From positions 49,928 to 113,927 of IMG/VR virus record IMGVR_UViG_3300045988_177018: 64,000 nt of DNA; one strand, written 5' to 3'. The DNA comes from a virus. The notes beneath the pieces were generated by a model that worked only from the letters and a program-made list of their open reading frames with translations, was not told where the DNA came from and did not search any database. How positions within the stretch are numbered: position 1 is the first letter of the stretch; every line of letters begins with the position of its first letter. The position numbers were made by a program, and so were the translations under genes. Positions 1-64,000 of the stretch are shown here, one piece after another.

Positions 1-129
1 TTGATTCAGGCCGGAAACACCACCGAAAGCCAACAGCAAGCTCCAGACCTTGACCCCGAGAAGGATGCGGCCACAATCCACGAACGTGAGTAGCCGTCGG
101 TAGAAACCGTGCTTGCGCCGCCAATTCGG

Positions 130-1986
130 TCAGTTCTTCCAGTTGGAGTTGCGGAAGAACTGGCAGTCGGTGCCGGAAAGCTGAGCCTTCGTCAACCAGC
201 GGGAACCATAGGAGCTGAACGAGGCGGAACCGTCCCTATTGCCCTCGCTGATGCGTATTTTCCAACCGGACGGGTCGGAGGACACCTCCTCCACCACGGC
301 CACGTGACCGCAGCCGCCACCGCCGGAGAACGGACTGCCGCTGCCCGATATTCCGTCACCGGGCTTGGGATTCGAGTCAACCGTCCAACCCGGCTTCCCC
401 TTCAGATTATTGGCGATGTCGCCGCCATTGCCCAAAACCCAAGACCAGCCCTCATTGCCGTGAATCATGGCGAGACGGTTCCACGCATACCAGACACACT
501 GGTGTCCGAACTCCAGATGCGGATAGAACACTCCCGCATCGTTCGCGCCGCAAATCCTCTGATTGCCGGAGCACATCCAAGAGAAGTCGCCATCCTTGGA
601 GGGTGCGCCTCCTACGGAACCATAGGAGGCGTCGCCGCCGTCACCGTTGCGCACGGGACAGGTGGTGTTCGAATCAGAGTCGCCGGAAGAGCCGTCTGCA
701 TCGGCTGGCGGGGCGGTGTCGAACTCCACTTCGGACGACGGCGGGAACTTGTTGTTCTGTTTGATGTATGCGATGAACTGTTGGGTAACACCCCAAACGG
801 TCGAAACATAATTGCCGTCCGTGGCATATCCCGCGTTCTTCAACTCCTGAATGTACGCGTGCGGGTCGGTGCGCTTCTGCAATGCCGCCGCATAACGGGA
901 GTTTCCGATGATGAACTTGCCATAACCTGCGAAGCCATCCTCGTCGGAATCGTAGACCGCGAAGTCACCGGTCGTGTCATAACATCCGCCCTGATTGCAT
1001 TCCTTGGTGCCCATGCTGACGGACTTCTGGCCGTTGACGGCTTTGATTCCGAAGAAGTTATGGTATTTTGTGGTCAATGTGGATGCGCCCCAAGCGCTTT
1101 CCACCGCCGACTGTCCAAGAATCGCCTCATAAGGGATGCCGTATTTCTTACCAACGTCGAATGCGGCCTGACCGTATTTGTCCGTGTACGCCTGAACGGA
1201 GTTGGTCACCGTCACATTGTCTGACGCCGTGCTCGCGGCTCCGTCGGAATCATCGGTCTGGAAGCAACATTGGGAACCGCCGTCGTCGTCGGAACCGCCG
1301 CCCCCACCGTTGAAGGAGACGCCGTTCAACCCTTTGCTGTAGTAATCCTTGGCAACCTGTTTGCGAACGTCCTCGTTCCGAGACGCCCAATTCGGCCTTT
1401 CCCATCCAGCCATCCACGCGACTGCGGCCACTTCCGGGTCGCTGGCATCATGCCACGTATCATACAGGCTGTCGTTTTTGACGGTTATTTCCGATTTCGC
1501 ATTTGACAGGTAATGGTTGTTGAAGGAACTTTTGGCTGTTGCGACGAGCATTTTTATCTGCCCATCCTCATCGGAATCAGGCGTGCCCTCCAGTCCGTTG
1601 GCGTCCATCCAAGCGCGGATTTTGCTTCGGGGAGTCCATTGTCCAAGACCGTAGCCATTATCGCCGCTGCCTCTGTCTGCCACGAAACCGGACTCGGCAT
1701 ACACGTTGCCCAGTACGCCAGCCGTTGCCGCCTTGGAGAATCCCGCCGAAGCGAACGCTTCGGCTATTTTGGTGGCGACATCGTTGGATTTGAAATCGGA
1801 AGAGGAACCGGCACCCTCGGAGTCCGAATCGTCTTTGGCGGATGTCGGAGTGCATCCGTTTGAACGTATCGACATCATGGCCGTATTGGAAACCGTGCTC
1901 ATGCTGGTCACGCCGACAGCCAACGTCAGGTCGAAGAGCAGCAGTCCGGCCATTCCCATAGCCGCCATTTTTCCGAAACTTCGCAC
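130..1986 (-). CDS. Secreted multidomain peptidoglycan hydrolase (lysozyme-like + glucosaminidase + CHAP), of the CwlT/TcpG type found in conjugation systems
   Basis: 618 aa with a hydrophobic N-terminal signal. Central FGIKA../SAVESAWG glucosaminidase-like segment. C-terminal CHAP-like Cys..His (GGGGCGHVAVVEEV). Antisense 371-aa ORF 109..1224 is a GC artefact. Confidence 0.75.
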   Translation of the reverse strand: MRSFGKMAAMGMAGLLLFDLTLAVGVTSMSTVSNTAMMSIRSNGCTPTSAKDDSDSEGAGSSSDFKSNDVATKIAEAFASAGFSKAATAGVLGNVYAESGFVADRGSGDNGYGLGQWTPRSKIRAWMDANGLEGTPDSDEDGQIKMLVATAKSSFNNHYLSNAKSEITVKNDSLYDTWHDASDPEVAAVAWMAGWERPNWASRNEDVRKQVAKDYYSKGLNGVSFNGGGGGSDDDGGSQCCFQTDDSDGAASTASDNVTVTNSVQAYTDKYGQAAFDVGKKYGIPYEAILGQSAVESAWGASTLTTKYHNFFGIKAVNGQKSVSMGTKECNQGGCYDTTGDFAVYDSDEDGFAGYGKFIIGNSRYAAALQKRTDPHAYIQELKNAGYATDGNYVSTVWGVTQQFIAYIKQNNKFPPSSEVEFDTAPPADADGSSGDSDSNTTCPVRNGDGGDASYGSVGGAPSKDGDFSWMCSGNQRICGANDAGVFYPHLEFGHQCVWYAWNRLAMIHGNEGWSWVLGNGGDIANNLKGKPGWTVDSNPKPGDGISGSGSPFSGGGGCGHVAVVEEVSSDPSGWKIRISEGNRDGSASFSSYGSRWLTKAQLSGTDCQFFRNSNWKN

Positions 1987-2069
1987 TGTGTCCGCCTTAC
2001 AAAAAACTTGGAAGAGACTTTTGCCGTCTCTTCCAAGTTAACAGAATTTTTACCGTAAGCGGAGGAAAA

Positions 2070-2840
2070 TCAGTGGAATGGTTCGAATGGGATGCTGAAC
2101 ACCATATCGTAAAGGTCTTCCACATCGCCCGCAGCGGTTTGCGCGTCGGAGAGAATCTGCTGCGGCTCCCTTTCCTCTCCCCAAAGGTCGAACAGGTCGG
2201 CAACCGTATCCACCTCCCGTTCGCTTTGACTGTTGATTGCGAATCCCAACAGTCGGCCACGGTTGAGGTCGGACAATGGTTTGCTGATTTCCCTAGACCA
2301 TTCGCAAGCTGTCTTCCACGCGTCGTCGTCCATCGTGTAATCGCCGTCCACGCCATAGGTGAGCAGGTTTCCAGCGGTGTCCTCCTGCGCGACGTCGTGA
2401 ATGACGAACATGTATTCGATGGCGAGCAGGTATTCATCCAGACTGATTTCGTCGGCGTCCCAAACATGGTTCGACGGGAAATGCAGGTAGGGGTATCGGT
2501 TCACGGTCTCGTTGCCGATTTTGTCTCCCTCATGGAGCAATGCCACAGGAAGCGTGAAAATAGGGGACAGGTATACTCTTCCCTCGACGCCGCCATGCTG
2601 GTCGGTCTCCGGAATGGCGATAATCTGCTTCATCGAATTGACGATACGGTTCACATACTTGGTGGGTTTCTCCAACAGCAACGGTCTGCCGCTGGAGAAA
2701 CCTTGGAAAGCCATGACGTCATATTTCTCCACCACTGGCGTGGTATCGAACTTCGGTGGGGACAACGGGGTCATGTTCGGCTCGTCCCTCTTTTTGCTGG
2801 GGGTCGGACGGTTCTCGCCGAAGAAATCCTTATAGCTCAC
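2070..2840 (-). CDS. Hypothetical protein, translationally coupled to the VirB4-like gene
   Basis: 256-aa ORF with ordinary composition. Its start overlaps the stop of the upstream ATPase gene by 4 nt. Confidence 0.5.
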   Translation of the reverse strand: MSYKDFFGENRPTPSKKRDEPNMTPLSPPKFDTTPVVEKYDVMAFQGFSSGRPLLLEKPTKYVNRIVNSMKQIIAIPETDQHGGVEGRVYLSPIFTLPVALLHEGDKIGNETVNRYPYLHFPSNHVWDADEISLDEYLLAIEYMFVIHDVAQEDTAGNLLTYGVDGDYTMDDDAWKTACEWSREISKPLSDLNRGRLLGFAINSQSEREVDTVADLFDLWGEEREPQQILSDAQTAAGDVEDLYDMVFSIPFEPFH

Positions 2841-5497
2841 TGTTCTTGTCCTTCCTGCGTTTCAAACGCTTGCATTGCTTTCTTCTTCTCCTCTTCACGA
2901 CGAATCTTGTCGGTCGCCGTCGTGGAGATTTCCTTCAACAGGTCCGGTGGGATGATGACCTCGACGGGTACGGGCTGTTTGCTGGAATCCTTGAAATAGG
3001 CGATGGCACCGCGAATGGTCTTGTCTTTGCCGGTCTCCTTGTCTTTGACGCGCAGACGCCTCATACCAGACCAGTTCGGGTCGTCATTCTCCTTCGTGTC
3101 GCCCATGCTCATACGGGAGCGGATACGATTGCCGGAATCCTCAATCTGCAACAGCTGCAATGCGTCTCGCGCCGGAGAATCCTGAATCGGGTCGTCCAAT
3201 GCCAGCAGAAACGCTCGACCGATACCGCCTGTCATGCCCGCGTTGATGAACTCCTTGACCTTCTGCGAGGCGAACACCGGAGTGAAACGGCGGGAACGTG
3301 CGGTACGCATCCACTCGTTCACCTTGGCGGCACCCTTGTCCTCGCCCAGAATCGCCCAAGCCTCGTCGATTCCGACCATGCCGTCTCGTTCGCTCACCGC
3401 AGCACCGGCTCCGAACACAATCATGCGGAGAACCCAACGTTGGATACGTCCGGTGACGGTGTTCTCGGCACCTCGTTCCGGAATCATGGAACGGTCGCCC
3501 GCGTTGATGAGGGTCAAGTTCTGGCTGACTCGCAACGGGGTCACATTGTCGTTGGTGCCGAAGATGAGCCTCAATGATTGGTTGGTGTTGACGCTCATCG
3601 TAACCATTTTGAACACTTTCAACGTGTCCGGATACAGATCGTATTTGGACGGGTCATCGCCCGCCTGTTGGAGTGCGCGGAAGTCCGTCGCGGCCTTGTA
3701 AAGCATCGTTCCGCAGCAACGACCGCCTCTCTTGCACCCGTAATCCAGCATCGCCTTGACGGTCAACTCGTAGGAGGTGTCGCCGTCCGGTTTGAGGATG
3801 TCGGAAATCATGATGGCGGCCATATCCTTGGCCTCCTCCTCACTGCGGAGCACGTTGTACGGGTCGAAAGTGCCATCGGCGATGTCGGAATCCATTCTGA
3901 GCACGGTACCGTTGCGGGACAGCACCGCATCCTCGAAATCGTTGCCCTCCTTCGGATTGACGAGGATGCAGGGCGTCTTGCCTTTGCCGCTACGCGAGTC
4001 AATCAGCATCCACTGCAAAAACAGGCTCACCAGCAGCATGGACTTGCCGGAGCCGGTCTCGCCAATGACCAGAATGCCCGGTCGCGTGTCCTTGTCCTGC
4101 ACCGTCGTGGTGCCCACATACACGGGCTGCCGGTTCGCTTCCGTCAATCCGACCAACGCGCCCGTCTCGTCACCGGCCTTGGCGAAACTACTCACGCCGC
4201 CCCCGGCCACGCAGGTCGCCGACCAGTGAATCTCATAAGGTGTCATACGGACAGGCGAACACGCCTGCATGCTTTTGAACGCCATCAACTGCTCGTTGGC
4301 GGTGGTCAGATTCGTGAACTCGAAGTTCTGGATGTTCTGCAACGAGTCAACGGCCATCTGCGCGTTACCGGCCACACAGGCGGCCACGCTCAAATCAATG
4401 ATGCTCGGCGGCATTTCCGGCGAATTGTAGATGGCTTTCTTATAGTCCAACCGATATTTCAAATCGGTCATGTCGGCGGACGCCTCACGCCCATGCTGGT
4501 AACGCTCCTTGATGTTCTCGTCAATCGTGCGGGCGTTACGGCGAATCGTGTCGGCGGTCACCTTGCCGGGTTCGACCTTGCCCCGGATGGACGTTCCTAC
4601 AGCGTTCGCCCCACCGGCAGTGGCGACTTCCATCAATTTCGCAATCCAAAGATTGGACGGGTCGGTGATGTCCGATTGGGCGAATTGGGTGGTTCTGGCG
4701 AAGCAGATTGACGCCGGATACTCACTGTCGATGTTCCACTGGTCGCAGTCGATTCCCTCATCGTACAGGCGTTTCGCGTTCTGGCAGACCTTGCTGTTGG
4801 GGAAGAAATGCAGATGGTCGTTCTCGGCGATGATGGGAAGGGCAGACGCGGAAGCTCGGCTCACCCACCATGTCTCCATCATCGCGACCAGCTGTTCCCG
4901 TTCGCTTTCCTCCATGACGGTGAAAGGTATGAGACCGGCGTTCAGCATGATGCGTTCGATACGGTGCGCGTCAGGCAGGTATTCCTCAAACATGGCGTAA
5001 CCGTTCGCCATAGAGAAGCTGAGCTGGTTGAATTTCGTGGTGGCTCTGCGTAGGAGGGATTGTTTGCGTCCCTTCCTTCCGTCCTCGCCGCCCAGTTTCA
5101 ACGGAACCCCGATTACGGCGAACTGCTTGCACACGTTCAGATTACGGTAATAGTACGCCTGATAGCTTTTCAAATCATCCTGCTGCATGACCGGCGGACG
5201 GTAGGGGATGGGCATGGAGCCGGTCAGCAGGTGGAATTCTCTGTATTCGCTTTTCAGAATGTCACGGTATCTCATGCCAGCCACGCTGACCTCACCGGCC
5301 AACCCGTCGAAGAACGCCATGAAACCCTGTTCGGCTTCCTTGCGTTTCGAATCACCGGCACCGTCCAACAGTGCGCTCGTCCAAGGAATCTTCGCGTACA
5401 GCCATACAGTCCTGTCCGGCGTGGCCGCTCGAAGCAGACCGTATTCACTGCCGGGACTAATGAAGCTTTCCGGACGATAGAAACCGTCTCTTGCCAT
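2837..5497 (-). CDS. Conjugal transfer ATPase, VirB4/TrsE/TcpF family
   Basis: 886 aa. Walker A VIGETGSGKSML. Walker B-like IDEAWAILG. Size and motif order typical of VirB4. Confidence 0.8.
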   Translation of the reverse strand: MARDGFYRPESFISPGSEYGLLRAATPDRTVWLYAKIPWTSALLDGAGDSKRKEAEQGFMAFFDGLAGEVSVAGMRYRDILKSEYREFHLLTGSMPIPYRPPVMQQDDLKSYQAYYYRNLNVCKQFAVIGVPLKLGGEDGRKGRKQSLLRRATTKFNQLSFSMANGYAMFEEYLPDAHRIERIMLNAGLIPFTVMEESEREQLVAMMETWWVSRASASALPIIAENDHLHFFPNSKVCQNAKRLYDEGIDCDQWNIDSEYPASICFARTTQFAQSDITDPSNLWIAKLMEVATAGGANAVGTSIRGKVEPGKVTADTIRRNARTIDENIKERYQHGREASADMTDLKYRLDYKKAIYNSPEMPPSIIDLSVAACVAGNAQMAVDSLQNIQNFEFTNLTTANEQLMAFKSMQACSPVRMTPYEIHWSATCVAGGGVSSFAKAGDETGALVGLTEANRQPVYVGTTTVQDKDTRPGILVIGETGSGKSMLLVSLFLQWMLIDSRSGKGKTPCILVNPKEGNDFEDAVLSRNGTVLRMDSDIADGTFDPYNVLRSEEEAKDMAAIMISDILKPDGDTSYELTVKAMLDYGCKRGGRCCGTMLYKAATDFRALQQAGDDPSKYDLYPDTLKVFKMVTMSVNTNQSLRLIFGTNDNVTPLRVSQNLTLINAGDRSMIPERGAENTVTGRIQRWVLRMIVFGAGAAVSERDGMVGIDEAWAILGEDKGAAKVNEWMRTARSRRFTPVFASQKVKEFINAGMTGGIGRAFLLALDDPIQDSPARDALQLLQIEDSGNRIRSRMSMGDTKENDDPNWSGMRRLRVKDKETGKDKTIRGAIAYFKDSSKQPVPVEVIIPPDLLKEISTTATDKIRREEEKKKAMQAFETQEGQEQ

Positions 5498-5819
5498 TTC
5501 GGGTCAATCGCTTTCGATTTTGTGGAATTTTTCTACATTGCTGGTTTCGACTCTAACGGCTCCAAGTGTTATAAACCTTCTAAAAACGGAAAAATCCCTC
5601 CTCTGGGATGGATGTTCGAGGAGGGATTTGTGGAACGTGATGGGGTCAAAACTAGGGAACGGCTGCGTGATTATCTCCGCGAAAACGTCCGTAGCCCCAT
5701 ACCCGATACCTGAATAATGCTGACGTCACTTGAAACTTACATGAATGTCTAAAATTTTGGCAATCAGCAGTTTTTCCATCAATTGATGTAACTTTTGCCA
5801 CGGCAAAAATTACGTTGAG

Positions 5820-5871
5820 CGACTGAATTGACACTCCCGTGGTTTCAACCACGGGAGTGTCAATTCAGTCG
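5820..5871. terminator. Perfect 23-bp inverted repeat with 6-nt loop, then T-run on minus strand
   Basis: cgactgaattgacactcccgtgg-tttcaa-ccacgggagtgtcaattcagtcg overlaps the stop of the 5865..7046 gene. aatttttg follows on the transcribed strand. Confidence 0.6.
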
Positions 5872-7046
5872 TCCAGTCCGAAGTATTCCAGCGGGTCGAA
5901 GTCCATGCTCATATACTTGCCGGGATTGTCGTCTTCGACCGGCTTGGCCGGTTTGAACGGCTTGTCGATGGGCTTCTCACCTTTTTGCTTCAGTCCGGAA
6001 TAAGCCAATCGTCTCACGGTCTTGTCTGAATCGTGGGACAGCTTTCTCAACGTATCCACGGAGGCGTTTGAGTTCACGGCGATGGCACGCTTCACATGCG
6101 GACTCCACTGGTTCGACATGTACTCCAACGTATCGGGAGTCGTGTTGGGATTACCCGCCACGTTGACGCGGGTCTGAGTCCAATCGTCGTAGGCCAAAAA
6201 GCTCAACGTAGCCGATGACGCATGGGGGTTGAACGCCACCTGCTCGCGGATAGCGCTATCCTCGCTGGAGGCCAGCCGGTGCAAATCCTTCTGGGACGTA
6301 TGCTCATGCTCCGCGATGTTTCGTTGAGTCTCGTAATCGTCCACGCGAAGACATTCGTGAAGCGTATCGGCGTCGGTCTGCCAATTGCCGGACGCGGCAC
6401 GGATGATTTTCGTCATGTCATCAGTCACGGCACCCGCCTTATGGGAGGTTGGTTCCAAAGCGTCATTCACGGCTTTTCGAATCTGTTCGGAACTCAAATC
6501 CGAACGTTTCAACGTTTCCGCACGGACGATGGCCTCATTATCGTTCAACAGTCTTTCCGTCACGTTTTTCGGAGTATGGGGATTGCCCGCCACGGCACCG
6601 CGAACCTTCCACGACTCGTCGGACGAGAGAACGTCCAGCGTGTGCGCGTCCTCGGTGTTGCGGGCCACCGCATTGCGGATTTGTGGATTGTCGTCGAACC
6701 GGCATACGTTCAACGCGGTATCGTCGGCACCGCGTTCGATTGCCGTGCAGCGAACCTTGGTGTCGTATCTGACCGATTGTTGCTCGTAATTGTACCTGTT
6801 CTCCCGCTTGTCTTTTGGCGGTTCGCCGTTCGCATTCGGGTAGGTCTCGTCCTCGTCGAATGGATGGTTGAACCCGTATTCGGTAGTGGCGAGATTGTTC
6901 AGCACGGCGGTAGGTGTCCTATCATCCAAGGCCATGTTCTCCAAATCGACCGTACTGGTTTTGGAGACGACATCCTCAATCGAAGCGCCGCCATGTTCTT
7001 TAAACCATTTGCCCAGCGGGTCTCTTGCTTGTAAAGGATTGTACAT
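5865..7046 (-). CDS. Leucine-rich-repeat-variant / HEAT-like repeat protein (paralog A)
   Basis: 393 aa with repeated VRxxAAxNPxT..TLxxL units. GGAGG SD. N-terminus RDPLGKWFKEHGG shared with the next gene. Confidence 0.65.
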   Translation of the reverse strand: MYNPLQARDPLGKWFKEHGGASIEDVVSKTSTVDLENMALDDRTPTAVLNNLATTEYGFNHPFDEDETYPNANGEPPKDKRENRYNYEQQSVRYDTKVRCTAIERGADDTALNVCRFDDNPQIRNAVARNTEDAHTLDVLSSDESWKVRGAVAGNPHTPKNVTERLLNDNEAIVRAETLKRSDLSSEQIRKAVNDALEPTSHKAGAVTDDMTKIIRAASGNWQTDADTLHECLRVDDYETQRNIAEHEHTSQKDLHRLASSEDSAIREQVAFNPHASSATLSFLAYDDWTQTRVNVAGNPNTTPDTLEYMSNQWSPHVKRAIAVNSNASVDTLRKLSHDSDKTVRRLAYSGLKQKGEKPIDKPFKPAKPVEDDNPGKYMSMDFDPLEYFGLDD

Positions 7047-7063
7047 TCCTCCTCCAATTTCTT

Positions 7064-8287
7064 TTAGTATTCGAATTGGATATCGTCGTATCCGCTATCG
7101 TCGTTGAAATCGACTCCCGCGTATTCGTCCGAAAGCCTTTGATTCTCACGGCAATGTTCAAGATTCATGACGGCCCTACGGCTGACTTTCTCGTCCTTGT
7201 CTTCGCTTAGCGTCTCCAACGTGTGAAAGCTGGTGTTCGGATTGCCCGCCACATGAAGTCTCGTCTCTGAGTCCTTCGACTGGGAGAGCCTGTCGAGCCT
7301 GTCCGGCACCGTGCAGTGTTCCGCCATGGGGCGGGTGCTGATGGTGTTGGTCATGTCGAAACGGTTCAGTATGCCCTGCGCCGACGAATCGTAGCCTAGC
7401 TTATGGAGTTTTTCGCACTGCTCGGACGAGGCGTGGTAGAGGAACTGGTCGGCCAATTTCGTCTCCGCGTCGATAGCCATGGCGGGGCATTTCATCCTGC
7501 CTTTGCTAAGGGGGAAGGTGGTTCCCGCCCTGCCGTCCGTCCATTTGCTGTGACCGGCCTCGAAGATTTGCAAGGCTGCGTCGTAGTCGCCGTTCCTAGC
7601 CGCCTCCGTGGCTATCTCCGACGCGTACGCGTCGCAGACATGCAGTTTCTCGTTGGTCTCGATATAGTCGTTGTAACCGTCCTGCCACGGTAACGGCATG
7701 GGGTCTCTCACATCGTCGTAGTCCATAAGCTCTTCGAGCCTCAGTGTTTGATGGTATCTGTTCTGCACGAGCAGGACGCTGGGATTACCGTAATCGCCTT
7801 CCTTGCAGTATTCCAGCGAACGGTTCCGACACCATGCCATGAGAGCGTAGTCGGCAATGTCCTTGTCGGCGTCGCCTTCGAGCCGTTCCAGAGTGTTGGT
7901 CGGGGTGTTGCGGTTGAGGGCCACGGCACGTTTCACATAGAAGTTGTCATCGTCCGCCATCATGTCGAGCGTCTTGCCGTCCAGTTTCGGATTGGACGCG
8001 ACTGCCGTGCGCTCCCTCACGTCGTCGCTGTACTTGAACGAGTCAAGCGTCTCGTCGCTGATGTTCGGGTTCATCAGCGCCTCCAGCCGGTTGTCCTCGT
8101 CTTTGCCGGTCTTGGCTATCTGGTCAATTACCGCTGTCGGCGTGTTTTTGGTATCGACAGCCGACTCATGCTCTTCCACATAGTTGAGATTTTTGACGTT
8201 ATCGGCAAGACTTGCCTTCGGATTGCCACCATGCGCTTTCATCCACTTGCCCAGCGGGTCGCGCGGTTCTGACGGACTGTATGCCAT
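7064..8287 (-). CDS. Leucine-rich-repeat-variant / HEAT-like repeat protein (paralog B)
   Basis: Same repeat architecture, with N-terminal PRDPLGKWMKAHGG. Start set at the second Met (GGAGG 7 nt upstream); the ORF extends to 8317. Confidence 0.65.
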   Translation of the reverse strand: MAYSPSEPRDPLGKWMKAHGGNPKASLADNVKNLNYVEEHESAVDTKNTPTAVIDQIAKTGKDEDNRLEALMNPNISDETLDSFKYSDDVRERTAVASNPKLDGKTLDMMADDDNFYVKRAVALNRNTPTNTLERLEGDADKDIADYALMAWCRNRSLEYCKEGDYGNPSVLLVQNRYHQTLRLEELMDYDDVRDPMPLPWQDGYNDYIETNEKLHVCDAYASEIATEAARNGDYDAALQIFEAGHSKWTDGRAGTTFPLSKGRMKCPAMAIDAETKLADQFLYHASSEQCEKLHKLGYDSSAQGILNRFDMTNTISTRPMAEHCTVPDRLDRLSQSKDSETRLHVAGNPNTSFHTLETLSEDKDEKVSRRAVMNLEHCRENQRLSDEYAGVDFNDDSGYDDIQFEY

Positions 8288-8358
8288 AAAAGAAAACCTC
8301 CGTTTCGCTGTAAACAACCTTACACGAAACGGAGGTGCCGTCCTTGCTGTTAATGGAA

Positions 8359-8676
8359 TTAGGCTCCTGCCTGAGCGGTGTCGTTTTTGACTACGAGCAT
8401 GTATTCGTCAACCAGTTCCTTGAGTTCCGGATTCTGTTCCGGACTGATGTCCACGCCAAGCTTCGGGTTCTTGTAGAACGCGTAATTCGGTTTCGCCGCA
8501 ATGGACAGGCTCAGGTCTTCAACCTCCCACTTGTCTCCCGTACCACGGTTCAGATTGAGGAACATGGCCCGTGCGAACCATTCCTTCCCTTCCGAGTCGG
8601 TGACTTTAATCATTGGTTGAATCTTATGGGTGATGTCGGCTGTGAGGCGTTTGCCCGGTATGATGATTTTCGGCAT
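8359..8676 (-). CDS. Hypothetical protein
   Basis: 105-aa ORF, coupled to the upstream gene. Confidence 0.45.
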   Translation of the reverse strand: MPKIIIPGKRLTADITHKIQPMIKVTDSEGKEWFARAMFLNLNRGTGDKWEVEDLSLSIAAKPNYAFYKNPKLGVDISPEQNPELKELVDEYMLVVKNDTAQAGA

Positions 8677-8677
8677 C

Positions 8678-9205
8678 TCAATCCTCCTCGTATGCGAACA
8701 TGACGTTCATATGGCTGTGCTGCAAAGCCTCTCCCAGAGGGGTTTTGCTGTGGGAGCGGTGACGGTACGCTTCGATATACCAATCCTCGAACGGGAAGTC
8801 CTCTCCGTTCTGGACTTCGCTGAGCTTCACCCAGCGGGAAGACTCTTTGGCACGCAACGCTTTCGGGGTCGTATAGCCGTCCCTATCGTCCATCCCGTGC
8901 TTGTAGTTCTCTCCGGCGTCGAACAGTTTCCCGACCAGATATTTTCCATCGGTGCGCCAGAGGATGAATCGGGAGCAGATGTCCAATGAACGGACTGAGA
9001 CGATGCTGTCGAACGGGATGATGACCTTGCCGTCGTTCTGTTCCGCATGTTTGACGATTTCGTCCAGCATGCTGTCCGCTTCGCGCCAGTTGTAGCGGAT
9101 GATGGTGTTCTTGTCGGGTTTGACGCTCGCTTTGCCGATGAGGTCGGATTCCGTGCTGATTCGCATGAATACCGCTCGTCTGTCCATGAGTGTTGTTTCC
9201 GTCAT
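8678..9205 (-). CDS. Hypothetical protein
   Basis: 175-aa ORF. A conserved promoter motif lies just upstream (9222..9242). Confidence 0.5.
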   Translation of the reverse strand: MTETTLMDRRAVFMRISTESDLIGKASVKPDKNTIIRYNWREADSMLDEIVKHAEQNDGKVIIPFDSIVSVRSLDICSRFILWRTDGKYLVGKLFDAGENYKHGMDDRDGYTTPKALRAKESSRWVKLSEVQNGEDFPFEDWYIEAYRHRSHSKTPLGEALQHSHMNVMFAYEED

Positions 9206-9221
9206 GGTATATCCTTACTCT

Positions 9222-9242
9222 TATGTGACTAATTCCAGTATA
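9222..9242 (-). promoter_or_regulatory. Conserved promoter/leader motif copy (TATACTGGAATTaGTCACA, minus orientation)
   Basis: Match to the about 17-copy motif. About 20 bp upstream of the 9205 start. Confidence 0.5.
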
Positions 9243-9265
9243 GTGGTTTGCGTAAAATATGTCCA

Positions 9266-9285
9266 AATACTGGAATCGTTCACAC
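9266..9285 (+). promoter_or_regulatory. Conserved motif copy in opposite (plus) orientation, forming an inverted pair with 9222..9242
   Basis: aaatactggaatcgttcacac. It faces into the 3' end of the minus-strand gene 9280..9813. Confidence 0.35.
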
Positions 9286-9813
9286 TTCTCGGGGGCGGAT
9301 GCGCGTAAGGACGGAACGGCGGGAAGTCGTCACCTTCCTGCGATTGCCTTCGGAATCCGCCATGGTGAGCATGGGTACCTTCCGTTCGAACACGAGAGAC
9401 AGCGGCTTGCCTTCGTCCTTACCGGCTGCGAGTTCGTACATGTCGGGGTCGAAGTCTTCCAACGGTCTCAAATCGTCCAACGCTATCCAGTATTTCGCGG
9501 GTTCCATCGACCAAGGTTTAGGACATTGGTAGAAGCTTCCCTCGTCCCATGTCCGTGGATTGTAGGGGCTTCCGAAACCGGCGACTTCGCCTATGAGCAT
9601 GAGGTCTTCGTCGTGCGCGTACAGGATGACCTGCTCCACGTTTCGCATGACTCCGATGATGCCGCATTTCCATAGGATGTGGTCGTCGTGCTGTTCGCTG
9701 AATCGGAGGTATTCCTGCATTACGGTTCGCGGTTGGAAGTATACGCGGCCTCGTCGGGGTGCGTATCCGATTCTAATCATCAGGATTTCTTTTTCATGTG
9801 TTATGCCAGTCAT
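9280..9813 (-). CDS. Hypothetical protein
   Basis: 177-aa ORF. Preferred over the overlapping plus ORF 9259..9675, which is Arg/His/Gly-rich. Confidence 0.4.
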   Translation of the reverse strand: MTGITHEKEILMIRIGYAPRRGRVYFQPRTVMQEYLRFSEQHDDHILWKCGIIGVMRNVEQVILYAHDEDLMLIGEVAGFGSPYNPRTWDEGSFYQCPKPWSMEPAKYWIALDDLRPLEDFDPDMYELAAGKDEGKPLSLVFERKVPMLTMADSEGNRRKVTTSRRSVLTRIRPREV

Positions 9814-9900
9814 GACCTCATATTACCATATGTGGACAAACCCAATATAACGCGAGAGTGTTTAAAGGTAGGCGGGGAATCAACCCCAGCACCTTGGCAA

Positions 9901-10410
9901 CTATTTTCCGATGGGAGTCAAAGCCTTGCGATATTCGACGGACAACCGGTCGAAGGAACGCTTCAAAGCCTTGGCTTCCCGCACATCCCCATCCAAATCC
10001 GTATCGCAATGCAGCAGCTTATATCCCTCCGGCTTCTTGTCCTGCAAAGCGGACAAAGCGTCCAAATCATACGATTCGTCCAATTCGCTGAACTTGGAAG
10101 CAACCTGACCGTACAGGCGGAACGCTTTATTGTATGATTCCGTCATGCTGCCGACCTGCTGGATACAGGAGTTCTCCGCTTCTATACGTGCGCGTTTCGC
10201 CTTGCCTTGGGTATCCCACCAAAGGAATGTTCCGCAACAGCAGAGGGCGATGGATACGAGCAGCGACAATACGGTAGCGACTAACCGTCTCACGCGTTTT
10301 CTGACCCAGAGTTCGCCATCCCGCACTCCGGCGGCGATGATGCCGTAGAACGACTGTTCCTCGGTGGAGGCGGGGGCTGTACGGGTTTTCTTTTTCGAAT
10401 GTCTACCCAA
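9901..10410 (-). CDS. Hypothetical membrane-anchored protein
   Basis: 169 aa with a single TM (LVATVLSLLVSIALCCCGTFLWW) after a basic N-terminus. Confidence 0.45.
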   Translation of the reverse strand: MGRHSKKKTRTAPASTEEQSFYGIIAAGVRDGELWVRKRVRRLVATVLSLLVSIALCCCGTFLWWDTQGKAKRARIEAENSCIQQVGSMTESYNKAFRLYGQVASKFSELDESYDLDALSALQDKKPEGYKLLHCDTDLDGDVREAKALKRSFDRLSVEYRKALTPIGK

Positions 10411-10416
10411 TGCGGC

Positions 10417-10809
10417 TCAATCCTCGAAATCCGGGAACGACAAATCCAAGTTCGGCTTGGCTGCCGAGCAATAAGCCGGGGAACCTTCGCAGAGGGCATG
10501 GTTCAGGATTTCCGCGAACCTGTACACCTGCCTTTTCCGTTCCGCCTCACTGCCGTGCGAGCATTCGCCTAGGGGAGTGTTCTTGAATCCGCGAGCGTCC
10601 TTTTGCGCTTTGGCGAGCATGTTGCGCAATAGTCCGGCGGACAGAGGGACGGTTTCACCTGATTTCAGTTTTCCTGATTTCAGCAATTCGTCTATGGCGT
10701 ACCTGTTGTTGGACAAGTCCCAACAACAGGTACGCCAATATCCTTCATCCTCTGGATTGTCCTTCAATGTGAGCGTGACTTGCGTGAAGGTTTCAATGGT
10801 GTGCGACAT
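10417..10809 (-). CDS. Hypothetical protein
   Basis: 130-aa ORF. Confidence 0.45.
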   Translation of the reverse strand: MSHTIETFTQVTLTLKDNPEDEGYWRTCCWDLSNNRYAIDELLKSGKLKSGETVPLSAGLLRNMLAKAQKDARGFKNTPLGECSHGSEAERKRQVYRFAEILNHALCEGSPAYCSAAKPNLDLSFPDFED

Positions 10810-10818
10810 TTTTCCCTT

Positions 10819-11088
10819 TCATTTTTTCAGCCCGTAGTAGACGACGCCGTTTGATTCTTTCGTCCGGTCGAACAGTTCGTGTCCGCGTTGTGTGTTTTCG
10901 ATGCTTCTGATTACGACTTCCGGCGCGTCGAAAATGGTCATGGGTTCCTGTCCGGTGAGTTTCGCCCACTGGTTTTGGATTACCGTGAGCGTGACTCGGC
11001 TGTTGGAGTCGAGTTGGCGGCATTGCCGTTCGTGCTGATGTTTGCGCACATAGTCGGACGCGACATCGGCCAGTGTGGTTCTAGGCAT
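10819..11088 (-). CDS. Hypothetical protein
   Basis: 89-aa ORF. Motif copy upstream at 11108..11133. Confidence 0.4.
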   Translation of the reverse strand: MPRTTLADVASDYVRKHQHERQCRQLDSNSRVTLTVIQNQWAKLTGQEPMTIFDAPEVVIRSIENTQRGHELFDRTKESNGVVYYGLKK

Positions 11089-11107
11089 GTGTTTTCCTTG
11101 ATTTTAC

Positions 11108-11133
11108 GTGAATGTGGCTAATTCCAGTATAAC
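11108..11133 (-). promoter_or_regulatory. Conserved promoter/leader motif copy
   Basis: gtgaatgtggctaattccagtataac. Confidence 0.5.
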
Positions 11134-11155
11134 AAGGAGCGTGCTACGAATGTTA

Positions 11156-11551
11156 CTATTTTTGGGAATCCCGCCGCCAAGCGCGGAAATACTCCCAAGA
11201 CGGCATATCCGCTAGAATCGCGGACGCGACCATAATCCCTGTCAGGATGGGACGAACCGTCACGTCGTCAGGATTGGAAATGGGAGCGAGCCACAGAATC
11301 GCGGAGACTCCAACAGCGAACGCGACGCTTACTATAAGCATTATGAATGGCATGGTTTTCTCCACCGGCTGTTTCGGCTTGGATTTTTTCGCCCGCTGTT
11401 TTCTGATTTTCAGAATCTTCCTGCTTGGTTTGCCATGCCGTCCGTACATGGTGGTTTCTCTATTGTTGGCGTGATTGGAGGCTAAGCGGGTGATTGACTC
11501 GGGGTCGATGACGGTGGTGAGTTCTCCTGTGTTTTCTGGTTGTGTTGGCAA
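11156..11551 (-). CDS. Hypothetical membrane protein
   Basis: 131 aa with two hydrophobic helices. Degenerate motif copy at about 11586..11598 (cccagtataac). Confidence 0.45.
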   Translation of the reverse strand: MPTQPENTGELTTVIDPESITRLASNHANNRETTMYGRHGKPSRKILKIRKQRAKKSKPKQPVEKTMPFIMLIVSVAFAVGVSAILWLAPISNPDDVTVRPILTGIMVASAILADMPSWEYFRAWRRDSQK

Positions 11552-11636
11552 GACCGACCTCTAATCCATCTGATGGTGCGAATACTCCCAGTATAACAGA
11601 ACAGGGCTTGAGGGAAAACCCATAGCCCTGTTCCCG

Positions 11637-12692
11637 TCAAAGACCGTGCTTGGTCAGATACTTATTGGAGATAATTTTAAAGCAACGGTTGCCGCCAAGC
11701 TCGTTATACAGGTCGTCGCTCAACCGTTCACCCGCTTTCGCATGCCAGACGATTCCTTCATCCAACATGTCGCGGTTCGCGTTGCCGCGCAGACCGTCCA
11801 CTTTGGCAATCATGTCCATCACATCGCCGGTCGGCTTCCACTCGGCCTCGTCCAACAGTGGGACGGCATTGTCGAGCATGGCTTTCGGCCAATCCTCGCG
11901 GTCGAGTTTCGCATTGTCATGCCATACGGCGAACACGAATGGACGATAGGAGCCAAGCTTCAACCTGTTGCTGTTGACACTTGGGCCGCACAGCTCGAAC
12001 TGGCAGACCATGCCTTTCTCCAACGCGTCAACCAATCCGGTTTTCACCGCCACTTGCATGTTCGTGCAGTCCGACTTCAGCTCCCAATTGCGAGAGTAGA
12101 CGTGTACCGTATCATCCATGTCACGGTAGATTGTGGTGCTGGTACCGTCCACTTTCACGGTTGGCGTCCACGCAATCCGTTTGATTTCATCCCAATACGC
12201 GGTGAGATTCTGCACTCGCGTAGCATCCGACTTGGAGCATGGCGCATTGAACACGCCAACCATATCCCCGCCTTTCAAAGGCGGTAGTTCCTCGAATTTC
12301 CACACGTCCGCCTGTAAGGTGATATCAGTGCCGACCGGAGTATCCTCCGGCACGCCAATAGCAGAGAGCGGCATGACCAAACCCTGACTGTATACGCCTC
12401 GCAGTCTTGCGGTCTTCAACACGTGTCCGGTGATTTCGCGTTCTTCGCCGGTAATCGTGTTGGACACTGGCACGGTGCGCTGCCCACGTTTCTGCAATTC
12501 CGCATACCGTGGGTCGTCGGCGGGCAGCATGGAGTCGATTTCGTAATAGGCCACATGGTCGCCGGGTTTCAATCCCATGTCCTTGCCGACTACGACAATC
12601 CATCCTCCGATTTTCGCTTTCTCGATACGGTCTGCATCCTTGATTGGGTACACGCCTTCAACGGCTTGCACGCTTACCATTTTTCGAACCAT
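11637..12692 (-). CDS. ATP-dependent RNA ligase family protein (nucleotidyltransferase KxDG motif)
   Basis: 351 aa. OB-like N-terminus KDADRIEKAKIGGW..GDHVAYYEIDSMLP is typical of phage/bacterial RNA ligases. Motif I KVDGT. Confidence 0.55.
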   Translation of the reverse strand: MVRKMVSVQAVEGVYPIKDADRIEKAKIGGWIVVVGKDMGLKPGDHVAYYEIDSMLPADDPRYAELQKRGQRTVPVSNTITGEEREITGHVLKTARLRGVYSQGLVMPLSAIGVPEDTPVGTDITLQADVWKFEELPPLKGGDMVGVFNAPCSKSDATRVQNLTAYWDEIKRIAWTPTVKVDGTSTTIYRDMDDTVHVYSRNWELKSDCTNMQVAVKTGLVDALEKGMVCQFELCGPSVNSNRLKLGSYRPFVFAVWHDNAKLDREDWPKAMLDNAVPLLDEAEWKPTGDVMDMIAKVDGLRGNANRDMLDEGIVWHAKAGERLSDDLYNELGGNRCFKIISNKYLTKHGL

Positions 12693-12708
12693 GTGATTTA
12701 GTTCCTTT

Positions 12709-12903
12709 CTAACTGTTGCCGTTGGATGGTTGACACTCTTCCTCGCAGTCGAGTTCCTTGCGAACGATTTCCAAAGCCACGTCTAACGCTTCGTCCCAGC
12801 CGCTGCGCCAACCGAGGACAAACGCTTCCGCCGGGGAGACTTTGCCGATGTTCGATTGGAGAAGGGAATGTATGGCCCTCTCTTTCAGCTCTTCTTCATT
12901 CAA
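12709..12903 (-). CDS. Hypothetical small protein
   Basis: 64 aa, ATGA-coupled to the upstream gene. Confidence 0.35.
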   Translation of the reverse strand: MNEEELKERAIHSLLQSNIGKVSPAEAFVLGWRSGWDEALDVALEIVRKELDCEEECQPSNGNS

Positions 12904-13526
12904 ATTTCCTGTTCCTTTCCTTTATCTGCCAATAATGCCACGGCCAACCATGCGGGCAGTGGCGTATCATGCAATTGTCTTGCTTCCTTCCGGTTTTCAG
13001 CCACGTGAAGGAACGGTGTCTTGTCTTCTGCGAGCATGTCTCCCGCGATTTTGACGGTTTTTTTCGAAGTGGACAGCAGTTGTTCCGCTTTTTCATCGCC
13101 GCCATGCCACATGATTTGGAATCGGAGGGTGGCCCACAACCATGGGTTGTCCCACGAATCTTCCGGAATGCCGTTGGCTGCGAACAGGTGGAGCAGGTGT
13201 CGCACACGTCGGGTCAGGCTTGCTTTGCTGACGGAGTATCTGCCTTGTCTGGAACCGATTTTGAACGCTTCCATGCCGGTGTTGAACGCGTTTGGATTTG
13301 TATGCTGGAGTACGCTTCCGGACAGGATGGTGTCGTTCACGGTTTCGGCGCTGGTCAGATGCCATCCGTGGCAGATGGGGCAATGGTATGCGCGTTTCTC
13401 CGTGTGTTTTGGATTGCCTCGTCCTTTGATGACGGCCAATGCGAGTTGGGCTTCCTTTTGGTTGGGGTAACGCACTTTGTTTCGGTTGAGAGTGCATTTA
13501 CCTGCGGTCTTGTATAGGCTATGCAT
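12900..13526 (-). CDS. Hypothetical zinc-finger protein (YHCPICHGWHLTS motif)
   Basis: Start set at the internal Met. The ORF extension to 13598 (MLYWGRSHK) is simply the promoter motif read in frame. Confidence 0.45.
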   Translation of the reverse strand: MHSLYKTAGKCTLNRNKVRYPNQKEAQLALAVIKGRGNPKHTEKRAYHCPICHGWHLTSAETVNDTILSGSVLQHTNPNAFNTGMEAFKIGSRQGRYSVSKASLTRRVRHLLHLFAANGIPEDSWDNPWLWATLRFQIMWHGGDEKAEQLLSTSKKTVKIAGDMLAEDKTPFLHVAENRKEARQLHDTPLPAWLAVALLADKGKEQEI

Positions 13527-13572
13527 TGTTGTTGCTCCGAATCGGGATGGCGGTCTCTTTCCGACTGTTTTT

Positions 13573-13596
13573 TTATGTGAACGCCCCCAGTATAAC
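13573..13596 (-). promoter_or_regulatory. Conserved promoter/leader motif copy
   Basis: ttatgtgaacgcccccagtataac. Confidence 0.5.
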
Positions 13597-13604
13597 ACAG
13601 TTAG

Positions 13605-13946
13605 TTAAGAAGACAAACCAACCCCCTCGTAAGCCAGCATGTCAGCCAGCCCATCCTCACCCAATGCTCGCAGCCGGTTCGCCACCCCGTATCGTTGGTT
13701 CCAACAGCGGACGAGCGTATCGGCTTCAACACCGTATGCCGCCCATAAGGTCGGCAAAAGCGAGCAAGGCTGTTCGTGGACGATTCCATAGCGGACGCCG
13801 CGCCGGAAATCGCGGTCGAACACGAGATGCACAGCGCCGTCGCAGAACGGGCATGATGCAAGATTCACCATTTTTTGGGTGGGGATGCCCGGTATTTCAA
13901 TGCCGGGAGGAACCACCCTCTCCTTTCCTTTTAAGTCTTTTTTCAT
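13605..13946 (-). CDS. Lar-family restriction-alleviation-like zinc-ribbon protein
   Basis: CPFCDG...C and C-terminal WNQRYG resemble the Lar family signature (CPFCGG ... AWNRR). The start could be 13946 or 13871. Confidence 0.4.
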   Translation of the reverse strand: MKKDLKGKERVVPPGIEIPGIPTQKMVNLASCPFCDGAVHLVFDRDFRRGVRYGIVHEQPCSLLPTLWAAYGVEADTLVRCWNQRYGVANRLRALGEDGLADMLAYEGVGLSS

Positions 13947-15465
13947 TATACGCGCATAGTGATATAATCTAATCATGTCCCAGAAGGTCGTGATAGAACG
14001 TGTTGTGATACGGGGAGCCGCCCCGTATGTGGGCATGTGCGCGGCCTCGGACGGACGGCAAATCCCCTTGTATTCGACCAACCCCGACATAGTGATGCGT
14101 TGGCTGTGCGACGGGTGGCGTTGCCGATACAACCAGTTGCGTTCCCGTAGAGCCAAATGGGATAAAAACCTTGGCATAAGCATTCCGTTGGGCGGGAAGC
14201 CGGACATGCGCTCCGACCGTCAGGTAAGACTGGAATGCTCGTGGCTCGCGGCCATCCCCGCAATGGTGCTGCAATCCCCGAACAGGATAGAGAACACGGA
14301 CTGGTGGAGCGCGAACAAACGTCGCAAAACGTTGAAGAAGAAGCATAGGAACCCGGGCATGACGCCCGGGTTCAAAAAACGGCGTGACGACCTGTATTTC
14401 GTCTGCTGGCACAACAAGGGCGCGAACGCGAACTACCGGCAGTTGAACCGGCATCACGGCGAAGTCGTCATCACCGGACAGAACCCCAGCGCATATCGTC
14501 TGGACGGCCAGCCGTGCCGGTACAGCATCCACATCCGCGTCCGCGTCAGCCAACCCATCCGCGACTATACGAGCGTCGGAGTGAACTGGACGAAACGAAC
14601 GCTCGTGTTCGTCAACGACCCGTTGCCGATAAACCGAGAACGCACCGGCGCGATGGTCGGATTGGACAGGGGTTGCGTGCATACGCTCGCCACGTCCGAC
14701 AATCGTTTCATCGACCTCCCCAAAGACCGGTTGAACCATATCGACAGGGAGATACGCCGCCGTCAGAAGGCTCAGGCGCGACGAATCGCCATGTCCGGCG
14801 AAACCGTCAAACAATACCGTCGCCACGCGAGCCGCACCTACGAGCGCACCGGTCGGGAAATCAGCCGACTGTACGCGAAGGCGCACCGCATCATAGACGA
14901 CTGGCAGCACAAGACCACCAGCATGCTCGTCCGCGAATACGACGTCATCGTATTGGAAGACCTCAACCTGCAAGGCATGAGCCGCAAAGCCAAGGCGAAA
15001 CCCGACCCGGACAGGCCGGGCGCGTTCCTACCCAACGGACAGTCGGCGAAACGTGGACTCAACCGTAGCCTACGCGCCGCAAGCCTCGCCGGAATCGTCA
15101 GCAAACTCGAATACAAGACCCGACTGACCGGACGAAACCGTCTCATACTCGTCAACCCCGCGTACACGTCGCAGACATGCAGCAAGTGCGGGCATTGCGC
15201 CAAGGAGAACCGCAAAAGCCAAGCGGACTTCGAATGCGGGCAATGCCACGCGCGCATGAACGCCGACTTGAACGCGGCCAACAACATCCTCGAACGGGGA
15301 TTGAACCATCTCCTCGGCTTGGACGAAGCCGGGCACGCCGAAACGGAGCCAGACGCCCAACCCGCCTATCGCGGGAAGGACGCTTCCGCCATGACGTGCG
15401 AAACCTCAACACGATAACGTGTTGGAATCCCGGTGTTTCAACACCGGGAGGACGTCAATTCGCAT
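13947..15465 (+). mobile_element. IS200/IS605-family element, TnpB-only (IS1341-like); boundaries approximate
   Basis: Carries a TnpB-like gene. Right-end hairpin cccggtgtttcaacaccggg at about 15431..15450. No tnpA. Confidence 0.5.
14206..15417 (+). CDS. tnpB: TnpB-like RNA-guided endonuclease (IS605 OrfB family), intact RuvC I/II/III and zinc ribbon
   Basis: GLDRG, LEDLNLQGM, NADLNAANNI, CSKCGH..CGQCH. The ORF is open from 13975 (480 aa) behind a gatataat -10. The N-terminal half is atypical for TnpB. Confidence 0.6.
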   Translation: MRSDRQVRLECSWLAAIPAMVLQSPNRIENTDWWSANKRRKTLKKKHRNPGMTPGFKKRRDDLYFVCWHNKGANANYRQLNRHHGEVVITGQNPSAYRLDGQPCRYSIHIRVRVSQPIRDYTSVGVNWTKRTLVFVNDPLPINRERTGAMVGLDRGCVHTLATSDNRFIDLPKDRLNHIDREIRRRQKAQARRIAMSGETVKQYRRHASRTYERTGREISRLYAKAHRIIDDWQHKTTSMLVREYDVIVLEDLNLQGMSRKAKAKPDPDRPGAFLPNGQSAKRGLNRSLRAASLAGIVSKLEYKTRLTGRNRLILVNPAYTSQTCSKCGHCAKENRKSQADFECGQCHARMNADLNAANNILERGLNHLLGLDEAGHAETEPDAQPAYRGKDASAMTCETSTR

Positions 15466-16132
15466 TCTCCTTCAACAGTCGTTTCACCAACGCGGGCACC
15501 TGCGTCCAATCGTCGAACGCCAGCCCCAAGCCGGATTGTTCGGCGCGGTCGCACTGGGGCAGGTTGTAGGCGTGCCGTTTGACGAGCACACGCAACCCTT
15601 TGTCCATAAGCCAGTCGAGCGCATGCGGATTGTCCTCAATGGTCAGGTCGGCGTCCAGAAACGTCTTGTCCCAGATGTGGCAGAAGCGGATTCCGCTTCC
15701 ATCACGGCGGCAGGAGTCCCTTATGGTCCACTCGAACGTTTCAGGATACGTGTCGCGCCAAAGGTCGAGATTCCAGTTCGGGGTCGCGTCCAAACCGTAG
15801 GCGTGCAGCCACCGCAGACTGTCCGTCTCATCCCGCTCGCGACTGGTGGCGAACAGGACGGAATGTCGCCGCGCCATATCGTATGCCGCGTCCAACGCGC
15901 CCGCGTAGGGGCGTTCGCGCAGATACAGGCCGAGTTCCACGGCACGCTGGTGCAATGGGAAGAACGTGTCCTCGTCTTCGAACCAGCCGTCGCATGCGAA
16001 TGAATAGTCGGACGGGTCGGGCGCGTCCGCGTAACCGTCGTAGCCCATTTGGGTCAGACAATCCTTGAACGCGGTCGTATAGTCCGCGAACGTGTTGTCC
16101 AAGTCAATGACGATGAGGGGTCTTTCAGCCAT
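15455..16132 (-). CDS. HAD-superfamily hydrolase, 5'(3')-deoxyribonucleotidase-like (DxDxT)
   Basis: N-terminal IVIDLDNTFADY nucleophile motif. 225 aa. Confidence 0.5.
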   Translation of the reverse strand: MAERPLIVIDLDNTFADYTTAFKDCLTQMGYDGYADAPDPSDYSFACDGWFEDEDTFFPLHQRAVELGLYLRERPYAGALDAAYDMARRHSVLFATSRERDETDSLRWLHAYGLDATPNWNLDLWRDTYPETFEWTIRDSCRRDGSGIRFCHIWDKTFLDADLTIEDNPHALDWLMDKGLRVLVKRHAYNLPQCDRAEQSGLGLAFDDWTQVPALVKRLLKENAN

Positions 16133-16135
16133 TCT

Positions 16136-16906
16136 TTATTCTCCTTTCCGCTTGTCCTGCCCGACCATGGCGTTGGCGTACTCGTCGGACTCGCTGATAT
16201 CAAGCGGTTGGTCAGGGAACAGAAAACGCTGCGTTTTCGTCCAAATGTCCCCGTCTACGACCGCCGACGCGACCGTCACCGACACGCAAAAGAGCACGAC
16301 GAAGACGCAGCTCGTAATGAGAGCTATGACGAAGGCGCGTTCCGGGTCCTCCAATAATGGGGGCACAGTGAACGCGAATACCGCCACCGTAAGCGCCAGA
16401 ACAACGGTCGAGGACAAGCCTCCCGCGAGAACTGCCCTTCGGGTCTCGGCGTTGGTGAGAGGACTATCACGCAGTGCGCGGAACGCGACGAACATCATGA
16501 CGGTGGCCATTCCGATGAAGGCGAGTGCCGTTATCAAGACACCCACGACGAGAATGACGCCGAGAATGACGCCGAGAGTGATGCAGAGAAAGAGACCGAG
16601 AGAGATGAGGACGCCGAGAATCACACCCCTCCAGTTCGACGCCAGCCAGCCGAAAGCGAGCTGGAACCAGTCGGTCGCAAGCGCGACACACACGCACGCG
16701 ACTCCGACCGGAATCATCGTGGCTGCGGTCAACGCCATCCACCGTGGCGGAGTGTGGCACTCCTCGTCGGACGATTCGTCGCAGAGGACTACAATATCTT
16801 CCCACCGTGGCGGAGTGTGGCGTTCCCCGTCGGTTGTCGTGCTGTTTTCTTTTCCTATATTGCCGCAATTCGGGCATGGGGATTTGAGTTCGAGGTGTCG
16901 GTTCAT
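16136..16906 (-). CDS. Hypothetical zinc-ribbon membrane protein
   Basis: 256 aa. CPNCGN near the N-terminus, in-frame HTPPRW repeat, then about 6 TM helices. Its 3' end shares about 30 bp with the neighbouring gene. Confidence 0.45.
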   Translation of the reverse strand: MNRHLELKSPCPNCGNIGKENSTTTDGERHTPPRWEDIVVLCDESSDEECHTPPRWMALTAATMIPVGVACVCVALATDWFQLAFGWLASNWRGVILGVLISLGLFLCITLGVILGVILVVGVLITALAFIGMATVMMFVAFRALRDSPLTNAETRRAVLAGGLSSTVVLALTVAVFAFTVPPLLEDPERAFVIALITSCVFVVLFCVSVTVASAVVDGDIWTKTQRFLFPDQPLDISESDEYANAMVGQDKRKGE

Positions 16907-16999
16907 TTTCAGTCCTTTTTCCGTGTTTCTCGTATCCTCGGCGTCGTAGAAGCGTGGGACGGTATTCTCCTTTCCGCCTGTCCTGCCCGACCTTGACGG

Positions 17000-17488
17000 T
17001 TACGGCACCAGCAGCCCGTAGCCGAGGTTGACTCCCAGCGTGTCGTTCAGGCACGGAATGTTCTCAGGCTCCTGAATCCTGTAAGTGAAGTCATCGGGCA
17101 TAGAGAGGGCGATGAACCGCATGATGGCGTTGGCGTACTCGTCGGACTCGCTATCGTAATTGGCGAGGTATTTGCCTTCGGACAACAAGGACGGCATCAT
17201 GTCTTCCTCGGGCACGACGCCGGTATGCGTCAGCAGGTCGTGCATCTTTTCATCGAGCCAGCACGCGCCCATGTCGGGGTTCGACCAGAGGGCGCGTTTG
17301 TCCCAGCATTTCAGCCCCAGTCCCGTGAAGTCGTTGTCACCACGGTTGAACTGGATGCCGTACTTTTTGCAACTCTTCTTGTATCCTTCCGCGATGGCGG
17401 CGACATCGTAGTTCGTCTCGTAGATTACCGGCTCGTGGACTCCGTAACCGTCTTCGGAATAGTCTCCTATTTCAAGCTTGAACAGCAT
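17000..17488 (-). CDS. Hypothetical protein
   Basis: Start at MLFKLEIG with a GGAAAGGAAG SD. The ORF extension to 17617 is unsupported. Confidence 0.45.
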   Translation of the reverse strand: MLFKLEIGDYSEDGYGVHEPVIYETNYDVAAIAEGYKKSCKKYGIQFNRGDNDFTGLGLKCWDKRALWSNPDMGACWLDEKMHDLLTHTGVVPEEDMMPSLLSEGKYLANYDSESDEYANAIMRFIALSMPDDFTYRIQEPENIPCLNDTLGVNLGYGLLVP

Positions 17489-17683
17489 GGTATGCTTCCT
17501 TTCCTTGTTGTTTGGTGATGTATTTTTCGTCCATCGAATGCGTCCCGCGCTCCATGTGAACGAGAACATGTTCTCAGCGAACAGGAGGCCGCGTATTCGC
17601 GCGGATTGTCCGACCATGGACGTGACGGTCAGGCTGACACAACGTAATGTTCCATGGCCTTCCGCCCCAGTTCGTCATGTCAA

Positions 17684-18007
17684 TCATCGAGACGCCTCGT
17701 CTCTTGGCAGGGTGTGCGCGTCGTCCATCTGTTCGAGCTGTGCGTCGGCGTCCAACTGTTCGAAATATCGGCGTCGCAATAGTGAACGGACACCGGAGTC
17801 GCTCACGGGGAGTGAGAACTGGGTGGTGCCCTGAACCTGTAAGTATCCACCCTTGGTGCGTTTGAATTCTCCCCATCCGTTCCTATTGCTGACGATTTTG
17901 ACGGTTTTGCCGTTTTCGTCGGTCGCGCTGACGGTCAGGTAGCTGCCTCGTTGTTCGACGGGCTTGTGCAGTTCGGTCAGATTGTACTTGAGTTTGATTT
18001 TGGTCAT
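17684..18007 (-). CDS. Hypothetical protein
   Basis: Start at MTKIKLK (GAGAGGA SD). The His/Arg-rich upstream ORF extension is an artefact. Confidence 0.45.
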   Translation of the reverse strand: MTKIKLKYNLTELHKPVEQRGSYLTVSATDENGKTVKIVSNRNGWGEFKRTKGGYLQVQGTTQFSLPVSDSGVRSLLRRRYFEQLDADAQLEQMDDAHTLPRDEASR

Positions 18008-18018
18008 AGTGTCCTCTC

Positions 18019-18333
18019 TTAGTTCCACTGGTCGGGTGCGAGCACCACAGTGCCGTCCGTGAGGGTGGTGATGGTGCCGTAGGTGTCTTTGTCTAATGGC
18101 AAGTCGTTGTTGGCATCGTGGATTACGACGAGTGTGCTCATGTCCATCCACTGGGAGATGTTGATGGTGTCGCGGAAGTTGGTCTGCTTGGCTTCGGTTG
18201 GCATGTAGACGAGAGCGCCGTCGTATGCGATTTTGGGGAGTCCTTCTTCTGTGCCCCAGTTGGCGACGATGGCGGTGCCGTCCTTGTAGATGATGATGCC
18301 GGATTCCTGTCCGGTGATGTCGTGCAGTTTCAT
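18019..18333 (-). CDS. Hypothetical protein
   Basis: 104-aa ORF. Confidence 0.45.
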   Translation of the reverse strand: MKLHDITGQESGIIIYKDGTAIVANWGTEEGLPKIAYDGALVYMPTEAKQTNFRDTINISQWMDMSTLVVIHDANNDLPLDKDTYGTITTLTDGTVVLAPDQWN

Positions 18334-18403
18334 GGTGTTGTGGGTCCTTTTGTGTTTGTTCGTGTTTTATTTGTCGCAAATGTCGTACATGTCCTGTCTT
18401 CTC

Positions 18404-18676
18404 CTACTCTTCGACCCACAGAACGAACATGCCCGTATCCTCCATGACGAGCGGGTCACGTTCGACTGGCAGATTGTCGCATCGGGCAAGCTGTGCGAAC
18501 GCCTTCTCCAACAGTGCGGTGCAGAGGAACGTTTTCAGCTCCCAGCCCTTATCTTCGGAGACATGGTCGGACAGTTCCAGCCGCTCGTCCACATCATCCA
18601 GAATGGACGCCCTCAAATCGGACTGTTCGACGTTGTGGCGGGCGACGCCGCCCGCCAGCCTATAACCGTAACGCAT
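18404..18676 (-). CDS. Hypothetical protein
   Basis: 90-aa ORF. Confidence 0.4.
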   Translation of the reverse strand: MRYGYRLAGGVARHNVEQSDLRASILDDVDERLELSDHVSEDKGWELKTFLCTALLEKAFAQLARCDNLPVERDPLVMEDTGMFVLWVEE

Positions 18677-18737
18677 GGGTCTACTCCTTTTTTATAGGGG
18701 GCGGTTTTTGACGAAGATGATGGTGTCTCCTCTCATA

Positions 18738-19115
18738 TCAGTCCAGCCTTTCGACCCATTCGACGTCGATGTCGCAGAAGTCCGCCGTATGGAGCAGCAG
18801 GTCCAGCTTCATGTCGTACGAGACGGGATTGTCGTAATGGTTCAGACGGTCGAGCATTTGGTCTTCGGACAGACTGAAGTCGTACTCGGAGGAGCTTTCG
18901 AAGTTGAAGCAGCATGCGGTCCAGTGGATGCCGTCATCGCTCTCGCAGGTCATCTCATCGTCGCCGTCCGACCATGAGAGGCTGATGTTCTCGGCGCAGA
19001 GCTCCACGAGTCCGATAGTCAGCGTGTTCCCGTCGAAGCGCGTGTACGGCAATGCGCCGGCCAATGCGGCTAATCCGTCACGGTACTTGGCTAAGGCATT
19101 CTCCAAGTCTTTCAT
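18738..19115 (-). CDS. Hypothetical acidic protein
   Basis: 125-aa ORF. Confidence 0.45.
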   Translation of the reverse strand: MKDLENALAKYRDGLAALAGALPYTRFDGNTLTIGLVELCAENISLSWSDGDDEMTCESDDGIHWTACCFNFESSSEYDFSLSEDQMLDRLNHYDNPVSYDMKLDLLLHTADFCDIDVEWVERLD

Positions 19116-19121
19116 GATTCC

Positions 19122-19808
19122 TCAGTCCTCGAATCTTGGCATGGTGTGCGCGGCGTCCAAGTATTCGACGCCGCCGTGAACCCAGTAGCGGGCAGTGATG
19201 GTGGCGGGGTCGTTCATTTCAGCGAACCAGTCGGCCAGCTCCTCCAAGCCCATGCCATCGGCGGTCTGCCAGAGGTCGTCGATGAACGCGTTCCAATCGG
19301 CTTGACTGGCGTCCTCGCGTTCGGACAATGCGAAATACCGTTCGCGCAACCTTTCGTCGGGGAGCACGTTGCCAGATAACTGTCCGTCCGTCAGCCACGA
19401 CCAATCGGCCACGCAGATTGCGCCCAAATCAGCTGAGGAAATCTCATAGATGCTGCTGTCCGTGCCGGGCCAGCAGCGGTCTTTGACGAAGATGATGGTG
19501 TCCATGGGTCGGCACGCCTCCTTGATGATGTCTTCCACGCCGTCCTTGTAGTCGTGGTCGTCTTCGAAGTCGTAGTACAAGCCTTCAATCAGAGGCTCCT
19601 TGTTTCGGTAGTCCTCGTCGGAGGCGTATATGGTGTACAGTGCGACCGTTGGATATTCGTCCTGCACGCCGATGGCGATGACAGGGCCGTCGCACATGAC
19701 CGTTTTAAGGGTATCGTCTTCGCGCATGCAGCTCACGATGTCAGCGTCCTCGACTTCGGGACGGGCGTACAGTTCGGACATCAGTCTGTAGAGGTTGATG
19801 TTCTGCAT
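19122..19808 (-). CDS. Hypothetical protein
   Basis: Start at MQNINLY. Upstream extension MLYWERSHK is the motif 19834..19857 read in frame. Confidence 0.45.
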   Translation of the reverse strand: MQNINLYRLMSELYARPEVEDADIVSCMREDDTLKTVMCDGPVIAIGVQDEYPTVALYTIYASDEDYRNKEPLIEGLYYDFEDDHDYKDGVEDIIKEACRPMDTIIFVKDRCWPGTDSSIYEISSADLGAICVADWSWLTDGQLSGNVLPDERLRERYFALSEREDASQADWNAFIDDLWQTADGMGLEELADWFAEMNDPATITARYWVHGGVEYLDAAHTMPRFED

Positions 19809-19833
19809 GGTGTTCTCCTTTTTCAACTGGGCT

Positions 19834-19857
19834 TTATGCGAACGCTCCCAGTATAAC
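19834..19857 (-). promoter_or_regulatory. Conserved promoter/leader motif copy
   Basis: ttatgcgaacgctcccagtataac. Confidence 0.5.
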
Positions 19858-20017
19858 ATAACAAACCTGAAGAGACAAACCACCCTATGCGTTCACCAAC
19901 AGCCTATCCAACACCGGTTTGTCAAGGGTTCACCCACCTCTAAGGCGGGTGGTGAATTGACATAATCTTATGCTATACTGGTATTCAGTCGTACTCATCA
20001 GGAACGAGGTGATTGCT

Positions 20018-20431
20018 GTGAAACTTGAATCGAATCATCATTCGGTGTTCCTCATGCATTATCATCTCGTGCTCGTCGTGAAATACCGTCGCAAAGTCTT
20101 TGATGACACGATTTCCAATCGCGCACGGGAGATTTTCGAGTACATCGCACCCAAGTACGGCATCACGTTGGAGGAATGGAATCATGACGTGGACCACGTG
20201 CATGTCCTGTTCCGCGCCCAGCCGAAGACCGAACTGTCGAAGTTCATCAACGCGTACAAGAGCGCCAGCAGCCGCCTGTTGAAACAGGAGTTCCCCGGAA
20301 TCAGATGCAAGCTTTGGAAGGAGTGTTTCTGGAGCCGTAGCTTCTGCCTGCTCACCACGGGCGGCGCACCCGTCGAGGTGATACGCAAATACATCGAGAA
20401 CCAAGGCGAGAAGAGCCGAACCCAAGCATGA
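20018..20431 (+). CDS. tnpA: IS200/IS605 Y1 (HUH) transposase TnpA
   Basis: HYHLVLVVKYRR and HVHVLF HUH motifs. GTG start at 20018 is likely; the ORF is open from 19970. Confidence 0.8.
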   Translation: MKLESNHHSVFLMHYHLVLVVKYRRKVFDDTISNRAREIFEYIAPKYGITLEEWNHDVDHVHVLFRAQPKTELSKFINAYKSASSRLLKQEFPGIRCKLWKECFWSRSFCLLTTGGAPVEVIRKYIENQGEKSRTQA

Positions 20432-21597
20432 AGACACATATCGCCGTGAGGTTCCGCGCCTATCCCACCGAAGAACAGGCACGGCTGATAGACCGCACCA
20501 TCGGCTGCGCACGCTTCGTATACAACCTCATGCTCGAAACCCGCATCGCCCACTATCAGACCACATGGGAATCATGCCGTCCCACGCCCGCCCTGTACAA
20601 GGACACGTACCCGTTCCTACGCGAAGTGGATAGCTTCGCTCTTTGCAACGCGCAACTCGCATTGGAGAAGGCGTACAAGAGGTTCTTCGAGGACAGGAAA
20701 ACAGGTTTTCCGAAGTACAAGTCGAAACGTCGGGGCAGGAAGACATACACGACGAATCTGTCCCACGGCAACATCGAATTGGATGACAAGGCAAGGAGGT
20801 TGAAACTACCCAAGCTCGGATGGTTGGCGGTCCGCCAACACAAGCGTATCCCCGACGATTGGAAACTGAAATCCGTCACCGTGGAGCATTGTCCTTCCGG
20901 AAGATACACCGCGACAATCCTTTTCGAGTACGAGACCCAAATACCCGAAAAAGTGAGGCCAGTGAAGACTGTCGGATTGGACTACGCGTCTCACGGCCTG
21001 TATGTTTCCAGTGACGGGGAGCACGCCGAATATCCGGGCTACTATCGAAAAATGCAGGACAAGCTCGCCAGAGAGCAACGCAAGCTTTCCCATATGGTCA
21101 AAGGTTCCGCCAACTGGCGTAAACAGTGCAAGCGGGTCGCCCGACTGTATGAGAAGACCGCCAATCAAAGACGCGACTACCAGCATAAGAAAGCCAACAG
21201 GATTGTCGCATCATACGATATGGTCGGCGTGGAGGCTCTGAGCATGAAAAGCATGATGAAGAAACCCGAGCCGAAACCAGACCCCGAACGTCAGGGACAT
21301 TATCTTCCCAATGGTCGCAAAGCCAGAAAAGGTTTGGCTAAAAGCACGTCGGACAACGGGTATGGCATGTTCTGCACCATGTTGGAATACAAGCTCGCCC
21401 GTCAAGGCAAACGGTTGGTTCATGTGGGCAAATGGTATCCGTCCAGCCAACTATGCTACGACTGCGGTTACAAGAATCCTCTGGTCAAGGATTTAAGTAT
21501 CCGCGAATGGGCGTGCCCATCATGTGGAGTGTTGCATGACCGTGACGTGAACGCCGCCCGGAATATTCGGGATGAGGCAATGAGAATCATCGAATAG
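20428..21597 (+). CDS. tnpB: TnpB RNA-guided endonuclease (IS605 OrfB)
   Basis: Classic N-terminus MKTHIAVRFRAYPTEEQ..RFVYN. C-terminal CYDCGY..CPSCG zinc ribbon and RuvC III (DRDVNAARNI). Confidence 0.85.
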   Translation: MKTHIAVRFRAYPTEEQARLIDRTIGCARFVYNLMLETRIAHYQTTWESCRPTPALYKDTYPFLREVDSFALCNAQLALEKAYKRFFEDRKTGFPKYKSKRRGRKTYTTNLSHGNIELDDKARRLKLPKLGWLAVRQHKRIPDDWKLKSVTVEHCPSGRYTATILFEYETQIPEKVRPVKTVGLDYASHGLYVSSDGEHAEYPGYYRKMQDKLAREQRKLSHMVKGSANWRKQCKRVARLYEKTANQRRDYQHKKANRIVASYDMVGVEALSMKSMMKKPEPKPDPERQGHYLPNGRKARKGLAKSTSDNGYGMFCTMLEYKLARQGKRLVHVGKWYPSSQLCYDCGYKNPLVKDLSIREWACPSCGVLHDRDVNAARNIRDEAMRIIE

Positions 21598-21603
21598 CAC
21601 GAC

Positions 21604-22281
21604 TCATAAATCGTGCGAACCACAGGGCATGTGGGGATAGCCTGTCGATACTGAACCCATTGGGGTTCTTGAGCAGGAAGCCCCGCCTCCACAGGCGGGG
21701 GAGAATGTCACTTCCTTCCGCATGGCCTCATACAGCATGTTCTCCTGAGTCGCGTCGGACAAGGCGCGATGCTCCTCCACGTCGCCTATACCGTAATCGC
21801 GGATGAGCGTGGCGACCTTATGGCTCGGTTTTTCAGGATGGATTTTCCGGCTCATTTCCAACGTGTCCAAAAACCGGTGAGGGAAGAAGAACATGCCGCC
21901 GTCCACGGTTTGCATGGCCGCGTCTAAGAAACGCAGGTCGAAGGTCGCGTTGTGGGCCATGATGATGGTTCTCGGGCCAAGCCAACGGTCGAATTCGCAT
22001 ATCGCCTGACTTACGTTGGGTTGTCCGATGACCATGCTGTCGTTGATTCCGGTGAGGGAGGTGATGTGTTCGGGGATATGCTGGTGCGGGTCGATTAATT
22101 GTTCGTACCTGTCCACGAGTTTCCCTTCGTGGATTTTCACGGCTCCGATTTCGATGAGTTTGGCACCGTCCGATGGTTTGAATCCGGTGGTTTCGGTGTC
22201 CACGACCGCGTAATCGTAGAGGGGTGTTTCCAGCGGGTCGATTCTTCGGGGGTCTCGGCTTTGGCGTTTATCCCAACTCAA
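21604..22281 (-). CDS. DnaQ-like 3'-5' exonuclease (DEDDh), 3' end fused to the IS right end
   Basis: VVDTETTG, HNATFD, HRALSD. The last about 37 codons are encoded by IS right-end sequence. Confidence 0.65.
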   Translation of the reverse strand: MSWDKRQSRDPRRIDPLETPLYDYAVVDTETTGFKPSDGAKLIEIGAVKIHEGKLVDRYEQLIDPHQHIPEHITSLTGINDSMVIGQPNVSQAICEFDRWLGPRTIIMAHNATFDLRFLDAAMQTVDGGMFFFPHRFLDTLEMSRKIHPEKPSHKVATLIRDYGIGDVEEHRALSDATQENMLYEAMRKEVTFSPACGGGASCSRTPMGSVSTGYPHMPCGSHDL

Positions 22282-22305
22282 CGTTAGTCTCCTTTGTAAG
22301 GAAAA

Positions 22306-22329
22306 ATGTGTGGACGCTTCTACTATAAC
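22306..22329 (-). promoter_or_regulatory. Variant copy of the conserved promoter/leader motif
   Basis: atgtgtggacgcttctactataac. Confidence 0.4.
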
Positions 22330-22331
22330 AC

Positions 22332-22601
22332 TTAAGCCGTGATGGTTTCGAGCCGACCGTCCAACACGGTTTTTACCACTTCCTCAAAATCCGTATCTTC
22401 CGGCAACAGACGGGAGTTATACAACATGCCGCACACCTTCATCAGTTCCGAATGTCCATGTGCTGTACGCCTGAAATCGCGGGTTGCACCAGCCTTGTAT
22501 GCTCGGCGCAACTGCAACGCCAACTGTTCGCGTGTGAGCGTGATGCATTCGCCTTCCTCAATGGGATAGCGTTCTTCCAATTCCTCGGTGAGAATGCTCA
22601 A
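22332..22601 (-). CDS. Hypothetical protein
   Basis: 89-aa ORF. Confidence 0.4.
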   Translation of the reverse strand: MSILTEELEERYPIEEGECITLTREQLALQLRRAYKAGATRDFRRTAHGHSELMKVCGMLYNSRLLPEDTDFEEVVKTVLDGRLETITA

Positions 22602-22636
22602 TTTTCCTGTATTCCTTTCTCTGTTTTCCTATATCT

Positions 22637-23032
22637 TTAGACGTACATGCCTTCATGCCAGCCGGACAGCAGACCCCATTCGGACAGTCTGCGATACCAT
22701 TTCTCACATTCGTCGGCTACGTTGTTCGCATACTCCAAGGTCGGGTTGACGCTGAGTAGATACTGGTAGTCGTAGGGTTGGCAGAAGCATTCGTCCAACA
22801 CGTCTATCCGCCAGTCGTGCCCATCCTTGGCGATGTGCGCATTCAGGGTTATATCGGAGTCGGTTGATACGCGTCGGCAGAGATACCAGTATCCTTTCCG
22901 ACGGTCAGTAAACCCCAGTTCTCGCATGGTCGCATCATCCAATGGACGCATGGATAATGCCGCATTGTTGTGGTGTTTCGTATAGGTGACGCCTTCGATT
23001 GAGAATCGCGGAATATTCTGTTTGCCGGACAT
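22637..23032 (-). CDS. Hypothetical protein
   Basis: 131-aa ORF. Confidence 0.45.
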   Translation of the reverse strand: MSGKQNIPRFSIEGVTYTKHHNNAALSMRPLDDATMRELGFTDRRKGYWYLCRRVSTDSDITLNAHIAKDGHDWRIDVLDECFCQPYDYQYLLSVNPTLEYANNVADECEKWYRRLSEWGLLSGWHEGMYV

Positions 23033-23051
23033 ACGTTTTTCCTATTTTGTT

Positions 23052-23468
23052 CTATGCGTTAACCAATGTCCTGTCACGTAGGCTTTCGAGTGCGTCGCGC
23101 AGAACTCCGGAGTAGTTGACGTTATTCTGTTCTCCCCACGTGTCCAACCATGCGGGGATGGTGACGTTCTTACGCACGGCTTTTTTACCATATTTGGCGG
23201 CGTAGGAGTCCATGTCAAGCATGATGATACTGACCATTGCATCGGGTTCATCAGGTTTGATGGAACGCATGTCGCTGGCTTTGGGTGCCGGATTGCCCGC
23301 CTCTAGTTCGGTGAGAACCCATCCGCTGGCCGCGTCTTCGGCCATGGATAACGCTTCGGCTAGGCTGTTGCCTCCGGTAGCGCATCCGGGGAGGTCGGGG
23401 ATTTCGACGGCGTAAGTGCCGAGGTTTTCATGGTCGGGGATGATGATGATGGGGTATGTGAGTTTCAT
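23052..23468 (-). CDS. hicB: HicB-family antitoxin
   Basis: YAVEIPDLPGCATGGNSLAEAL HicB fold signature. C-terminal DNA-binding tail. Overlaps hicA by 4 nt. Confidence 0.65.
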   Translation of the reverse strand: MKLTYPIIIIPDHENLGTYAVEIPDLPGCATGGNSLAEALSMAEDAASGWVLTELEAGNPAPKASDMRSIKPDEPDAMVSIIMLDMDSYAAKYGKKAVRKNVTIPAWLDTWGEQNNVNYSGVLRDALESLRDRTLVNA

Positions 23469-23662
23469 TTTGTTCTCTTTTCGTTGATTCCTGCTTGTTT
23501 CCAGATGGATTTGACGACGATGGGTGGTATGTCACCATTGTGTTTGGGAATGGTGACTTTGCCTTTTTTGGTCGGGTGGATGTACTGGCAGTGGCTTCCG
23601 GCTTGGCTGTAGTATTGCCAGCCGTCTGCGAGTATTCGTTTCTCGACCTGTTTGAATCTCAT
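23465..23662 (-). CDS. hicA: HicA-family mRNA interferase toxin
   Basis: ILADGW..QAGSHCQYIHP..KGKVTIPKH..IPPIVVKSIWKQAGI. The start is placed by the consensus promoter immediately upstream. Confidence 0.65.
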   Translation of the reverse strand: MRFKQVEKRILADGWQYYSQAGSHCQYIHPTKKGKVTIPKHNGDIPPIVVKSIWKQAGINEKRTK

Positions 23663-23698
23663 ACCCCATATTATACGCATTATGCGTATAATTGTCAA
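23663..23698 (-). promoter_or_regulatory. hicAB promoter (TTGACA-17-TATAAT) with a perfect 9-1-9 palindromic operator in the spacer; leaderless start
   Basis: Bottom-strand read: TTGACA attatacgcataatgcg TATAAT atggggt ATG. Palindrome tatacgcat-t-atgcgtata at 23672..23690. Confidence 0.6.
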
Positions 23699-23704
23699 GT
23701 TTAC

Positions 23705-24070
23705 TCAACTAATACTCGATGCGTCCGCACGAAAATCAACCATCGGAATACGGGAGCCAACGGAAAGTTGGCAAGCATAGGGGTCGATTGTCCTATGTTG
23801 CCAAACAACTCCGCCTGTTTTAGGCCAACCCAACCGGCCTATCCCATCCAGATAGTTCAGGATGCTCATGTGTGCCATCCACCGGCACCATCCCTTTGGG
23901 CATATCGCGTCGAACATGGGAGTGTCTTCCGCTTCCGGCCGGCAGGAGTGTCGTTGCCAAGAACGTAGGTACACGCGGTAGAGCGCGTAGTGGCCGTTCG
24001 TGGGAAGTTCCACGGTGTCGAACACGGCGCGGGTCGGGTGGTCGTCGAATCGTATTCGTCTGCCAAGCAA
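23705..24070 (-). CDS. Hypothetical protein (weak call)
   Basis: 121-aa ORF with no recognisable motif. Confidence 0.3.
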   Translation of the reverse strand: MLGRRIRFDDHPTRAVFDTVELPTNGHYALYRVYLRSWQRHSCRPEAEDTPMFDAICPKGWCRWMAHMSILNYLDGIGRLGWPKTGGVVWQHRTIDPYACQLSVGSRIPMVDFRADASSIS

Positions 24071-24071
24071 A

Positions 24072-25337
24072 CTATCCTCTCCTTTCTTCCTTTGGCTTTC
24101 TCTCCCTACTGGAGTCGGTGGAGAAAGCCAGAACGGGCGGAACGCATTGCTTCCAGTTAAGCCTTAAAGCGATAGTCAAGTCGTTCATGTTCAATGCGAA
24201 CAGTCCGGCGTTCATCATGCCGTTCAATTCGACAATGGAAACCTCATCATTAATAAGACACAGGTCGAGGACATATGCGGCGTAGCCGCAGTGTGAGAGC
24301 ATGCGTCCGGCTCTTACCGCGAACTCGCGATACCGTTCGACCAATTCAGGTTTGACTGCGACATTATCCGTCGTACCGTCGTCACGATGCTCCTGTACTT
24401 GAGGGTCGAATCTTGTATGCATGTTGTCGAGAGGGGTTTTCAACCCGATATTGCCAGCGCCGCATACGGGCTGGTCGCCTACCATGAACATGCGGTATTC
24501 ATATCGGATGTCCGCATACTGTTGGATAAGCAGTGCGTTCGGGTCGTCATCCGCCATAATGAACGCCCATTCGCCCCAGTCATGTACCTGCTGGACGAGC
24601 TGGTCAATGTCGGTGCCGGACAGTTTCAAGTTCGGCAGTCGTTTGCTCTGGTGCATGTATTTGACGAAGAAGTCGGATACTCCTTCGCTGATAAGGGAAT
24701 CGAACGCTTGACTGACATCATCCTCGTGAACCGAACTGAGTCGTGTCTTACGGTGCATGAGCATACGCACGTTCGGATTGATGGCGTACATGTCCGCTTT
24801 GGAAGGGTCGCCAATCTGGTCGATGCTTGGCACTCTCAACACCGGTCCGAAGTGAGGGAGGCCAATCAGGTCGCGGGGGTTGACGTCATCCCTGTCGCAA
24901 ATACGGACAATGGCGTCATCTCCCAGATTGCGGGTACCCCAGTAAAGACGGGCGCAGAGTTCAATCCAATCCTCTCGGTCTCCTCCTTCCGGTTGGACTT
25001 TGCCGACGTATTTTTCCCACGCGTGAATGTAATAGTCGGGGATTCCGTTCAAATTGTCCGGACATTTGAACGGTGGGACGGAAATGACCCACGGTTTTCC
25101 CATTCGTCTATCGACTCCTTTGGAATGCTTGTTTGCGTATGCGATTCCGGCTGTGAATGCTTCCGCCGCATAGTCGTGCAGGATTTCCAACTGTTTTAGA
25201 CTGAAACCATCCTCCAAATGAGGGGGCAGTTCCGGCAGGTTCTCTTCAATCTCCTGTTCGGAGACGGTATGAATGTGCAATGTTCTGCTTTCAGGGTTCG
25301 GTTGGCGGACTTTCCAATAGGGAACGTCCGCCGACAT
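24072..25337 (-). CDS. Putative ATP-grasp domain protein
   Basis: 421 aa. EYRMFMVGDQPV and YVLDLCL..VSIVELNGMMNAGLF resemble ATP-grasp C-terminal motifs. Confidence 0.4.
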   Translation of the reverse strand: MSADVPYWKVRQPNPESRTLHIHTVSEQEIEENLPELPPHLEDGFSLKQLEILHDYAAEAFTAGIAYANKHSKGVDRRMGKPWVISVPPFKCPDNLNGIPDYYIHAWEKYVGKVQPEGGDREDWIELCARLYWGTRNLGDDAIVRICDRDDVNPRDLIGLPHFGPVLRVPSIDQIGDPSKADMYAINPNVRMLMHRKTRLSSVHEDDVSQAFDSLISEGVSDFFVKYMHQSKRLPNLKLSGTDIDQLVQQVHDWGEWAFIMADDDPNALLIQQYADIRYEYRMFMVGDQPVCGAGNIGLKTPLDNMHTRFDPQVQEHRDDGTTDNVAVKPELVERYREFAVRAGRMLSHCGYAAYVLDLCLINDEVSIVELNGMMNAGLFALNMNDLTIALRLNWKQCVPPVLAFSTDSSRERKPKEERRG

Positions 25338-25358
25338 GTGTTTAGAGCTTACAAGCTC

Positions 25359-25721
25359 TTATAGTTTTCTTCGCGCCTTGTCCAAGTCTTCGACAATCGC
25401 GTCATACAGTCCGTCAACGTCCAACGATTCCAGCTTGTGCGACGGCAAATCCACGGGAGTGTATTCCCCGTCGTCGAAAACCCAATGCGCGGACGAAACC
25501 GTGTATACCCCTCCACTCCAACGGTAGGAATGTTTGCCGTTATGTTGCGAGTCTGCCACAAGGTAGTATTCGAACATCTTGCCCATGTATGGGCATTGGA
25601 ATGCGACTTCGATTCCATCCCCGAAGAGGGCGTGGGTGGCGTGCGCTCCTGTCACGTATGGGATTTCGGAGAGCTTGTCAATGAGTTTCCGGTAGGTGTC
25701 TTCGTTGATTTTCGAGTACAT
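25359..25721 (-). CDS. Hypothetical protein
   Basis: 120-aa ORF. Motif copy upstream. Confidence 0.45.
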   Translation of the reverse strand: MYSKINEDTYRKLIDKLSEIPYVTGAHATHALFGDGIEVAFQCPYMGKMFEYYLVADSQHNGKHSYRWSGGVYTVSSAHWVFDDGEYTPVDLPSHKLESLDVDGLYDAIVEDLDKARRKL

Positions 25722-25755
25722 TCTTTTTCCTTTTTCTGTATGGGTCGAACCCTTG

Positions 25756-25778
25756 TTTGTGTGGACAGTTCCAGTATA
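25756..25778 (-). promoter_or_regulatory. Conserved promoter/leader motif copy
   Basis: ttgtgtggacagttccagtata. Confidence 0.5.
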
Positions 25779-25913
25779 TCATACAAATGACAAAACTAAA
25801 AACAGCACACACCCTACTTGACCCCAGCCGAGAATTCTTGCTGGAAGATACTTTGCGACGGGGCCAGTCGAAGGACGGCTCCCTTTGACTGACCCGTGAG
25901 GTGCTGGATGGTT

Positions 25914-26747
25914 TCAGCCGTGCAACGCGGTGATGATTTCGTCAGCGGCCTTACGGACATGCTCGGCAGTGGAGCGTACAAGCTTGGGGTCAGCATCGCT
26001 CCACCCCGCCACATAGCGGATGGAATACTCGCCGGTGTCCATTCCCATGTATCTAGCCACCACATAGGCGACGCTTTCCGCCTCGGTCTCGTAGATGCCG
26101 CGATGCCGACCGTATTCACCTTCCGGCAACCCCTGATGGAGGAGCATGTGGGCCGTTTCGTGCAGGATGGTCTTGGCGTCCTGCCTCGGACTGTTCTTCG
26201 CGTTGAGCATGATTCGTCTGCTTCCATCCATCGTGGTGTAGCCTTTGACGTCCCTCCCCATCGACTCATGGCCCACCCGCCAATGTTTGGATTCGAGCCA
26301 AGCGGTCATACGTCCGACGAGGCCGAGCGCGTCTGCGCCTTCAAGCTCGGACGGCTTCATCTGCTCGATGGGGTCGGTCTGGGGCACGTCGAACACCGTC
26401 AAGATGGGATACCAGACTTTTTGGATAGGGTCGCCGTTCTCGTCTAGCTGTGGGTTGCCGTCTTCGTCCTTGACGGTTCTAGTGCTGAAGCCGAAGATTT
26501 TCATACCGTGTTCGCCTTTGCGCACGACGCGCCCGCGCGTCTGCCATTGGCGGAATCCGGCGACCAGCGACGAGTTGCCGTTCGATTGAATGAGCATTAG
26601 CAGGATGTTGTTCCAGCTGTATTGGTGGAAACGTCCCATGAAATCGAGGTAGCGCTGCCAAGTGCCGGAGTCCCGTAGTTCCTTCACGCCGGTTTCGATG
26701 TCCTTGCGCAGTTCTTCGATTCGTTCCCTGTGTTGCTTGTCTGCCAT
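25914..26747 (-). CDS. ardC: ArdC-like antirestriction protein (ssDNA-binding N-domain + HExxH metalloprotease-like C-domain)
   Basis: HQYSWNNILLMLIQ (ArdC-N/DUF1738 signature) and ILHETAHMLLH. Confidence 0.7.
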   Translation of the reverse strand: MADKQHRERIEELRKDIETGVKELRDSGTWQRYLDFMGRFHQYSWNNILLMLIQSNGNSSLVAGFRQWQTRGRVVRKGEHGMKIFGFSTRTVKDEDGNPQLDENGDPIQKVWYPILTVFDVPQTDPIEQMKPSELEGADALGLVGRMTAWLESKHWRVGHESMGRDVKGYTTMDGSRRIMLNAKNSPRQDAKTILHETAHMLLHQGLPEGEYGRHRGIYETEAESVAYVVARYMGMDTGEYSIRYVAGWSDADPKLVRSTAEHVRKAADEIITALHG

Positions 26748-26789
26748 TTCATTGTTTCTTTCGGTCGCATACGGGAGGTGCCAGCGCGG

Positions 26790-27047
26790 TCAGCAGCAGT
26801 ATTCGTTGACTGTGTTGACCAGTTCGCTCATGCTCATGCCGTACACGTCGCTGTGGCGGTGGAAGATGCTTTTGGTGAAGAGCCTTTTTTGCATGATGTC
26901 GCGGGCTTCGGCGCTTTGTGCGAGTTTCACGCTTTCAGTGAATGCGCCTGTGGGGTTGCCGTTGATTTGTTTGGCGTATTCGACTGCTTGGGCTTTGGGC
27001 ATTTTCTTGACGTTCATTGCGCCGCCGATGTAGTGGATTGCGTACAT
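26790..27047 (-). CDS. Hypothetical protein
   Basis: Start at MYAIHYIGG. The ORF is open to 27164. Confidence 0.4.
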   Translation of the reverse strand: MYAIHYIGGAMNVKKMPKAQAVEYAKQINGNPTGAFTESVKLAQSAEARDIMQKRLFTKSIFHRHSDVYGMSMSELVNTVNEYCC

Positions 27048-27073
27048 GTTGTGTGCTCCTTGGTTTTTCGACC

Positions 27074-27099
27074 TTGTGTGTGTGAACAATTCCAGTATA
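27074..27099 (-). promoter_or_regulatory. Conserved promoter/leader motif copy
   Basis: ttgtgtgtgtgaacaattccagtata. Confidence 0.55.
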
Positions 27100-27233
27100 G
27101 CATATTTGAGAGAAAGCGCAAAAGCGCCAAAAACAAAAAGCCGCGCAAACGCAAAAGCATCCACACGACTCGATATTTTTCACCACTATACGGAGGGTTG
27201 TGCGGTTGCCTCCGCCGCAGTGGGCGATGCCGG

Positions 27234-27530
27234 TTAGTCGAAGTCCGACGGTTCACCATCGAGAAAGTTATAAAACTGGTCGAAGGCATATTGCACGGTA
27301 TCCTCATAACGGCTTGGCTTCGGCTGTGCGTTCTTTTCCCGCTCTTCCTGCTCTATCAACTGGTCTATTTGGCTTTGCTCATTGCGGTGTTGCCACGCGA
27401 GAGGCTCGTTGCCTTGGGCTAGGTTCTCATACACCGTATATTCATGCCCGCGATAGCTATAGACAAGATAGACCATATGGGCGTCGTATCCGTGCCCGTG
27501 GTATTTTCTAACGAACGTCGCTTTTCGCAT
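27234..27530 (-). CDS. Hypothetical protein
   Basis: 98-aa ORF. Confidence 0.4.
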   Translation of the reverse strand: MRKATFVRKYHGHGYDAHMVYLVYSYRGHEYTVYENLAQGNEPLAWQHRNEQSQIDQLIEQEEREKNAQPKPSRYEDTVQYAFDQFYNFLDGEPSDFD

Positions 27531-27621
27531 TATTGCCCCTCTTGTGAATGGTGGGGCGTGTCTGTCATGGCACGCCCCTTTGCGTTTTGACGGATATTGC
27601 GCCGTGGGAAACCGTATGTTT

Positions 27622-27945
27622 TTAAGCTTCTACCAGCTCCCACCGGTCTCCAGCCTCTTCGTCGAATTCGCCTAATCGGAAACCATATGCGGCAAGCCTC
27701 CTGTCCGCCGTGGCCTCCCATTCGTCCTCGTCATCGCCGTATACATCTTCGACCCTCTCGGCATCGGAGTAGGAGTCGGCGCGTCCCAAGTTGATAAGCC
27801 ATTGGGAGGAGTCAGCCCCCATCCAGATGCCATTGCCGGTGATGGCATCGACGATAAGAAGCGTGTCGAATGCATCGCTCCCGTAGACGGCTATCGGCTG
27901 AACAGTGACGGTCTCGTTGGTGTTGATGTCAAGTGCGGTAAACAT
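27622..27945 (-). CDS. Hypothetical acidic protein
   Basis: Start at MFTALDIN. The ORF is open to 28104. Confidence 0.4.
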   Translation of the reverse strand: MFTALDINTNETVTVQPIAVYGSDAFDTLLIVDAITGNGIWMGADSSQWLINLGRADSYSDAERVEDVYGDDEDEWEATADRRLAAYGFRLGEFDEEAGDRWELVEA

Positions 27946-27970
27946 TTCGGCTTTGTCTTTTCTTGTGTTT

Positions 27971-27992
27971 TTGTGTGAACAATTCCAGTATA
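27971..27992 (-). promoter_or_regulatory. Conserved promoter/leader motif copy
   Basis: ttgtgtgaacaattccagtata. Confidence 0.55.
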
Positions 27993-28036
27993 CCACATGA
28001 ATGGAGACATCCCCAAATAGCACACACTCCACTTGG

Positions 28037-28963
28037 TTAAATCTCGCGCTCGGCACGCTCCCAAATCTTCCGGCGAATCTCACTGTCCTCGGAGAACATC
28101 GCACCCAACTTCAATACTTGACGAACCGCTTTGCGATAATCTTCCATACGCACACGAAGAGCCCATCGAGCTTCGCCCTTGAACGCCCGATTGATGAACG
28201 AATCCGGCATGTCTCTCATATTCTGAACCAGCTCGTAACGCTCCAGTCTGTCAGCTTCCTCCCACGCTTTCATGATGATTTCACGGGTTGCCCACCGAGG
28301 TTTAACGGCCAGCACACTGGCCACGTCTTGCGGTTTGAGTCGTTTGAGCACTTCGTCTACTTCGCTGTCATCGGACAAGAGGGCCGCTTGGGCGCGAATT
28401 CCGGTGTAGGGGCTTTCCAGCCAGTGGGACAGGCACTCTTTATTAACGTCATGGTTACGGATGACGTTGCTGACCACGCGCTCATTCTCCTCCGTGAAGA
28501 AGTTGCAGACGTCGGCTTTTTTCGCCGCGATATAACGAACCTCCCAATCCTTGTCGTGGGACAGGGCGTTCGACGTTTCCTTGTCAAGCTTGTCGTACTT
28601 GTCGAGCAGTTCCACGGCTTTCCTGCGAATCTCCGCACTCCTGTCCCGCAGGGCCACTTGGGAAAGTGCGTTGACCGGCAGGTTGTGAATATCGTATTCG
28701 CCCCAGTCGAAGTAGTAGTGTCGGAGCGTGAGCGGGAGTTCGGAGAGTTTGCCGGAGTCGAAATGCTGTCTGATGTCGGCTAGTTCCTTTTCGCCTTTTT
28801 GGGTGAGCTTCCACGTGTGTTTTTCTTCGTTGCGTTGCACCAGTCCGGCGTTGGCGAGTTTGGTGAGATTCCGGTCATCGTACGCCGCTTGGCGTTCTGG
28901 TTTGTGTTCGAAGCGGAGGAAGTCGTAGATTGCGGTTTCGTTCCAGTTGATGTTGTCGCTCAT
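28037..28963 (-). CDS. HEAT/PBS-lyase-like repeat protein
   Basis: Start at MSDNINW. Repeated ..EVR..AA../..EIRRKAVELL helical units. Confidence 0.45.
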   Translation of the reverse strand: MSDNINWNETAIYDFLRFEHKPERQAAYDDRNLTKLANAGLVQRNEEKHTWKLTQKGEKELADIRQHFDSGKLSELPLTLRHYYFDWGEYDIHNLPVNALSQVALRDRSAEIRRKAVELLDKYDKLDKETSNALSHDKDWEVRYIAAKKADVCNFFTEENERVVSNVIRNHDVNKECLSHWLESPYTGIRAQAALLSDDSEVDEVLKRLKPQDVASVLAVKPRWATREIIMKAWEEADRLERYELVQNMRDMPDSFINRAFKGEARWALRVRMEDYRKAVRQVLKLGAMFSEDSEIRRKIWERAEREI

Positions 28964-28986
28964 TTTCGTTCCTTTTGATTTCCTGT

Positions 28987-29008
28987 TTGTGTGAACAATT
29001 CCAGCATA
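28987..29008 (-). promoter_or_regulatory. Conserved promoter/leader motif copy
   Basis: ttgtgtgaacaattccagcata. Confidence 0.55.
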
Positions 29009-29027
29009 GCATAGAATAGAGAAACGC

Positions 29028-29462
29028 TCAACCACGAACCCAATCGACAAAACGTCCGAAACCATCAAACGGAACCAACGAATACAACAACCAGCCAACA
29101 AGCGCCAGCAATGCAAGCACCGCAATCGCATACACCAGCGTGCCCACGAACAAGCCAGCCAAAAACACGTTCATCTGCCGTTCGCGCAGCTCCAGCAGCT
29201 CATACCATTCGCTCTCGCACCGGTCGAATGCGTCAGCATCCATGCCGGTGCCTCCATGGGCTTGAAGCCAATCGCGTACGGTCGGCATGGGAGGCAACGG
29301 GTCGGATATGCAAGCGTGCGGCATGAGGGCGGTTTTAAGCCCTTGCCAAACGCCGTTGAAAAAGAACGAGGGAAAACGTGCGGCAGTCACCGTGCTGGAC
29401 ATCACTTTTCCACCTGTTCTCTTCGTCCGACAATCTTCTTGCCGCCCACGCTCCTCAACCAT
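29028..29462 (-). CDS. Hypothetical membrane protein
   Basis: C-terminal TM (LFVGTLVYAIAVLALLALVGWLLY). Confidence 0.4.
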   Translation of the reverse strand: MVEERGRQEDCRTKRTGGKVMSSTVTAARFPSFFFNGVWQGLKTALMPHACISDPLPPMPTVRDWLQAHGGTGMDADAFDRCESEWYELLELRERQMNVFLAGLFVGTLVYAIAVLALLALVGWLLYSLVPFDGFGRFVDWVRG

Positions 29463-30133
29463 GCCAAGCCATGACCATAGGAGACCATACCGGCTTCAAC
29501 GGTTGAATTCCGCTGGAACATGTAATGCACTTCCGCGAGTCCATTGCCCCCGCTTGTTTGCAGAACACGAATCCCATAATCCTTTTCGACTGCCTTGACC
29601 GCCATATCCCGTTCGAGTTCGTCGAACCAGCCGTAGAGCGGGAGCATGGCGAATGCGGACAATGCGCCTACGGCGATGAACCGCCAACATGTTTTCGCTC
29701 CCACCAACAATGCGATTGCCGCCACGAGAATTCCAATGACGGCGATTCCCGTCAACAGTTGACGCCATTTGCCGTTGCAGTCGTATTCGACAGGCGCGTA
29801 CGGGTTGGTGGGGACTGGTGTTGGAGGTGCGGTTTTGTTGGTTTTTCGTGTGGCGGGCTTGTAGGCTTTCGGAATGGGTTTCGGAGCGGTTTTGTTTACC
29901 GTTGGAACGGGTTTCTTGCTCGTCTTGCTGGCGATTTCGTCGGTGTTTTCAATGGACTTGTCCGCTGTTTTCGGTTTGAATTTCAATGGTGGCGCCGGTG
30001 GGTTCAGCATTTTTCGTCCCGTTTTCTTCACGATTTCTTGCAGTTCGATGGTGGTGGACGAGTCGGGTTCATCCATTGGTTTCTGACCTAACATCATGAG
30101 GTCGTTTTCCAGTGAGATATTCCGTTCCTTCAT
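29402..30133 (-). CDS. Hypothetical Pro/Lys-rich membrane protein
   Basis: Start at MKERNISL. Low-complexity KP/TP linker, then two TM helices. Confidence 0.4.
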   Translation of the reverse strand: MKERNISLENDLMMLGQKPMDEPDSSTTIELQEIVKKTGRKMLNPPAPPLKFKPKTADKSIENTDEIASKTSKKPVPTVNKTAPKPIPKAYKPATRKTNKTAPPTPVPTNPYAPVEYDCNGKWRQLLTGIAVIGILVAAIALLVGAKTCWRFIAVGALSAFAMLPLYGWFDELERDMAVKAVEKDYGIRVLQTSGGNGLAEVHYMFQRNSTVEAGMVSYGHGLAWLRSVGGKKIVGRREQVEK

Positions 30134-30216
30134 ATTTATTTTCTTTCTTTTTGTCGGATATGAGAGAGGGGAGAAGTGGTCTGGATGCCACTTCTCCCCG
30201 AGTTTTTTAGTGTAGG

Positions 30217-30525
30217 TCAGAGGATTCGGGTTCCCTTGCGGGTGACAAGCATGATTCTGTTTTCGTGACGGCTCTCGAAAACGTCCCAGTTGCCGCTCAG
30301 AACTGCCAAGCATGCGTCGCCTTTGATGAGGTTCCAACGTTCGTCGCAGTTGGATACGACGTGTTTCCAGTTGGTTGGGTTGGGCTTGCTGTGGGAGGTT
30401 TCCACGATAGCTTCATTCATGGGCTTGTCCGCGTAGGTGTGGTCGTAGGTGTTGTCTCCGGCGACCACGCTGATGGTGCCGTTGTCGTGGAAGATTGGCT
30501 GGTAGTAGGTTTTGGTGTCGTTCAT
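30217..30525 (-). CDS. Hypothetical protein
   Basis: Start at MNDTKTYY. Motif copy upstream. Confidence 0.45.
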   Translation of the reverse strand: MNDTKTYYQPIFHDNGTISVVAGDNTYDHTYADKPMNEAIVETSHSKPNPTNWKHVVSNCDERWNLIKGDACLAVLSGNWDVFESRHENRIMLVTRKGTRIL

Positions 30526-30553
30526 TCGTTCTCCTTGGTTGGCTCCGCCTGTT

Positions 30554-30575
30554 TTATGTGGACATTTCCAGTATA
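30554..30575 (-). promoter_or_regulatory. Conserved promoter/leader motif copy
   Basis: ttatgtggacatttccagtata. Confidence 0.5.
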
Positions 30576-30620
30576 GCATACGTAAAGTTCTGACTCCACA
30601 ACAAGCACGGAACATACTGG

Positions 30621-30770
30621 CTACGAGTCTTCGCCCCCATCTTCTCCGAGCGCCTGTTCAACCAACAATCTGACCGCATCGTTCCACGAGACTTCATGTC
30701 GCTCGGCATACTGCATGGTCAGCCGGTACAGTTCGGCGGGCAACATGACCACACGGTTCATGTTAGGCAT
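30621..30770 (-). CDS. Small ribbon-helix-helix-like DNA-binding protein (candidate regulator)
   Basis: MPNMNRVVMLPAELYRLTMQYAERHEVSWNDAVRLL: beta-strand then two helices, as in CopG/Arc. Confidence 0.35.
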   Translation of the reverse strand: MPNMNRVVMLPAELYRLTMQYAERHEVSWNDAVRLLVEQALGEDGGEDS

Positions 30771-30774
30771 CACG

Positions 30775-30954
30775 TCAACTCCAGAACAGGTGGGCGAGCG
30801 AGTCAGCGTCGATATACCGGCGTCGTCCGATTTTGTAGGTGCGTATGCGACCGGCATTCAGCAGGTCGTATATGTGCTGGCGTGAGCAGGAGAGGTAGGC
30901 CATCGTGTCGGCGATAGTGAGGATGGCTGGCAGTTCCTTGGCTTTGGTTCTCAT
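30775..30954 (-). CDS. Excisionase/AlpA-like helix-turn-helix DNA-binding protein
   Basis: LTIADTMAYLSCSRQHIYDLLNAGRIRTYKIGRRRYI. Confidence 0.5.
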   Translation of the reverse strand: MRTKAKELPAILTIADTMAYLSCSRQHIYDLLNAGRIRTYKIGRRRYIDADSLAHLFWS

Positions 30955-30971
30955 CGTCGTGCTTTCCTTCG

Positions 30972-31361
30972 TTAATACCGGTATTCGCAACCGGAATCCA
31001 CAAACTCGTGCTCGCCATCGCTCCACAGCACGGACACTATGGTCGAAGGGTCGTTCAGGTCGATGAAAAACGCGGCAAGCTCGTCCACTGACAAGCGGGA
31101 GAACTCCTCGCCCACAGCTTTATAGAATTCGTCCCAAGCGGCTTGGTCGGCGTCCGATTCCACGAGCGTGGAGAACCGTTCCGCCAGTTGCGTGGATGGG
31201 AGTGTGGCATGGGAGAAGCTTTCGTCCGTAATGTCGAGCCAAGCGTTCAAGCACCTGTCGGCCAGTTCGCCTACCGGAAAAGTCAGCATTCTCGTGGTAG
31301 TGCCCGTCCACTTGGTTTTCTTCAGAAAACTGACTTCGACGGCATTGGTCTTGTGTTCCAT
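30972..31361 (-). CDS. Hypothetical protein
   Basis: 129-aa ORF. Confidence 0.45.
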   Translation of the reverse strand: MEHKTNAVEVSFLKKTKWTGTTTRMLTFPVGELADRCLNAWLDITDESFSHATLPSTQLAERFSTLVESDADQAAWDEFYKAVGEEFSRLSVDELAAFFIDLNDPSTIVSVLWSDGEHEFVDSGCEYRY

Positions 31362-31392
31362 GGTCTGCGCTCCTATTCATGGCTTTCTGTTT

Positions 31393-31414
31393 TTGTGTGA
31401 ACAATTCCAGTATA
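31393..31414 (-). promoter_or_regulatory. Conserved promoter/leader motif copy with TTGACG-16-TATACT
   Basis: ttgtgtgaacaattccagtata. -35 TTGACG (bottom strand) lies 16 bp from TATACT. Confidence 0.55.
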
Positions 31415-31475
31415 TATGAATGTACGCGAACGTCAAACCAGCTTCCCACCAAGCGCTTTTTAAAGCATTATGGCG

Positions 31476-31691
31476 TCAAAGCGAACCATGTCCGCGTCTT
31501 CTCTCCGAGGCGAACTGATGGGCGACTTCATCCAGCTCTTTGGACTCCAACCCGTCCAGCACGGCGAGTGCGAACCTCACACGCTCACGGTCATCGACCG
31601 GCAACCAGATGTCGTCGGCTCCCGCGACGACGTGAATGCCCATGCCGTCGTTGTCGCTGATGTAGTCGAATCCGTTGAACTTGACGCTCAT
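31476..31691 (-). CDS. Hypothetical protein
   Basis: Start at MSVKFNGFDY. Confidence 0.35.
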   Translation of the reverse strand: MSVKFNGFDYISDNDGMGIHVVAGADDIWLPVDDRERVRFALAVLDGLESKELDEVAHQFASERRRGHGSL

Positions 31692-31707
31692 GCTTCCTCC
31701 TTTTTTC

Positions 31708-32196
31708 TCAGTCTTCCCCGTTGCCTGAACGATGCGACGTAATACGGTTCCAATGTTTTGAGTACACGTCCCATACGTTTTCGGAATCAACGTTCAGCAT
31801 TTCCTCGAAAGCGGCTTTGCCGACGTCGCTGAGACGGCTGATGTTGCGCAGAATATCCGCCACCTTGTCCGCTTCGTACAGTTTGTTCTGGCTGTCCTCC
31901 AATTCTTGAGATTGGGTGCTGGTGAGGTGTTGGAGATAGTTTTCGAGCAGTTCCCAGCCTTTGTCCGAGGATGAGATGTAGGCGGGTTTTGTGAGACGCC
32001 AGTCTTCGAGTATGTCTTCCCAAGGGTCGGTTTTGACGTCGTAGATTCCGGCGTCTTCTTCGTGGGGGAGGTTTTTGATTTGTTTCTGGTTGCCGTCTTC
32101 GTCCAAGTAGTCGATGGTGAGGTATTCGATTGTGTCGTTTCGGTCGAAGAGGTTGTGTGATGTGGTGATTTTGAGGCTGGTGATGGTCTTAATCAT
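31708..32196 (-). CDS. Hypothetical acidic protein
   Basis: 162-aa ORF. Confidence 0.45.
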   Translation of the reverse strand: MIKTITSLKITTSHNLFDRNDTIEYLTIDYLDEDGNQKQIKNLPHEEDAGIYDVKTDPWEDILEDWRLTKPAYISSSDKGWELLENYLQHLTSTQSQELEDSQNKLYEADKVADILRNISRLSDVGKAAFEEMLNVDSENVWDVYSKHWNRITSHRSGNGED

Positions 32197-32225
32197 TTTG
32201 GTTCCCTTTGTTTTCCAAGCATGTT

Positions 32226-32247
32226 TTGTGTGAACAATTCCAGCATA
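32226..32247 (-). promoter_or_regulatory. Conserved promoter/leader motif copy with TTGATG-17-TATGCT
   Basis: ttgtgtgaacaattccagcata. Confidence 0.55.
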
Positions 32248-32287
32248 ACGAGAATGTAGGGGAACATCAAATCAGCTTCCAGCCAAG

Positions 32288-32322
32288 CGCGATTTTAAAG
32301 CATTATATTTATTATATTTATT
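32288..32322. repeat. AT-rich tandem repeat (ttatatttat x3)
   Basis: Direct reading of attatatttattatatttattatatttattac. Confidence 0.6.
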
Positions 32323-32390
32323 ATATTTATTACGGCGAGGTCGCGTTCAAAATGCCGTATCTCAATTGGAAGACTGTCAAGAATTAACAA

Positions 32391-32428
32391 GAGGGGAGGC
32401 CGTGGAATCGCATGTTCCACAGCCTCCC
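32391..32428. terminator. Long GC-rich stem-loop
   Basis: gaggggaggccgtggaatcgcatgttccacagcctcccc. Confidence 0.4.
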
Positions 32429-32710
32429 CGTACAGGCGGACACATTTAACGCGCGCGCGGCGGCGCGTTGGCTCAGACCCGCGTTCAGACGGGCGGCGCT
32501 TATGGTCTCAAGGTTCGGTTCGCCCACATCCGCCTGTCATGCGTCGCGGAACGCGCTGAAGCCTTTGCTCAATGCCTTCGAACGTTCCGCGATGCGCCTC
32601 AAAGTTTGGTCGGCGGCCTGCCTGAACGTGAGCTTGCCGTCATAAGCCTTGACCAGACGACGGCCCGACAGAAACCCTAAGCCCATGGTTTGCTCCTTCC
32701 GATACGAAAA

Positions 32711-32744
32711 CAGTCGGGTCGTCTCGCATCCGACGGCCCGACTG
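32711..32744 (-). terminator. Stem-loop downstream of the flotillin gene
   Basis: cagtcgggtcgtctcgcatccgacggcccgactg. Confidence 0.45.
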
Positions 32745-32757
32745 TCAGACGGTTGGA

Positions 32758-34137
32758 CTACTCGGCGTCCTGCATGGACTTTCCGGCGGCATGTCCGGCG
32801 ACCATGCTGTTCAGCAACGCTTTCAGGTCGATGCCTAAGGATTGAGACAATCCCTCACTCAACTGGCTCACACTGTTCACCGTGTCGCCCACGAGCTTCG
32901 TGTTGTTTCCGTCGCCGTACATGGTGATGTGGTCAACCTTGGTGAGCGGTTCGGCGGCGGCTCGAATCATGTCGGGGAGAATCTGAATGTACTGTTGGGC
33001 GAGGATGTACGTGTTGTTCATCGCATTGTAGGCTTGGCCTTGGGCGCGGATTGCCTCGGCTTCGCCGACACCCTTCGCCTGTGCGGCGGAACCCTCGGCC
33101 TTGCCTTTGACCTCGGTCGCGTGTGCGTCCGCGTCGGCTGTGGATTGGATGGCCTGAGCCTCCTGCTGGCGTAGGTACAGTTCCGCGTCGGCGTGTTTTT
33201 GGGTTGTGTACATTTGCGCGTCGGCCTGCTGTTCGGCGGCGTAACGGTCGGCGTCGGCCTTCTTGCAGATGGTCGCGTTCAGTTTTTGCTCTTCGATTTC
33301 AGCGTTCTTCTGTTCGAGCACTGCCCTCTTCTCGGCGGCGGCGATTTCAGCCTCCTGCTCCTTGACCTTAAGGGTCTTGGACTGTTCGGCGCTGGTGATG
33401 CCCTTCACCGCGTCGGCCTCGGCTTGCGCCTTGTCAGCGATGGACTGGAGTTCCGCACGCTTCAGGTCGAGCTGGTTCTGGCGGACGGCCACATCCTGTT
33501 CCGCGTTGATGGACGCGAGTTTCGCGTTTCGGCTGATTTCCGCCGCCATCTCCGCGCCCATGTTGGCGATGACGCTTTGCCGGTCGGTGAAGTCCTGAAT
33601 GTTGAACGTGGTCAATTGCAGTCCGAGCCGTTCCATGTCCACACGCGCGGATTCGGCAACAGTTTCGGCAAATGTGTCCCTGTTCTCCATTAGTTCCTTC
33701 AACTCGGTCTTGCCGATGACCTCGCGAAGCTTACCTAGAAGCACCTGAGTGACGTCCTTCTCCATGCGCTCCTTGGACTGGTTGAGATAGTTCTTGGCGG
33801 CGTTCTCCAACGCTTTGACTTGTTTGCCGTTCTCGTCCACGGTCGTGGTTTCCGACGCTATCTGGAAGTTCGCCACGGCGTTCACGTCGATGAGGATGGC
33901 GTCCTTGGTAGGAATCGCCGTATCGGTTGACAGCAGGGATTGCACCGCGCCCAAGCTCAGCCAGTCCACGCGCATGATGAACGGGATGATGAACGCGCTT
34001 CCGCCTGAGACGAAGCGTCTTCCGCCCGGTCCGGTGATGACCATGACCTTGTTGGCGGGGCAGACCTTGTAGCTTGCGGTTGCGAGAAGTGCGACAAGTA
34101 CTACCGCTACCGCGCCGATAATGAGTGTTGTCGGCAT
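32758..34137 (-). CDS. Flotillin-like SPFH/band-7 membrane protein
   Basis: N-terminal TM, SPFH core, long Ala/Gln/Glu coiled coil. Confidence 0.7.
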   Translation of the reverse strand: MPTTLIIGAVAVVLVALLATASYKVCPANKVMVITGPGGRRFVSGGSAFIIPFIMRVDWLSLGAVQSLLSTDTAIPTKDAILIDVNAVANFQIASETTTVDENGKQVKALENAAKNYLNQSKERMEKDVTQVLLGKLREVIGKTELKELMENRDTFAETVAESARVDMERLGLQLTTFNIQDFTDRQSVIANMGAEMAAEISRNAKLASINAEQDVAVRQNQLDLKRAELQSIADKAQAEADAVKGITSAEQSKTLKVKEQEAEIAAAEKRAVLEQKNAEIEEQKLNATICKKADADRYAAEQQADAQMYTTQKHADAELYLRQQEAQAIQSTADADAHATEVKGKAEGSAAQAKGVGEAEAIRAQGQAYNAMNNTYILAQQYIQILPDMIRAAAEPLTKVDHITMYGDGNNTKLVGDTVNSVSQLSEGLSQSLGIDLKALLNSMVAGHAAGKSMQDAE

Positions 34138-34188
34138 GTTTTTCCTTTCTCTTTTTTGTGGGCGAACCCACTATAACAAAACTCGTTT

Positions 34189-35529
34189 TCAGACTTCGGT
34201 TCCGAAGTCTGCGGCCATGTCCGCGAACTTGGAGCATTCGCCCATGAACGCGAGGTTGAACGTGTCGGTCGGACCATTGCGATGCTTGGCGAGAATCACG
34301 TCGGCCTCGCCCGGACGTTCCTCACGGTCGTAGTATTCGGGACGATGCACGAGGAACACCATGTCCGCGTCCTGTTCGATGGAGCCGGATTCACGCAGGT
34401 CGGACAGTTCCGGTCTTTTGTCGGCACGTTGTTCCGAGTTGCGGTTCAACTGGGAGAGCACGACCACGGGGCATTGCAGTTCCTTGGCGAGCATCTTGCA
34501 TTGGCGGGAGAAGTTCGACACTTCCTGCTGGCGGTTCTCGACGTTCTTGCCTGAAGTCATGAGTTGCAGGTAGTCGATGACGACGAGTTTCAGCCCGTTG
34601 ACCTTGCGGTTCAGGGCGCGGCATTTCGCTCGGATGGTGCTCATGTTGATGATGGCGGAATCGTCAATCCACAATGGTGCGTGTTCGACGTGACGGCAGA
34701 GGTTGTCGAGCTTGTCCCAATCGTTCCGGTTCAAGTATTCGGGGTGTTGGAAGGATGCGAGCCGGATGCCTGTTTCCGCGGCGAACATGCGTTGCATGAG
34801 TTCGTGTCCGCCCATCTCCAGACTGAATATCACGGTGGGCAGGTTGTTGTGCAGTGCGGCGTTGCGGGCGAAGTCCATGCCGAGCGTGCTTTTGCCCATG
34901 CCCGGACGTCCGGCGACAATGACCATCTGTCCGGCTTGCAGTCCATGCGTCAAAGCGTCGATGTCACGGAAGCCGGTGGGCGTTCCGAAGTTGTTCGGAT
35001 GCTGTTGCATGTCGTCCAACTGTTGAAGCATTTCGTCGGACAACCGGTATGCGGTCTTCAGTTCGTCGTCTTCGTTCCGGCTTGCGTCCTCCAACTCGAA
35101 CGCGGCCTCCAAGGATTTGCGGAGCACGTCTTCGGCGGAAGCGTCGGTCACGCCGCTCATCTGCTGCAATTTTTGGCCGGTTTCGCCGATACGACGCAGG
35201 ATTGCCGCGTCCCTGACCTGTTTGACGAAATAGCCGCTGTTGCTTGTGGATGGTGCGGCGCTTACGAGCTGGGCTATGTAGTCGATGCCGCCGACCTTTT
35301 CCAACTCGCCGTTGTCCATCATGTGCGAGGACAGCATTTGCGCGTCCACACGGTTGTTTTCGGCCGCCAGTTCCTTGATGTTGTGGAAGATGGTCTGATG
35401 GTTCGGCTGGTAGAAATCATGTTCGGACAATTGTCCGATGACCTTGTCCAAGGTCTCAGGGTCTTGGAGCATGGCTCCGAGCACGACCTGTTCGGGCATG
35501 TCCTTATGGATTGGAGTGGTGTCGCTCAC
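34189..35529 (-). CDS. dnaB: Replicative DNA helicase DnaB
   Basis: GFRDIDALTHGLQAGQMVIVAGRPGMGKSTLGMDFA, and RecA-fold motifs throughout. Confidence 0.9.
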   Translation of the reverse strand: MSDTTPIHKDMPEQVVLGAMLQDPETLDKVIGQLSEHDFYQPNHQTIFHNIKELAAENNRVDAQMLSSHMMDNGELEKVGGIDYIAQLVSAAPSTSNSGYFVKQVRDAAILRRIGETGQKLQQMSGVTDASAEDVLRKSLEAAFELEDASRNEDDELKTAYRLSDEMLQQLDDMQQHPNNFGTPTGFRDIDALTHGLQAGQMVIVAGRPGMGKSTLGMDFARNAALHNNLPTVIFSLEMGGHELMQRMFAAETGIRLASFQHPEYLNRNDWDKLDNLCRHVEHAPLWIDDSAIINMSTIRAKCRALNRKVNGLKLVVIDYLQLMTSGKNVENRQQEVSNFSRQCKMLAKELQCPVVVLSQLNRNSEQRADKRPELSDLRESGSIEQDADMVFLVHRPEYYDREERPGEADVILAKHRNGPTDTFNLAFMGECSKFADMAADFGTEV

Positions 35530-35894
35530 TTGTCGGAATTCCCCTTATCCGCGATATGCTTCCAATGTTTTCTCAACTCCGCGTAGCATCGGTGCTCTTC
35601 CTCCAATCGGCTTGCCCGACCGTCGCATGGGTGGCTGGCCCAATGGTAGATGCAACGTTCGATGCGTTTGTATCCGAGGATTTCCGGTCCGAGATTGTGG
35701 CTGCGGAAGATGCTGGCGGGCTTCTCTCCCCGCAGGTATCGGAGGGTCACTTCGTCTTGGAATTCAGTGGTGAAGATAATCCACCAGCCGCGACGGGTGT
35801 TGCGCACGTCCGCGACTTCTGGTCGTTTCGCCAACTCCAAGGCTTCCTTGGAGGAGAGTTTTTTCGATAGGCTTGGTTTAGTCTTTTCAGCCAT
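35526..35894 (-). CDS. Hypothetical basic protein
   Basis: 122 aa, coupled to dnaB. Confidence 0.45.
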   Translation of the reverse strand: MAEKTKPSLSKKLSSKEALELAKRPEVADVRNTRRGWWIIFTTEFQDEVTLRYLRGEKPASIFRSHNLGPEILGYKRIERCIYHWASHPCDGRASRLEEEHRCYAELRKHWKHIADKGNSDK

Positions 35895-35913
35895 TTCTGA
35901 CGGTTCCTTTCTT

Positions 35914-37725
35914 TTAGATTGCGTCGGGGAATTGTTCGGTCGGGGAGAATTTCAGAAGCTTCACCGTCGCCCCTTCACGCCACTTGTTCCACGCCTTGAC
36001 GGTGATTCCTACGATGCGTCGGCGGCTTGTGCGGTCGCTGTGCGCTCCACGCTTGTTGATGTCGAACAGTGTGTTTCGCAACACGAGGATGGGATTCCCT
36101 TCGTCAAGGTTCGCACCGGTGGCGAGCATGTCGAAGAACCTTTCGCACGCCTCCCCGTCGATTTCGGAGAACGTCCAGTAGATGAGCGCGGCCATGCTGA
36201 CGGACATGAGATGGTTGCTTTTCGCGTAGAACGCGCTGGCCTGTCGTAGCGTGTCCTCCAATCGTGGAGTGTTCTCGATGAAAGACAACAGTTCGTTGCG
36301 GGTCGGGGAAGCGCTGTTCAGGCATGCCGCTTCGACGCCCAATTGTTCGCTTAGATAGATGGAACGGGCGACGGTGGCGAGCTGTTTAGTGTTGGAACGG
36401 CCTTGTAGTTCGAGCACGTTCGCCATGGTTCGTGTCTTGCCCGCGTCCATGGTCTCCTGTGTTTCCTCCGGCAGTCCACGGATGACGAGGGTGCGGAACG
36501 GCACGCCGGATTCGACGCAGGCGAGGAGCCTGTGCTGTCCGTCCAACAGACGTCCCGTGCTGCTGAATTTGATTGCCTCTCCGTTCATCTGCCATGCCTG
36601 TTGCGCCATGGTGCGGGCGAACAGTTCGACCTGTTTGCGGCTCACGTTGCGGTTGTTGGTGTTCGAGCCGAGCATTTCCTTCGCCATGTCGGGCGTGATG
36701 GTCTCGACTCGTCCGGTGATGGTGTCCCAATTGGTTTCGCCGGTCGTGGCGGCACGGTTTGGAGTGGCTTTCTCCACCGGTTCCTCCGGTTTCAGGTGGA
36801 TAAGCAGAGTGGTTTTCGGCTTGCCGGAATGCCGTCTGGTTTCGGCTTTCGGAGGCTTCACTTCGACCGTCTCGTATTGTTCCGTCGTGTCCGCCTGATT
36901 CGCGGCGAAGGCGTACGCGGTCATGGTGAACGCGAGCATGAACCTGTCCACCGCCCGCTTCGGCGGGAACATGCCCATCTCGTCCACGATGCGGGAGATG
37001 TTCGACGGGGTGATGTACGGGCAATGGTTGACGACCGTATCCAATCCCGTCTCGTATTCCCTCTGTCCGAAGAATACGAACGGCGCTAGGGGAGTGCGGG
37101 CCTGAGCCATGCCACGGTAGCATTGTCCGACCTCATCGTAGATTTCGTTGATTTTACGGAGTGAGGATACGGCGTCGATACCGTTCCCGTTCACGGCTTC
37201 CGAATAATCGTATCCGCTGCTTTTGAACAGGCGCTCATTGTATCGGCTGGTGTCTCGCAGTCCGGGGCATCGTCCGAAGCCGAGCGTTGTCCCGTTGCCT
37301 TTCGTACCGTCCGCTTTTTTCAGATTCCCCTTGTTGAACCAGTATGCCTCCATGTCGGCTGAGAACGGTTTCGCCGTTACCTGTTTGGTGAGGTTGCGTC
37401 CGGTCATGCGACCGAAGTATTCGCCGTCCATGTTGACGAGCACGGGAAGTCCGGTGCCGATGAAAATGTTGTCTGGAATCAGGTCGTACCATTCCGGCAT
37501 GATGTCGTGGCCGTCCATGTAGTTGAGGATTCGTCCTACGCTGGCACGGTCGATGAACACGGTGTCGGCTTTGGCGAACAGGTCGATGTCGAGGGTCAAC
37601 GCTTTGCATACGGGTTGCAGGTCATGCTGAATCATGGTCATGAACCGTGGCTCGGTTTTCATGTCTTTGCTGGACATTTCACTTCTTTCAAGTGTTTCAG
37701 CATACGGTAGGTTTTCGGAGCGCAA
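35914..37725 (-). CDS. ParB-like nuclease (ParB/Srx) domain protein with large unknown N-terminal domain
   Basis: 603 aa. LLDGQHRLLA ParB-N motif at about aa 385. Confidence 0.55.
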   Translation of the reverse strand: MRSENLPYAETLERSEMSSKDMKTEPRFMTMIQHDLQPVCKALTLDIDLFAKADTVFIDRASVGRILNYMDGHDIMPEWYDLIPDNIFIGTGLPVLVNMDGEYFGRMTGRNLTKQVTAKPFSADMEAYWFNKGNLKKADGTKGNGTTLGFGRCPGLRDTSRYNERLFKSSGYDYSEAVNGNGIDAVSSLRKINEIYDEVGQCYRGMAQARTPLAPFVFFGQREYETGLDTVVNHCPYITPSNISRIVDEMGMFPPKRAVDRFMLAFTMTAYAFAANQADTTEQYETVEVKPPKAETRRHSGKPKTTLLIHLKPEEPVEKATPNRAATTGETNWDTITGRVETITPDMAKEMLGSNTNNRNVSRKQVELFARTMAQQAWQMNGEAIKFSSTGRLLDGQHRLLACVESGVPFRTLVIRGLPEETQETMDAGKTRTMANVLELQGRSNTKQLATVARSIYLSEQLGVEAACLNSASPTRNELLSFIENTPRLEDTLRQASAFYAKSNHLMSVSMAALIYWTFSEIDGEACERFFDMLATGANLDEGNPILVLRNTLFDINKRGAHSDRTSRRRIVGITVKAWNKWREGATVKLLKFSPTEQFPDAI

Positions 37726-38285
37726 CCGGAGGGATTGTGTTCCTCCTGCCGATACTGTTCTTCGATTTCATCCCAATGTCTGACGATGGTTTCCCAGTCG
37801 GCTGACACGTCGCCCATGAGGCTCAGATACGCTCGGGCGGCGGGCACCATGTCGAACATTGCAAGTATCCGGCGTATGTCGCCGGGGTCTATCGGCGTGT
37901 CCTCGCATCCGTCTTTCCGTACGCCGTTCGCGGTCATGGTGATGCCGGTGAGTCGTTGGACGATGGCGAGGGAGCTGAGTCCCACGTCTCCGTTGGCGAG
38001 CCATTCCGAGAAGGATTCCAAGGGGAGGACTGTCGTGCAATTCATGTCCGTAATCGTTGGCGCGAGACCGGTGACGAGTCTTGTCTTCGGGACTGTCAGA
38101 ACGTATAGGGGACGTTCGTCTTTGTCGGGCATCCGCCCGTGTATGAGGTGGCCGTTGACGAATACCGTGGGTTGCTCGTCGTCGTAGATGCGGATGGTGC
38201 AGGTGTCTTCGTCCAATGTTTCAGGCTTCCATCCAGCGAAGGCTTTCGTCCATGTAGTCTCTGATTTTCCGGAGGTCTTCCGCAT
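37659..38285 (-). CDS. Hypothetical protein
   Basis: 208-aa ORF. Its 3' end overlaps the ParB-like gene start. Confidence 0.4.
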   Translation of the reverse strand: MRKTSGKSETTWTKAFAGWKPETLDEDTCTIRIYDDEQPTVFVNGHLIHGRMPDKDERPLYVLTVPKTRLVTGLAPTITDMNCTTVLPLESFSEWLANGDVGLSSLAIVQRLTGITMTANGVRKDGCEDTPIDPGDIRRILAMFDMVPAARAYLSLMGDVSADWETIVRHWDEIEEQYRQEEHNPSGCAPKTYRMLKHLKEVKCPAKT

Positions 38286-38445
38286 TGTTGACGACGACGC
38301 TGGATGCGATTCCGTCTCCGATGGTAGTGAACATGAGTTCCTTGCCGAAGGCGGTGGATTGGATGATGGTGAGCTTGTTGTCGGACTCGTTGTCGATGAC
38401 TTGCAGGGTGTTTGTATTGCCGTTGCAGTATTCGCGTGCGCTCAT
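38221..38445 (-). CDS. Hypothetical small protein (weak)
   Basis: 74-aa ORF overlapping the previous gene by 65 bp. Confidence 0.25.
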   Translation of the reverse strand: MSAREYCNGNTNTLQVIDNESDNKLTIIQSTAFGKELMFTTIGDGIASSVVVNNAEDLRKIRDYMDESLRWMEA

Positions 38446-38574
38446 TGTCTGCGTTTTTTCCTTGTCCTGTTGGCTGGTTTGTATGTGGGCGCGTCCAGCT
38501 TAACACACTATGTGGGGGTATGCAAACGGCAGCAGGTTGCGAGGTCGCGAAGTTGCGTATGGCAATACTCTTTG

Positions 38575-38596
38575 TTATACTGGAATCGTCCACAAA
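38575..38596 (+). promoter_or_regulatory. Conserved promoter/leader motif copy, plus orientation
   Basis: ttatactggaatcgtccacaaa, about 50 bp upstream of the 38646 ATG. Confidence 0.5.
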
Positions 38597-38645
38597 AAAA
38601 GGGAGCCACACACTCCCAACCACGCCAGAAAAAAAGAAGAAACCA

Positions 38646-38821
38646 TGAGCAAGCAGACGGAAAACAACATCAACCTGACATTGACACTCATCGCAATCGT
38701 CAGCGCATTCCTCATGTGGAGACAGGATTACGGCCACGTGGTCATGGCAATCACCAGCATCACGTTCCTACTCAGCTCCGCCGCACTGCTCGCTCACTTC
38801 CTCAACGGATTGGACGCCTAA
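38646..38821 (+). CDS. Small hydrophobic protein
   Basis: 58 aa with two TM helices. Confidence 0.4.
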
Positions 38822-38893
38822 CAAGAACAGAATGCCCCAGCCTGAAAAAGACTGGGGCATAGGCATGTCACCACACAGAAAAAGGCAACACAC

Positions 38894-39274
38894 ATGGAAA
38901 CCAAACCCAAAACGGAACAGAAACCGAAAACCGAACTCGACCGACTCCTAGAAAAAAACGAGCGCATGCAGGACGCGCTGCTCGACCTCAAAGACACGAT
39001 AAGCCGAATGATTGGCGAGGGCAGACTGCCGAACGACGACGAAACCCGACAGTGGCTCGAAGGAATCGACAGCAAGCTCAAAAACGAATACGCAGACCGT
39101 GACGTCCTGCTGTTCAACCATGGTTCGATGACCACGGTCGTTCCACCGGCGACGGAACGCTACCGCCCGGATTTGAACATCCGCTATCAGGAACTCGCCT
39201 CCACCATCAACGAAACGTATGCGTCCGCCGACCGCAAGTACTGGCTGGGACGTATTCAGCAAGCCGGACTGTGA
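38894..39274 (+). CDS. Hypothetical coiled-coil protein
   Basis: 126-aa ORF. Confidence 0.45.
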   Translation: METKPKTEQKPKTELDRLLEKNERMQDALLDLKDTISRMIGEGRLPNDDETRQWLEGIDSKLKNEYADRDVLLFNHGSMTTVVPPATERYRPDLNIRYQELASTINETYASADRKYWLGRIQQAGL

Positions 39275-39306
39275 ACGCAACCAAGAAGGAACCCCACGGG
39301 AGAACA

Positions 39307-39645
39307 ATGCCGGAGCCGATACAGACATACCATCCAACATTGGAAAAAACAAGGAAGCTTTTCCAACTGCGGGAAAGGCTTTGCGAGATAGCGGACGGGA
39401 AAAACGAAGGGTCAATCCCCTACGACGAAGCCAACAATCTGGCAGTCGAAGCCGTAGTGACAGCCAACGGAGGAATGCCGAAAGCGACAAGCGGTCCAAT
39501 GGTTCGTCTCTGCAAACTCTGCCGCAACGGTTGGATTCGCGAAGCGGCGGATGAAATGAAAATCGTATACCCCGACTTGGATTCTCTCGAACAGTGGAGC
39601 AATCGTCGAGACCATCGCAAGAAGGAAAGGAAGCAAAAGGGTTGA
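39307..39645 (+). CDS. Hypothetical protein, CRNGW-motif paralog 1
   Basis: ..LCKLCRNGWIREAADEMKIVYPDLD... GGGAGA SD. Confidence 0.45.
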   Translation: MPEPIQTYHPTLEKTRKLFQLRERLCEIADGKNEGSIPYDEANNLAVEAVVTANGGMPKATSGPMVRLCKLCRNGWIREAADEMKIVYPDLDSLEQWSNRRDHRKKERKQKG

Positions 39646-39713
39646 GCGAGAACGAGTCCAACAAAGAGAATAAGGGCAGGACTTCCACTCCGGCACGACC
39701 GTACGCCAACGAC

Positions 39714-39983
39714 ATGGAGGCAGTCAATCGGCTCAGAAGACAGTTGACCGCCATCTCCGCCAGCAAAGACAGTGGACTAATCACATCCGAACAGGCCAAC
39801 GCGAAAGCCGTGGAAGCCATCGGAAAGACCCGAGAAGCAAAATCGAAATACCTCCAACGCAAGCCGTTGGACTATCTGGAACGCATCTGCCGCAACGGTT
39901 GGGTCAGCGAAGCGGTAAAGAGAATTCCCGAACTCTACCCGTATCTAGACCATCCCGACCGGTGGATTCGCAAGGATGAATAG
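39714..39983 (+). CDS. Hypothetical protein, CRNGW-motif paralog 2
   Basis: ..LERICRNGWVSEAVKRIPELYPYLD... A GTG at 39594 is possible. Confidence 0.4.
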   Translation: MEAVNRLRRQLTAISASKDSGLITSEQANAKAVEAIGKTREAKSKYLQRKPLDYLERICRNGWVSEAVKRIPELYPYLDHPDRWIRKDE

Positions 39984-40216
39984 TGTTGCCTGACGAGCGT
40001 TCCCAAGTGTCACTGCTTCTCATACTGCTGTCCATTCTGAGCTTGTCCGCAATGGTTCATTACGCCCGTCTTTCCCTTGGACGCATGAGCCGTATGCCTG
40101 ATGAGGAGTCCCGTTCCGACCTGTTCAACTATCGGCTGATGACTGTGATTTCACTGTTGGTGTTGACCGTCTCGGTCGTAGCCATCATCGCGTACAACAA
40201 GTCTTTTTACCAGTGA
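39983..40216 (+). CDS. Small membrane protein
   Basis: 77 aa with two TM helices. GTG start overlapping the upstream stop. Confidence 0.4.
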   Translation: MLPDERSQVSLLLILLSILSLSAMVHYARLSLGRMSRMPDEESRSDLFNYRLMTVISLLVLTVSVVAIIAYNKSFYQ

Positions 40217-41220
40217 CCCCACGGTTTTCCACGAGGACACGTGAACCAATTCCCGAAAGGTGGAGCATATTGAACAAAACGGAGATTCTGCGTCTGGTCA
40301 AAGCCGCATGCGACGAAGACCATTTGAGATTCGCGCAGCAAATCAGATTATTGGCCGACTCCTACGAGCAGGAAAAGCCATCCGCCTCCGTTGACAGGCT
40401 GCGACGGCTAGCCGAACTGGAACAGGCGAAAGGGCAGTCATCCAATCCGAACCTGACCCCGGTGGACGGGTTGACCGAACCGCTGCCGGTATTGGACGGA
40501 ACGCACGAGCCGGTCTGGGACAAGACCGTAGAGGAGACGCTGGATGGACTCGTGGAGGAGCACCGTCATTCCGACGTATTGGTTTCGCACAATCTCACCC
40601 CACGGAACAAAATCATCCTTACCGGAGCGCCCGGCACGGGCAAGACCACGTTCACATCCATACTCGCCGAACGTCTCGGATTGCCCGGCATCGTTCTTCG
40701 TGCTGACCGTGTGATAAACAGTCAGCTCGGCAAGACCTTGAACAACATCGCATTGGTGTTCGACCGGCTCCACGCGGAACGTCGGCTTCTTTTCATCGAC
40801 GAATGCGACATGCTTCTCGCCCGTCGAGACAACGTTCAGGATGTGGCGGAGATGCGCCGCGCAACCAATTTCATGTTGCAAAAAATCGACTCGCTTCCCG
40901 ACGATTGCGTGCTCGTCTGCGCGACCAACATGACCAGTCTCATTGACCGTGCCGCATGGCGACGGTTTGACGTGAGAATCCGGTTGAACATGACGGACAA
41001 GCCCGCCTCAAGGATTATCGTCGTCCGTCGTCTTAAGGAACTGAACGTCAAATCCGATGTTCCAGCCGATTTCGACATGTCCGGCGTCAGCCCATCCCTG
41101 CTTGTCCAAACCGTAGACGGTTTGGCTCGTAACGCTTTGATTTCCGGGTCGGAGACCATTCCCACGGAAACGCTTCTCAAAGCTTTTGACTCTTTGAAAA
41201 AGGAGATTCCAAACCTGTGA
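40213..41220 (+). CDS. AAA+ ATPase (classic AAA module)
   Basis: ILTGAPGTGKTTF Walker A. LLFIDECDML Walker B. Sensor/arginine-finger region. Confidence 0.7.
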   Translation: MTPRFSTRTREPIPERWSILNKTEILRLVKAACDEDHLRFAQQIRLLADSYEQEKPSASVDRLRRLAELEQAKGQSSNPNLTPVDGLTEPLPVLDGTHEPVWDKTVEETLDGLVEEHRHSDVLVSHNLTPRNKIILTGAPGTGKTTFTSILAERLGLPGIVLRADRVINSQLGKTLNNIALVFDRLHAERRLLFIDECDMLLARRDNVQDVAEMRRATNFMLQKIDSLPDDCVLVCATNMTSLIDRAAWRRFDVRIRLNMTDKPASRIIVVRRLKELNVKSDVPADFDMSGVSPSLLVQTVDGLARNALISGSETIPTETLLKAFDSLKKEIPNL

Positions 41221-41224
41221 AAAA

Positions 41225-41554
41225 GTGGGTGAATCGTCAAAACGCCCACGCCGACGAAAAGGAAAGGCGGGTGGAATGCAAGACGATGGACAACAACGAA
41301 AACAAATACCGTCGAAGTCGCTGAAACGTTCTGACAGGCAACCGAAACTATCGGACATTGCCATGCTTGACCGTGGCTGCCAGTTGTGGATTCGTGAAGC
41401 CCGCAAGGGTAATATAACGGACACGTCCAAGACGTTGGAGCGTATCCGCTACCAGCTTCGATTGGAACGCAGGGCGTCCGGCGAGTCGGGACGAAATTCG
41501 TGCAGACCTGTTTCGGAGGATAAAAAACCTGACGTGGACGACACGTCTGAATAA
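41225..41554 (+). CDS. Hypothetical basic protein (weak)
   Basis: 109-aa ORF, possibly with a later start. Confidence 0.3.
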   Translation: MGESSKRPRRRKGKAGGMQDDGQQRKQIPSKSLKRSDRQPKLSDIAMLDRGCQLWIREARKGNITDTSKTLERIRYQLRLERRASGESGRNSCRPVSEDKKPDVDDTSE

Positions 41555-41590
41555 AAGGCGGATAGGAGGAAATTCTAGGATTTTCAGTCC

Positions 41591-41621
41591 GGTGGTTGAT
41601 ATTGACCACCGGCTTTTTTCG
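41591..41621 (+). terminator. Rho-independent terminator
   Basis: ccggtggttgatattgaccaccgg followed by cttttttcg. Confidence 0.6.
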
Positions 41622-41698
41622 TCTTCCAACCTTAACGTGGGGGTATGATTGTCTTATCGGCGGAAACCACACTCCGTCCACATCATTAAGGAGACACC

Positions 41699-42469
41699 AT
41701 GAACGAAGGAACCTACGGGTTGGAAACCATAAAAGCCGACTATCATACGATACTCGGCTACGACATCGGATACGTCACGGCGGAATCATACCCACTGTTC
41801 GCCCCATACCGTGCGAAAGACAAGCAGACATTCTCGGGACGAGTACCACGTCTGTTAAGCATCATCATCACCACGCTCGTCAACACTCCCAGCCGCGAAT
41901 GGAATGCGGAAACCAGAACCCTCACCATCGGAGAGGACTTCTTCTATCTGGCGAACAAATGCGGGTTGAACAGTGGCGGCGACGGACGAACCACGGTACA
42001 TGACCGACTGCTCATGCTCACCGAAATACAGTTCACCGACATGGATGGGAACAAGGTAACTCCCGTGTCGCATACGGACATCAGCCCGGATTTCCTGACA
42101 GTCGAGCATCGTAGAATCACATTCACGGAGCAGTTCGTCCGTATGATGACAAGAAACGTCCGCCAGCTTCCGCTGAAGTGCCTGTATCCGAACGCGGGAA
42201 GCGCCATCGGCATCGACCTGCTCGTGTTGTCCGCATTGTATTGTCCGAAAAACCATCGTCTCATCATCGAGCGTGAAGACCTTTCGTCATTGCTTCCGGC
42301 GAGCAGTCAGAGCCTTTCCACGCAAAGCCTGTTGAAGAGGTTCAAAGAGTTGAACAACAGTCAGAACGAGTGGACGTACCGGATGACGAAGCACAGTGTG
42401 ACCATCAGCCCGTTCGGCGTGTACTCGTCCGAAGATGCGATACGTTTACGTCGTAAAAACCGGTCTTGA
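41699..42469 (+). CDS. Paralog of the Rep-like protein at 56939..57880 (putative winged-helix initiator-like protein)
   Basis: Shared pattern VPRLLSIIITTL...GG...RLLMLTEIQFT vs VPRLFLLYIRTL...GG...RLLLESIKNL. Confidence 0.4.
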   Translation: MNEGTYGLETIKADYHTILGYDIGYVTAESYPLFAPYRAKDKQTFSGRVPRLLSIIITTLVNTPSREWNAETRTLTIGEDFFYLANKCGLNSGGDGRTTVHDRLLMLTEIQFTDMDGNKVTPVSHTDISPDFLTVEHRRITFTEQFVRMMTRNVRQLPLKCLYPNAGSAIGIDLLVLSALYCPKNHRLIIEREDLSSLLPASSQSLSTQSLLKRFKELNNSQNEWTYRMTKHSVTISPFGVYSSEDAIRLRRKNRS

Positions 42470-42476
42470 ATGCAAG

Positions 42477-42510
42477 AGAGGGGAGTCGGCCATCACGGTC
42501 GGCTCCCCTC
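42477..42510. terminator. Bidirectional stem-loop between convergent genes
   Basis: ggggagtcggccatcacggtcggctcccc. Confidence 0.5.
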
Positions 42511-42531
42511 AATGATATTGGAGTTGGAAAC

Positions 42532-43251
42532 TTAGATTTTCAGCTCGTCAATGACGGAAAGGTCAACTCCGTCACCCCAGTTATCGACAATCTTGCTCAG
42601 GTTCTTACGCATTCCGATGGGGGACTGGTCGTCAACCGGACGTCCGAAATTCTTCTCCGGAGCGACCGCGTTCAACACGGCGAACAGCAGGTTCGTCATA
42701 TCCTTGCCCTGCGCGAACACAAGCGTCACCTCCGCTGCAATCATGCCCGGCTCGGCGGTGGTCAATCCCTCCAAGGCGGACGTGAAATCGGAGATTCGGC
42801 GTTGGTTCTTCGGTTCGGTCAACGCGTCCAGCACGGCTTCCGGAGTGCTCTTCTTCGTGTCGGTCAACGCCTTGGCGAGGGCAATCACACGCTCATCATC
42901 CAACGATTTGATGAGGGGAATGAGCTTCTTTCCGAACTGTTCCTCGATATGCGGCATGGTTTTTTCACGAGGCTTACGGTTTGCACGAACCTTGGATTTG
43001 CCTTTCGGCTTGTCTTCCGTTTCGGTCGGCTCGTCAGTCGCGCCAACAGACTCATCGTCGGCTGGCGTCGGAGTCTCGGCTGCGGAATCCACGCCGTCCT
43101 GAACAAGCCCGGACACAGGCTGTTCCTCTTCGGCGGGAGACTGCTCCGGTTCGAAATAATTGCCGGAACCATAACCGTTGTTCTGCTCCGACTGTTGGTT
43201 GTTGTTGAAACCCCAATTGGTGAAGTCTGGCATCATACCTTCTTTCGTCAT
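42532..43251 (-). CDS. Hypothetical acidic protein
   Basis: 239-aa ORF, divergent from the operon starting at 44269. Confidence 0.45.
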   Translation of the reverse strand: MTKEGMMPDFTNWGFNNNQQSEQNNGYGSGNYFEPEQSPAEEEQPVSGLVQDGVDSAAETPTPADDESVGATDEPTETEDKPKGKSKVRANRKPREKTMPHIEEQFGKKLIPLIKSLDDERVIALAKALTDTKKSTPEAVLDALTEPKNQRRISDFTSALEGLTTAEPGMIAAEVTLVFAQGKDMTNLLFAVLNAVAPEKNFGRPVDDQSPIGMRKNLSKIVDNWGDGVDLSVIDELKI

Positions 43252-43524
43252 CCAGCGAACACTCCGGTCAGACAGGTTGTTAACAGTCGGAACGAGGTGT
43301 TCTGTATTTTCAATTTACGAGTGTAACGGCTTTCGCCATTCCAAAACAGAGAAAACGGGAAACAACCCTCCCTTCCAAGCCGGTAGGTTCCATCCGAAAA
43401 ACGGAACCAAGAGAAAGAGTCCGATGGCGGGAACGAAAAAACAGGAACGACGATTAGGGCATCGCCTGAAGAAGAACAGGGCAAGCCGTCCGCCGCGCCG
43501 GTAGGTCAGCATGAACAGCGGACT

Positions 43525-44265
43525 TCAAAAAAAGAGAGAAGAAACCACACTGAAAACAAAAATCCAAGAACACCATGCCATCAAAAAGAAGAACCAAGAA
43601 AAACAGAAAAGAAGAACCAAAAGAATAAAACCCGATAGGAAGAAGAGACCACATCAGAAGAAAAGAAGACAGCAACGACACAATCAAGAAAGAACACCGG
43701 TACAAGAGAAAAAAGAACAGAGGACAACGGCAGAACAAGAAGAACAATCCATACCGTAAATCAGGACACGACGTAACTAAAGAACCAAACGCAGAGCAAC
43801 CAGCCACCACAAGACAACAGGACAAGCGCATACGACCCAGCAGAGAAGAAAAGCAACAGCACCAAACACTCGAAGAGCATAAAGCGACAAACAAAAGAAC
43901 CACAAGGCAACAGGACGCAACAGACAAAAGCCCACACAGAAGAACAGACTGCAAAAACACTCGACAGCAAAAACGCAAACAGCAGAAGCCACGCCACATA
44001 AGACGGCAACAAACCCAGAGAAGAAAGAACCGGCACGCCAGCAACCACATCACAATCACAACAACGCCCCACACGGCCAACCAGACAACAAAAAGGTCAA
44101 TAGTCACACCAACAAGGTCAACAACAAACAAAACAAGGTAACATCAATACAGGAACAGCCAATGCAATGAAAAAGCAACAGCAGAACCAACCAAAAAACC
44201 AAATATCAAAAACTATAAATGCCAGAACTTGGACAAAACCGTGAACGTTCCGATGAAAACAACGG
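43525..44265 (+). other. About 0.74-kb T-depleted (A/C/G-only-like) tract on the top strand; non-coding
   Basis: By inspection T is far under 10% and A about half of bases on the top strand. ORFs in it are stop-codon-free artefacts. Confidence 0.7.
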
Positions 44266-44268
44266 AAC

Positions 44269-45483
44269 ATGACCCATCAGGAGGCGGTCTTATTGGAAAA
44301 ACGGACGATTTCCCTGATAATCGGCTCCGGAGGGCTACTTACGACCATTAAAAAAGCCCTCACAAGAGTCGGAAACATGCGCTGGCAGGTGCCCGCCGCA
44401 GACAACATCCAAGCTCAGGCCGACTATCTGGTCAGACACCCGGTGCCATCCGGGTTCAAAGGAATCATCTTCACCGACAGAGCAGGAAACTGGCTTCCGA
44501 TAGCGAACGCCGGTTATATCGTCTACTGGTGCGACACGGGGCAGATACCCGTGGGAGCCATGGGCATGAGCGAGCAGATGCTACGGATGAGTGTGGCTGA
44601 TTTCGCTCACGCGTATTGGGGAATCCAACTTGCCGACAAGCGTCTTGTGGTCGATATTCTCCAAAACAAAGTGAAGGAGACTGCGGTTCTCCTGCCCATC
44701 ACATCCAATACCGGAGGCGTCGGGAAAACCACCTCCAGCAGACAGCTGGCTGACCGTGCGTCACAGGCCGGACTGCGTGTCCTGCTCATCGACGGCAACA
44801 TTCGACAGTCCAGCCAACGTAGCTTCTTCGACCCGAAACAGGACAAGCCGTTGCATACGATAGCGGACTGGCGACCGGGCATGCAGGCGCAGGTCGGAGC
44901 CAATCGCGGACGCAATCTCGGAGTCCCATACGACATCTGCTTCGCACCTCCGGCAGGTATCGGAGTGGACTGGCAGATATACCGTCAGTACATTCAGGCG
45001 GCTAGGCGGTTATGGGATTTCGTGGTGCTCGACCTCGACCGAATCAGTGCGGACGACTTGGACGACAGGGAGAACATAGCCAACGGTCTGCTTCTCCCGT
45101 ATATTCAGTCTGGCGACCCTTGTCTGGTCATCGTCAAGGCCGGAAGACAGACGCAGATTGACGCGTTGAATCTGCTGACTGCGATGGCGGAGCATCATCT
45201 TCCGAAGGAACTCATCGGAATCAAAGACACGGTTCCGGTCGGACTGCAAGACTATCGGCGACTCGACTACACGCGGTACGGAACGTTCCTCGGAACCGAA
45301 TACCAGACGGTGGAGGCGAGCAACCATATCGCCAACGGTGATGTCCGATGGGATGACCCCGGGCTTGCCTTCGCACGGGAGAACATTCTCAACTGGGCGT
45401 TGCCCGACCGTGGCTTCAATCCTGACAGGTTCAATCCGAACGCGAACGACGATGACAGAAGGAAAGGTCGTGGACGCAGATGA
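44269..45483 (+). CDS. ParA/MinD-like P-loop ATPase domain protein (VirC1-like candidate)
   Basis: Deviant Walker A TSNTGGVGKTTSS in the middle of a 404-aa protein. First gene after the T-depleted tract. Confidence 0.5.
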   Translation: MTHQEAVLLEKRTISLIIGSGGLLTTIKKALTRVGNMRWQVPAADNIQAQADYLVRHPVPSGFKGIIFTDRAGNWLPIANAGYIVYWCDTGQIPVGAMGMSEQMLRMSVADFAHAYWGIQLADKRLVVDILQNKVKETAVLLPITSNTGGVGKTTSSRQLADRASQAGLRVLLIDGNIRQSSQRSFFDPKQDKPLHTIADWRPGMQAQVGANRGRNLGVPYDICFAPPAGIGVDWQIYRQYIQAARRLWDFVVLDLDRISADDLDDRENIANGLLLPYIQSGDPCLVIVKAGRQTQIDALNLLTAMAEHHLPKELIGIKDTVPVGLQDYRRLDYTRYGTFLGTEYQTVEASNHIANGDVRWDDPGLAFARENILNWALPDRGFNPDRFNPNANDDDRRKGRGRR

Positions 45484-46676
45484 CTTTCGATGACCGGTAC
45501 CTGTTTGACCCGAACGACGAGAATCTTTGGAAGACTGGAAGCATTGCCGACTGGTATAAAGGCAACGACATGTACGAAATGGAGCATCCCGGACTGTTCG
45601 CGCAAACGCACCCGTGGTTCGTAGCCAATAAACTGTTCGCGGAGACGATGGTCAAAGCGAACAGTGAACTCGTGTCAAGCATCCTTGGCGCTTTGTTCAC
45701 ATGGAAGACCTGCACGGTTGACCAGTTGCGTGCGGGACTTTCCATCAAAGGCGCTCCCGCTTTCGAACGTGAAGAGCCGAACCTGTATGGGGCGATGAAC
45801 CGTTTGGGAATCATCAACGTCGGTTTCAGTCAAGCGGAACGCCTTTACGGCAAAACCGTGAACCATGTTTGGCTGTCCCCATCGAACAGTCCACGACTCA
45901 TCAACCGTGCGATGAAAACGTATGGCATGGAGAAGTGGATGCGTGAGACGATGGCAGCTTCCTATTATGCGGGGAACCGTTTCCATGTACGCCATAACAC
46001 CTATGCGGCGCACGTGGGATTGATGCTGGCCCGCGACTCCCGCGTCAGGTTTTCCTCCGGCGACGGTTGGGGAAAATTCCGTAGCGTTGACCCACAGGCG
46101 GTTGCCGAGTCGAAAGTCGGCAAGGCGTGCGCGACCGACGTGGTCACATTGTGCCGCAACAACGTGCTTGCTGGTATCGAAATCCAAACGTCGAACAGCG
46201 AATTGGACAGGAAGATGCAGAACTGGGCGAAGATGCTCGCCTACTCTCCGATGAAACGTCGCGGTCTCATCTGCGTATGGTTGCAGATACCCAAAGCGAA
46301 CGAAGGGTATGAATCGTTCAACGCGGTGGTGCAGCGTACTCAGGGCATGACGGAAATGGTCGTAGGTAATCCGACCGTTTCGCAAAGAATGGGAGTCGCG
46401 GTCTGGGATGAATGGTTCGAGCATGGTGTTCCGACCGGCAGTTTCGGAGACTACACGGACATGAGTGGAATTCGCCGCAACATTTTCTCCGACGAGTGGA
46501 CGCAATACACTCCGCAGGTTCGTGACGTTCGCAAAGTCAGCGAATGGGGTTGGGATGTGACGCGTGACATCATAAAAAAGGATTGGGGTTGGGATGTTTC
46601 CGGTTGGACGATGCCGGAAGCATACCGTGGCGGCTTCTACGGTTTCATCGGAAAGGATTGTGATGGCCTCCACTGA
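45480..46676 (+). CDS. Hypothetical protein (candidate relaxase-like / DNA-processing protein)
   Basis: 398 aa. His cluster FHVRHNTYAAH. Sits between the ParA-like gene and the T4CP gene. Confidence 0.3.
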   Translation: MTFDDRYLFDPNDENLWKTGSIADWYKGNDMYEMEHPGLFAQTHPWFVANKLFAETMVKANSELVSSILGALFTWKTCTVDQLRAGLSIKGAPAFEREEPNLYGAMNRLGIINVGFSQAERLYGKTVNHVWLSPSNSPRLINRAMKTYGMEKWMRETMAASYYAGNRFHVRHNTYAAHVGLMLARDSRVRFSSGDGWGKFRSVDPQAVAESKVGKACATDVVTLCRNNVLAGIEIQTSNSELDRKMQNWAKMLAYSPMKRRGLICVWLQIPKANEGYESFNAVVQRTQGMTEMVVGNPTVSQRMGVAVWDEWFEHGVPTGSFGDYTDMSGIRRNIFSDEWTQYTPQVRDVRKVSEWGWDVTRDIIKKDWGWDVSGWTMPEAYRGGFYGFIGKDCDGLH

Positions 46677-47124
46677 AGAATCATTTCAACAGACACAAGA
46701 AGCGTTGGATACTGCGAGACTGGAACGGGCGCGAGCATTGCAACAGGTTCAGACATTATGCGAGACGGGACGCAGGCATTTGGTCATTCCGTTTCTGATG
46801 GCGAACATGCAACGTGTTCCCTCGTTACGGAAAATACGACTCTGGCAATTGGATTCGATAATGTTCAACACTTCCAGACGGGTTGCGAACAAAACCATCC
46901 GTATCATGCGTGAGACCATCAACGATGGTTCGAGCGTGAACGACGGGTACGTGACTTTGGGCTGGGCGTTGGAGTCGAAGGAGAAAACCGTCCGTATGAC
47001 GACGTGGCTTCTTCAATTGTCATTGCGCGAGAAGCTTTCCACTTTCCAAAAGCCGGAAGGCTTCCCATATGCGCCGTTATATCAGCAAAGCACAGACGAC
47101 CAACAGAAAGAAGGTAGCGCATGA
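46666..47124 (+). CDS. Hypothetical protein
   Basis: ORF from MASTEES, coupled to the T4CP gene. Confidence 0.4.
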   Translation, partial: ASTEESFQQTQEALDTARLERARALQQVQTLCETGRRHLVIPFLMANMQRVPSLRKIRLWQLDSIMFNTSRRVANKTIRIMRETINDGSSVNDGYVTLGWALESKEKTVRMTTWLLQLSLREKLSTFQKPEGFPYAPLYQQSTDDQQKEGSA

Positions 47125-49781
47125 GTGGCCAGAACTGGTATCAGATAACCAGAACATTGCAACAGCTTGACGCGGACGAGCAACGTTCGAAGGTGGAGAG
47201 CATTCCCGCTGAACTGGACGGTTGCACACTGCTCCTCATCAAGAAAGGCGAGGAGCCGGTCAAGGAATACATTTACGGCGACGGCGAGGGAATCATCAAC
47301 GCCGGACAGTTGGCTGGATTCGACGCGAAACTGGTCGAAGACGATGATGGGCCGGTGTTGCCGGACGGTGTGGACAGTGCGGCGCATCCTCTCGTCCCGT
47401 TCCGTGCCCGGTTGAATTCGAAAAGCAACATGGAGAAAATGCGGACGAACTATTCCGGCATTCGCACAAGCATCGAGAAGGTCATGCCGCCGGACAGTTA
47501 CGTGAGCGTCACCCTCCGCAATCAGGGATACTTCGAACAGATACGCGTCCGCAATTGGATTAGCGACGAATACAATACCGTAGAGGATTCAAGCGAACTC
47601 GCTTCGACCAACACGATGTGCGCCCGAGTGAGTTTCGGCTGTAGACAGGCTTCCCGCGACCGGCAGCTTGCGCAGAAGATTGGCCAAATCATCTGTCCGC
47701 TCATATCCAACATGTCAAGTCATACGAGCCGTCCGAAGTTCGGGCTGCTGTTCGTCGGCATGTTGCTGGAAGCGTTGTCTTTGATTTGGAGCGTGTGCGG
47801 TCTTGCAAGAGGATACGTGATGGATGGCGTGTTCCCGCTGTTTCATTCCGCTTGGGGTTTCGGCGTGGCTCTTCCACTGCTTGCTGTGACATTGGTAGCG
47901 TTCCTGCTCCTAATGCTGCTGTCATGCATTCCGTTCGTCTATCTTCCGCGACCTCAGATTGCGGGAGTGTCCGTCGCCTTCGCCTTTTACCTGCTGTTGG
48001 GGCTGCTTCCTCTCCCCACGTTCGTTCCGGTTCTTCTCATCCCTCTTCTCGTATTCGCGTTCATCCGTTGGAGGAACTGGACGTTGTGGGATGATATTTT
48101 CCAGACTCCGCGCAGATATTATGCGATTGCGAACGACCGTGGCGCGAACGATTCCGACAACCATACGCGTCTTGGCGTCAGAACGAAGGAGTCGCGCGTA
48201 TCCGCTTACGGTGCGCAGAGAACCACGTTGATTCTTCCTCCGATTATCGTAAGCTCCGTGTTCACCCCGGTCACTCAGGGAGTGGCGATGAAACAGGAAT
48301 TGCATCCCGTTCCGGAAGTGTTGGCGCATGACGGTATCTTCCTTGGGAAGGACGATACCGGACGTGACTGCTATCTCGACCCGTCGCAACTGTTCGGCGG
48401 TATCGCAATCAACGGCGAGGCCGGTTCCGGTAAGACAGTGCTCACGCATGGCATCAGCCAGTGGGCCATCAGCGCACGCGAGACCACCAGTCCGAAAATC
48501 TGGGGGCGCGACTCCCGTATCATCCACTTCTGGATGAAGGATGATACGGGAGTGAACGTGTTGGAACGTTACCGCAGACACCACGGTTTCACCAGTCCGC
48601 AACGCGTCGTCTATTTGGCCGACCCGAACAGTGTGTGCTTGGACATGCTCGGCATGAAGGACGGAAACAATGCCATGGAGACTGCGGCGAGCGTTGCCAA
48701 GACCATGCGCTACTCGTTCGACGACGGCGACATTCTCAATGATTCGCAGAACATCATCACCCAAGCGTTGACCATCGGCGTGGCGGTTGACCGTTACGTG
48801 CAGGAGGAACGCAAACGCAATCCCGACTCCAACGACGCGGGTTGGGAGAGTGAGATTGTGAAACGCTGCCATCAGCTCGAACAATCGTATCCGGGTGCGG
48901 AACAGTTGCGGATGCAGTTGAGTCCAATCGGATGGGCGGTCGTCGCATTGTGTGGCTCCGACGGTCAGGCGGGTTCCGCCAAAGCGTTGGGGCATGTGTG
49001 CCGCGCGTTGACCATGGAGTTGAAAAGCGGCTACATGTTCGACGAGATGACGTATGCTGCCCGTGCCGCCGAACAATTGTATGGCCGTCCGGATGCTGCC
49101 GGACATACGGTTCGTTCCGACCGTGACATTCTCGCCAAGACTAACGCCTCGTTGAACAAGGTCAACCAGTTCCTTCCCATCGAACACATGTTCACGGCAC
49201 GTCGCGGCAAGGTGACGTGGACGAACATTCTCGACCATGCCGGAGACTACCACATCGTTCTCGCGCCGCATGAAGGTTATTCGCTGCCGGAACGTATGGA
49301 TAAGATTCTCGGCGGATGGCTCATGTACCGTTTCTGGAACACGGTGTTCTCGCATTGCAAGGATTGGGACAAGGCTGGAAAGTGGACGATGCTCGTATGC
49401 GACGAGCTAAGTCTGCTGGCGAACGGCAATGATGGCATCATGCCCGCCTTGCGCGAGCAAGGTCGCTCGTTCGGATTGCTTCTCGTGTTCGCCACGCAGT
49501 ATCCGACGCAGTTGTCCTATGCGATGTTGGATTCGTTCATCGGCTATTCGACGTTCATCACATACAATACGACGATTCCCCGTATAGCCGACATGACGGC
49601 GAAACGTCTGACGAACAATGATGGCGAGGATGGCTGGCGTTCCGGCGCGGTCATGAACCTTCCGCGTTATGCTGCGGCTGTGCGAACGCGCACTCAGGAG
49701 CAGTTGCAGCCGACGTTCCTTGTCCATGTGAACGATTTCGATGACGGCTATCGTGATGGCGACGTGGAGGAGGACGACTAG
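47121..49781 (+). CDS. Type IV coupling protein (VirD4/TcpA/FtsK-like ATPase)
   Basis: 886 aa. TM block at about aa 200-320. Walker A GEAGSGKTVL. Walker B LVCDELSLL. Confidence 0.7.
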   Translation: MSGQNWYQITRTLQQLDADEQRSKVESIPAELDGCTLLLIKKGEEPVKEYIYGDGEGIINAGQLAGFDAKLVEDDDGPVLPDGVDSAAHPLVPFRARLNSKSNMEKMRTNYSGIRTSIEKVMPPDSYVSVTLRNQGYFEQIRVRNWISDEYNTVEDSSELASTNTMCARVSFGCRQASRDRQLAQKIGQIICPLISNMSSHTSRPKFGLLFVGMLLEALSLIWSVCGLARGYVMDGVFPLFHSAWGFGVALPLLAVTLVAFLLLMLLSCIPFVYLPRPQIAGVSVAFAFYLLLGLLPLPTFVPVLLIPLLVFAFIRWRNWTLWDDIFQTPRRYYAIANDRGANDSDNHTRLGVRTKESRVSAYGAQRTTLILPPIIVSSVFTPVTQGVAMKQELHPVPEVLAHDGIFLGKDDTGRDCYLDPSQLFGGIAINGEAGSGKTVLTHGISQWAISARETTSPKIWGRDSRIIHFWMKDDTGVNVLERYRRHHGFTSPQRVVYLADPNSVCLDMLGMKDGNNAMETAASVAKTMRYSFDDGDILNDSQNIITQALTIGVAVDRYVQEERKRNPDSNDAGWESEIVKRCHQLEQSYPGAEQLRMQLSPIGWAVVALCGSDGQAGSAKALGHVCRALTMELKSGYMFDEMTYAARAAEQLYGRPDAAGHTVRSDRDILAKTNASLNKVNQFLPIEHMFTARRGKVTWTNILDHAGDYHIVLAPHEGYSLPERMDKILGGWLMYRFWNTVFSHCKDWDKAGKWTMLVCDELSLLANGNDGIMPALREQGRSFGLLLVFATQYPTQLSYAMLDSFIGYSTFITYNTTIPRIADMTAKRLTNNDGEDGWRSGAVMNLPRYAAAVRTRTQEQLQPTFLVHVNDFDDGYRDGDVEEDD

Positions 49782-49949
49782 CTGTCAGATTCCGGCTTGA
49801 CAAGTTGAAGTGAATCCGTTCGGAACATCCAGTTTCCGGACGGATTTTTTTAGCTTAAAAACCCCGCTATAGATGGAAACAGCCGTGTAGGTTGATAGGA
49901 TGAAGAACGCAGGAGAGTTCCGTTTGGAAAAACGAAAGGGAACTCAAAA

Positions 49950-50294
49950 ATGGGTGGAACCGTCACCTTGGCTGGAAGCAGTATGGAGAACACCTATCAT
50001 AGGATGTTCGACACTATTTTGAGCAGTAGCGCGGGAACCGTGCTGACCAATATTGGTCTTGCTGCGGCAGTGATTCTCGCCCTCGGTCTTATCGGCGGTG
50101 GTATCTGCAAGGCGTTGGGACGTCAGAACAAACTCGTGCAGATGTTCTGCCCGACCATCGGTCGTGTTCTCGTCATTCTCGCAGTCGGCTTCATTCTTGC
50201 AGGCCCGACCGTCACCATTCCGGCAATCCTGAAATTGCTCGACTGGTTCGTTGACGCGTTCGGCGGCAGTGGAAAGTCTTATCTGGGAATCTGA
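49950..50294 (+). CDS. Small membrane protein (pilin/VirB2-like candidate)
   Basis: 114 aa with two long hydrophobic helices. Confidence 0.4.
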   Translation: MGGTVTLAGSSMENTYHRMFDTILSSSAGTVLTNIGLAAAVILALGLIGGGICKALGRQNKLVQMFCPTIGRVLVILAVGFILAGPTVTIPAILKLLDWFVDAFGGSGKSYLGI

Positions 50295-50399
50295 CGTCCG
50301 CAGAAGTAATGCCGGAGTGGATACATGAAAAGAACCTTTCCTATTCTGTCCCCACTCCGGTTTTCTTTTACAAGCTTTGCATACGAAAAGGGTTGAATC

Positions 50400-50822
50400 A
50401 TGAGCGACGAGGAAGACGAAGGATATAAAGGCCCATTGCATCCAAGATTGACGATGGACGACATCACCGAAGTGTCCGGCCCGGAGGAAATCGAACGGAA
50501 GAACACGTTCCAGATAACCAAGAACACCGAAGCGCGTTCCAAAACCGTGTTCTCCGTCATCGTCGGAGCATTGGTGGGCTTGGCGCTCTGCCTCATGTTC
50601 GCTCCGCTGCTTGGATACATGTTCAGCTCGTTCTTCGTACTGTTGGGCGGCGCGTTGGCCCCGTTCTTCGCAGTTGGAACCATTCGAGACCGCACCCAGC
50701 AGACACGGTGGAAAAGGGCCTTGCAGGACATGAAGAGCCGCAAGATTGAAGGACAGGTCTTCTATCCGAATTCCACCCAGCCGGAAAACATCATCGACCT
50801 TCAGGAAATGGAAATCCGTTGA
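50400..50822 (+). CDS. Small membrane protein (TcpE/VirB3-like candidate)
   Basis: 140 aa with two TM helices. Confidence 0.4.
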   Translation: MSDEEDEGYKGPLHPRLTMDDITEVSGPEEIERKNTFQITKNTEARSKTVFSVIVGALVGLALCLMFAPLLGYMFSSFFVLLGGALAPFFAVGTIRDRTQQTRWKRALQDMKSRKIEGQVFYPNSTQPENIIDLQEMEIR

Positions 50823-53800
50823 ATACAAAATATCGAGACCCAGTGAGACGGGCTGGCGGAAGGAACCTGCTCGTCATTCTGATGTTGTGCATGGTCATGA
50901 CATTGTTCGTATTACCTGACAGCGTGTTCGCCGCGCCGTCCGACGGTTCGATAACGACGGCGACATGCGCCAACGGTGGGACGGGTGGTGCGACGTCGGA
51001 CATCGCAAGCTGTCTTCCTTCCGGACGTTGGGGAAACTATGTAGGCGAAATCATTTCGCGTACCGAACCGTACAGTGGCAGTGACGTCGCGGGCTGGTTC
51101 TCCAATGTCAAGCAGACCATCAATTCGCAGATGCATGTCGTTCTTCCCAACGTTCTGATGCAGTTGACTCAGGTCTGCTGGTCATCCGCATTGTCCATCA
51201 GCCAGTTCGCCGCTTCGTTCGAACCGATGAAACAGGCTGGCGCGAACATTGACTCCGCAGTGGCCACTCTGGTAACGAGTCTGATGAACGGAGGGATTCC
51301 CGCCACCATCGCAGTGCTGGGCATCGTCGCTTGGGTTGGCGCGGCCGGATTCCAAATCGGCACCGTCAAAGAGGCAAGCAAACGAATCATCATCATGGTT
51401 CTCTGCTTCGCTTCAATCACGATACTTGGCACGGGAGCCGCGAAAACGGGGAGAAACGCCACGGAACCTGCGACCGGAAGCCCATGGTGGGTCGTGCAGA
51501 CCATCAACAACACCATCAACAAACTGTCGGTCAATCTTGACCTTGACGGCATGGCCGACGGCGATAAGAATATGATGTCCTATTACCATAGCGGCGATGG
51601 AGCAAAAACCAACTGTCAGGACTACCTGTACTACATGCATCAGGCGTATGACGAACAGGCCGCATCCTATGGCAATCAGGATACGAGCAACATCACCAAG
51701 GCCATCAACCGTATTTGGGAGGAGACGTCTCTTCGCTCGTGGGTGACCATGCAGTATGGAAACCCGCAGGCCACCGGAACATCCTCGTTCCGAATCGCGG
51801 AGAACGCGCGGCAGGGATACTGCCACGTGTTGGAAATGAAAGCCAATACGAACACCACCATCCAAAAGGATTTGACCAACAAGGCCATGTCGTTGCATAT
51901 CAGCGACCAGAGGGCTAAATGGCTGTTCTCTGTAGACGGTTGGGTTGACCCTCGTCACCCTTACTTCACCGACAAGCCGTTGGAAAGGGAGAATGCGACG
52001 TATCTCAGCCGTGCGGGAGTGTTCTGGGAGACATGCGGAACGAAACGCAATCAGGAAATCTACGCACGTTCCGGCTGGGCCACGCTCATCAACAATCTTG
52101 GCGATGCGGGAACCAAGGACATAAAGAACGGCAGCACGAAGGTACGTGTCAAGATTAACGACTTGGACAATGTGAAACCGACTAACGGTGGCACGGGGTT
52201 GATGGACGCCAAACAGAGCGGAACCGAAGCCGAGACCATTCAACAGACCACATCGGTCTGCCAGACGATTCTCAAACAGGATTCCGCAATCTTCGCCCGT
52301 AGCTCCGACATCGACAAGAATGATGACGGCGGTTACAAAGACCAGCAGAACAACACCAATTGGGGTGATTCCGCAACGGTCGGCTGGCGTTTCGACGTGC
52401 CGAACGTTTCCGGAACTTGGAGCGAAGCCAATCTTCGTGACGCTCAGGATGATTCCACCGTCACAGGCGGCGCGAAGAAAACCCTCGACTACATGTACGG
52501 GAACAACAACGTTGACACGTTGGGGGCTTGCGGAAGTCTCCTTGGCGGCATCGTCAATCTTGTGGTCTGGGGATTGTTGAGCCTTGTCCTCATCCTGACG
52601 AAGCTCATGCTGATAATGATGGCTTTGTTCCTCGTGGTCACGTTCCTCATCCAAGCGTTCCCTATAGGCGAGAAGCCGAAGAAGGCGTTGAAGAATTGGA
52701 CCGCATACACATGCCAGTTGAGTATGGTCGGCGCATTGTATGGAGCGTTGGGCGCTCTCGCCACGTTCATCTGCGGTCTGACGTTGAAGTTCACGTCCGC
52801 CAGTAGCGGCTCGTTCACCTACCAGCTGATTGCGGGGGTGAGCCCGCTGCTGGCCTTCGCGTCCATAAGCATGTTCTGCTCAAAGGTGCTGAAGTGGGGT
52901 AATCCGTTCAGCATCAACGCCCTCATGGGCATGGCCGGAGGAACCGCCATGGCTTCCGGCATCCGCACCGGCATGCGCATGATTGGACAGCACCGTATGA
53001 TGCAAGCCATGCGTGGCGGCTTCCGTCGCGGAGGCGATGGTGCCGGACGCTTGTCCACGAACGGTACCGGCGCTGGCATGGCGCATAGCGGAGCACGTCA
53101 GAGCGCGACCGTCCTGAGCAAGATGAGCCGCGCACAGCAGGAGGCGTTGTCCAACGGCGACAGGAACCTGCTGAACCGTAGTCAGAGCGAATTCGAAGCG
53201 CTCCAATCCCACGGACGCAAGAGCAGGACGTGGGCAAGAATGGACGCCAACACGGTGAGGGGAAGTCTCGCCGGTGCTCGACTCCACATGGAAGAGTCCC
53301 ACGACAAGTTCCGGCAACGGTTGAACACCGCCGCCTCCAAGTTCAAGGGAGCGGACAACACTGAAGCGTTCGCGCATCGTATCGCGCAACGTCATCCGGG
53401 CATGTCTCTCGACAAGGTTCAGCGTAGGGCGGAGATGATGAATCATCTGAACAATGCTGGACGTGCGCTTCAAGGTGCGGCCAGAGTCGCAGGGGCGGGT
53501 GCCGCAATGGGCGGAGCCGGTCTCGCGTTCGCCGTACGCGCAGCGAAGAGCGCTCCTTTGCGTAATGTCGCCGCACGCGGTGCGAAGGTAGCGGCTAAGG
53601 CCGCCGTCACCGGAGCTTTGTTCTCCAATCCGATTACCGCACCGTTGGGATTGGTCGCAGCCGGAAAGCTGGCCGCCGACCGTAACCTGCATCATGGTCT
53701 AGCGGTGGGTGCGGGAGCCGCGATGGACAAAATCCGCGACATCAGGAACGCCGCTCCCGGCAGTGTGAGGGAACGCGACCAGTGGCGTCGCAACGTGTTG

Positions 53801-54820
53801 GGCATGGCTAATGGTGACGCTCCGTTGTCGTCTCCGTTCTCCGGCACCGGTGACGGTGGTTCCGCCAATGGTGACAGTCCTATGCCTTCTCCGACAGCTC
53901 CGACTCCGAACACCCCGACCCAAACCGGTGGTGTCGGTGGCGCGTCGCCGATTCCGACTGACGCTCAGACCGAGACGATTCCGATTGACGGACAGACGGA
54001 AACGATTCCGGTGGGCACTCCAACTGAATCGGTTCCGGCCGACACTCAAGGACAACAGTCTCCGGTGTTGACCGAACAGTCCGCGTTCAATCAGGTTCGT
54101 GAGGGAATGATGGCAGATTTCACGAATAACCAGCACATGTCCCAAGAAGAAGCGGAACAAGCGTTCCAAGAGGCCGTCTCCTCCGGCGAGGTCGATAATT
54201 CCGTCCAAGCGTACATGCGCCAGAACAATCAAGCCTCTAACGAGAACGTGACCGCCCAACCTGAAGCGGACGCCAACCAGCCGGTGTACAACACCGAGAC
54301 GGGCGAGGTTGTAGGCGAGACTCTGCCGTCCGGAACAATGGACGCCGCCGTGGCCGCCGCCTCCACTTGGCAGAACGCGACCGGAAACACGACTCCGATT
54401 CCTGAATCGGTGAACAATGCGCTGCAACAGGCGTACATGCGCGAGAATCCGGTGCAGCAGTCTCCGGAGGAGCATTTGCGGATGGCGCAGGAGGAGTGGA
54501 CTAGGACGACTGGTCTTCCGGGCGATATGATGCCTGCGAGTGCGGAACGTGCCATGAATCCGAATGGAATTCAGCCGAGTAGAGAATTCACGGTTGATTC
54601 CGGTCAGACGCAACAGCAGTCTCAACCGCAGCCACAAGCTCAGGTAAGACAACAACCGTCGGTTCGAATGCAACCGCCAGCCACACCGTCTCCGACCGTC
54701 AAACCGCCGGTGGACGCCAACCCGTCAAACCTGACAGGTTTCCCCGTCGTAGGCAATCTTCGTATGAAGAAACCGCCGACCGGAGGACAGCCGACATCCA
54801 AGCCGCCGTTCATGAAGTGA
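50819..54820 (+). CDS. Large polytopic conjugation membrane protein (VirB6/TcpH-like) with disordered Pro/Thr/Gln-rich C-terminal extension
   Basis: 1333 aa. Multiple TM segments in the first about 650 aa. Low-complexity C-terminal third. Confidence 0.55.
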   Translation: MNTKYRDPVRRAGGRNLLVILMLCMVMTLFVLPDSVFAAPSDGSITTATCANGGTGGATSDIASCLPSGRWGNYVGEIISRTEPYSGSDVAGWFSNVKQTINSQMHVVLPNVLMQLTQVCWSSALSISQFAASFEPMKQAGANIDSAVATLVTSLMNGGIPATIAVLGIVAWVGAAGFQIGTVKEASKRIIIMVLCFASITILGTGAAKTGRNATEPATGSPWWVVQTINNTINKLSVNLDLDGMADGDKNMMSYYHSGDGAKTNCQDYLYYMHQAYDEQAASYGNQDTSNITKAINRIWEETSLRSWVTMQYGNPQATGTSSFRIAENARQGYCHVLEMKANTNTTIQKDLTNKAMSLHISDQRAKWLFSVDGWVDPRHPYFTDKPLERENATYLSRAGVFWETCGTKRNQEIYARSGWATLINNLGDAGTKDIKNGSTKVRVKINDLDNVKPTNGGTGLMDAKQSGTEAETIQQTTSVCQTILKQDSAIFARSSDIDKNDDGGYKDQQNNTNWGDSATVGWRFDVPNVSGTWSEANLRDAQDDSTVTGGAKKTLDYMYGNNNVDTLGACGSLLGGIVNLVVWGLLSLVLILTKLMLIMMALFLVVTFLIQAFPIGEKPKKALKNWTAYTCQLSMVGALYGALGALATFICGLTLKFTSASSGSFTYQLIAGVSPLLAFASISMFCSKVLKWGNPFSINALMGMAGGTAMASGIRTGMRMIGQHRMMQAMRGGFRRGGDGAGRLSTNGTGAGMAHSGARQSATVLSKMSRAQQEALSNGDRNLLNRSQSEFEALQSHGRKSRTWARMDANTVRGSLAGARLHMEESHDKFRQRLNTAASKFKGADNTEAFAHRIAQRHPGMSLDKVQRRAEMMNHLNNAGRALQGAARVAGAGAAMGGAGLAFAVRAAKSAPLRNVAARGAKVAAKAAVTGALFSNPITAPLGLVAAGKLAADRNLHHGLAVGAGAAMDKIRDIRNAAPGSVRERDQWRRNVLGMANGDAPLSSPFSGTGDGGSANGDSPMPSPTAPTPNTPTQTGGVGGASPIPTDAQTETIPIDGQTETIPVGTPTESVPADTQGQQSPVLTEQSAFNQVREGMMADFTNNQHMSQEEAEQAFQEAVSSGEVDNSVQAYMRQNNQASNENVTAQPEADANQPVYNTETGEVVGETLPSGTMDAAVAAASTWQNATGNTTPIPESVNNALQQAYMRENPVQQSPEEHLRMAQEEWTRTTGLPGDMMPASAERAMNPNGIQPSREFTVDSGQTQQQSQPQPQAQVRQQPSVRMQPPATPSPTVKPPVDANPSNLTGFPVVGNLRMKKPPTGGQPTSKPPFMK

Positions 54821-54923
54821 CGTCGGTTTGACCATCCGGCGTCGAATGTTTTGAAAATCTTCAGCAGCATTCGACGCCGGTTTCCCTTTCGCAAAACCTT
54901 CCGACCGTCAAGGAGATTAGAAA

Positions 54924-55277
54924 ATGGAAGAGGTAGGAAACCAAGCCGCCGATACCGCCGGGCAAACATTGGGCGACGTGCTCACCGTGTTCTTCTCATG
55001 GGTGTTCACGCCGACTGGCGCAATCCTCACACTGTTGATGATTATTATTTGCGCTGGCAGCGCCGTGTTCGCCATCTTGCAGAAAAGCACTCGCGCGTTG
55101 ATGACAGCGTTGACCATTTGCGCGTTCCTGCTGTTCGTGTGGATTATCACCGGCGTGCTGGAAGTGATGGGATTGCCGGTACGTCAGTGGATGCAGGGTG
55201 TCGCGGCTCAATTGCCGGATATCGGCTCGCTGTTCATGGAGTTCCTGCGCCGTCTGGTGTTCACCGCGACTGAATAG
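54924..55277 (+). CDS. Small membrane protein
   Basis: 117 aa with three hydrophobic helices. Confidence 0.4.
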   Translation: MEEVGNQAADTAGQTLGDVLTVFFSWVFTPTGAILTLLMIIICAGSAVFAILQKSTRALMTALTICAFLLFVWIITGVLEVMGLPVRQWMQGVAAQLPDIGSLFMEFLRRLVFTATE

Positions 55278-55507
55278 TTTTCGTCGCCGGACTTTCGGAT
55301 GCCGTGTCCGTTTTTCTGCGGGCACGGCATTTTGTTTTCCTGTTTCGCCGTTCAGCCTGTATGCCGGTTCGCCGTTTTGTCGGAACGTTGATGGAAATGG
55401 TTTTATGGTTCGGCGTGCCGACTGTTCCACGTTGTTATCCTTGATTACGAATCCATACCCCCACTATGGTTTCGTCCACACCGAAAGCCGAAAAAAGGAA
55501 CACAGGC

Positions 55508-56170
55508 ATGAGAATCAAAAACGATACGGTCATCATCACCGTCGCCATCATCAAGGGCGGTTCAGGCAAAACCACTACGGCAATGGCATTGGCCGAACTG
55601 TTGCACAAGCGCGGAGAACAAGTCACGGTCTTGGATTCCGACAACACGGGCGGCGCGACCATGTGGGAAATGTACGTCGAACAGGAAAACCGGCGACGTA
55701 AAACAGAAAACCCAGACGCGGAAGACTATCATCTCGGATTCCCCGTCATACAAACCAACGAAGCCATCCTCAACAATCCCGAACTCATCCGTGAAAAATA
55801 TTCCGGCTGGGTCATCATCGACACTCCACCATCCGACGCCGGTGTCGTACAGGCTGCGATAAACGCGGGAGACGTGGTGATAATCCCATGCCAGCCGTCC
55901 GTTTCCGATTTGACCCATGCCGGACGCACGTATGCGGCGGCACGAAACGGCATCGTCCTGTTGACCCGCGTGAAACCGCGAACGAAACTCGCCCGCAACA
56001 GCATCAGCGAACTCGACGAGGAAGGCATCGCACGATTCGAAACCGTCATCACGGAACGTGAGGCCATCAAGAACATGTATGGCACGACCGAAATCGACAA
56101 CAAGGAGTATTCCAGCGTCGTGCATGAACTCATCGACTATCTGACGGCAATCAATCTGGTGGAAGAATAA
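55508..56170 (+). CDS. parA: ParA partition ATPase
   Basis: N-terminal deviant Walker A IIKGGSGKTTTAMALA. About 220 aa. Confidence 0.75.
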   Translation: MRIKNDTVIITVAIIKGGSGKTTTAMALAELLHKRGEQVTVLDSDNTGGATMWEMYVEQENRRRKTENPDAEDYHLGFPVIQTNEAILNNPELIREKYSGWVIIDTPPSDAGVVQAAINAGDVVIIPCQPSVSDLTHAGRTYAAARNGIVLLTRVKPRTKLARNSISELDEEGIARFETVITEREAIKNMYGTTEIDNKEYSSVVHELIDYLTAINLVEE

Positions 56171-56198
56171 AACGGGAGCAGGGGAGCAGTAGACAATC

Positions 56199-56687
56199 AT
56201 GGTCAAGAACATCAGACGCAACGCCTTCGCCACGGGGTTGCAGGACAAGCGTGACATGCGCCCATTGGAGTCGCCGGAGATTGAACAATCGACGCCGGTC
56301 GTGGAACCACAGGCCGGACAGTCGATGCAGGAGCCGACGGCCATGGTCCAACCACAGGCTCCGATGGAATCGCAGAACATTCCGACAGCCGTGCAGACGC
56401 CCGTCCAGCCGGTCGTCGCACAATCCATGCCTCACAACGTGGAGCCGACACAAGCCGTTCAACAACAACCGCAACCAGCCACCGCCATTCAACCGGAAAC
56501 GCACCAGCCGCCGAAAGAGAAACGAATCGGAAGCAACGTCACCGTCGAGAACTGGCGTGCATGGAAGATGAGAAGCATCGAATACGGGACGAAACAGGCT
56601 GTCCTGTTGAACGCCGCGATGGACTACTGCTTCCAGCAGGGACATTTCGACCAGTCGCTCATCGACAAGTACGAGCAGAAGGATTAG
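56199..56687 (+). CDS. ParG-like ribbon-helix-helix centromere-binding partner
   Basis: Disordered Pro/Gln-rich N-terminus. C-terminal RHH-like KRIGSNVTVENWRAWKMRSIEYGTKQAVLLNAAMDY. Confidence 0.45.
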   Translation: MVKNIRRNAFATGLQDKRDMRPLESPEIEQSTPVVEPQAGQSMQEPTAMVQPQAPMESQNIPTAVQTPVQPVVAQSMPHNVEPTQAVQQQPQPATAIQPETHQPPKEKRIGSNVTVENWRAWKMRSIEYGTKQAVLLNAAMDYCFQQGHFDQSLIDKYEQKD

Positions 56688-56938
56688 GCTCCGGTATACT
56701 AATATCCGGATGAACAAAAGACTTCATCGAAGTCTTCCAGATGGGGCGGCGCTCACAACAGAGCGGACGCCCCATTGGTTTTTCTAACGCGGGAAGAATT
56801 TTTTAATTCCGCAGTAAAAAGGTTCTTTACATATACGCTGAGGTGGTTATGGTGTAGGCTTGCCGATAGAAAAACAAAAGCCCCGCGCTGGTGGAACAGC
56901 CGGGGCAGGGCAACCAGAGACTTAAGGAAAGTGGTTAC

Positions 56939-57880
56939 ATGGGTAATTCTATCAGACCCATCGACAGTGACAGTTATCGGTATGCTCCCTCCGTGATGTC
57001 CCAGCTCAGTTTCTTTCCCGCACGCAAACCTGACGTGAATTACATCAAGAAGACCAACGGGCGTTCCGCAATCATCATCACTCCGACTGAAGGTAAGTGG
57101 GCGTATGGTTCTGTGCCCCGATTGTTTCTTCTTTACATCCGTACTTTGACTAAAAACAAAGACTCTCGGGTCGATTTCGAAAGCATGACTGTGAACCTTG
57201 GAGGAAGCTATCGTGCCATGTGTGAAGCGATGGGTGCTTCCACCGGTGGGAAAAGCAAACGTCTTCTCCTTGAATCAATCAAGAATCTTGCTTGCACCCA
57301 TATAACATTGGAACATTGGGTGTCGGATGATAACGGCATGTATGAGAGTTTCCCGGTAGCACAGAAAGTATGTATTGATTTTGGTGGTGAGGATAAGGAA
57401 TCCTATATTACGTTCTCCCCTCAAATGTGGTCTCTGCTAATGGAGGAAGCCGTTCCTACTCAAATGTCCATCATCAGGAACATATCCAATTCTGCACTCG
57501 CTTTGGATATTTACATGTGGTTGGCTTTCCGAGCCAATAAGCTACGCTCGTGCGGAATGAAAGTCCCGTGGAAAGACCTAACCGTTCAGTTCGAGGACGA
57601 CGACTATCCGGTCAAAGAATTCAAAAGACGATTCACGACAGCCCTGAACAAAGTCAAGGAATCATGGCCTGAATTGAAGGCAAGTCTTGATGAATATGAC
57701 ATAACCATCTATCCAAGCATTTCGTCCATTCATTCCAACGGCAAGATTGTGGACGCTGTTGTTGTGGAGGAAGAATCGGATTCCTGCAACGAACCTGTAA
57801 TTAAAGCGGACGTCTCATGCAATTCGGAACAAAATGATTCATCGACAGATGATATAAGGAATGCCGCTAATCCTTTTTGA
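56939..57880 (+). CDS. Plasmid replication initiator (Rep), low-GC gene
   Basis: Iterons immediately downstream. LDIYMWLAFRA-type motif. GC clearly lower than its neighbours. Confidence 0.55.
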   Translation: MGNSIRPIDSDSYRYAPSVMSQLSFFPARKPDVNYIKKTNGRSAIIITPTEGKWAYGSVPRLFLLYIRTLTKNKDSRVDFESMTVNLGGSYRAMCEAMGASTGGKSKRLLLESIKNLACTHITLEHWVSDDNGMYESFPVAQKVCIDFGGEDKESYITFSPQMWSLLMEEAVPTQMSIIRNISNSALALDIYMWLAFRANKLRSCGMKVPWKDLTVQFEDDDYPVKEFKRRFTTALNKVKESWPELKASLDEYDITIYPSISSIHSNGKIVDAVVVEEESDSCNEPVIKADVSCNSEQNDSSTDDIRNAANPF

Positions 57881-58030
57881 CGAAAACGTGGACGATAGTA
57901 GGGATGGAAGAAATGGTTCCACTTCTTCCAACTTTCTGTGTCAAAAATTCCAATTCGAGAAAATGCCATCTCAAAAAGACTTCAAATATTTTGATTTTTT
58001 AATCAAGGTATATATTTTTGCATATTTTCT

Positions 58031-58093
58031 AGTGTGGACTTTTCCCACCAAAGTGTGGACTTTTCCCACCAAAGTGTGGACTTTTCCCACCAA
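58031..58093 (+). repeat. Iterons: 3 perfect tandem copies of agtgtggacttttcccaccaa (21 bp)
   Basis: Direct reading. Followed by caaaaggtta x3 (58136..58165) and an A+T-rich stretch to about 58330. Confidence 0.8.
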
Positions 58094-58516
58094 AAAGTGC
58101 CCTCAGCCCTACTGCCACAAGGGGTTTCAGCGCCGCAAAAGGTTACAAAAGGTTACAAAAGGTATTAATAACCCTTATATTCCCTTCTTTTTAAAAAAAC
58201 AGGTTTTTCCAAAAAGAAGCAAAAAATCAAAAAACAGAATAAAACCATTTTTCGGATTCCACGTTTGGTCAGGTCTAAACCCGCTTAAAGGGTATCCTCA
58301 ATGCTTTTAGAAAAAATCAAGTCACGTGAACGTTAGACATGTCCGAATGCTTTCGACGGAAGAGAGAAAAAGAAAAGTTCCGGAAAAAGAAAAACAGAGA
58401 AGCCGACATCGGCGGCAGACACTTTTCTGAAAACCTCGAAGACGGTGAAAACAACCTCCGATGAACGGTAGACTGGAGGATGCAAGTCAGACGAAAAACG
58501 GATTCGGAGCGGGACT

Positions 58517-59776
58517 GTGTTCGGAAACAAGAAAGACAAGAACGGCAATCAGCCGATGGGTCAGCCGAAGGCGTGGCAGAGTCCGAACAATGAGACCGAC
58601 CTGTTCGCCGACGAGAAGGAACGCAAGAACGAGATAGAACTTACCGCTTGGAAGAAGGCGTTGAAGAACACTCGGAAGTGGAAGGTTCTCATCGTCCTGT
58701 TCGTCTGCACCGGTCTGGTCGCGCCGATGATTTCCGTCCGTGCAATCAACACGTTGACCGACATGGGTTCCTACCTGACGGAGAAGTACAAGGAAATCAG
58801 CGGCGACAAGCCCGGCAAGCAGGTCGCGTTGCAATCCGTATACGGTTGGTTGGATGACGACAACGGCGCGTTCCAATACGGGTATGCGAACCTGTGGTGG
58901 AACGGTGCTACTGAAGTGGGCACTTCCACTTTGGACGGTTCCGATGGGGAGACCACCCAATATTGGAGCCACCAGATGTCCCTCACCGACAAGTCGGACG
59001 GAAGCACGAGGGACATCACCCAGCTTGTCGCCGTCACGGACGGAGTGGCTACTGCGGTGGGAACGCCGACCGTGCTGCCCAAGACCGTCACTTCGACCAG
59101 CGGCACCGACACGTATCGTCCCGACGGGTACGTTCAACTTGACCAGAACACGAGCCTGACGACCGTGGTCGGCGCGTGGGCAAAAGCGTACGTCGGCAAG
59201 GACCCCAACGCGTTGACCGTACTTGTCGGAGACCCGAACAGCGAGCACGTGTACCAGCCAGCAAGCTTGGGTTCGTATCTGAACTCGTCCATCGAATGGC
59301 TGGTGCAATGCACCAAGGACGGCAAGGTCGTTGACAAGAAGAACAAGTCCGACAATCCCGAATGGGCGGCGGCGAGCGTCAGCATCTCGTTCAAACCCTA
59401 TGAGAAGAAGGTTGACGCGAGTGCCGCGAACAATCCAAGCGCGGACATCAAGTCGGTGAGCAACGTGGATACGAGCGTCACGGTTCTTATCCACAATCCG
59501 ACCCGTGGCAGCGCGAAAATCGTTGACTGGGGTGCGGAGGGCAGTCTGACCACGTTGAAGGCGTTCAACAATGCCATCGACCGTTCTCTGATTGGCTCGT
59601 CCGGCAGTGACGACGAGGAGGATACGGCGTCCGATTCCGGTTCGTCGGATTCCGCCAACGGTGTAGGCGGCTCCGGTTCGTCCGACGTTCAGACATCCGA
59701 TAGTGGCGACGGCCAAACCCAGAATTCAGATGATGGTTCCGTCACCGGAGACCCCAATGAGGGGTCGAACGACTAA
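58517..59776 (+). CDS. Membrane-anchored extracytoplasmic protein (VirB8/TcpC-like candidate) with acidic Ser/Asp tail
   Basis: 419 aa. Single TM near aa 55-75. Confidence 0.4.
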   Translation: MFGNKKDKNGNQPMGQPKAWQSPNNETDLFADEKERKNEIELTAWKKALKNTRKWKVLIVLFVCTGLVAPMISVRAINTLTDMGSYLTEKYKEISGDKPGKQVALQSVYGWLDDDNGAFQYGYANLWWNGATEVGTSTLDGSDGETTQYWSHQMSLTDKSDGSTRDITQLVAVTDGVATAVGTPTVLPKTVTSTSGTDTYRPDGYVQLDQNTSLTTVVGAWAKAYVGKDPNALTVLVGDPNSEHVYQPASLGSYLNSSIEWLVQCTKDGKVVDKKNKSDNPEWAAASVSISFKPYEKKVDASAANNPSADIKSVSNVDTSVTVLIHNPTRGSAKIVDWGAEGSLTTLKAFNNAIDRSLIGSSGSDDEEDTASDSGSSDSANGVGGSGSSDVQTSDSGDGQTQNSDDGSVTGDPNEGSND

Positions 59777-59796
59777 TCCGAAAGGAAGAAGAAAAA

Positions 59797-59931
59797 ATGG
59801 CAGGACGCAACAAGCCCAGTGAGGGTGACAAGTTCGCCGAGTTCATCAACAGCAACGGCCCGCTGGTTGGCGCGATTATCGTGATAGCGTTCATCGTGTG
59901 CTTTGTCATCAGCGCCATCCTGAACCTTTGA
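59797..59931 (+). CDS. Small membrane peptide
   Basis: 44 aa MAGRNKPSEGDKFAEFINSNGPLVGAIIVIAFIVCFVISAILNL. Confidence 0.35.
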   Translation: MAGRNKPSEGDKFAEFINSNGPLVGAIIVIAFIVCFVISAILNL

Positions 59932-59958
59932 TGCGGAACATTTTTTTGGAGGTCTTCT

Positions 59959-60984
59959 ATGTCTAAGAAGAAAGGCGGGATGTCCGCCGGTTCCCTGCTT
60001 GGCGGCATTCTGGTCGTGTTGACGGCCATGGTGCTCATCGTGAACTTGGGATTGTGGAAGCCCATGTCGCAGATTTTCGGACTGCCGGAAATCAATGACT
60101 TGTCCCAGTTGATGCCGGGGGAGGATTCCAAGGTCAAACCTGATGTGAAACTGGGGTTGAAGGAGCCTTCCTTGAAACCGTCCGACTCCAATACGCGGAC
60201 AAACACTCCAGAAGCCACGGAAACGCCCTCAGAATCGACGCAGACGCCAAACGGGGACAATTCCTTAAGTCAGGAACAAACGGCCTCTACAAGCGTCCCT
60301 GAAGGCGCTTTAAGCCCCATCACCACGCAACAGGCGCTCGACAGGCTCTCCAACATCGAAACCGCCGTCCCCCACACCAAAGGCTACGACCGCAAAAAAG
60401 ACTTCGGCACATGGCAGAACAGCAGCCAACTATGCGGCTACGGCACCACGAGAGACTACATCCTCAAACGCGACATGTCCGACGTGACCATGGACAAGAA
60501 CTGCAAAGTCCTCACCGGAACCCTGCAAGACCCGTACACCGGCAAGACCATCAGATTCCAACGCGACACCTACGAGACCGTCGGCGGCAAGCAGAGGAAG
60601 ACCGGCGGAGACAGCATGTCCGTTCAAATCGACCACGTGGTCGCCGTCAACGACGCTTGGGCCAGCGGCCTATGGAAGGATTCACGCAAAGGTGACCGCA
60701 TCGCCTACGCGAACGACCCGGAAGTGCTCGTCGCGTCCGAAGGCGAGGCCAACAACGTCAAACAGCAGGGCGTGAACCTCGTGAGGGACGAGGCGTTGAA
60801 CGGCTCCAAGACCAAATGGCAGGACGGCACTCCAAGCGTGTGGCTTCCATCTAACAAGACGTACCAATGCTCGTACATGGCGAAGCGCGTGTACATCAAA
60901 GACAAGTACAAGCTGTCCATGAGCGGTTGGGAGAAGGCGGAGACGAAATCGTTTCTTACGCAGTGCGTTGCGGACGGGAGCTGA
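59959..60984 (+). CDS. Membrane-anchored secreted His-Me finger nuclease-like protein (DUF1524/GmrSD-C-like)
   Basis: N-terminal TM. QIDHVVAVNDAW motif. Confidence 0.5.
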   Translation: MSKKKGGMSAGSLLGGILVVLTAMVLIVNLGLWKPMSQIFGLPEINDLSQLMPGEDSKVKPDVKLGLKEPSLKPSDSNTRTNTPEATETPSESTQTPNGDNSLSQEQTASTSVPEGALSPITTQQALDRLSNIETAVPHTKGYDRKKDFGTWQNSSQLCGYGTTRDYILKRDMSDVTMDKNCKVLTGTLQDPYTGKTIRFQRDTYETVGGKQRKTGGDSMSVQIDHVVAVNDAWASGLWKDSRKGDRIAYANDPEVLVASEGEANNVKQQGVNLVRDEALNGSKTKWQDGTPSVWLPSNKTYQCSYMAKRVYIKDKYKLSMSGWEKAETKSFLTQCVADGS

Positions 60985-61277
60985 TTTGCTTGGCAATTCT
61001 CCGGTGCCGGACTTGACGTGGCTTTCTTGCCAAGAAAAAACTGTGAAGAAAATTTTTCCTGTTTTTCCGGTTCCTCGCCAGATGAATGTTCGAGGTCGTT
61101 TAATGTGTTGATTGAGACCGGGTTTTTGGCCGTTTTCCGCCATCTTGGTTTCTTCCCCGGTCTCGGCTGGGACTCCTTAGCGGGAGTGCCTTTGCGGTTC
61201 CGTCGCCCGTGTGTGGATTTTGGGGCGGCGGAACCTTTTCTGTCTCTGTTGCCGGTTTTCCAAAACAGAAGATGATG

Positions 61278-61300
61278 TTATACTGGAAACGTTCACGCAA
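61278..61300 (+). promoter_or_regulatory. Conserved promoter/leader motif copy, plus orientation
   Basis: ttatactggaaacgttcacgcaa, about 32 bp upstream of the 61332 ATG. Confidence 0.5.
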
Positions 61301-61331
61301 AAAAGGATAAGCCAAAACCAAGGAGACGAAA

Positions 61332-61703
61332 ATGAGCGACTACTTCAACAGCATCGACTACCAAATCAACCTCATGCTCGACCGCGAACAAGACCTCCAA
61401 GACGAATACGACCGGCGACTGCGGGACGTGCGCGAAGGCGTCGGGGATTACGTGCTCCTCCCCGAAGGCGACCCATGGAAACTCGACGATTACGAGCAAG
61501 ACCCCCAGCCGACCAACATCCTCGACACTTGCAGCCATGGATTCTACATCGCCGAAGGCGCGAAGACGGGAACCATGTACCACCTCAGCCCCGACCTCGG
61601 ACTGTGGGAGGCGTGCGACGACTACGAGGACATCGAGCAGATGGTCGCGGACGGCAGACCGCTCACCCAGCCCATGGACAACTCCGAATCCACGCTCGGC
61701 TGA
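61332..61703 (+). CDS. Hypothetical acidic protein
   Basis: 123-aa ORF. Confidence 0.45.
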   Translation: MSDYFNSIDYQINLMLDREQDLQDEYDRRLRDVREGVGDYVLLPEGDPWKLDDYEQDPQPTNILDTCSHGFYIAEGAKTGTMYHLSPDLGLWEACDDYEDIEQMVADGRPLTQPMDNSESTLG

Positions 61704-61746
61704 GGAATATTTTTTCAGGAACCTTCATCGTTCTCAAAATACTGCG

Positions 61747-61765
61747 TTATACTGGAACCAGCCGC
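61747..61765 (+). promoter_or_regulatory. Conserved promoter/leader motif copy, plus orientation (partial)
   Basis: ttatactggaaccagccgc. Confidence 0.4.
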
Positions 61766-61784
61766 AAACAAGGAAGGTTTCTTC

Positions 61785-62126
61785 TTGACCATCGAAACAG
61801 GCAATACGGGCAGCCAACCCCAACAACGCTCCCGCCCACGCCGAGACCTCGACACCATAGGAGGATTCCTCGACTCCTGCAAGGACGAGACGCCAATCCT
61901 TCTCTACTTCGACACCGCCGAAGGCATCCAACGCGTCCCCACGCTTCTGGGAGACCCACCCACCGTGGGACAGCTTCGACTCAACAACTATCTGCGTCCG
62001 CTTCTCATACGCGAGCGCGAACGCTACCAGATAGCCGGAACCAGCGAAACCGGTTGGGTTATCAGAATCAACAGCCGATTCGAGCCGGAAGAATATCTCA
62101 GAGAGTCGAAAGCCTTAGCCTCTTGA
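61785..62126 (+). CDS. Hypothetical protein
   Basis: 113-aa ORF with TTG start. Confidence 0.4.
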   Translation: MTIETGNTGSQPQQRSRPRRDLDTIGGFLDSCKDETPILLYFDTAEGIQRVPTLLGDPPTVGQLRLNNYLRPLLIRERERYQIAGTSETGWVIRINSRFEPEEYLRESKALAS

Positions 62127-62140
62127 ACGACCAGAACAAT

Positions 62141-62872
62141 ATGGCAGAAGGAAGCGTTCTGGCTTCCAACGGAAACCGTCGGGCAGTGCTTAAGGCCATC
62201 TTCCGCAGGGGAGTGTTGCCGCAGTGCGTCGTATACGTTTTAGGCATGTTCGTCGCGGGATGGCTCCTCGCGTATTCGAACACGCTCGCCGGAGTGTGGA
62301 GAATCGTGTTCCTCCTCCTGTCCTGCCTGAACGCCGTTACGGGAATGCATGGATTCGTCAAAGCGTGCAACAGTTGGACAACCCTCCGCGACTGCGCGTA
62401 TCCGAACATCGACGCGAACGCGGCTGAAACATGGGATTTGGCCGTGTGGCTTGCCAACAGTCCGCAGTTCGGAGGAACCCCCATTCGTGCCATGCGGCAG
62501 CAGGAATTGCGGGACGCGTTGATTGAATACGGCCCATTGTTCCAATCGCTCGCGCCGGAGGACGTCACCGTGCAGTTGAACCGGCTCGAACGGCTCATGC
62601 ACGACGTGGATTGGACGGGACAATACGTGCATGCGTTCCTGCTCTTCCGTCAAATGAAAGACTCCCATTTGAAATACTGGCGGCAGTTGGACGAAGCCTA
62701 CTGGCAGACCTTGCGAAAACTAGGCGACGGCATGCGTTTGGAGGATATGCGCGAGGACGTGCAGCTCTCCCCGCATCGCATGGTCATTTTGGATGGATTG
62801 CAGATTAACTGCGGGTCGCACGGCACCGCCGGAAAATACACGGTTGGCTATGAGGATGGCGGAGTCCTGTGA
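62141..62872 (+). CDS. Hypothetical membrane protein
   Basis: Start at MAEGSVL. The upstream Arg/Pro-rich 553-aa ORF extension from 61211 is an artefact. Confidence 0.45.
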   Translation: MAEGSVLASNGNRRAVLKAIFRRGVLPQCVVYVLGMFVAGWLLAYSNTLAGVWRIVFLLLSCLNAVTGMHGFVKACNSWTTLRDCAYPNIDANAAETWDLAVWLANSPQFGGTPIRAMRQQELRDALIEYGPLFQSLAPEDVTVQLNRLERLMHDVDWTGQYVHAFLLFRQMKDSHLKYWRQLDEAYWQTLRKLGDGMRLEDMREDVQLSPHRMVILDGLQINCGSHGTAGKYTVGYEDGGVL

Positions 62873-63186
62873 ACTATCAGATGCTACGGGACGGCAGAAG
62901 CGGACGAATATTCCTGTTCGTCAACGATTGTTGGATGCTTCGCGAGTGGTTGGCGGAGAACATCGGACTGGACGAGAACGGTTCCGTCCGACTCCGTAGG
63001 CTCGACCTGTTGGAAATGGAAGAATATTCCGCCAAGGTTATGGACAATCCCGAATCGTCCAGTGAGGAATACTGGCAAGCCAAAACCATGCATGAAGGCA
63101 TCGTCAAAACGTTCAAGGAACTATCGCCCGTCGCGCGAATCGAATACTGGGACTGTCTGAACGACACTCCCGTCAACATCCTCTGA
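62869..63186 (+). CDS. Hypothetical protein
   Basis: 105 aa, ATGA-coupled. Confidence 0.45.
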   Translation: MNYQMLRDGRSGRIFLFVNDCWMLREWLAENIGLDENGSVRLRRLDLLEMEEYSAKVMDNPESSSEEYWQAKTMHEGIVKTFKELSPVARIEYWDCLNDTPVNIL

Positions 63187-63223
63187 ACTTAGAAAAAACA
63201 CCAAACCTCCGAAAGGAACAGCA

Positions 63224-63670
63224 TTGGACGAACAATCCTCCACCCAACGTTTCCGCGTCCTCATGGCCGGTATCAGCGAAGGCGAGACCAGAATCCTGTA
63301 CAGCGTCGAAAAAGGACGGTTGACCGCCGACATCCTCAAAAGCAACATCGGCAGACGACTGCTGGATGCCGGACTCATCCGACGTAACGGACAATCAGCC
63401 CCATCCCTCACCAAGGATGGCATGCGCCTCGTGTCCACGCTCGTCCAAGGCGAGGGAGACCGTCCAATCCGACTATACGAGCGCAACAGCGAAACACTGC
63501 TCCGCCAAGCCGGACAGGGAACAGCCAACGCATACAAGGCCGGTTTCGAAAACGCCGCCGTCGAACTGCTGAACGACAAGCTGGTTCACCTCGACATCGC
63601 AACAGGCGCTCTGACGCTGCTCCCTGCGGGACGGGAACTATTGGAACGACTACTGGAACAGACGGAATGA
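63224..63670 (+). CDS. Hypothetical protein
   Basis: 148-aa ORF. Confidence 0.45.
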   Translation: MDEQSSTQRFRVLMAGISEGETRILYSVEKGRLTADILKSNIGRRLLDAGLIRRNGQSAPSLTKDGMRLVSTLVQGEGDRPIRLYERNSETLLRQAGQGTANAYKAGFENAAVELLNDKLVHLDIATGALTLLPAGRELLERLLEQTE

Positions 63671-63820
63671 ACCACTCAACGGGAGAAACACGCCAATGCC
63701 TACGCCATGGTTCCAAGCCGACACGCTGACGCTTTATGATTGGAAGACTGCCGTATTACTACTTCCTTTTACTTTCGTCGCGGTTCTCGCGGTTGTGTCC
63801 GTCTGACGGTTTCTTGGTTT

Positions 63821-63850
63821 GGGGCGGCTTTTTGCCGCCCTTTTTGTTTT
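63821..63850 (+). terminator. Rho-independent terminator
   Basis: ggggcggctttttgccgccc followed by tttttgttttt. Confidence 0.6.
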
Positions 63851-64000
63851 TGCGTTGGTGGTTTCCTAAGTCAGGAACTATAGTCAACGACCGCAATGAC
63901 GAGCATTGCGGCTTGTCCCTGTCCGGTAGTGCCAGTGAACGGCTGTAACCGTTCTCCTACCTTTAATTGACGGAACATCATAGGGTGGTTGACTGCACCC

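Follow-up and report, generated by a model that had tools for sequence, protein, structure and literature searches.

The locus analysed here raises the question of why the DNA in front of a plasmid transfer operon should be almost devoid of T on one strand over several hundred nucleotides, and whether it is this composition or a particular sequence that matters to the plasmid. The DNA examined (the window, 64 kb in all) is related to pMP7017, a conjugative megaplasmid of Bifidobacterium. This plasmid was called the first conjugative plasmid characterised in Bifidobacterium, and megaplasmids of its type were found in ~10% of mined gut microbiome samples, mostly from infants and mothers (Dineen et al., 2024; PMC10832533). 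Plasmids of this family are nevertheless typed by MOB classification as ‘non-mobilizable’, with no known relaxase or oriT recognised, so an unrecognised relaxase and oriT must lie somewhere on a plasmid that does conjugate. In the available pMP7017 papers the oriT, the relaxase, the regulation of the transfer genes and the intergenic region that holds the tract are all undescribed.

The genes on either side of the tract define its setting (Table 1). The first gene of the rightward operon encodes a ParA/MinD-superfamily ATPase for which 47 homologues were found, in searches whose protein clusters hold hundreds to thousands of members, and which also gives weak NCBIfam matches to ParA, MinD and BY-kinase proteins; when the N-termini of these homologues are aligned, its true start is possibly the TTG at 44293, behind the Shine-Dalgarno sequence GGAGG at 44280-44284. 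The second gene product belongs to a family of 20 members, none of which has a match in Pfam or NCBIfam, and its fold makes it a candidate for a non-canonical, MOBC-like relaxase; its residues D220, E234, Q236 and K245 are invariant. The type IV coupling protein (T4CP) is matched in tblastn searches by the ‘type IV secretory system conjugative DNA transfer family protein’ of Arthrobacter and Curtobacterium plasmids, and by homologous genes in pMP7017 and the B. longum megaplasmids. An 886-aa ORF at 2837-5497, considered as a second T4CP, was ruled out because it encodes an AAA_10 (VirB4-like) ATPase. The gene upstream of the tract is without a match in Pfam and NCBIfam searches, and its homologues in the relatives (215-266 aa) occupy the same position on the minus strand. 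A preliminary description of this DNA had placed the tract ahead of a ParA-like/T4CP operon, between a minus-strand gene starting at 43251 and a ParA-like ORF starting at 44269; the gene identities and, with the proviso about the TTG start, the gene limits agree with it.

Table 1. Features of the intergenic control region and the genes that flank it (window coordinates; strand given where one applies).
Feature	Position	Strand	Remarks
Upstream gene, 239 aa	42532..43251	-	ORF; transcribed away from tract; kept in all relatives
5' flank, ordinary T-containing	43252..43345	.	TGTAAC at 43319-43324
Boundary module, two copies	43379..43506	+	Direct repeat GCCGGTAGGT at 43379-43388 and 43497-43506
Palindrome P1	43387..43407	.	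GTTCC-N11-GGAAC
T-depleted, A-rich tract, whole	43389-44213 (825 nt)	+	A 49%, C 26%, G 19%, T 6%
Variable core	43525..44085	+	Composition held, sequence free; approximately synonymous rate, frequent indels
Proximal block	44085..44268	+	Strongly conserved; three direct repeats, -10-like TAACAT, CTATAAAT
Direct repeats AAGGT(C)AA	44093-44101, 44114-44122, 44135-44143	+	21-nt spacing
-10-like TAACAT	44139-44144	+	Within proximal block
Palindrome P2	44247..44268	.	GTTCCG-N10-CGGAAC; abuts ATG 44269
ParA/MinD-superfamily ATPase, 404 aa	44269..45483	+	Operon gene 1; Pfam CbiA/AAA_31
Winged-helix (wHTH) + PD-(D/E)xK nuclease-fold protein, 398 aa	45480..46676	+	
T4CP, membrane ATPase, 886 aa	47121..49781	+	tblastn

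The composition of the tract is extreme for this DNA. Over 43525-44265 (741 nt) the top strand contains 378 A (51.0%), 191 C (25.8%), 128 G (17.3%) and only 44 T (5.9%), or about one T per 17 nt, as the earlier estimate of an isolated T every 15-20 nt had it. Across the window T averages 23.3% (sd 5.7% in 300-nt windows), and the lowest value of all 300-nt windows, 2.7%, falls within the tract, so that near-absence of T is borne out at both 100- and 300-nt resolution against an ordinary frequency of ~20%. When limits are set by 100-nt windows with T <= 8%, the tract runs from 43389 to 44213 and reaches further 5' than the interval first described. It contains only two TT dinucleotides, its purine content (A+G) is 68%, and the GC content of the region is 35-50% compared with 55% for the window. 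It is by far the longest run of its kind in the window, the runner-up being 265 nt long and situated in coding sequence. As initially suggested, the tract is also no simple tandem repeat, since TRF reports only a weak 48-nt AAAAAGAA array with 69% matching; a repeat search for tandem head-to-tail units returned only scattered two-copy families, while k-mer counts of the core show GAAGAA and AAGAA to be ~2-3-fold over-represented, a form of cryptic simplicity, and GCAAC to be over-represented as well.

Other T-poor or A-poor stretches occur in the window at 29.0, 29.8, 33.0 and 47.8 kb. The pair at 29 kb is part of coding sequence whose translation reads as membrane segments, the stretch at 33.0 kb is inside the minus-strand ORF 32758-34137, and that at 47.8 kb is the membrane part of the T4CP gene. 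Outside the window, the gene for a homologous T4CP on an Arthrobacter plasmid is preceded by an unannotated gap of 1.6 kb, but this contains only a modest T-poor part and was not convincing as the same feature.

One consequence of this composition is that the plus strand of the tract is the least foldable RNA segment of the window. Its predicted minimum free energies (MFE) per 200 nt are -4.8, -11.3 and -13.7 kcal/mol, compared with a window mean of -61.7 (sd 11.6), and the 561-nt core as a whole reaches only -37 kcal/mol, in keeping with the earlier proposal that a strand of this kind is unable to pair with itself. The MFE does not stand out from that of shuffled versions of the same sequence (z = +0.47), so the unfoldability stems from composition alone. 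Both strands are likewise unstructured as single-stranded DNA.

The tract is set between elements that are conserved in sequence. The 5' flank is near-identical between the window and the relative L004, even though divergence at fourfold sites in the flanking genes is 25-40% in this comparison; the plus strand switches from T-rich to T-poor at ~43340, and the TGTAAC motif near this switch, which lacks the usual final T, is also found in L007 and L010. Next comes a boundary module in which the first copy of GCCGGTAGGT is followed by palindrome P1 and an A-rich stretch, and the second by a degenerate version that closes with GCGGAC and a run of A. In L004, L005, L007 and L012 the T-poor core follows elements in the same order (a GC-rich block, CCGGT(R)G, GCGGAC or GGAAC, and an A-run), variants of the module can be recognised in L001, L002, L011 and L013, and one copy has been lost by a 104-nt deletion in L022, L023 and L031. 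At the other end, the proximal block is near-identical between the window and L004 despite a fourfold-site difference of ~36%, and it shows ~1 substitution per 50 columns among 14 clade-B variants; its segment GTAAYATCAAnAnAnGAACAG is also kept in pMP7017 and the B. longum plasmids. The block is probably a promoter/operator and/or a relaxosome binding region. The motif AAGGTMAAY of its direct repeats has five matches in the window (1.45 expected), and GTTCC-N11-GGAAC has four (0.81 expected), two of which bracket the tract as P1 and P2, with shared half-sites ~860 bp apart. P1 is not palindromic in several relatives, and in L007 both arms are changed, to GGGTCC/GGACCC, at its position. In pMP7017, B. 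longum and L011, P2 survives in the form TTCCG-N10..12-CGGAA; its half-sites are conserved in sequence and do not covary, so a protein-binding site fits better than an RNA stem.

Between these elements it is the composition that persists. A T-poor, A-rich stretch stands before the homologous operon, in the sense orientation of that operon, in each of the 11 diverse relatives, which have ParA-like proteins with 44-95% identity to that of the window. Over the whole intergenic region T amounts to 7-14% in seven of the 11 and to 13-19% in the four most distant, and it is 6.9-9.1% in 17 close variants; in pMP7017 (190 kb), where it lies at ~52,650-53,300 of the record, the tract is the sole non-coding stretch of such a kind. 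The core itself does not align between the window and L004. Among closer sequences, the intergenic stretch that includes it is 96% identical to L024 and 90% identical to L016, and the fourfold-site divergence in these comparisons is 6-11%, close to the ~10% of the intergenic region in L016. Indels in the core are of the slippage type and span 1-104 nt, with one 83-nt deletion between direct repeats, and length ranges from 682 to 887 nt among variants; core length varies about three-fold, and the tract measures 0.2-0.8 kb across relatives. A nucleotide search of the tract against plasmids returned no match, probably owing to low-complexity masking, and megablast of 10 kb gave only one 536-nt match.

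Neither the neighbouring genes nor recent changes share this bias. In same-strand genes next to the tract, fourfold sites contain 10-18% A and 16-25% T, and minor-allele substitutions comprise 26 gains and 11 losses of T and 55 losses and 32 gains of A; the per-site rates of C-to-T (0.052) and G-to-A (0.093) change are less than two-fold apart. Because the core turns over at approximately the synonymous rate, differs so far in composition from fourfold sites, and receives substitutions that tend to erode its bias, the comparison indicates that selection keeps the base composition of the tract, and not its sequence, across the plasmid family.

Of the functions proposed in the preliminary description, an unstructured leader has the most support, and we tentatively read the tract, at not quite an even chance, as a leader or spacer of exceptional length, structure-free and U-poor, within the region that controls the transfer operon. 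On this account the tract, which is non-coding, would serve as a spacer among the cis-acting control elements of a Dtr operon (the ParA-like ATPase, the wHTH/PD-(D/E)xK protein and the T4CP), and the property kept would be an A-rich, nearly T(U)-free sense strand, which as a result lacks self-complementarity and U-runs and offers few start codons. Transcription, presumed to start near the 5' end and to run rightwards, would yield a 0.2-0.8 kb 5' leader that is free of structure and of intrinsic terminators and hands transcription on to the proximal block with its direct repeats, P2 and Shine-Dalgarno sequence, where regulation would take place. Such an unstructured RNA might serve for stability against U-dependent endonucleases, for entry of Rho or an RNA-binding regulator, or for spacing.

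The composition of known leaders in this plasmid family points the same way. Sequences behind the promoter motif published for the pMP7017 regulon (Dineen et al., 2024; PMC10832533) contain 47% A, 21% C, 22% G and 10% T, compared with 34% T in the 60 nt upstream of these promoters; the composition of the tract (Table 1) is essentially the same as that of the leaders, and its orientation is fixed in the relatives. Ordinary T-poor runs before start codons extend to 60-90 nt at most. Other observations weigh against a leader. A consensus scan revealed no σ70-like promoter at or upstream of the 5' boundary, its only match being inside the ParA-like gene and probably due to chance. The proximal block, by contrast, resembles a regulated promoter, with -10-like TAACAT/TAATAT elements and three direct repeats over the -35/-10 positions; if this were the only promoter of the operon, the core would lie upstream of the transcription start and there would be no leader. 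In addition, the pMP7017 transcriptome paper mentions no transcription or ncRNA at this locus, a role at the DNA level would be served equally well because both strands are unstructured, and a rationale for a leader of 0.2-0.8 kb is not established, which also counts against this reading.

The next possibility, which we regard as doubtful although better placed than those that follow, is a single-strand zone associated with oriT. Here the 398-aa protein would act as a relaxase that binds the direct repeats and/or P1 and P2 and nicks nearby, with the conserved GCCGGT(R)G at the 5' boundary as one candidate nick site, and the T-poor core would stay single-stranded, aiding the loading of helicase or SSB or forming the first or last segment of the T-strand. 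In favour of this are the makeup of the operon as a Dtr module with ATPase, candidate relaxase and T4CP, the need for an unrecognised relaxase and oriT set out above, the presence of the tract in a single copy per plasmid, as expected of an oriT, the palindromes with the same half-sites that bracket it, and the lack of structure in either strand. The 398-aa neighbour, moreover, has the PD-(D/E)xK fold by which MOBC relaxases are defined, and the three direct repeats spaced by 21 nt lie ~105-155 bp from P2; in the MOBC passages of a review, the five direct repeats to which the MOBC prototype TraX binds are placed 70-120 bp from nic (PMC12857230).

Several features argue against an oriT. The approximately three-fold variation in core length and the natural loss of one P1 copy would be poorly tolerated by the fixed geometry of a relaxosome, and a composition like that of mRNA leaders is not predicted. 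Transfer of the plus strand from a nick at the 5' boundary would also bring the operon into the recipient first, and it is unusual for transfer genes to be the first to enter. The more specific proposal, that the tract is the structure-free oriT zone of an unrecognised family of MOBC-like wHTH + PD-(D/E)xK relaxases in Bifidobacterium megaplasmids typed as non-mobilisable, is unlikely; such a relaxase would recognise the CCGG-containing boundary module and/or P1 and P2. If it were true, the T-free zone would represent a previously undescribed component of an oriT, compositional and independent of sequence, for loading or threading the nicked strand. The analysis in any case marks out a ~1-kb control region, the only one of its kind on the plasmid, whose conserved elements (the boundary module, both palindromes and the three direct repeats) are targets for mutagenesis, with the candidate relaxase adjoining.

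We consider it improbable that the core acts as untranscribed double-stranded DNA, be it a spacer that lets a repressor loop P1 to P2, an AT-rich pad for a nucleoid-associated or silencing protein that would hold the transfer operon off, or an insulator with both strands free of promoters, start codons and palindromes. The arrangement of P1 and P2 around the tract, the promoter-like character of the proximal block, the reduced GC content and the variation in length, which suits looping, are all consistent with such a role, as is the finding of no promoter-like site within the tract in the consensus scan, where a T-poor strand would leave little room for a -10 hexamer. A double-stranded function leaves unexplained, however, why the strand asymmetry is so strict and its orientation fixed in all relatives. 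AA, AAA and AAAA show no spectral peak at 10.5-11 nt in the tract, and without 10-11 bp phasing of A-tracts there is no signal of intrinsic curvature. Moreover, one P1 copy is naturally dispensable, and the site has lost its palindromic form in several relatives.

Less probable again, to the point of being very unlikely, is that the tract is neutral DNA shaped by a region-specific, strand-asymmetric mutation bias, such as deamination of a strand that is frequently single-stranded, together with slippage of A-rich simple sequence. Deamination of single-stranded DNA produces C-to-T and A-to-G changes, and the top strand is 77% A+C, leaving the bottom strand rich in G+T, which is the direction that both changes on the bottom strand would give. 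The synonymous-like turnover of the core, its many slippage-type indels and its cryptic simplicity can be read in the same sense. Against this, the recent substitutions described above oppose the composition, the C-to-T and G-to-A rates are less than two-fold apart, fourfold sites of neighbouring same-strand genes bear no resemblance to the tract in composition, and the orientation has persisted in relatives down to 44% ParA identity. The position of the locus relative to the pMP7017 origin and terminus also suggests that the sense strand is the leading strand, and the biases of replication and transcription would therefore be expected to enrich T rather than deplete it. The tract offers a clear bacterial case of non-coding DNA with a compositional constraint on one strand.

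That the tract is instead a gene is hardly credible, be it for a small, highly basic or disordered protein (the 82-aa plus-strand ORF at 43511-43759 is one example) or for hydrophobic products of the minus-strand ORFs (225, 103 and 71 aa), even though annotated calls fall within it in pMP7017 (WP_172685975.1), L014 (198 aa) and L009 (372 aa). The tract is non-coding: its period-3 spectral power is 0.35-1.9, whereas the ParA-like gene beside it reaches 7.5-15.7, every plus frame is interrupted by 6-8 stops across the intergenic region, and the frames are closed in the window and most relatives, with no open frame found to be shared among the 11. Variants with 90-96% identity differ by indels of 1, 3 and 8 nt, with frame-shifting ones inside the 82-aa ORF, and the long ORF in L009 goes together with the opening of all three frames and a TnpB remnant. 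Eight translations from both strands had no Pfam match at E <= 1, so the translated search for a hidden gene yielded no family in any frame, and Rfam covariance models gave none at E <= 1 on either strand of 42800-44700. The preliminary description had attributed the long ORFs to a composition poor in stops, and they are indeed artefacts of this kind, although each plus frame does carry stops. Its further statement that no real protein could be encoded is in line with the tests on this tract and too strong in principle, because T-poor DNA can encode hydrophilic, disordered, low-complexity proteins and T-poor coding stretches exist in pMP7017, in genes for surface proteins. The composition of the tract explains the spurious gene calls in public annotations of pMP7017-type plasmids.

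Two other early suggestions found no support. A sponge RNA is not indicated, since GGA (10 observed, 13.3 expected) and AGGA (7 observed, 7.5 expected) are not enriched and, as noted, the pMP7017 transcriptome paper reports no ncRNA. An overdrive-like enhancer fares no better. The sequence TGTTTGTT is the core of the Agrobacterium overdrive; it occurs once in the region, on the minus strand at 44123-44130, is at chance level (2 found in the window, 2.7 expected), and is not conserved in L004 or the closest clade. The Agrobacterium overdrive/VirC1 system does share with this locus a gene for a ParA-superfamily ATPase beside a non-coding, A/C-rich region near transfer genes, but overdrive is ~30-fold shorter than the tract.

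Comparison with other known systems helps to place the remaining readings. The oriT regions of MOBC systems (pAD1 TraX, CloDF13 MobC) resemble this locus in having a PD-(D/E)xK protein as neighbour and an intergenic site by the T4CP gene (PMC12857230). In addition, short direct repeats lie ~100-150 bp from an inverted repeat here, much as the TraX repeats lie near nic. The likeness is one of fold and layout, and the MOBC passages of that review make no mention of a long T-depleted tract (PMC12857230). Like rut regions, the tract is untranslated and unstructured and has more C than G over most of its 3' half; rut regions, however, are C-rich and G-poor, whereas the tract is purine-rich. With a C/G ratio that stays at 0.8-1.6 in most 80-nt windows and reaches 2.8 in a single one, the tract is atypical as a rut site, and its YC dinucleotides are as frequent as its composition predicts.

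The closest likeness in composition is to the leaders of the pMP7017 regulon, which belong to the same plasmid family, are sense-oriented and run up to the start codon (PMC10832533). These leaders are, however, 15-50 nt long and follow a recognisable extended -10 promoter, whereas the tract exceeds them 10-50-fold in length, shows no recognisable promoter where it starts and is present once per plasmid. The tract can also be compared with the leader of the pLS20 conjugation operon, which spans 456 nt and contains a zipper-type attenuator with a long stem, a terminator and an antiterminator (PMC13401043). A structured attenuator of this type is excluded for the tract, given the MFE of its core and its lack of U-runs, and the one terminator-like site on the plus strand (43288-43304) lies upstream of it in the T-containing 5' flank. 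The pLS20 leader and related leaders of Gram-positive conjugation operons nevertheless share with the tract a long non-coding stretch before the first gene of the operon on a large plasmid, and both are presumed to be regulatory checkpoints; the pLS20 leader acts through extensive RNA structure, whereas the tract would represent the opposite solution (PMC13401043).

The preliminary description of an intergenic tract almost devoid of T on the top strand was accurate, since only 44 bases of 43525-44265 are T (5.9%, ~1 per 17 nt), as opposed to 23.3% over the whole window, and the remainder comprises 378 A, 191 C and 128 G. A cut-off of T ≤ 8% in 100-nt windows gives the tract limits of 43389 and 44213 (825 nt, with a runner-up run of 265 nt) and places its left end ~135 nt further left than first proposed. 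These wider limits enclose only two TT dinucleotides, the AT skew is +0.6 to +0.93 throughout, and among all 300-nt windows of the 64 kb the T minimum (2.7%) falls here. Tandem repeat structure was looked for in the tract and not found, in agreement with the earlier account. Ordinary T-poor runs ahead of start codons reach at most 60-90 nt, and in the complete sequence of pMP7017 the tract is the sole non-coding, strand-asymmetric A/T-extreme stretch. In addition, GCAAC is more frequent than expected on the top strand of the cores of 10 relatives (33 observed vs 9.8 expected) and of window positions 43525-44213, the window's tract having 8 copies vs a background of ~1 per 825 nt in the rest of the window.

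In its coupling protein (T4CP), ParA-like protein and gene order, the window agrees with pMP7017, a conjugative megaplasmid of Bifidobacterium breve, and with megaplasmids of B. longum, and a 6.2-kb stretch identical to the window was found on a human-gut metagenome scaffold. A minus-strand 239-aa gene is followed by the tract and then by genes for a ParA/MinD-type ATPase of 404 aa, a protein of 398 aa, a small protein and the 886-aa T4CP. The transfer genes are split into distant modules, with over 38 kb separating a cell-wall hydrolase and a VirB4-like ATPase from the operon of the coupling protein. The annotated ATG of the ParA-like gene (44269) abuts palindrome P2, one of two that bracket the tract; because homologues begin ~8-14 residues later, and GGAGG (44280-44284) precedes an in-frame TTG within 44269-44295, this ATG may be false and the real start is probably TTG 44293.

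Features of the tract, its surroundings and related records (window positions unless stated)
Feature	Position	Strand	Description
Left flank	~90-130 nt next to upstream gene		conserved, ordinary composition
Boundary module	43379 and 43497		GC-rich block, CCGGT(R)G, palindrome or remnant ending GGAAC/GCGGAC, A-run; doubled in window (GCCGGTAGGT, copies 118 nt apart)
P1	43387-43407		GTTCC-N11-GGAAC
Variable T-poor core	43525-44085
Proximal block	44085-44268		strongly conserved; includes -10-like TAACAT and CTATAAAT
P2	44247-44268		GTTCCG-N10-CGGAAC; then GGAGG and probable TTG start 44293
398-aa protein	45480-46676	+	confident predicted structure: winged-helix domain plus PD-(D/E)xK nuclease fold
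Cell-wall hydrolase	130-1986	-	lysozyme, glucosaminidase and CHAP domains
AAA_10 (VirB4-like) ATPase	2837-5497	-
Promoter motif copies	9849, 11131, 25778, 27099, 27992, 29008, 30575, 31414, 32247	-
Promoter motif copies	38576, 61279	+
Terminator-like hairpins with T-runs	43357-43372, 43446-43466, 44029-44042	-	in the tract and at its left end
WP_172685975.1	pMP7017 record 53034-53309		public gene call inside tract
198-aa call	source scaffold (L014) 1686-2282		gene call inside tract
372-aa call	related locus L009, 2370-3488		gene call inside tract

Comparative analysis covered 11 diverse relatives (44-95% identity to the window in the ParA-like protein) and 26 further metagenomic loci found by a conserved 29-mer, which fall into two clades and represent 17 distinct close variants. 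In every one of them the intergenic region ahead of the ParA-like gene was T-poor on the operon sense strand (whole-intergenic T of 6.9-9.1% in the close variants, 7-14% in the seven diverse relatives nearest the window and 13-19% in the four furthest from it), and its layout of flank, boundary module, T-poor core and proximal block was constant. The proximal block contains three AAGGT(C)AA repeats at a spacing of exactly 21 nt. GTTCC-N8..14-GGAAC occurs 4 times in the window vs 0.81 expected, and two of the copies flank the tract. P2 is preserved as TTCCG-N10..12-CGGAA in pMP7017, B. longum and the related locus L011; since its half-sites are conserved in sequence and do not covary, P2 suits a putative protein-binding site. 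The intergenic region of L009 is unusually long (1240 nt) and C-rich; at ~2690-2760 it carries FQCAHCGHTGNADTNAA, recognised by eye, which we take to be the remnant of a TnpB (IS200/IS605-type) zinc-ribbon end, and such an insertion would explain the extra length. On the Arthrobacter sp. zg-Y1110 plasmid (L045), a doubtful counterpart is the 1.6-kb unannotated stretch (6460-8098) immediately before the gene for the homologous T4CP; its final ~500 nt are moderately T-poor (8-13%).

Within this constant layout the sequence turns over rapidly. The window and the variant L016 differ at 6-11% of fourfold sites in four flanking genes and at ~10% of the intergenic stretch containing the tract; against the relative L004, fourfold sites are 25-40% different and the core is no longer alignable, whereas the left flank is almost identical, as are the proximal 185 nt. 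The length between anchors is polymorphic (682-887 nt) owing to A-run slippage, 6-45-nt indels, a deletion of 83 nt between two copies of the repeat ACAACAGGAC (L016) and a 104-nt deletion shared by three variants (L022, L023 and L031). These natural deletions arise between short direct repeats, and the 104-nt one removes an entire boundary-module copy together with P1, so this copy is dispensable. Because the core diverges at about the fourfold rate and accumulates indels while the flanks stay nearly identical, the aligned sequences indicate that the core is effectively unconstrained and the flanks are under strong purifying selection.

The composition of the tract appears to be maintained in spite of this drift. 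Fourfold sites of same-strand neighbouring genes have 10-18% A, 16-25% T and 65-70% G+C, compared with 49-51% A and 6% T in the tract. Among ~120 substitutions between close variants, polarised on the assumption that the rarer allele is the derived one, there were 26 gains and 11 losses of T, and 55 losses and 32 gains of A (each contrast p ~0.02 by a normal approximation to the binomial, with crude polarisation and related sequences, so that the result is suggestive). Mutation thus appears to push against a composition that persists across the family, suggesting that it is kept by selection and is not a mutational equilibrium. From the published pMP7017 origin and terminus and the orientation of the locus, the sense strand is the leading strand, on which the usual replication and transcription asymmetries would be expected to enrich T, not deplete it.

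Strict strand asymmetry, fixed orientation relative to the operon and selection amid sequence drift point to a role for one strand, as RNA or as ssDNA. At least 11 copies of TATACTGGAAnnGTyCACA, the promoter motif mapped on pMP7017 by Dineen et al. (PMC10832533), are present in the window, each with T-rich sequence (34% T) before it and, after it, a short leader rich in A and nearly lacking T. From motif to start codon these leaders contain 47% A, 21% C, 22% G and 10% T, vs 49, 26, 19 and 6% in the tract, which thus has the composition of the plasmid family's mRNA leaders at 10-50 times their length. This resemblance favours, tentatively, a reading of the tract as a leader or spacer of the transfer operon that is long, poor in U and free of structure. 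Its sense-strand RNA is the least structured of the window (MFE per 200 nt of -4.8 to -13.7 kcal/mol vs a mean of -61.7, sd 11.6), entirely because of composition, as its z against its own shuffles is +0.47. Against a leader, the 5' boundary of the tract shows no recognisable promoter, and the proximal block itself looks like a regulated promoter. Leftward transcription of the tract would meet U-runs and rightward transcription none; the scanned region has 6 terminator-like hairpins, not above shuffles (3.7, sd 2.2). A CsrA-type form of the sponge RNA suggested earlier, a typical rut site and a pLS20-type structured attenuator were all unsupported, and no Rfam match was found in the tract region.

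The main rival, a single-strand zone belonging to oriT, is possible but rather doubtful; the complementary strand as ssDNA is nearly structure-free too. According to PMC12857230, relaxases of the MOBC family have the PD-(D/E)xK fold, and their prototype, TraX, attaches to direct repeats 70-120 bp from nic. The 398-aa protein has no family match, its gene lies between those for the ParA-like ATPase and the T4CP, and pMP7017-type plasmids are typed 'non-mobilizable' by MOB-suite although pMP7017 conjugates; from predicted fold and position, this protein is a reasonable candidate for their missing relaxase, in which case oriT could plausibly lie in the intergenic region. The overdrive-like enhancer proposed earlier was unsupported. 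A double-strand architectural role, which could draw on the flanking palindromes, is unlikely given the strand asymmetry; phased curvature was unsupported. That the tract is neutral junk, as the drifting core might suggest, is more improbable still in view of its persistent composition.

A coding gene is very improbable, and one inside the tract was rejected on its flat period-3 spectral power (0.35-1.9, noise level, vs 7.5-15.7 in the adjacent gene), 6-8 stops per plus frame of the intergenic region, absence of a reading frame common to relatives, 1-, 3- and 8-nt indels that fall within an 82-aa ORF in variants 90-96% identical to the window, and lack of a Pfam match for tract translations. 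The public gene calls on either strand failed all coding tests applied and are most likely annotation artefacts of a composition poor in stops, as had been anticipated for the long ORFs. The broader assertion that no real protein can be encoded fits this tract and is too general otherwise: T-poor DNA is able to specify hydrophilic proteins of low complexity, and in pMP7017 the genes for surface proteins contain kilobase-long T-poor coding stretches.

The tract, of which the pMP7017 literature examined makes no mention, is real, conserved and experimentally tractable, and its role is putative; as part of the non-coding region that would control a transfer operon, it is marked by an unusual constraint on composition that selection appears to maintain. 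It shares composition, but not length, with the short leaders of the pMP7017 regulon, and position with the long leaders of Gram-positive conjugation operons, whose structural character is the opposite. With MOBC-type oriTs, as PMC12857230 describes them, its locus may share a protein fold, predicted from a structural model, and a repeat arrangement.

Follow-up and report, generated by a model that had tools for sequence, protein, structure and literature searches.

MOBC relaxases, represented by TraX of pAD1/pTEF1 and MobC of CloDF13 (Pfam PF13814), are winged-helix PD-(D/E)xK enzymes whose genes adjoin the gene coding for the type IV coupling protein (T4CP) (PMC12857230, PMC6736028). In pTEF1 the TraX homologue is encoded just 3' of the T4CP gene. 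The Bifidobacterium breve megaplasmid pMP7017 transfers by conjugation (PMC10832533, PMC4908950), and no relaxase is found among its 223 annotated features. A literature search that did not include Bottacini 2015 (pMP7017) and Francia 2013 (TraX) returned neither a relaxase for pMP7017-type plasmids nor an account of the 398-aa protein family described below. The DNA analysed here, a window of 64,000 nt from IMG/VR record IMGVR_UViG_3300045988_177018 (positions 49,928-113,927), is syntenic with pMP7017. A preliminary description of this window saw no canonical relaxase motif set anywhere in it, and a Pfam scan of its 38 larger ORFs agrees, since no relaxase family is found among them. The window also encodes a VirB4-like protein, a CHAP/lysozyme hydrolase and ArdC.

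The co-directional ORFs of the preliminary description were all recovered and form a four-gene unit on the + strand with successive gene overlaps of 4, 14 and 4 nt. The unit codes for a ParA/MinD/BY-kinase-class P-loop ATPase of 404 aa (44269..45483), whose stop is involved in the first overlap, for a protein of 398 aa (45480..46676), for a conserved protein of 153 aa without functional assignment (46663..47124), and for an 886-aa T4CP of the TrwB/VirD4 type (47121..49781). The latter has an N-terminal domain (residues 1-200), four membrane helices (207-318) and an ATPase domain (400-875) with the Walker A motif GEAGSGKT (432-439). It combines the TrwB-like nucleotide-binding and all-alpha domain fold with an N-terminal membrane anchor and Walker A/B motifs, and differs from TrwB/VirD4 by its additional 200-residue N-terminal domain and by having four membrane helices instead of two. 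None of the Pfam/NCBIfam T4CP models (T4SS-DNA_transf, TrwB_AAD_bind, TraG-D_C) matches it; its pACHL01 homologue reaches 19.1 bits on TraG-D_C, under the cut-off of 22. A profile search of PDB sequences with the coupling protein found HerA (E 6e-5). The 153-aa protein is 59-60% identical to proteins of pMP7017 and B. longum; its longest ORF begins at position 46594, and the length of 153 aa was retained because conservation with these relatives starts at M24 of that ORF.

The 398-aa protein occupies the position of a relaxase, as had been noticed in the preliminary description: its gene adjoins that of the TrwB-like coupling ATPase on a conjugative replicon type without recognisable relaxase. 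Neither this protein nor the 153-aa protein has a match in Pfam, NCBIfam, PHROGs or PADLOC. Its structure model (pLDDT 85) combines a winged helix with a PD-(D/E)xK restriction-endonuclease fold. The winged helix-turn-helix region lies at residues about 62-117 (45663..45830, + strand), and the nuclease core, recognised from secondary structure and from conservation among 151 relatives, at residues 170-269 (45987..46286, + strand). The core elements follow the order alpha-beta-beta-beta-alpha-beta: a helix carrying R171-H172-N173, a strand ending in G194-D195, strands with D220 and with E234-x-Q236, a helix with K245 and W249, and a fourth strand. The catalytic core is structurally closest to CCGG-family type II restriction endonucleases (NgoMIV, Cfr10I, Bse634I, SgrAI, AgeI) and to the nickase N.BspD6I. 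In several CCGG-family enzymes one catalytic residue comes from the helix after the third strand, and K245 is likewise carried by the helix that follows the third strand. A search of PDB sequences with the family profile gave a single match, to a histone, which we judged to be due to chance. The 398-aa protein is predicted from its model to be a DNA-binding, restriction-enzyme-like nuclease. The earlier suggestion of a divergent or new DNA-processing enzyme holds insofar as the protein is predicted to be a nuclease that also has a domain for DNA binding, and belongs to a family, of about 258 clusters, that lacks a Pfam or NCBIfam model; its pMP7017 homologue is WP_241487321 (50300-51499 of that record), and the kind of enzyme itself has a precedent in MOBC.

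The 151 relatives have an overall identity of only about 20%. Among them H172, D220 and E234 are each kept in 150 and K245 in 149, which indicates selection for an intact active site in the family. Further conserved positions are G194 (148), R171 (146), an acidic residue at position 195 (145) and W249 (138). The histidine cluster to which the preliminary description attached weight, FHVRHNTYAAH (residues 168-178), is the first core helix of the PD-(D/E)xK domain. Its significance as a cluster did not hold up: most relatives have Y/F at position 169 and E at position 178, and only H172 is kept family-wide. HUH relaxases (MOBF/P/Q/V) and the Rep_trans MOBT enzymes share with the 398-aa protein the genetic position and presumed role beside the T4CP. 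An HUH or Rep_trans identity, for which the preliminary description proposed a check, is ruled out by the PD-(D/E)xK fold, the lack of a Pfam match and the pattern of motif conservation; the protein has no HUH motif, and differs in fold and chemistry. No tyrosine is conserved across the 151 members, so cleavage is predicted to be more likely hydrolytic, or to proceed via H172, than to occur by phosphotyrosyl transesterification.

The closest solved folds comprise, besides restriction enzymes, the CRISPR ancillary nucleases Can2 and Card1, and the window carries defence-type genes for an IteA-like ATPase and a GmrSD_C protein next to the already mentioned ArdC. This could suggest that the nuclease acts like a restriction enzyme in defence or anti-defence and is no more than a passenger in the transfer region. 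Such a role appears highly improbable: PADLOC has no match, a methyltransferase or sensor partner is absent, and neither the start/stop overlap with transfer genes nor the strict adjacency to the coupling ATPase gene over a wide phylogenetic distance would be expected of defence cargo.

The resemblance to the MOBC relaxases is one of architecture. In both families an N-terminal winged helix precedes a PD-(D/E)xK catalytic domain, the gene lies beside the coupling-protein gene and an HUH motif is absent. The order of elements is also common to both, with a helix bearing an invariant His, a Glu strand, an Asp strand, a Glu strand and then Lys. The 398-aa family is larger (about 400-600 aa versus about 260), with an additional segment at the N-terminus and a C-terminal domain rich in Trp, and is so far restricted to Actinomycetota. 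Its active-site pattern is D...E-x-(T/Q)...K plus H, whereas TraX has DEE, and W249 stands where TraX has its essential tyrosine (Y181). Membership of the family in MOBC was tested at the sequence level and no significant relationship emerged. Of 60 family members, not one matches the Replic_Relax profile PF13814 at E <= 0.01, a profile on which the pTEF1 TraX homologue itself scores just 28.5 bits. Comparison by hhalign of the family alignment with a 26-sequence TraX alignment gave a probability of 16%, covering the winged helix only, and the nuclease cores alone gave a non-significant E of 0.21 against TraX.

The 398-aa family and that of the coupling ATPase occur in exactly the same 16 actinobacterial megaplasmids, pMP7017 included, with adjacent genes in all 16, and MOB-suite types every one of these replicons as non-mobilizable and relaxase-less. 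In GTDB genomes, 26 of 43 loci have an ATPase gene that ends directly where the nuclease gene begins. The coupling ATPase is absent within 8 kb in the other 17, some of which have an integrase or a primase-like gene instead, an arrangement as would be expected of mobilizable elements. We consider the 398-aa protein the best candidate for the missing nicking enzyme that starts transfer of these plasmids. That it is the relaxase of the pMP7017-type conjugative megaplasmid, a candidate oriT-nicking enzyme working like MOBC TraX/MobC rather than like HUH relaxases, is a reading in which we place evenly balanced confidence. The protein could instead be an accessory or regulatory DNA-binding factor linked to the T4CP: it might assist the relaxosome, confer specificity by binding oriT or repress the operon, the nick being made by another, unrecognised plasmid protein. 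The winged helix is indeed similar to MarR/ArsR regulators, and Steczkiewicz et al. took the comparable Replic_Relax architecture for a transcription regulator (PMC3424549). The window and pMP7017 encode many large proteins without assignable function, for example those at 35914-37725 and 61211-62872 of the window, which have neither a Pfam nor a PDB match, and scans beside the nuclease gene found no oriT signature (see below). We nevertheless think that such an accessory function is improbable. About 150 diverged sequences retain all the catalytic residues (H, D, E and K with acidic 195) almost without exception, which suggests that the enzyme is active and the fold has not degenerated. In addition, the T4CP has no other co-varying candidate in Bifidobacteriales and Micrococcales: tblastn found no match to the ParA-like, 153-aa or VirB4 proteins at up to 8 kb from the nuclease gene at any of the 43 genome loci.

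The ATPase encoded first in the unit is assigned to the ParA/MinD class because it passes the Pfam cut-offs of CbiA (30.3 bits, cut-off 25.4) and AAA_31 (27.6 bits, cut-off 27); its NCBIfam matches to eps_fam and ParA are all under cut-off. It carries an N-terminal extension of roughly 140 aa. Its earlier description as ParA/MinD-like stands, and the added label VirC1-like is valid at the superfamily level only, as the VirC1 model (PF07015) is not among its Pfam matches. That model does match the other ParA of the window (55466-56170). The arrangement recalls VirC1/VirD2 of Agrobacterium in that a gene for a ParA-class ATPase is translationally coupled to that of a candidate relaxase, 5' of the T4CP gene. 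The 404-aa ATPase differs from VirC1 in being best matched by generic CbiA, AAA_31 and BY-kinase-type P-loops, and in escaping detection near the nuclease gene in the 43 loci. The ParA-like and nuclease genes remain paired in divergent relatives; they form the tightest pairing in the Bifidobacterium lineage, which persists when 5 kb separate the pair from the coupling ATPase gene. Where an insertion parts the coupling ATPase gene from the nuclease gene, the 153-aa gene stays by the former.

This pairing would also suit a nuclease serving another DNA transaction, namely the processing of double-stranded DNA for FtsK/TraB-like translocation, multimer resolution, or a partition or positioning role together with the ParA-class ATPase. 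FtsK/SpoIIIE proteins could support a relaxase-independent route, as pMP7017 encodes two FtsK-like proteins and many Micrococcales loci have, 2-8 kb downstream, genes for a NERD nuclease and for an FtsK/SpoIIIE protein of giant size. We regard such a function as quite unlikely. Partition is already supplied by a canonical ParA with a small partner that adjoins RepA (the 55466-56170 gene mentioned above), no homologue of the ParA-like protein is detected up to 8 kb from the nuclease gene at the 43 genome loci, 26 of which have the TrwB-like ATPase gene adjacent, and the VirB4-like, hydrolase and ArdC genes of the window are typical of single-strand conjugation of the T4SS type.

Under the preferred reading of the 398-aa protein as a relaxase, its substrate could lie directly 5' of the operon, where a T-depleted, A-rich noncoding tract (43400..44200, + strand) is a candidate oriT, leading region or long leader. 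The intergenic regions on the two sides of the four-gene unit span 43252-44268 and 49782-49950. The tract reported in the preliminary description is real and the most extreme of the window: T accounts for 3-9% and A for about 50% in 100-nt windows, the lowest T content of the 64 kb. Folding of the single strand yields almost no structure (MFE -28 kcal/mol for 861 nt, z = +0.95). An unstructured tract of this kind recurs in the family, with equivalent base-depleted tracts 5' of the module in relatives. A coding function was rejected, with stops in all three + frames in the window and ORFs of L036 that translate into low-complexity sequence. Rfam has no match to the tract, and it contains no tandem repeats. 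The search for an oriT signature beside the nuclease gene by repeat, tandem-repeat and inverted-repeat scans gave low-complexity matches only, and the intergenic sequences of the window, pMP7017 and B. longum have one 13-mer in common, which is at chance level.

We propose that the winged helix would bind a site in or near this long intergenic tract and that the metal-dependent PD-(D/E)xK centre, composed of D220, E234 and K245 with D/E195 and the R171-H172-N173 helix, would cut one strand. The nucleoprotein complex would then be passed to the adjacent TrwB-like coupling ATPase, which would feed the DNA into a secretion apparatus that contains VirB4 and is encoded in another part of the window. 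By analogy with VirC1, the ParA-class ATPase may assist the assembly or positioning of the complex, and the 153-aa protein may also have a part in the process. Somewhat more tentatively, the family could represent a hitherto unrecognised relaxase class, specific to Actinomycetota, that arose from a restriction-endonuclease fold, either independently of MOBC or diverged from it past detection, with a His/Asp/Glu/Lys centre and without a covalent tyrosyl intermediate. Such a class would explain why the pMP7017 family, though conjugative by experiment, is scored as non-mobilizable together with a set of megaplasmids and chromosomal elements from actinobacteria. It may act on a new kind of transfer origin with long, unstructured tracts depleted in a single base.

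Plasmid typing and mobility prediction rest on relaxase detection. If the proposal is correct, current tools wrongly class as non-mobilizable a whole group of conjugative megaplasmids and integrative elements from actinobacteria that takes in the sole proven conjugative plasmid type of Bifidobacterium, common in human-gut B. longum. The family would then be a second, independent example of a relaxase of the restriction-endonuclease type, bearing on the question of how DNA can be piloted and rejoined by enzymes of this type when no covalent tyrosyl link is formed. It would also help toward mobilizable vectors for bifidobacteria, with one gene and one intergenic region pinpointed.

The four-gene unit is closed by a terminator-like hairpin on the + strand (49812..49847), located 31 nt past the stop codon of the coupling ATPase gene; its stem has 14 bp, of which 6 are GC pairs, and TTTTT comes after it. 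A second ORF of 886 aa is found in the window at 2837-5497. Its identification as a duplicate of the coupling protein was rejected, as it encodes an unrelated VirB4-like AAA_10 protein.

The four genes spanning 44269-49781 look like a single transcription unit. All are on the plus strand and encode, in order, a 404-aa ATPase of the ParA/MinD class (44269-45483), a 398-aa predicted nuclease and candidate relaxase (45480-46676), a small protein of 153 aa (46663-47124) and an 886-aa coupling ATPase (47121-49781). Successive genes overlap by 4, 14 and 4 nt, and 31 nt past the ATPase stop codon a hairpin with a 14-bp stem precedes a T-run (49812-49847). The longest ORF of the small protein begins at 46594; conservation with proteins of pMP7017 and Bifidobacterium longum starts at its M24 and supports the start at 46663. 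A metagenome gene call for this protein in a related locus (L010, 11382-11645, 87 aa) is too short. The preliminary description had proposed an oriT-processing locus from these four ORFs, all of which are present. Its idea of a divergent DNA-processing enzyme beside a type IV coupling protein (T4CP) holds as a prediction, and the weight it gave to a histidine cluster is not borne out.

The 398-aa protein is a member of a new, uncurated family. It is unrecognised by every family library searched, its 24 close homologues (all of about 400 aa) are unannotated, and none of 60 sampled family members matches the relevant Pfam families. An exhaustive profile search recovers 258 cluster representatives. 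About 100 have E <= 1e-10, and the majority are 430-600 aa long and cover profile positions ~6-323. AF2 models the 398-aa protein with confidence (pLDDT 85.4, pTM 0.83). Foldseek returns no significant match to this model, the top-ranking structures, though non-significant, being PD-(D/E)xK nucleases. The nuclease core comprises a helix carrying R171-H172-N173 (residues 170-185), a strand ending at G194-D195 (189-194), a strand just preceded by D220 (221-225), a strand with E234-x-Q236 (230-236), a helix with K245 and W249 (242-255) and a last strand (263-269). Among 151 full-length relatives, only ~20% identical, H172, D220 and E234 are each kept in 150, K245 in 149, G194 in 148, R171 in 146, an acidic residue at 195 in 145 and W249 in 138; no tyrosine is conserved across them. 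The cluster FHVRHNTYAAH is not an HUH triad, because core layout and conservation put it in the first nuclease helix: position 169 is variable, and at position 178 Glu (111 of the 151) outnumbers His (34). As modelled, the protein has the features expected of an active metal-dependent nuclease to which a sequence-reading domain is joined. We consider it rather unlikely that it is a non-nicking accessory or regulatory factor.

Relaxases of the MOBC class (TraX of pAD1, MobC of CloDF13; Pfam Replic_Relax) consist of a winged helix and a PD-(D/E)xK domain bearing a DEE motif; their genes adjoin that of the T4CP, and a covalent adduct with DNA has not been detected. TraX requires Y181, and the direct repeats that it binds lie 70-120 bp away from the nick (PMC12857230, PMC6736028, PMC5357655, PMC3424549). 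In pTEF1 the gene of a TraX homologue lies just downstream of its own T4CP gene. With its winged helix, its PD-(D/E)xK domain and its position beside a coupling-protein gene, the nuclease family would, as far as architecture and context go, work as MOBC relaxases do. Unlike TraX, however, its catalytic pattern is not DEE and a Trp takes the place of the TraX Tyr. None of the 60 sampled members matches the MOBC profile PF13814, a profile on which TraX itself (the pTEF1 homologue) scores just 28.5 bits, so that its sensitivity calls for caution. Using hhalign against a 26-sequence TraX alignment, only the winged helix aligns (probability 16%), and the two nuclease cores compare at E 0.21; when the cores are aligned permissively, Glu pairs with Glu, Asp with Asp and Glu with Glu. 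Neither profile match nor catalytic pattern supports membership of the family in MOBC, and the 398-aa protein is most plausibly a variant of the restriction-endonuclease-type relaxase.

No Pfam relaxase family matches any of 38 larger ORFs of the window, in agreement with the earlier remark that a canonical relaxase is not visible there. The locus is syntenic with pMP7017, a conjugative megaplasmid of 190 kb from Bifidobacterium breve JCM7017, and with related B. longum megaplasmids (identities of 51-52% for the nuclease and 57-63% for the ATPase); the exact protein is found also on a 90-kb metagenome scaffold. Conjugative transfer of pMP7017 has been demonstrated (PMC10832533, PMC4908950), despite its typing as 'non-mobilizable' in PLSDB/MOB-suite. 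The names of its 223 annotated features include no relaxase, Mob, TraA, Rep_trans or replication-relaxation protein, and a search of literature other than the original pMP7017 description found no relaxase assignment for plasmids of this type. For the relaxase that is missing from pMP7017-type elements, and from other conjugative elements of actinobacteria, the 398-aa protein is the leading candidate.

The 886-aa protein has no T4CP match in Pfam or NCBIfam. A five-sequence profile hits only HerA in the PDB (E 6e-5), with FtsK and the EssC-family ATPase YukB at non-significant E values of 0.16-1.1. Its AF2 model (pLDDT 82.2) has an N-terminal domain (1-200), four membrane helices (207-318) and an ATPase (400-875). 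The protein is 26% identical (E 7e-35) to a pACHL01 homologue named by PGAP 'type IV secretory system conjugative DNA transfer family protein', a name shared by a 57% identical Bifidobacterium isolate homologue. The model and these named homologues support its earlier assignment as a T4CP, as a divergent member. Pfam scores of the 404-aa protein exceed the cut-offs for CbiA and AAA_31; it has weak ParA and BY-kinase matches and none to the VirC1 model. Its ParA/MinD assignment is retained and 'VirC1-like' stands as an analogy only.

A tblastn search of 72,556 plasmids finds the nuclease and ATPase families in exactly the same 16 records, from Bifidobacterium (6), Curtobacterium (3), Arthrobacter (2), Pseudarthrobacter (2), Paenarthrobacter, Glaciihabitans and Euzebya (1 each). 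These plasmids measure 149-608 kb, all 16 are typed non-mobilizable, and in all 16 the two genes are adjacent; in pACHL01 they overlap by 7 nt. Divergent Bifidobacterium-type contigs keep two pairs, ParA-like gene with nuclease and small protein with ATPase, even across a 5-kb insertion between them. A survey of one genome per GTDB species gives 43 nuclease loci, all from Actinomycetota bar one probably misbinned MAG, and spanning Micrococcales, Propionibacteriales, Dietzia, Gordonia and Acidimicrobiia. The end of the ATPase gene meets the start of the nuclease gene in 26 of them, and 17 have no coupling ATPase inside 8 kb (loci listed as such: L013-L015, L027, L032, L037, L039-L044, L047, L048, L050, L052-L054). 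The context of the latter, in the subset examined, is heterogeneous: those with an integrase (L047, 6170-8200; L015) or primase-like genes (L041, 9688-12051; L027, 10003-13257; Toprim/AAA_25 or DUF3854) may be mobilizable elements.

We favour, at roughly even chances, a role of the nuclease as the strand-nicking enzyme that initiates transfer; the analysis shows the fold, the residue conservation, the gene linkage and the lack of a known relaxase, and all that concerns activity, strand, site and partners is what we infer. After the winged helix has bound its recognition site close to the operon, one strand would be nicked at the D220/E234/K245 centre, aided by D/E195 and the RHN helix. The TrwB-like ATPase would then receive the complex, perhaps assisted by the ParA-class ATPase, and the VirB4-containing apparatus would export the strand. 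A defence nuclease is a very improbable reading, as PADLOC gives no match. Many Micrococcales-type loci carry a NERD gene and a giant FtsK/SpoIIIE gene (~1,400 aa) 2-8 kb downstream of the ATPase-nuclease pair (L003, 14103-19119; L004, 11218-16422; L016, L019, L020, L021, L023, L028, L029, L031, L033, L034, L038, L055), and pMP7017 encodes two FtsK-like proteins (record 97895-103210). They may form a second translocase system tied to transfer. That the nuclease acts in some other DNA transaction, for instance transfer of double-stranded DNA with the FtsK-like proteins or a function tied to ParA, seems to us distinctly improbable.

The tract directly upstream of the operon (43400-44200) could, as a guess, act in the transfer origin or leading region. 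The T-depletion reported there is real: T is at 3-9% and A at about 50%, the most extreme composition in the window. With stops in all three frames the tract is noncoding; Rfam gives no match and repeat scans find low complexity only. As a single strand it is nearly free of predicted structure (-28 kcal/mol over 861 nt, z = +0.95). The tract is kept across the family as a compositional feature, not as sequence. Four Bifidobacterium-type loci have their most T-poor 300 nt just upstream of the ParA-like gene, and many Micrococcales loci switch directly from an A-depleted tract (A 1-4%) to a T-depleted one (T 1-5%) that stops short of the ATPase gene. Outward from the switch point, 5' to 3', T is missing on both strands. 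One or both tracts occur in ~14 of 21 loci checked, for example at ~10960-11330 in the pMP7017 locus (L001), ~4300-4600 (L012), ~1376-1700 (L056), ~8326-8650 (L058), 4200-5350 (L016), 4550-5300 (L036) and 8100-8700 (L003). Upstream of the module, the intergenic regions of pMP7017 and the window have a single exact block in common, the 13-mer TCAATAGTCACAC (44097-44109; L001 11187-11199), which is missing from the B. longum locus and at chance level in a shuffle test.

Other genes of the window fit a plasmid backbone. They include a VirB4-like AAA_10 ATPase (2837-5497, minus strand), a lysozyme/glucosaminidase/CHAP wall hydrolase, ArdC, DnaB, and ParA with a RepA_C replication protein. Leucine-rich-repeat-variant or HEAT-like repeat proteins adjoin the VirB4-like gene (5865-7046, 7064-8317, 28037-29131). 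Two IS605-type OrfB/TnpB genes with a Cas12f-like TNB domain are present (13975-15417, 20428-21597), and several occur in pMP7017. Just upstream of the transfer-gene block, an AAA ATPase (40213-41220) partially matches the anti-phage ATPase IteA (165 bits, far under the 510 cut-off). Downstream of the coupling ATPase, two small membrane proteins (49950-50294, 50400-50822) precede a 1,333-aa membrane protein (50819-54820) with a Pro/Gln/Thr-rich carboxyl-terminal half and no family match; the arrangement is kept in relatives (1,023-1,325 aa) and the protein may belong to the channel of the secretion apparatus. Plasmid-borne secE and secG are found in pMP7017 (record 112814-113453) and in the related contig L058 (11748-12893), where they are inserted between the nuclease and coupling-ATPase genes.

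Follow-up and report, generated by a model that had tools for sequence, protein, structure and literature searches.

A Rep-iteron cassette in an exchangeable slot beside the partition genes of a Bifidobacterium megaplasmid: principal origin or accessory module?

Introduction

Does a rep gene followed by perfect tandem repeats and AT-rich DNA mark the place where a large plasmid starts its replication? The question is raised by a low-GC locus in a 64-kb stretch of DNA, here called the window, which an earlier note had described as a textbook iteron-type theta origin (oriV). The window belongs to a conjugative megaplasmid of the pMP7017 type, about 170-225 kb in size, from Bifidobacterium of the human gut. 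It is collinear with pMP7017 36-55 kb, and the contig from which it comes is 89.9 kb long. A search of PLSDB for near-identical DNA gave no match, a protein search of the GTDB species genomes gave no close relatives, and a literature search on a B. adolescentis megaplasmid turned up nothing specific.

The studied relative, the Bifidobacterium breve megaplasmid pMP7017 (KM406416), has two rep genes, repA at 96166-97215 and repB at 119397-120394 (Dineen et al. 2021, PMC8313286). RepB with its iterons is the essential replicon; it has iterons B1-B17, a required AT-rich region and a low copy number. No transformants were obtained when a fragment with repA and the repeats upstream of it was tried as an autonomous replicon, and repA can be disrupted. 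RepA nevertheless is highly conserved and binds its own repeats cooperatively in EMSA, and its documented activity is autoregulation of its promoter (all PMC8313286). To which of these two kinds of module does the present locus belong, and what might it do?

Results

The Rep protein and its gene

56939..57880, + strand: rep, encoding a 313-aa RepA_C-family initiator of the pMP7017 RepA lineage
41699..42469, + strand: remote RepA_C-like backbone gene, outside the module; orthologue of pMP7017 B7017_RS00315 (37% identical)

Residues 56-204 of Rep match Pfam RepA_C (PF04796) with E 2.8e-12 and 47.7 bits, the gathering threshold being 26 bits, and its database homologues have the RepA_C domain too. 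A search for the affinity of Rep leads to Bifidobacterium: the best plasmid match is pMP7017 RepA (37.8% identity, E 9e-51), and pMP7017 RepB is found at 23% identity (E 2e-16). NCBIfam has no model for Rep, and a family-profile sequence search against solved structures found nothing significant. The AF2 model of Rep (pLDDT 78.5, pTM 0.77) has as its top Foldseek matches RctB domains 2-3 (E 3e-8) and RepE54/RepE, at probability 1.0 and TM 0.4-0.6; the predicted fold is thus the double winged-helix (WH1-WH2) of iteron initiators such as RepE and RctB. The RepA_C match and this modelled fold bear out the first identification of the gene as a replication-initiator homologue. The dN/dS values between rep alleles, 0.09-0.27, indicate purifying selection.

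Rep is the only clearly recognisable RepA_C protein encoded in the window. The product of 41699..42469, which had been taken for a paralog, is 22% identical to Rep over 142 aa (pairwise E 5e-5; 88% probability in a profile comparison) and has no Pfam match. To judge from its sequence, it is a remote homologue only, encoded by a conserved backbone gene.

The drop in GC that had been noted over rep and the DNA that follows it is real. Successive 500-bp windows over 57001-58500 have GC values of 0.46, 0.42 and 0.41, a scan in 1.5-kb windows puts the GC minimum of the whole sequence at about 56.9-58.4 kb, and rep, with GC 0.455 and GC3 0.497, is lowest among the 62 called ORFs (GC mean 0.550, sd 0.026; GC3 mean 0.671, sd 0.075). 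The background had been put too high, at roughly 60%; the window mean is 0.547. Acquisition from a lower-GC lineage, as had been suggested, is plausible. Four other rep alleles are also low (0.445-0.471), against which stand the allele of L013 at 0.536 and pMP7017 repA at 0.570. Other RepA-type paralogues have lowish GC3, 0.53-0.65.

A fixed slot beside parAB

55466..56170, + strand: ParA-type partition ATPase, left flank of the Rep-cassette slot (Pfam AAA_31, CbiA and ParA; 57% identical to the syntenic pMP7017 ParA)
56199..56687, + strand: small ParB-like or adaptor ORF of 162 aa, without Pfam or NCBIfam match, whose alleles vary independently of the 21-mers
56788..58097, no strand: variable cassette with rep, its promoter and leader, a spacer and the iterons, between flanks conserved among relatives
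58517..59776, + strand: conserved 419-aa gene, right flank of the slot (54% identical to the syntenic pMP7017 gene; no significant Pfam match)

The ParA-type ATPase matches NCBIfam ParA_partition at E 1e-30, under the curated cut-off. Only the C-terminus of the 162-aa ORF resembles the pMP7017 gene downstream of parA, and NCBIfam has no model for this ORF or for the 419-aa protein. The flanks, 54800-56784 and 58098/58108-60000, are 77-96% identical to those of the relatives L008, L010 and L013, and 94-96% identical to those of L008 and L013. Between these flanks, rep lies in the opposite orientation in the relatives and is 81% identical in L008 and about 67-69% identical in L010 and L013; dS for rep is 1.2 against L008 and is saturated against L013. 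Among the IMG/VR contigs, the par slot is occupied by the window-type allele in nine and by inverted alleles, of 44-48% identity, in 14. In pMP7017 the syntenic par slot has no rep. We read the Rep-iteron cassette as an intact, exchangeable unit in a fixed slot beside parAB.

The 21-bp repeats

58031..58093, + strand: three perfect 21-bp iterons, AGTGTGGACTTTTCCCACCAA (TRF), whose sequence follows the Rep allele
57915..57953, + strand: single degenerate copies of 22-mers that serve as iterons in other alleles, GGTTCCACTTCTTCCAACTTTC and TGTGTCAAAAATTCCAA, recognised against the TRF units of L010, L013 and L001

The three perfect head-to-tail repeats that were first seen by eye stand. TRF reports 3.0 perfect copies of AGTGTGGACTTTTCCCACCAA at 58031-58094, and a search allowing three mismatches found these three sites only in the window and none in 100 shuffles. 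Three perfect copies are also present in 17 further independently assembled contigs that span the array (L022, L023, L033, L036, L040, L045, L049, L057 and L087-L095); since the array is read through in so many other assemblies, the repeats are not an assembly artefact. L058/L091 has one mismatch in its first copy. Copy number varies: two MEGAHIT contigs (L002, L044) have two copies, L006 has four, and the contig end of L007 lies inside a fifth (TRF 5.0). Logan contigs stop 9 nt into the second copy. The array begins about 150 bp past the rep stop codon and has the form expected of iterons, that is, at least three direct repeats of about 17-22 bp, in helical phase, adjoining rep. By eye, the degenerate 22-mers at 57915-57953 match at 17 of 22 positions and at about 13-14 of the first 17, and the second of them also resembles the pMP7017 A-repeat core, GTGTCAAAATTC.

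What protein would bind the 21-mers? L013 has a ParB-like protein 91% identical to that of the window and a Rep only 47% identical, and its repeat is an unrelated 22-mer. Conversely, in L023, L033, L044, L045 and L049 the ParB-like protein is 61% and Rep about 95% identical, and the 21-mer is identical. Because the repeats follow the allele of Rep and are independent of that of the ParB-like protein, the 21-mers are very probably iterons bound by Rep.

Such arrays are the rule for these proteins. Of 70 RepA-type loci, 62 have a 21-22-bp array of their own, with 2.6-7 copies. The array is upstream of rep in 53 of the 62 IMG/VR arrays, the exceptions being the nine window-type ones, and it is upstream in L008-L013 as well. 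In the window-type arrangement the iterons are downstream of rep and about 1.1 kb from its promoter, so that autoregulation of the promoter cannot alone explain why the repeats are perfect. The 250 bp upstream of rep contain no iteron-derived match of 9 nt or longer that might serve as a promoter operator.

Several candidate elements were considered and set aside. An 11-nt inverted half-iteron inside rep (57245-57255) is kept in no relative and is attributed to chance. A DnaA-box-like GTCCACA within the iteron is discounted, as the central 4 bp vary (GGAC or GTCC) between alleles whose iterons are otherwise identical, and boxes are not enriched; with one mismatch allowed, the DnaA box TTATCCACA is not found at 57.88-58.52 kb, and its window-wide count is at chance level. 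An ORF that runs across the iterons (57861-58310, 149 aa, GC3 0.40) is taken as non-coding.

AT-rich DNA, 10-mers and a conserved core

57952..58031, no strand: AT-rich stretch 1, candidate unwinding region; shares the lowest 80-bp stability of the window (4.6 sd under the mean) and has 82% A+T over 60 bp
58097..58122, + strand: conserved core GTGCCCTCAGCCCTACTGCCACAAGG; pMP7017 and other elements have the complete palindrome, of which this is the left arm and loop
58136..58165, + strand: three phased 10-mers (CAAAAGGTTA, CAAAAGGTTA, CAAAAGGTAT), with A-tracts at 10-bp spacing
58163..58242, no strand: AT-rich stretch 2, candidate unwinding region; shares the lowest 80-bp stability and contains a 17-nt inverted repeat (58184-58200 / 58203-58219)

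The two AT-rich stretches are the least stable 80-bp stretches of the 64 kb, each at -90.4 kcal/mol (window mean -118.1, sd 6.0), and they flank the array. By composition, an A+T-rich candidate unwinding region does therefore adjoin the iterons, as had been claimed. Stretch 2 is 77-95% conserved in L010 and L013, a range that takes in the 10-mers as well. The 10-mer repeat is also as first described, apart from its last copy: TRF finds 2.8 perfect copies of CAAAAGGTTA at 58136-58163, and the third 10-mer reads CAAAAGGTAT. The 10-mers keep the backbone orientation in all par-slot alleles and are conserved in L006, L010, L013, L029 and L035, and the paralogue modules examined have analogous short-repeat triplets beside their arrays.

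The core is present in nearly every RepA-type module examined, regardless of the iteron sequence there, and RepB-type loci are without it except for one match with four mismatches. In pMP7017 it lies upstream of repA. It also occurs beside an unrelated Prim-Pol/DUF5906 replicase operon, and unrelated contigs have it within an AT-rich element as a tandem of 3 x 54 bp. The one match in a scan of the GTDB species genomes for the core DNA is a Bifidobacterium angulatum MAG contig, which has a different replicase. The window has the core and triplet of RepA modules, its palindrome being reduced to the left arm and loop.

The rep leader

56881..56938, + strand: conserved rep leader, with a hairpin at 56881-56905 (CCCCGCGCTGGTGGAACAGCCGGGG) followed by a hairpin at 56910-56938
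56870..56973, - strand: candidate antisense countertranscript of about 65-70 nt, proposed from a promoter and terminator scan and from folds

The Shine-Dalgarno sequence AAGGAAAG (56924-56931) lies in the loop of the second hairpin. The leader is conserved across alleles whose proteins are 47-88% identical, and in part in pMP7017 repA; its consensus fold has three compensatory pairs, and the single-sequence fold has z = -4.1. On the opposite strand are a promoter-like site (CTGTCA, 16 nt, TG-n-TAGAAT; 56973-56946), whose -10-like hexamer is retained in all alleles despite amino-acid differences, and a terminator-like hairpin with a U-run (56897-56870); the candidate RNA would present an anti-SD loop. 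No known countertranscript or other RNA family in Rfam matches the leader or the antisense candidate. Rep synthesis is probably controlled post-transcriptionally, through the conserved leader structure or an antisense RNA.

Other Rep modules on related plasmids

Plasmids of this type carry 3-5 RepA-type Rep-iteron modules each, generally with 21-22-bp arrays of their own. This number is greater than one would expect for active origins.

Two contigs, IMGVR_UViG_3300029338_000174 (217 kb) and IMGVR_UViG_3300029044_000314 (185 kb), carry a Rep 95% identical to that of the window with the same three iterons, together with a RepB-type gene (56% identical to pMP7017 RepB) and two further RepA-type paralogues; the co-residence with RepB is established for these relatives, not for the window's own 89.9-kb contig. 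Within the 64-kb window there is neither a RepB homologue nor a tRNA array. The cassette is one of several, and plasmids of the same type have a RepB-type replicon, which is essential in the studied relative; for these reasons it is probably not the plasmid's main origin, and we think it likely that the module is accessory to a RepB-type replicon.

The plasmid carries its own DnaB gene. Along the window, cumulative GC skew is lowest at about 16 kb and peaks at about 60 kb, which places the module near the maximum and not the minimum. If a leading-strand excess of G is assumed, the module looks more like a terminus than an origin, for a window that is a fragment only.

Discussion

What, then, is the module? 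We propose that it is an accessory RepA-type initiator-iteron cassette, which would serve as a secondary, auxiliary replicon and as an incompatibility or specificity module, and would not be "the oriV". We give this reading a probability of roughly 0.5. The choice of a secondary or auxiliary replicon follows from the RepB-type gene and the two additional RepA-type modules on the two relatives. Rep, with its predicted double winged-helix, would bind the three 21-bp iterons, as the co-variation of protein and repeat suggests. The layout is that of an iteron origin, the array lying between two very unstable AT-rich stretches and beside the 26-nt core and the three phased 10-mers, and bound Rep may melt the adjoining AT-rich DNA for helicase loading. 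Whether the module can fire as an origin on its native plasmid is a separate matter; we consider it possible, while leaning slightly against it.

The module is best compared with that of pMP7017 RepA. Both have a RepA_C protein, direct repeats at 21-bp spacing, a short AT-rich repeat triplet, a conserved leader hairpin and the core AGCCCTACTGCCAYAAGG, which in pMP7017 lies inside a palindrome beside the repeats, and both reside on the same host plasmid backbone. They differ in arrangement, as the pMP7017 repeats (A1-A8, with 15-bp cores) are upstream and overlap the repA promoter, whereas the three 21-mers are downstream of rep. They differ also in location, pMP7017 repA being beside FtsK-like genes and the present rep in the parAB slot, and in GC, which is host-like (0.570) in the former and 0.455 in the latter. 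With the RepB replicon of pMP7017 the module shares a RepA_C domain, iterons downstream of rep and an AT-rich region, which in pMP7017 is required for replication. In contrast, RepB has 17 irregularly spaced 20-mers with a GGnCnAnnR core, is without the core motif, is only 23% identical and is located near a tRNA and tmRNA array, while the window is without tRNA.

Iteron origins commonly, though not universally, contain DnaA boxes, and inverted partial iterons at the rep promoter, which allow autorepression, are common. The predicted double winged-helix fold would place Rep with the initiators of mini-F (RepE/ori2), R6K (pi), pPS10 (RepA), RK2 (TrfA) and Vibrio cholerae chromosome 2 (RctB). 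As in classical iteron theta replicons, iterons of about 21 bp follow one another at intervals of two helical turns, beside AT-rich DNA with short repeats and an adjoining rep. Unlike in those replicons, the protein is of the RepA_C and not the Rep_3 family and has no sequence-level match to solved Rep structures, there are no DnaA boxes and no iteron-like inverted repeat at the rep promoter, and several paralogous modules are found per plasmid. Multi-replicon plasmids such as those of IncF, with FIA, FIB and FII, carry several Rep genes, one of which bears the load, leaving the rest free to diverge and recombine. The present plasmids resemble them in that a single large conjugative plasmid has multiple Rep genes belonging to one family, and differ from them in having 3-5 RepA-type modules with a common core and leader, one of which sits in a fixed slot with allele replacement and inversion.

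Might Rep bind its repeats without initiating? The module would then be an autoregulated DNA-binding, copy-control or incompatibility determinant, acting by handcuffing or titration, or else a retained remnant, as was proposed for pMP7017 RepA. The precedent is pMP7017 repA itself, whose fragment does not replicate and whose gene is disruptable even though the protein is a conserved, cooperative binder of its repeats. The several paralogous modules on each plasmid and the absence of an origin signal from GC skew at the module point the same way, and the high turnover of alleles in the par slot would suit a determinant of specificity or incompatibility. Against this, short triplet repeats, core and array make up a DUE-like architecture in every paralogue class examined, the two least stable stretches flank the window array, the window-type iterons are perfect though uncoupled from the promoter, and the core beside an unrelated Prim-Pol replicase gene suggests an origin component. 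A dN/dS of 0.1-0.27 makes the remnant version in particular unlikely. On balance a module that does not fire strikes us as rather unlikely, though far from negligible.

That the locus is the principal iteron-type theta origin of the plasmid, with Rep as the essential initiator, is quite improbable. The part of this claim that stands is the layout: Rep, three iterons, AT-rich DNA and adjoining parAB form a classical basic replicon, and no other clear RepA_C gene lies in the 64 kb. To call it a textbook origin is too strong, as there is neither a DnaA box nor a promoter operator and the skew maximum is close by. Moreover, Rep belongs to the RepA and not the RepB lineage, RepB-type genes co-reside on plasmids with a 95%-identical allele, pMP7017 replicates without any rep in the par slot, and between flanks 94-96% identical the alleles in the slot differ greatly and may have either orientation.

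That the repeats are instead the centromere (parS/parC) of the adjoining ParA/ParB-like system is very improbable: direct repeats beside a small type-I par operon are typical of centromeres, and the array is 1.3 kb downstream of the ParB-like gene, but the repeats stay unchanged with a 61%-identical ParB-like allele and are wholly different with a 91%-identical one, the RepA-type paralogues examined off the par slot have equivalent arrays with no ParA/ParB-like gene within about 3 kb, and the pMP7017 par genes are present without a 21-mer array.

The wide occurrence of the core invites a broader speculation. The 26-nt core (GTGCCCTCAGCCYTACTGCCACAAGG), the short-repeat triplet and AT-rich DNA could form a "universal origin core" that the host recognises in Bifidobacterium mobile elements and that takes interchangeable initiator/iteron cassettes. 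We think this unlikely. If true, it would mean that the megaplasmids have several conditionally used origins with one shared host-factor or priming site.

What does an accessory cassette of this kind mean for the bifidobacterial megaplasmids? Human guts commonly harbour these plasmids, and the genus has few replicons that can be used as genetic tools. The present case indicates that a locus with Rep and iterons, however textbook-like, need not be the working origin. It also offers handles on the role of the RepA lineage, which in pMP7017 is conserved, DNA-binding and dispensable: a slot with swapped and inverted alleles, several modules mostly with their own arrays, and a shared core and leader. 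A module that fires would give vector construction a second low-copy replicon, and a compatible one. One that does not fire would show, in a natural setting, iteron modules being retained for purposes of control or incompatibility.

The Rep module and its iterons

At this locus lies a well-formed Rep-iteron module. TRF agrees with the earlier note in finding three perfect head-to-tail 21-bp repeats, AGTGTGGACTTTTCCCACCAA, at 58031-58094; a further copy with ≤3 mismatches is found neither elsewhere in the window nor in shuffled sequence. The 10-mer said to follow in triplicate is indeed a tandem array starting at 58136, but TRF counts 2.8 perfect copies of CAAAAGGTTA (58136-58163). The low GC of the region is borne out by windowed computation (0.46, 0.42 and 0.41 in 500-bp steps over 57001-58500), though against a background of 0.547, not the roughly 0.60 first supposed. 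Rep itself (GC 0.455, GC3 0.497) has the lowest GC among the 62 called ORFs (mean 0.550, sd 0.026). The iteron block is directly flanked on both sides by the two least stable 80-bp stretches in the 64 kb, 57952-58031 and 58163-58242, both with a stability 4.6 sd below average. The elements of the module are:

56870-56973, minus strand: candidate antisense transcript region, with an extended -10 and a terminator-like hairpin and U-run
56939-57880, plus strand: Rep, with an ATG start and the Shine-Dalgarno sequence AAGGAAAG 8 nt upstream
57915-57953: degenerate single copies of the 22-mers of other alleles (L010-type and L013-type iterons), directly after the rep stop
58097-58122: core of 23-26 nt, the 23-nt form being CCCTCAGCCYTACTGCCACAAGG

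The array is not an assembly artefact, since 17 other contigs that read through it have the same three perfect copies. Copy number does vary with the assembler: two MEGAHIT contigs (L002, L044) have two copies, and all Logan contigs (L003-L005, L046-L048, L050) break off within the second copy, at its ninth nucleotide. The contig from which the window comes and that of L002 end at exactly the same point and differ by one 21-bp unit. One allele has four copies and enters a fifth at the contig end.

Rep scores 47.7 bits against Pfam RepA_C (cut-off 26), with no match in NCBIfam or in a profile search of solved structures. An AlphaFold2 model (31 homologues, pLDDT 78.5) resembles, with probability 1.0, domains 2-3 of RctB (E 3e-8) and many RepE structures, including complexes with iteron and DUE DNA; the predicted fold is the double winged-helix of iteron initiators. 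Pairwise dN/dS among rep alleles is 0.09-0.27; the gene is maintained by selection.

Do the 21-mers belong to Rep or to the neighboring partition protein? The Rep cassette (about 56788-58097) varies between relatives while its flanks are conserved. Relatives with a ParB-like allele only 61% identical have a Rep about 95% identical and the identical 21-mer, and the related locus L013, with a ParB-like protein 91% identical, has a Rep only 47% identical and an unrelated 22-mer, CGTGTCGAAAGTTCCAACTTTC, in three copies. Of 70 IMG/VR loci whose Rep resembles the RepA of the Bifidobacterium breve megaplasmid pMP7017 (RepA-type loci), 62 carry an array of their own, with units of 21-22 bp in 2.6-7 copies. 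The repeats thus follow the Rep allele rather than the partition protein, so that we reject them as a centromere of the par system; they are very probably Rep-binding iterons.

The rep leader (56881-56938, plus strand) shows stronger conservation than Rep itself; it forms one hairpin displaying the Shine-Dalgarno sequence and a second hairpin. On the antisense strand an extended -10 at rep codons 3-5 is kept across all alleles, and a hairpin followed by a U-run resembles a terminator. Together these suggest a countertranscript of about 65-70 nt, a candidate regulator of rep translation. Neither leader nor countertranscript matches an Rfam family.

Relationship to megaplasmid pMP7017

Among the genes of the window are those for a VirB4-like ATPase, a replicative DnaB and a cell-wall hydrolase, besides two ParA-like genes and TnpB elements. 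The proteins it encodes share 35-67% identity with their counterparts on pMP7017 (KM406416), of which 54.8-36.3 kb is collinear, in inverted order, with window 41.7-61 kb. Metagenome contigs with an identical Rep reach 89.9 kb, and those with variants that cluster with it at 90% (about 95% identity in the cases examined) span 128-225 kb. Of the proteins in this plasmid population that resemble pMP7017 RepB (RepB-type), NCBI labels one Bifidobacterium adolescentis and another multispecies Bifidobacterium. Features of the window outside the Rep module are:

Gene order: 1333-aa gene, 117-aa gene, parA, 162-aa ParB-like gene, Rep cassette, 419-aa gene, 44-aa ORF (called in relatives), GmrSD_C-like gene
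34189-35529, minus strand: dnaB (Pfam DnaB_C, E 2e-97), encoding a replicative helicase, with 54% identity to pMP7017 dnaB
59959-60984: GmrSD_C/DUF1524-like gene, downstream of the Rep module by about 2 kb; its product has an N-terminal membrane anchor
13975-15417 and 19970-21597: IS200/IS605-type TnpB genes, the second preceded by a TnpA-like ORF

Several other RepA-type modules (L112, L113, L116-L121, L123-L127, L151, L152, L155) have a paralogue of the GmrSD_C/DUF1524-like gene, with 37-42% identity, at a distance of about 1.4-3.5 kb, and TnpB copies 86-87% identical to the window's adjoin RepB-type genes in other contigs (L054). A plus-strand tract of about 800 bp (43450-44250; AT skew up to 0.82, GC 0.43) is nearly free of T. 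It sits between divergent genes, adjoining a remote RepA_C-like gene (41699-42469) and the second ParA-like gene (44269-45483).

Two RepA_C proteins are encoded by pMP7017 (Dineen et al. 2021, PMC8313286). One of them, RepB, together with an AT-rich region and 17 iterons downstream of its gene, suffices for replication and is indispensable to it. For the other, RepA, there are eight repeats upstream of the gene, along with a 35-bp palindrome and an AT-rich region; RepA binds its own promoter repeats cooperatively, yielded no transformants as an autonomous replicon, and can be disrupted (PMC8313286). Rep of the window shares 37.8% identity with RepA and 23% with RepB, and the window contains neither a RepB homologue nor a tRNA. 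As in the RepA module, AGCCCTACTGCCAYAAGG adjoins the repeats, there is a triplet of short AT-rich repeats, and the leader hairpin is conserved; the non-coding anatomy, too, is RepA-like. Scored approximately (≤4 mismatches in the 18-nt centre), the core accompanies almost all RepA-type modules, in one orientation or the other; RepB-type loci lack it save for one 4-mismatch match. The core recurs (L019, L020, L024-L028, L030-L032, L034, L037-L039; L021) as a perfect palindrome with CCTAACGC repeats on its flanks, preceding a Prim-Pol/DUF5906 replicase operon in many gut contigs and one B. angulatum MAG, and as three 54-bp tandem units in one AT-rich contig.

Probable exchange of the cassette

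pMP7017 has the same flanking genes as the window's par-adjacent slot, but without a rep between them. The window-type allele occupies the slot in nine IMG/VR contigs and runs in the same direction as par; in 14 the slot is taken by alleles 44-48% identical that run the other way. L008 and L009 (Rep 78% identical) show inversion of rep and its promoter only, the iterons keeping the backbone orientation. Inversion of rep and promoter relative to iterons and backbone is seen in many relatives (L008/L009, L010-L013 and L096-L109, compared with 56788-58097), and the parAB/419-aa slot carries very different alleles on near-identical flanks. The window's flanks are 94-96% identical to those of L008 and L013, while rep dS is 1.2 for L008 and saturated for L013, which points to replacement of the rep allele within the slot. 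The second degenerate copy in 57915-57953 also resembles the core of the pMP7017 A-repeat.

Was the cassette acquired from a lower-GC lineage, as the earlier note proposed? Low rep GC (0.445-0.471) is common to the alleles of the window, L004, L006, L008 and L010, but not to those of L013 (0.536) or pMP7017 repA (0.570); GC3 of other RepA-type paralogues is 0.53-0.65. Import from a lower-GC pool is plausible.

Principal origin or accessory module?

One might take the module for the textbook oriV of the plasmid. All the parts of an origin layout are there: the iterons, a pair of melt-prone stretches, the phased 10-mers, and a flank whose conservation across alleles is 77-95%. Because iterons of the window type are placed downstream of rep, promoter autoregulation cannot account for their staying perfect. 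Layout and perfect iterons alike would speak for origin competence. Against a role as principal origin stand membership of the RepA lineage, given the negative test of pMP7017 RepA, the failure to find DnaA boxes in the module region and the cumulative GC skew of the window (1-64000), with its minimum near 16 kb and maximum near 60 kb. The skew trend over 17-60 kb is independent of gene orientation; at the 16-kb minimum there is neither a Rep gene nor an AT-rich region, and a TnpB insertion adjoins.

The most direct argument against a principal origin is co-residence with other replicons. IMGVR_UViG_3300029338_000174 (217,099 bp; L059, L094, L118, L131) carries a window-type Rep (95% identical, three 21-mers) alongside two other RepA-type paralogues and a RepB-type gene with 56% identity to pMP7017 RepB, and IMGVR_UViG_3300029044_000314 (184,918 bp; L064, L090, L120, L148) has the same combination. 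Among ENA and Logan contigs no link was found between the window's own contig and a RepB-type gene. More widely (L087-L156), each megaplasmid of about 170-220 kb has one RepB-type gene and 3-5 RepA-type paralogues, which share 32-48% identity with Rep of the window. Most of these paralogues have their own array (21-22 bp, 2.6-7 copies), and those examined also have the short-repeat triplet; in pMP7017 there is only a single RepA and a single RepB. At L144 two tandem RepA_C genes occupy one locus.

What stands of the oriV claim is thus a well-formed Rep-iteron module with AT-rich flanks, which is probably not the principal oriV of the plasmid. We assign the module to the pMP7017 RepA lineage and read it as accessory and exchangeable, on a megaplasmid with several Rep genes. 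Its interest comes chiefly from this comparative picture, which bears on the unexplained RepA modules of bifidobacterial megaplasmids.
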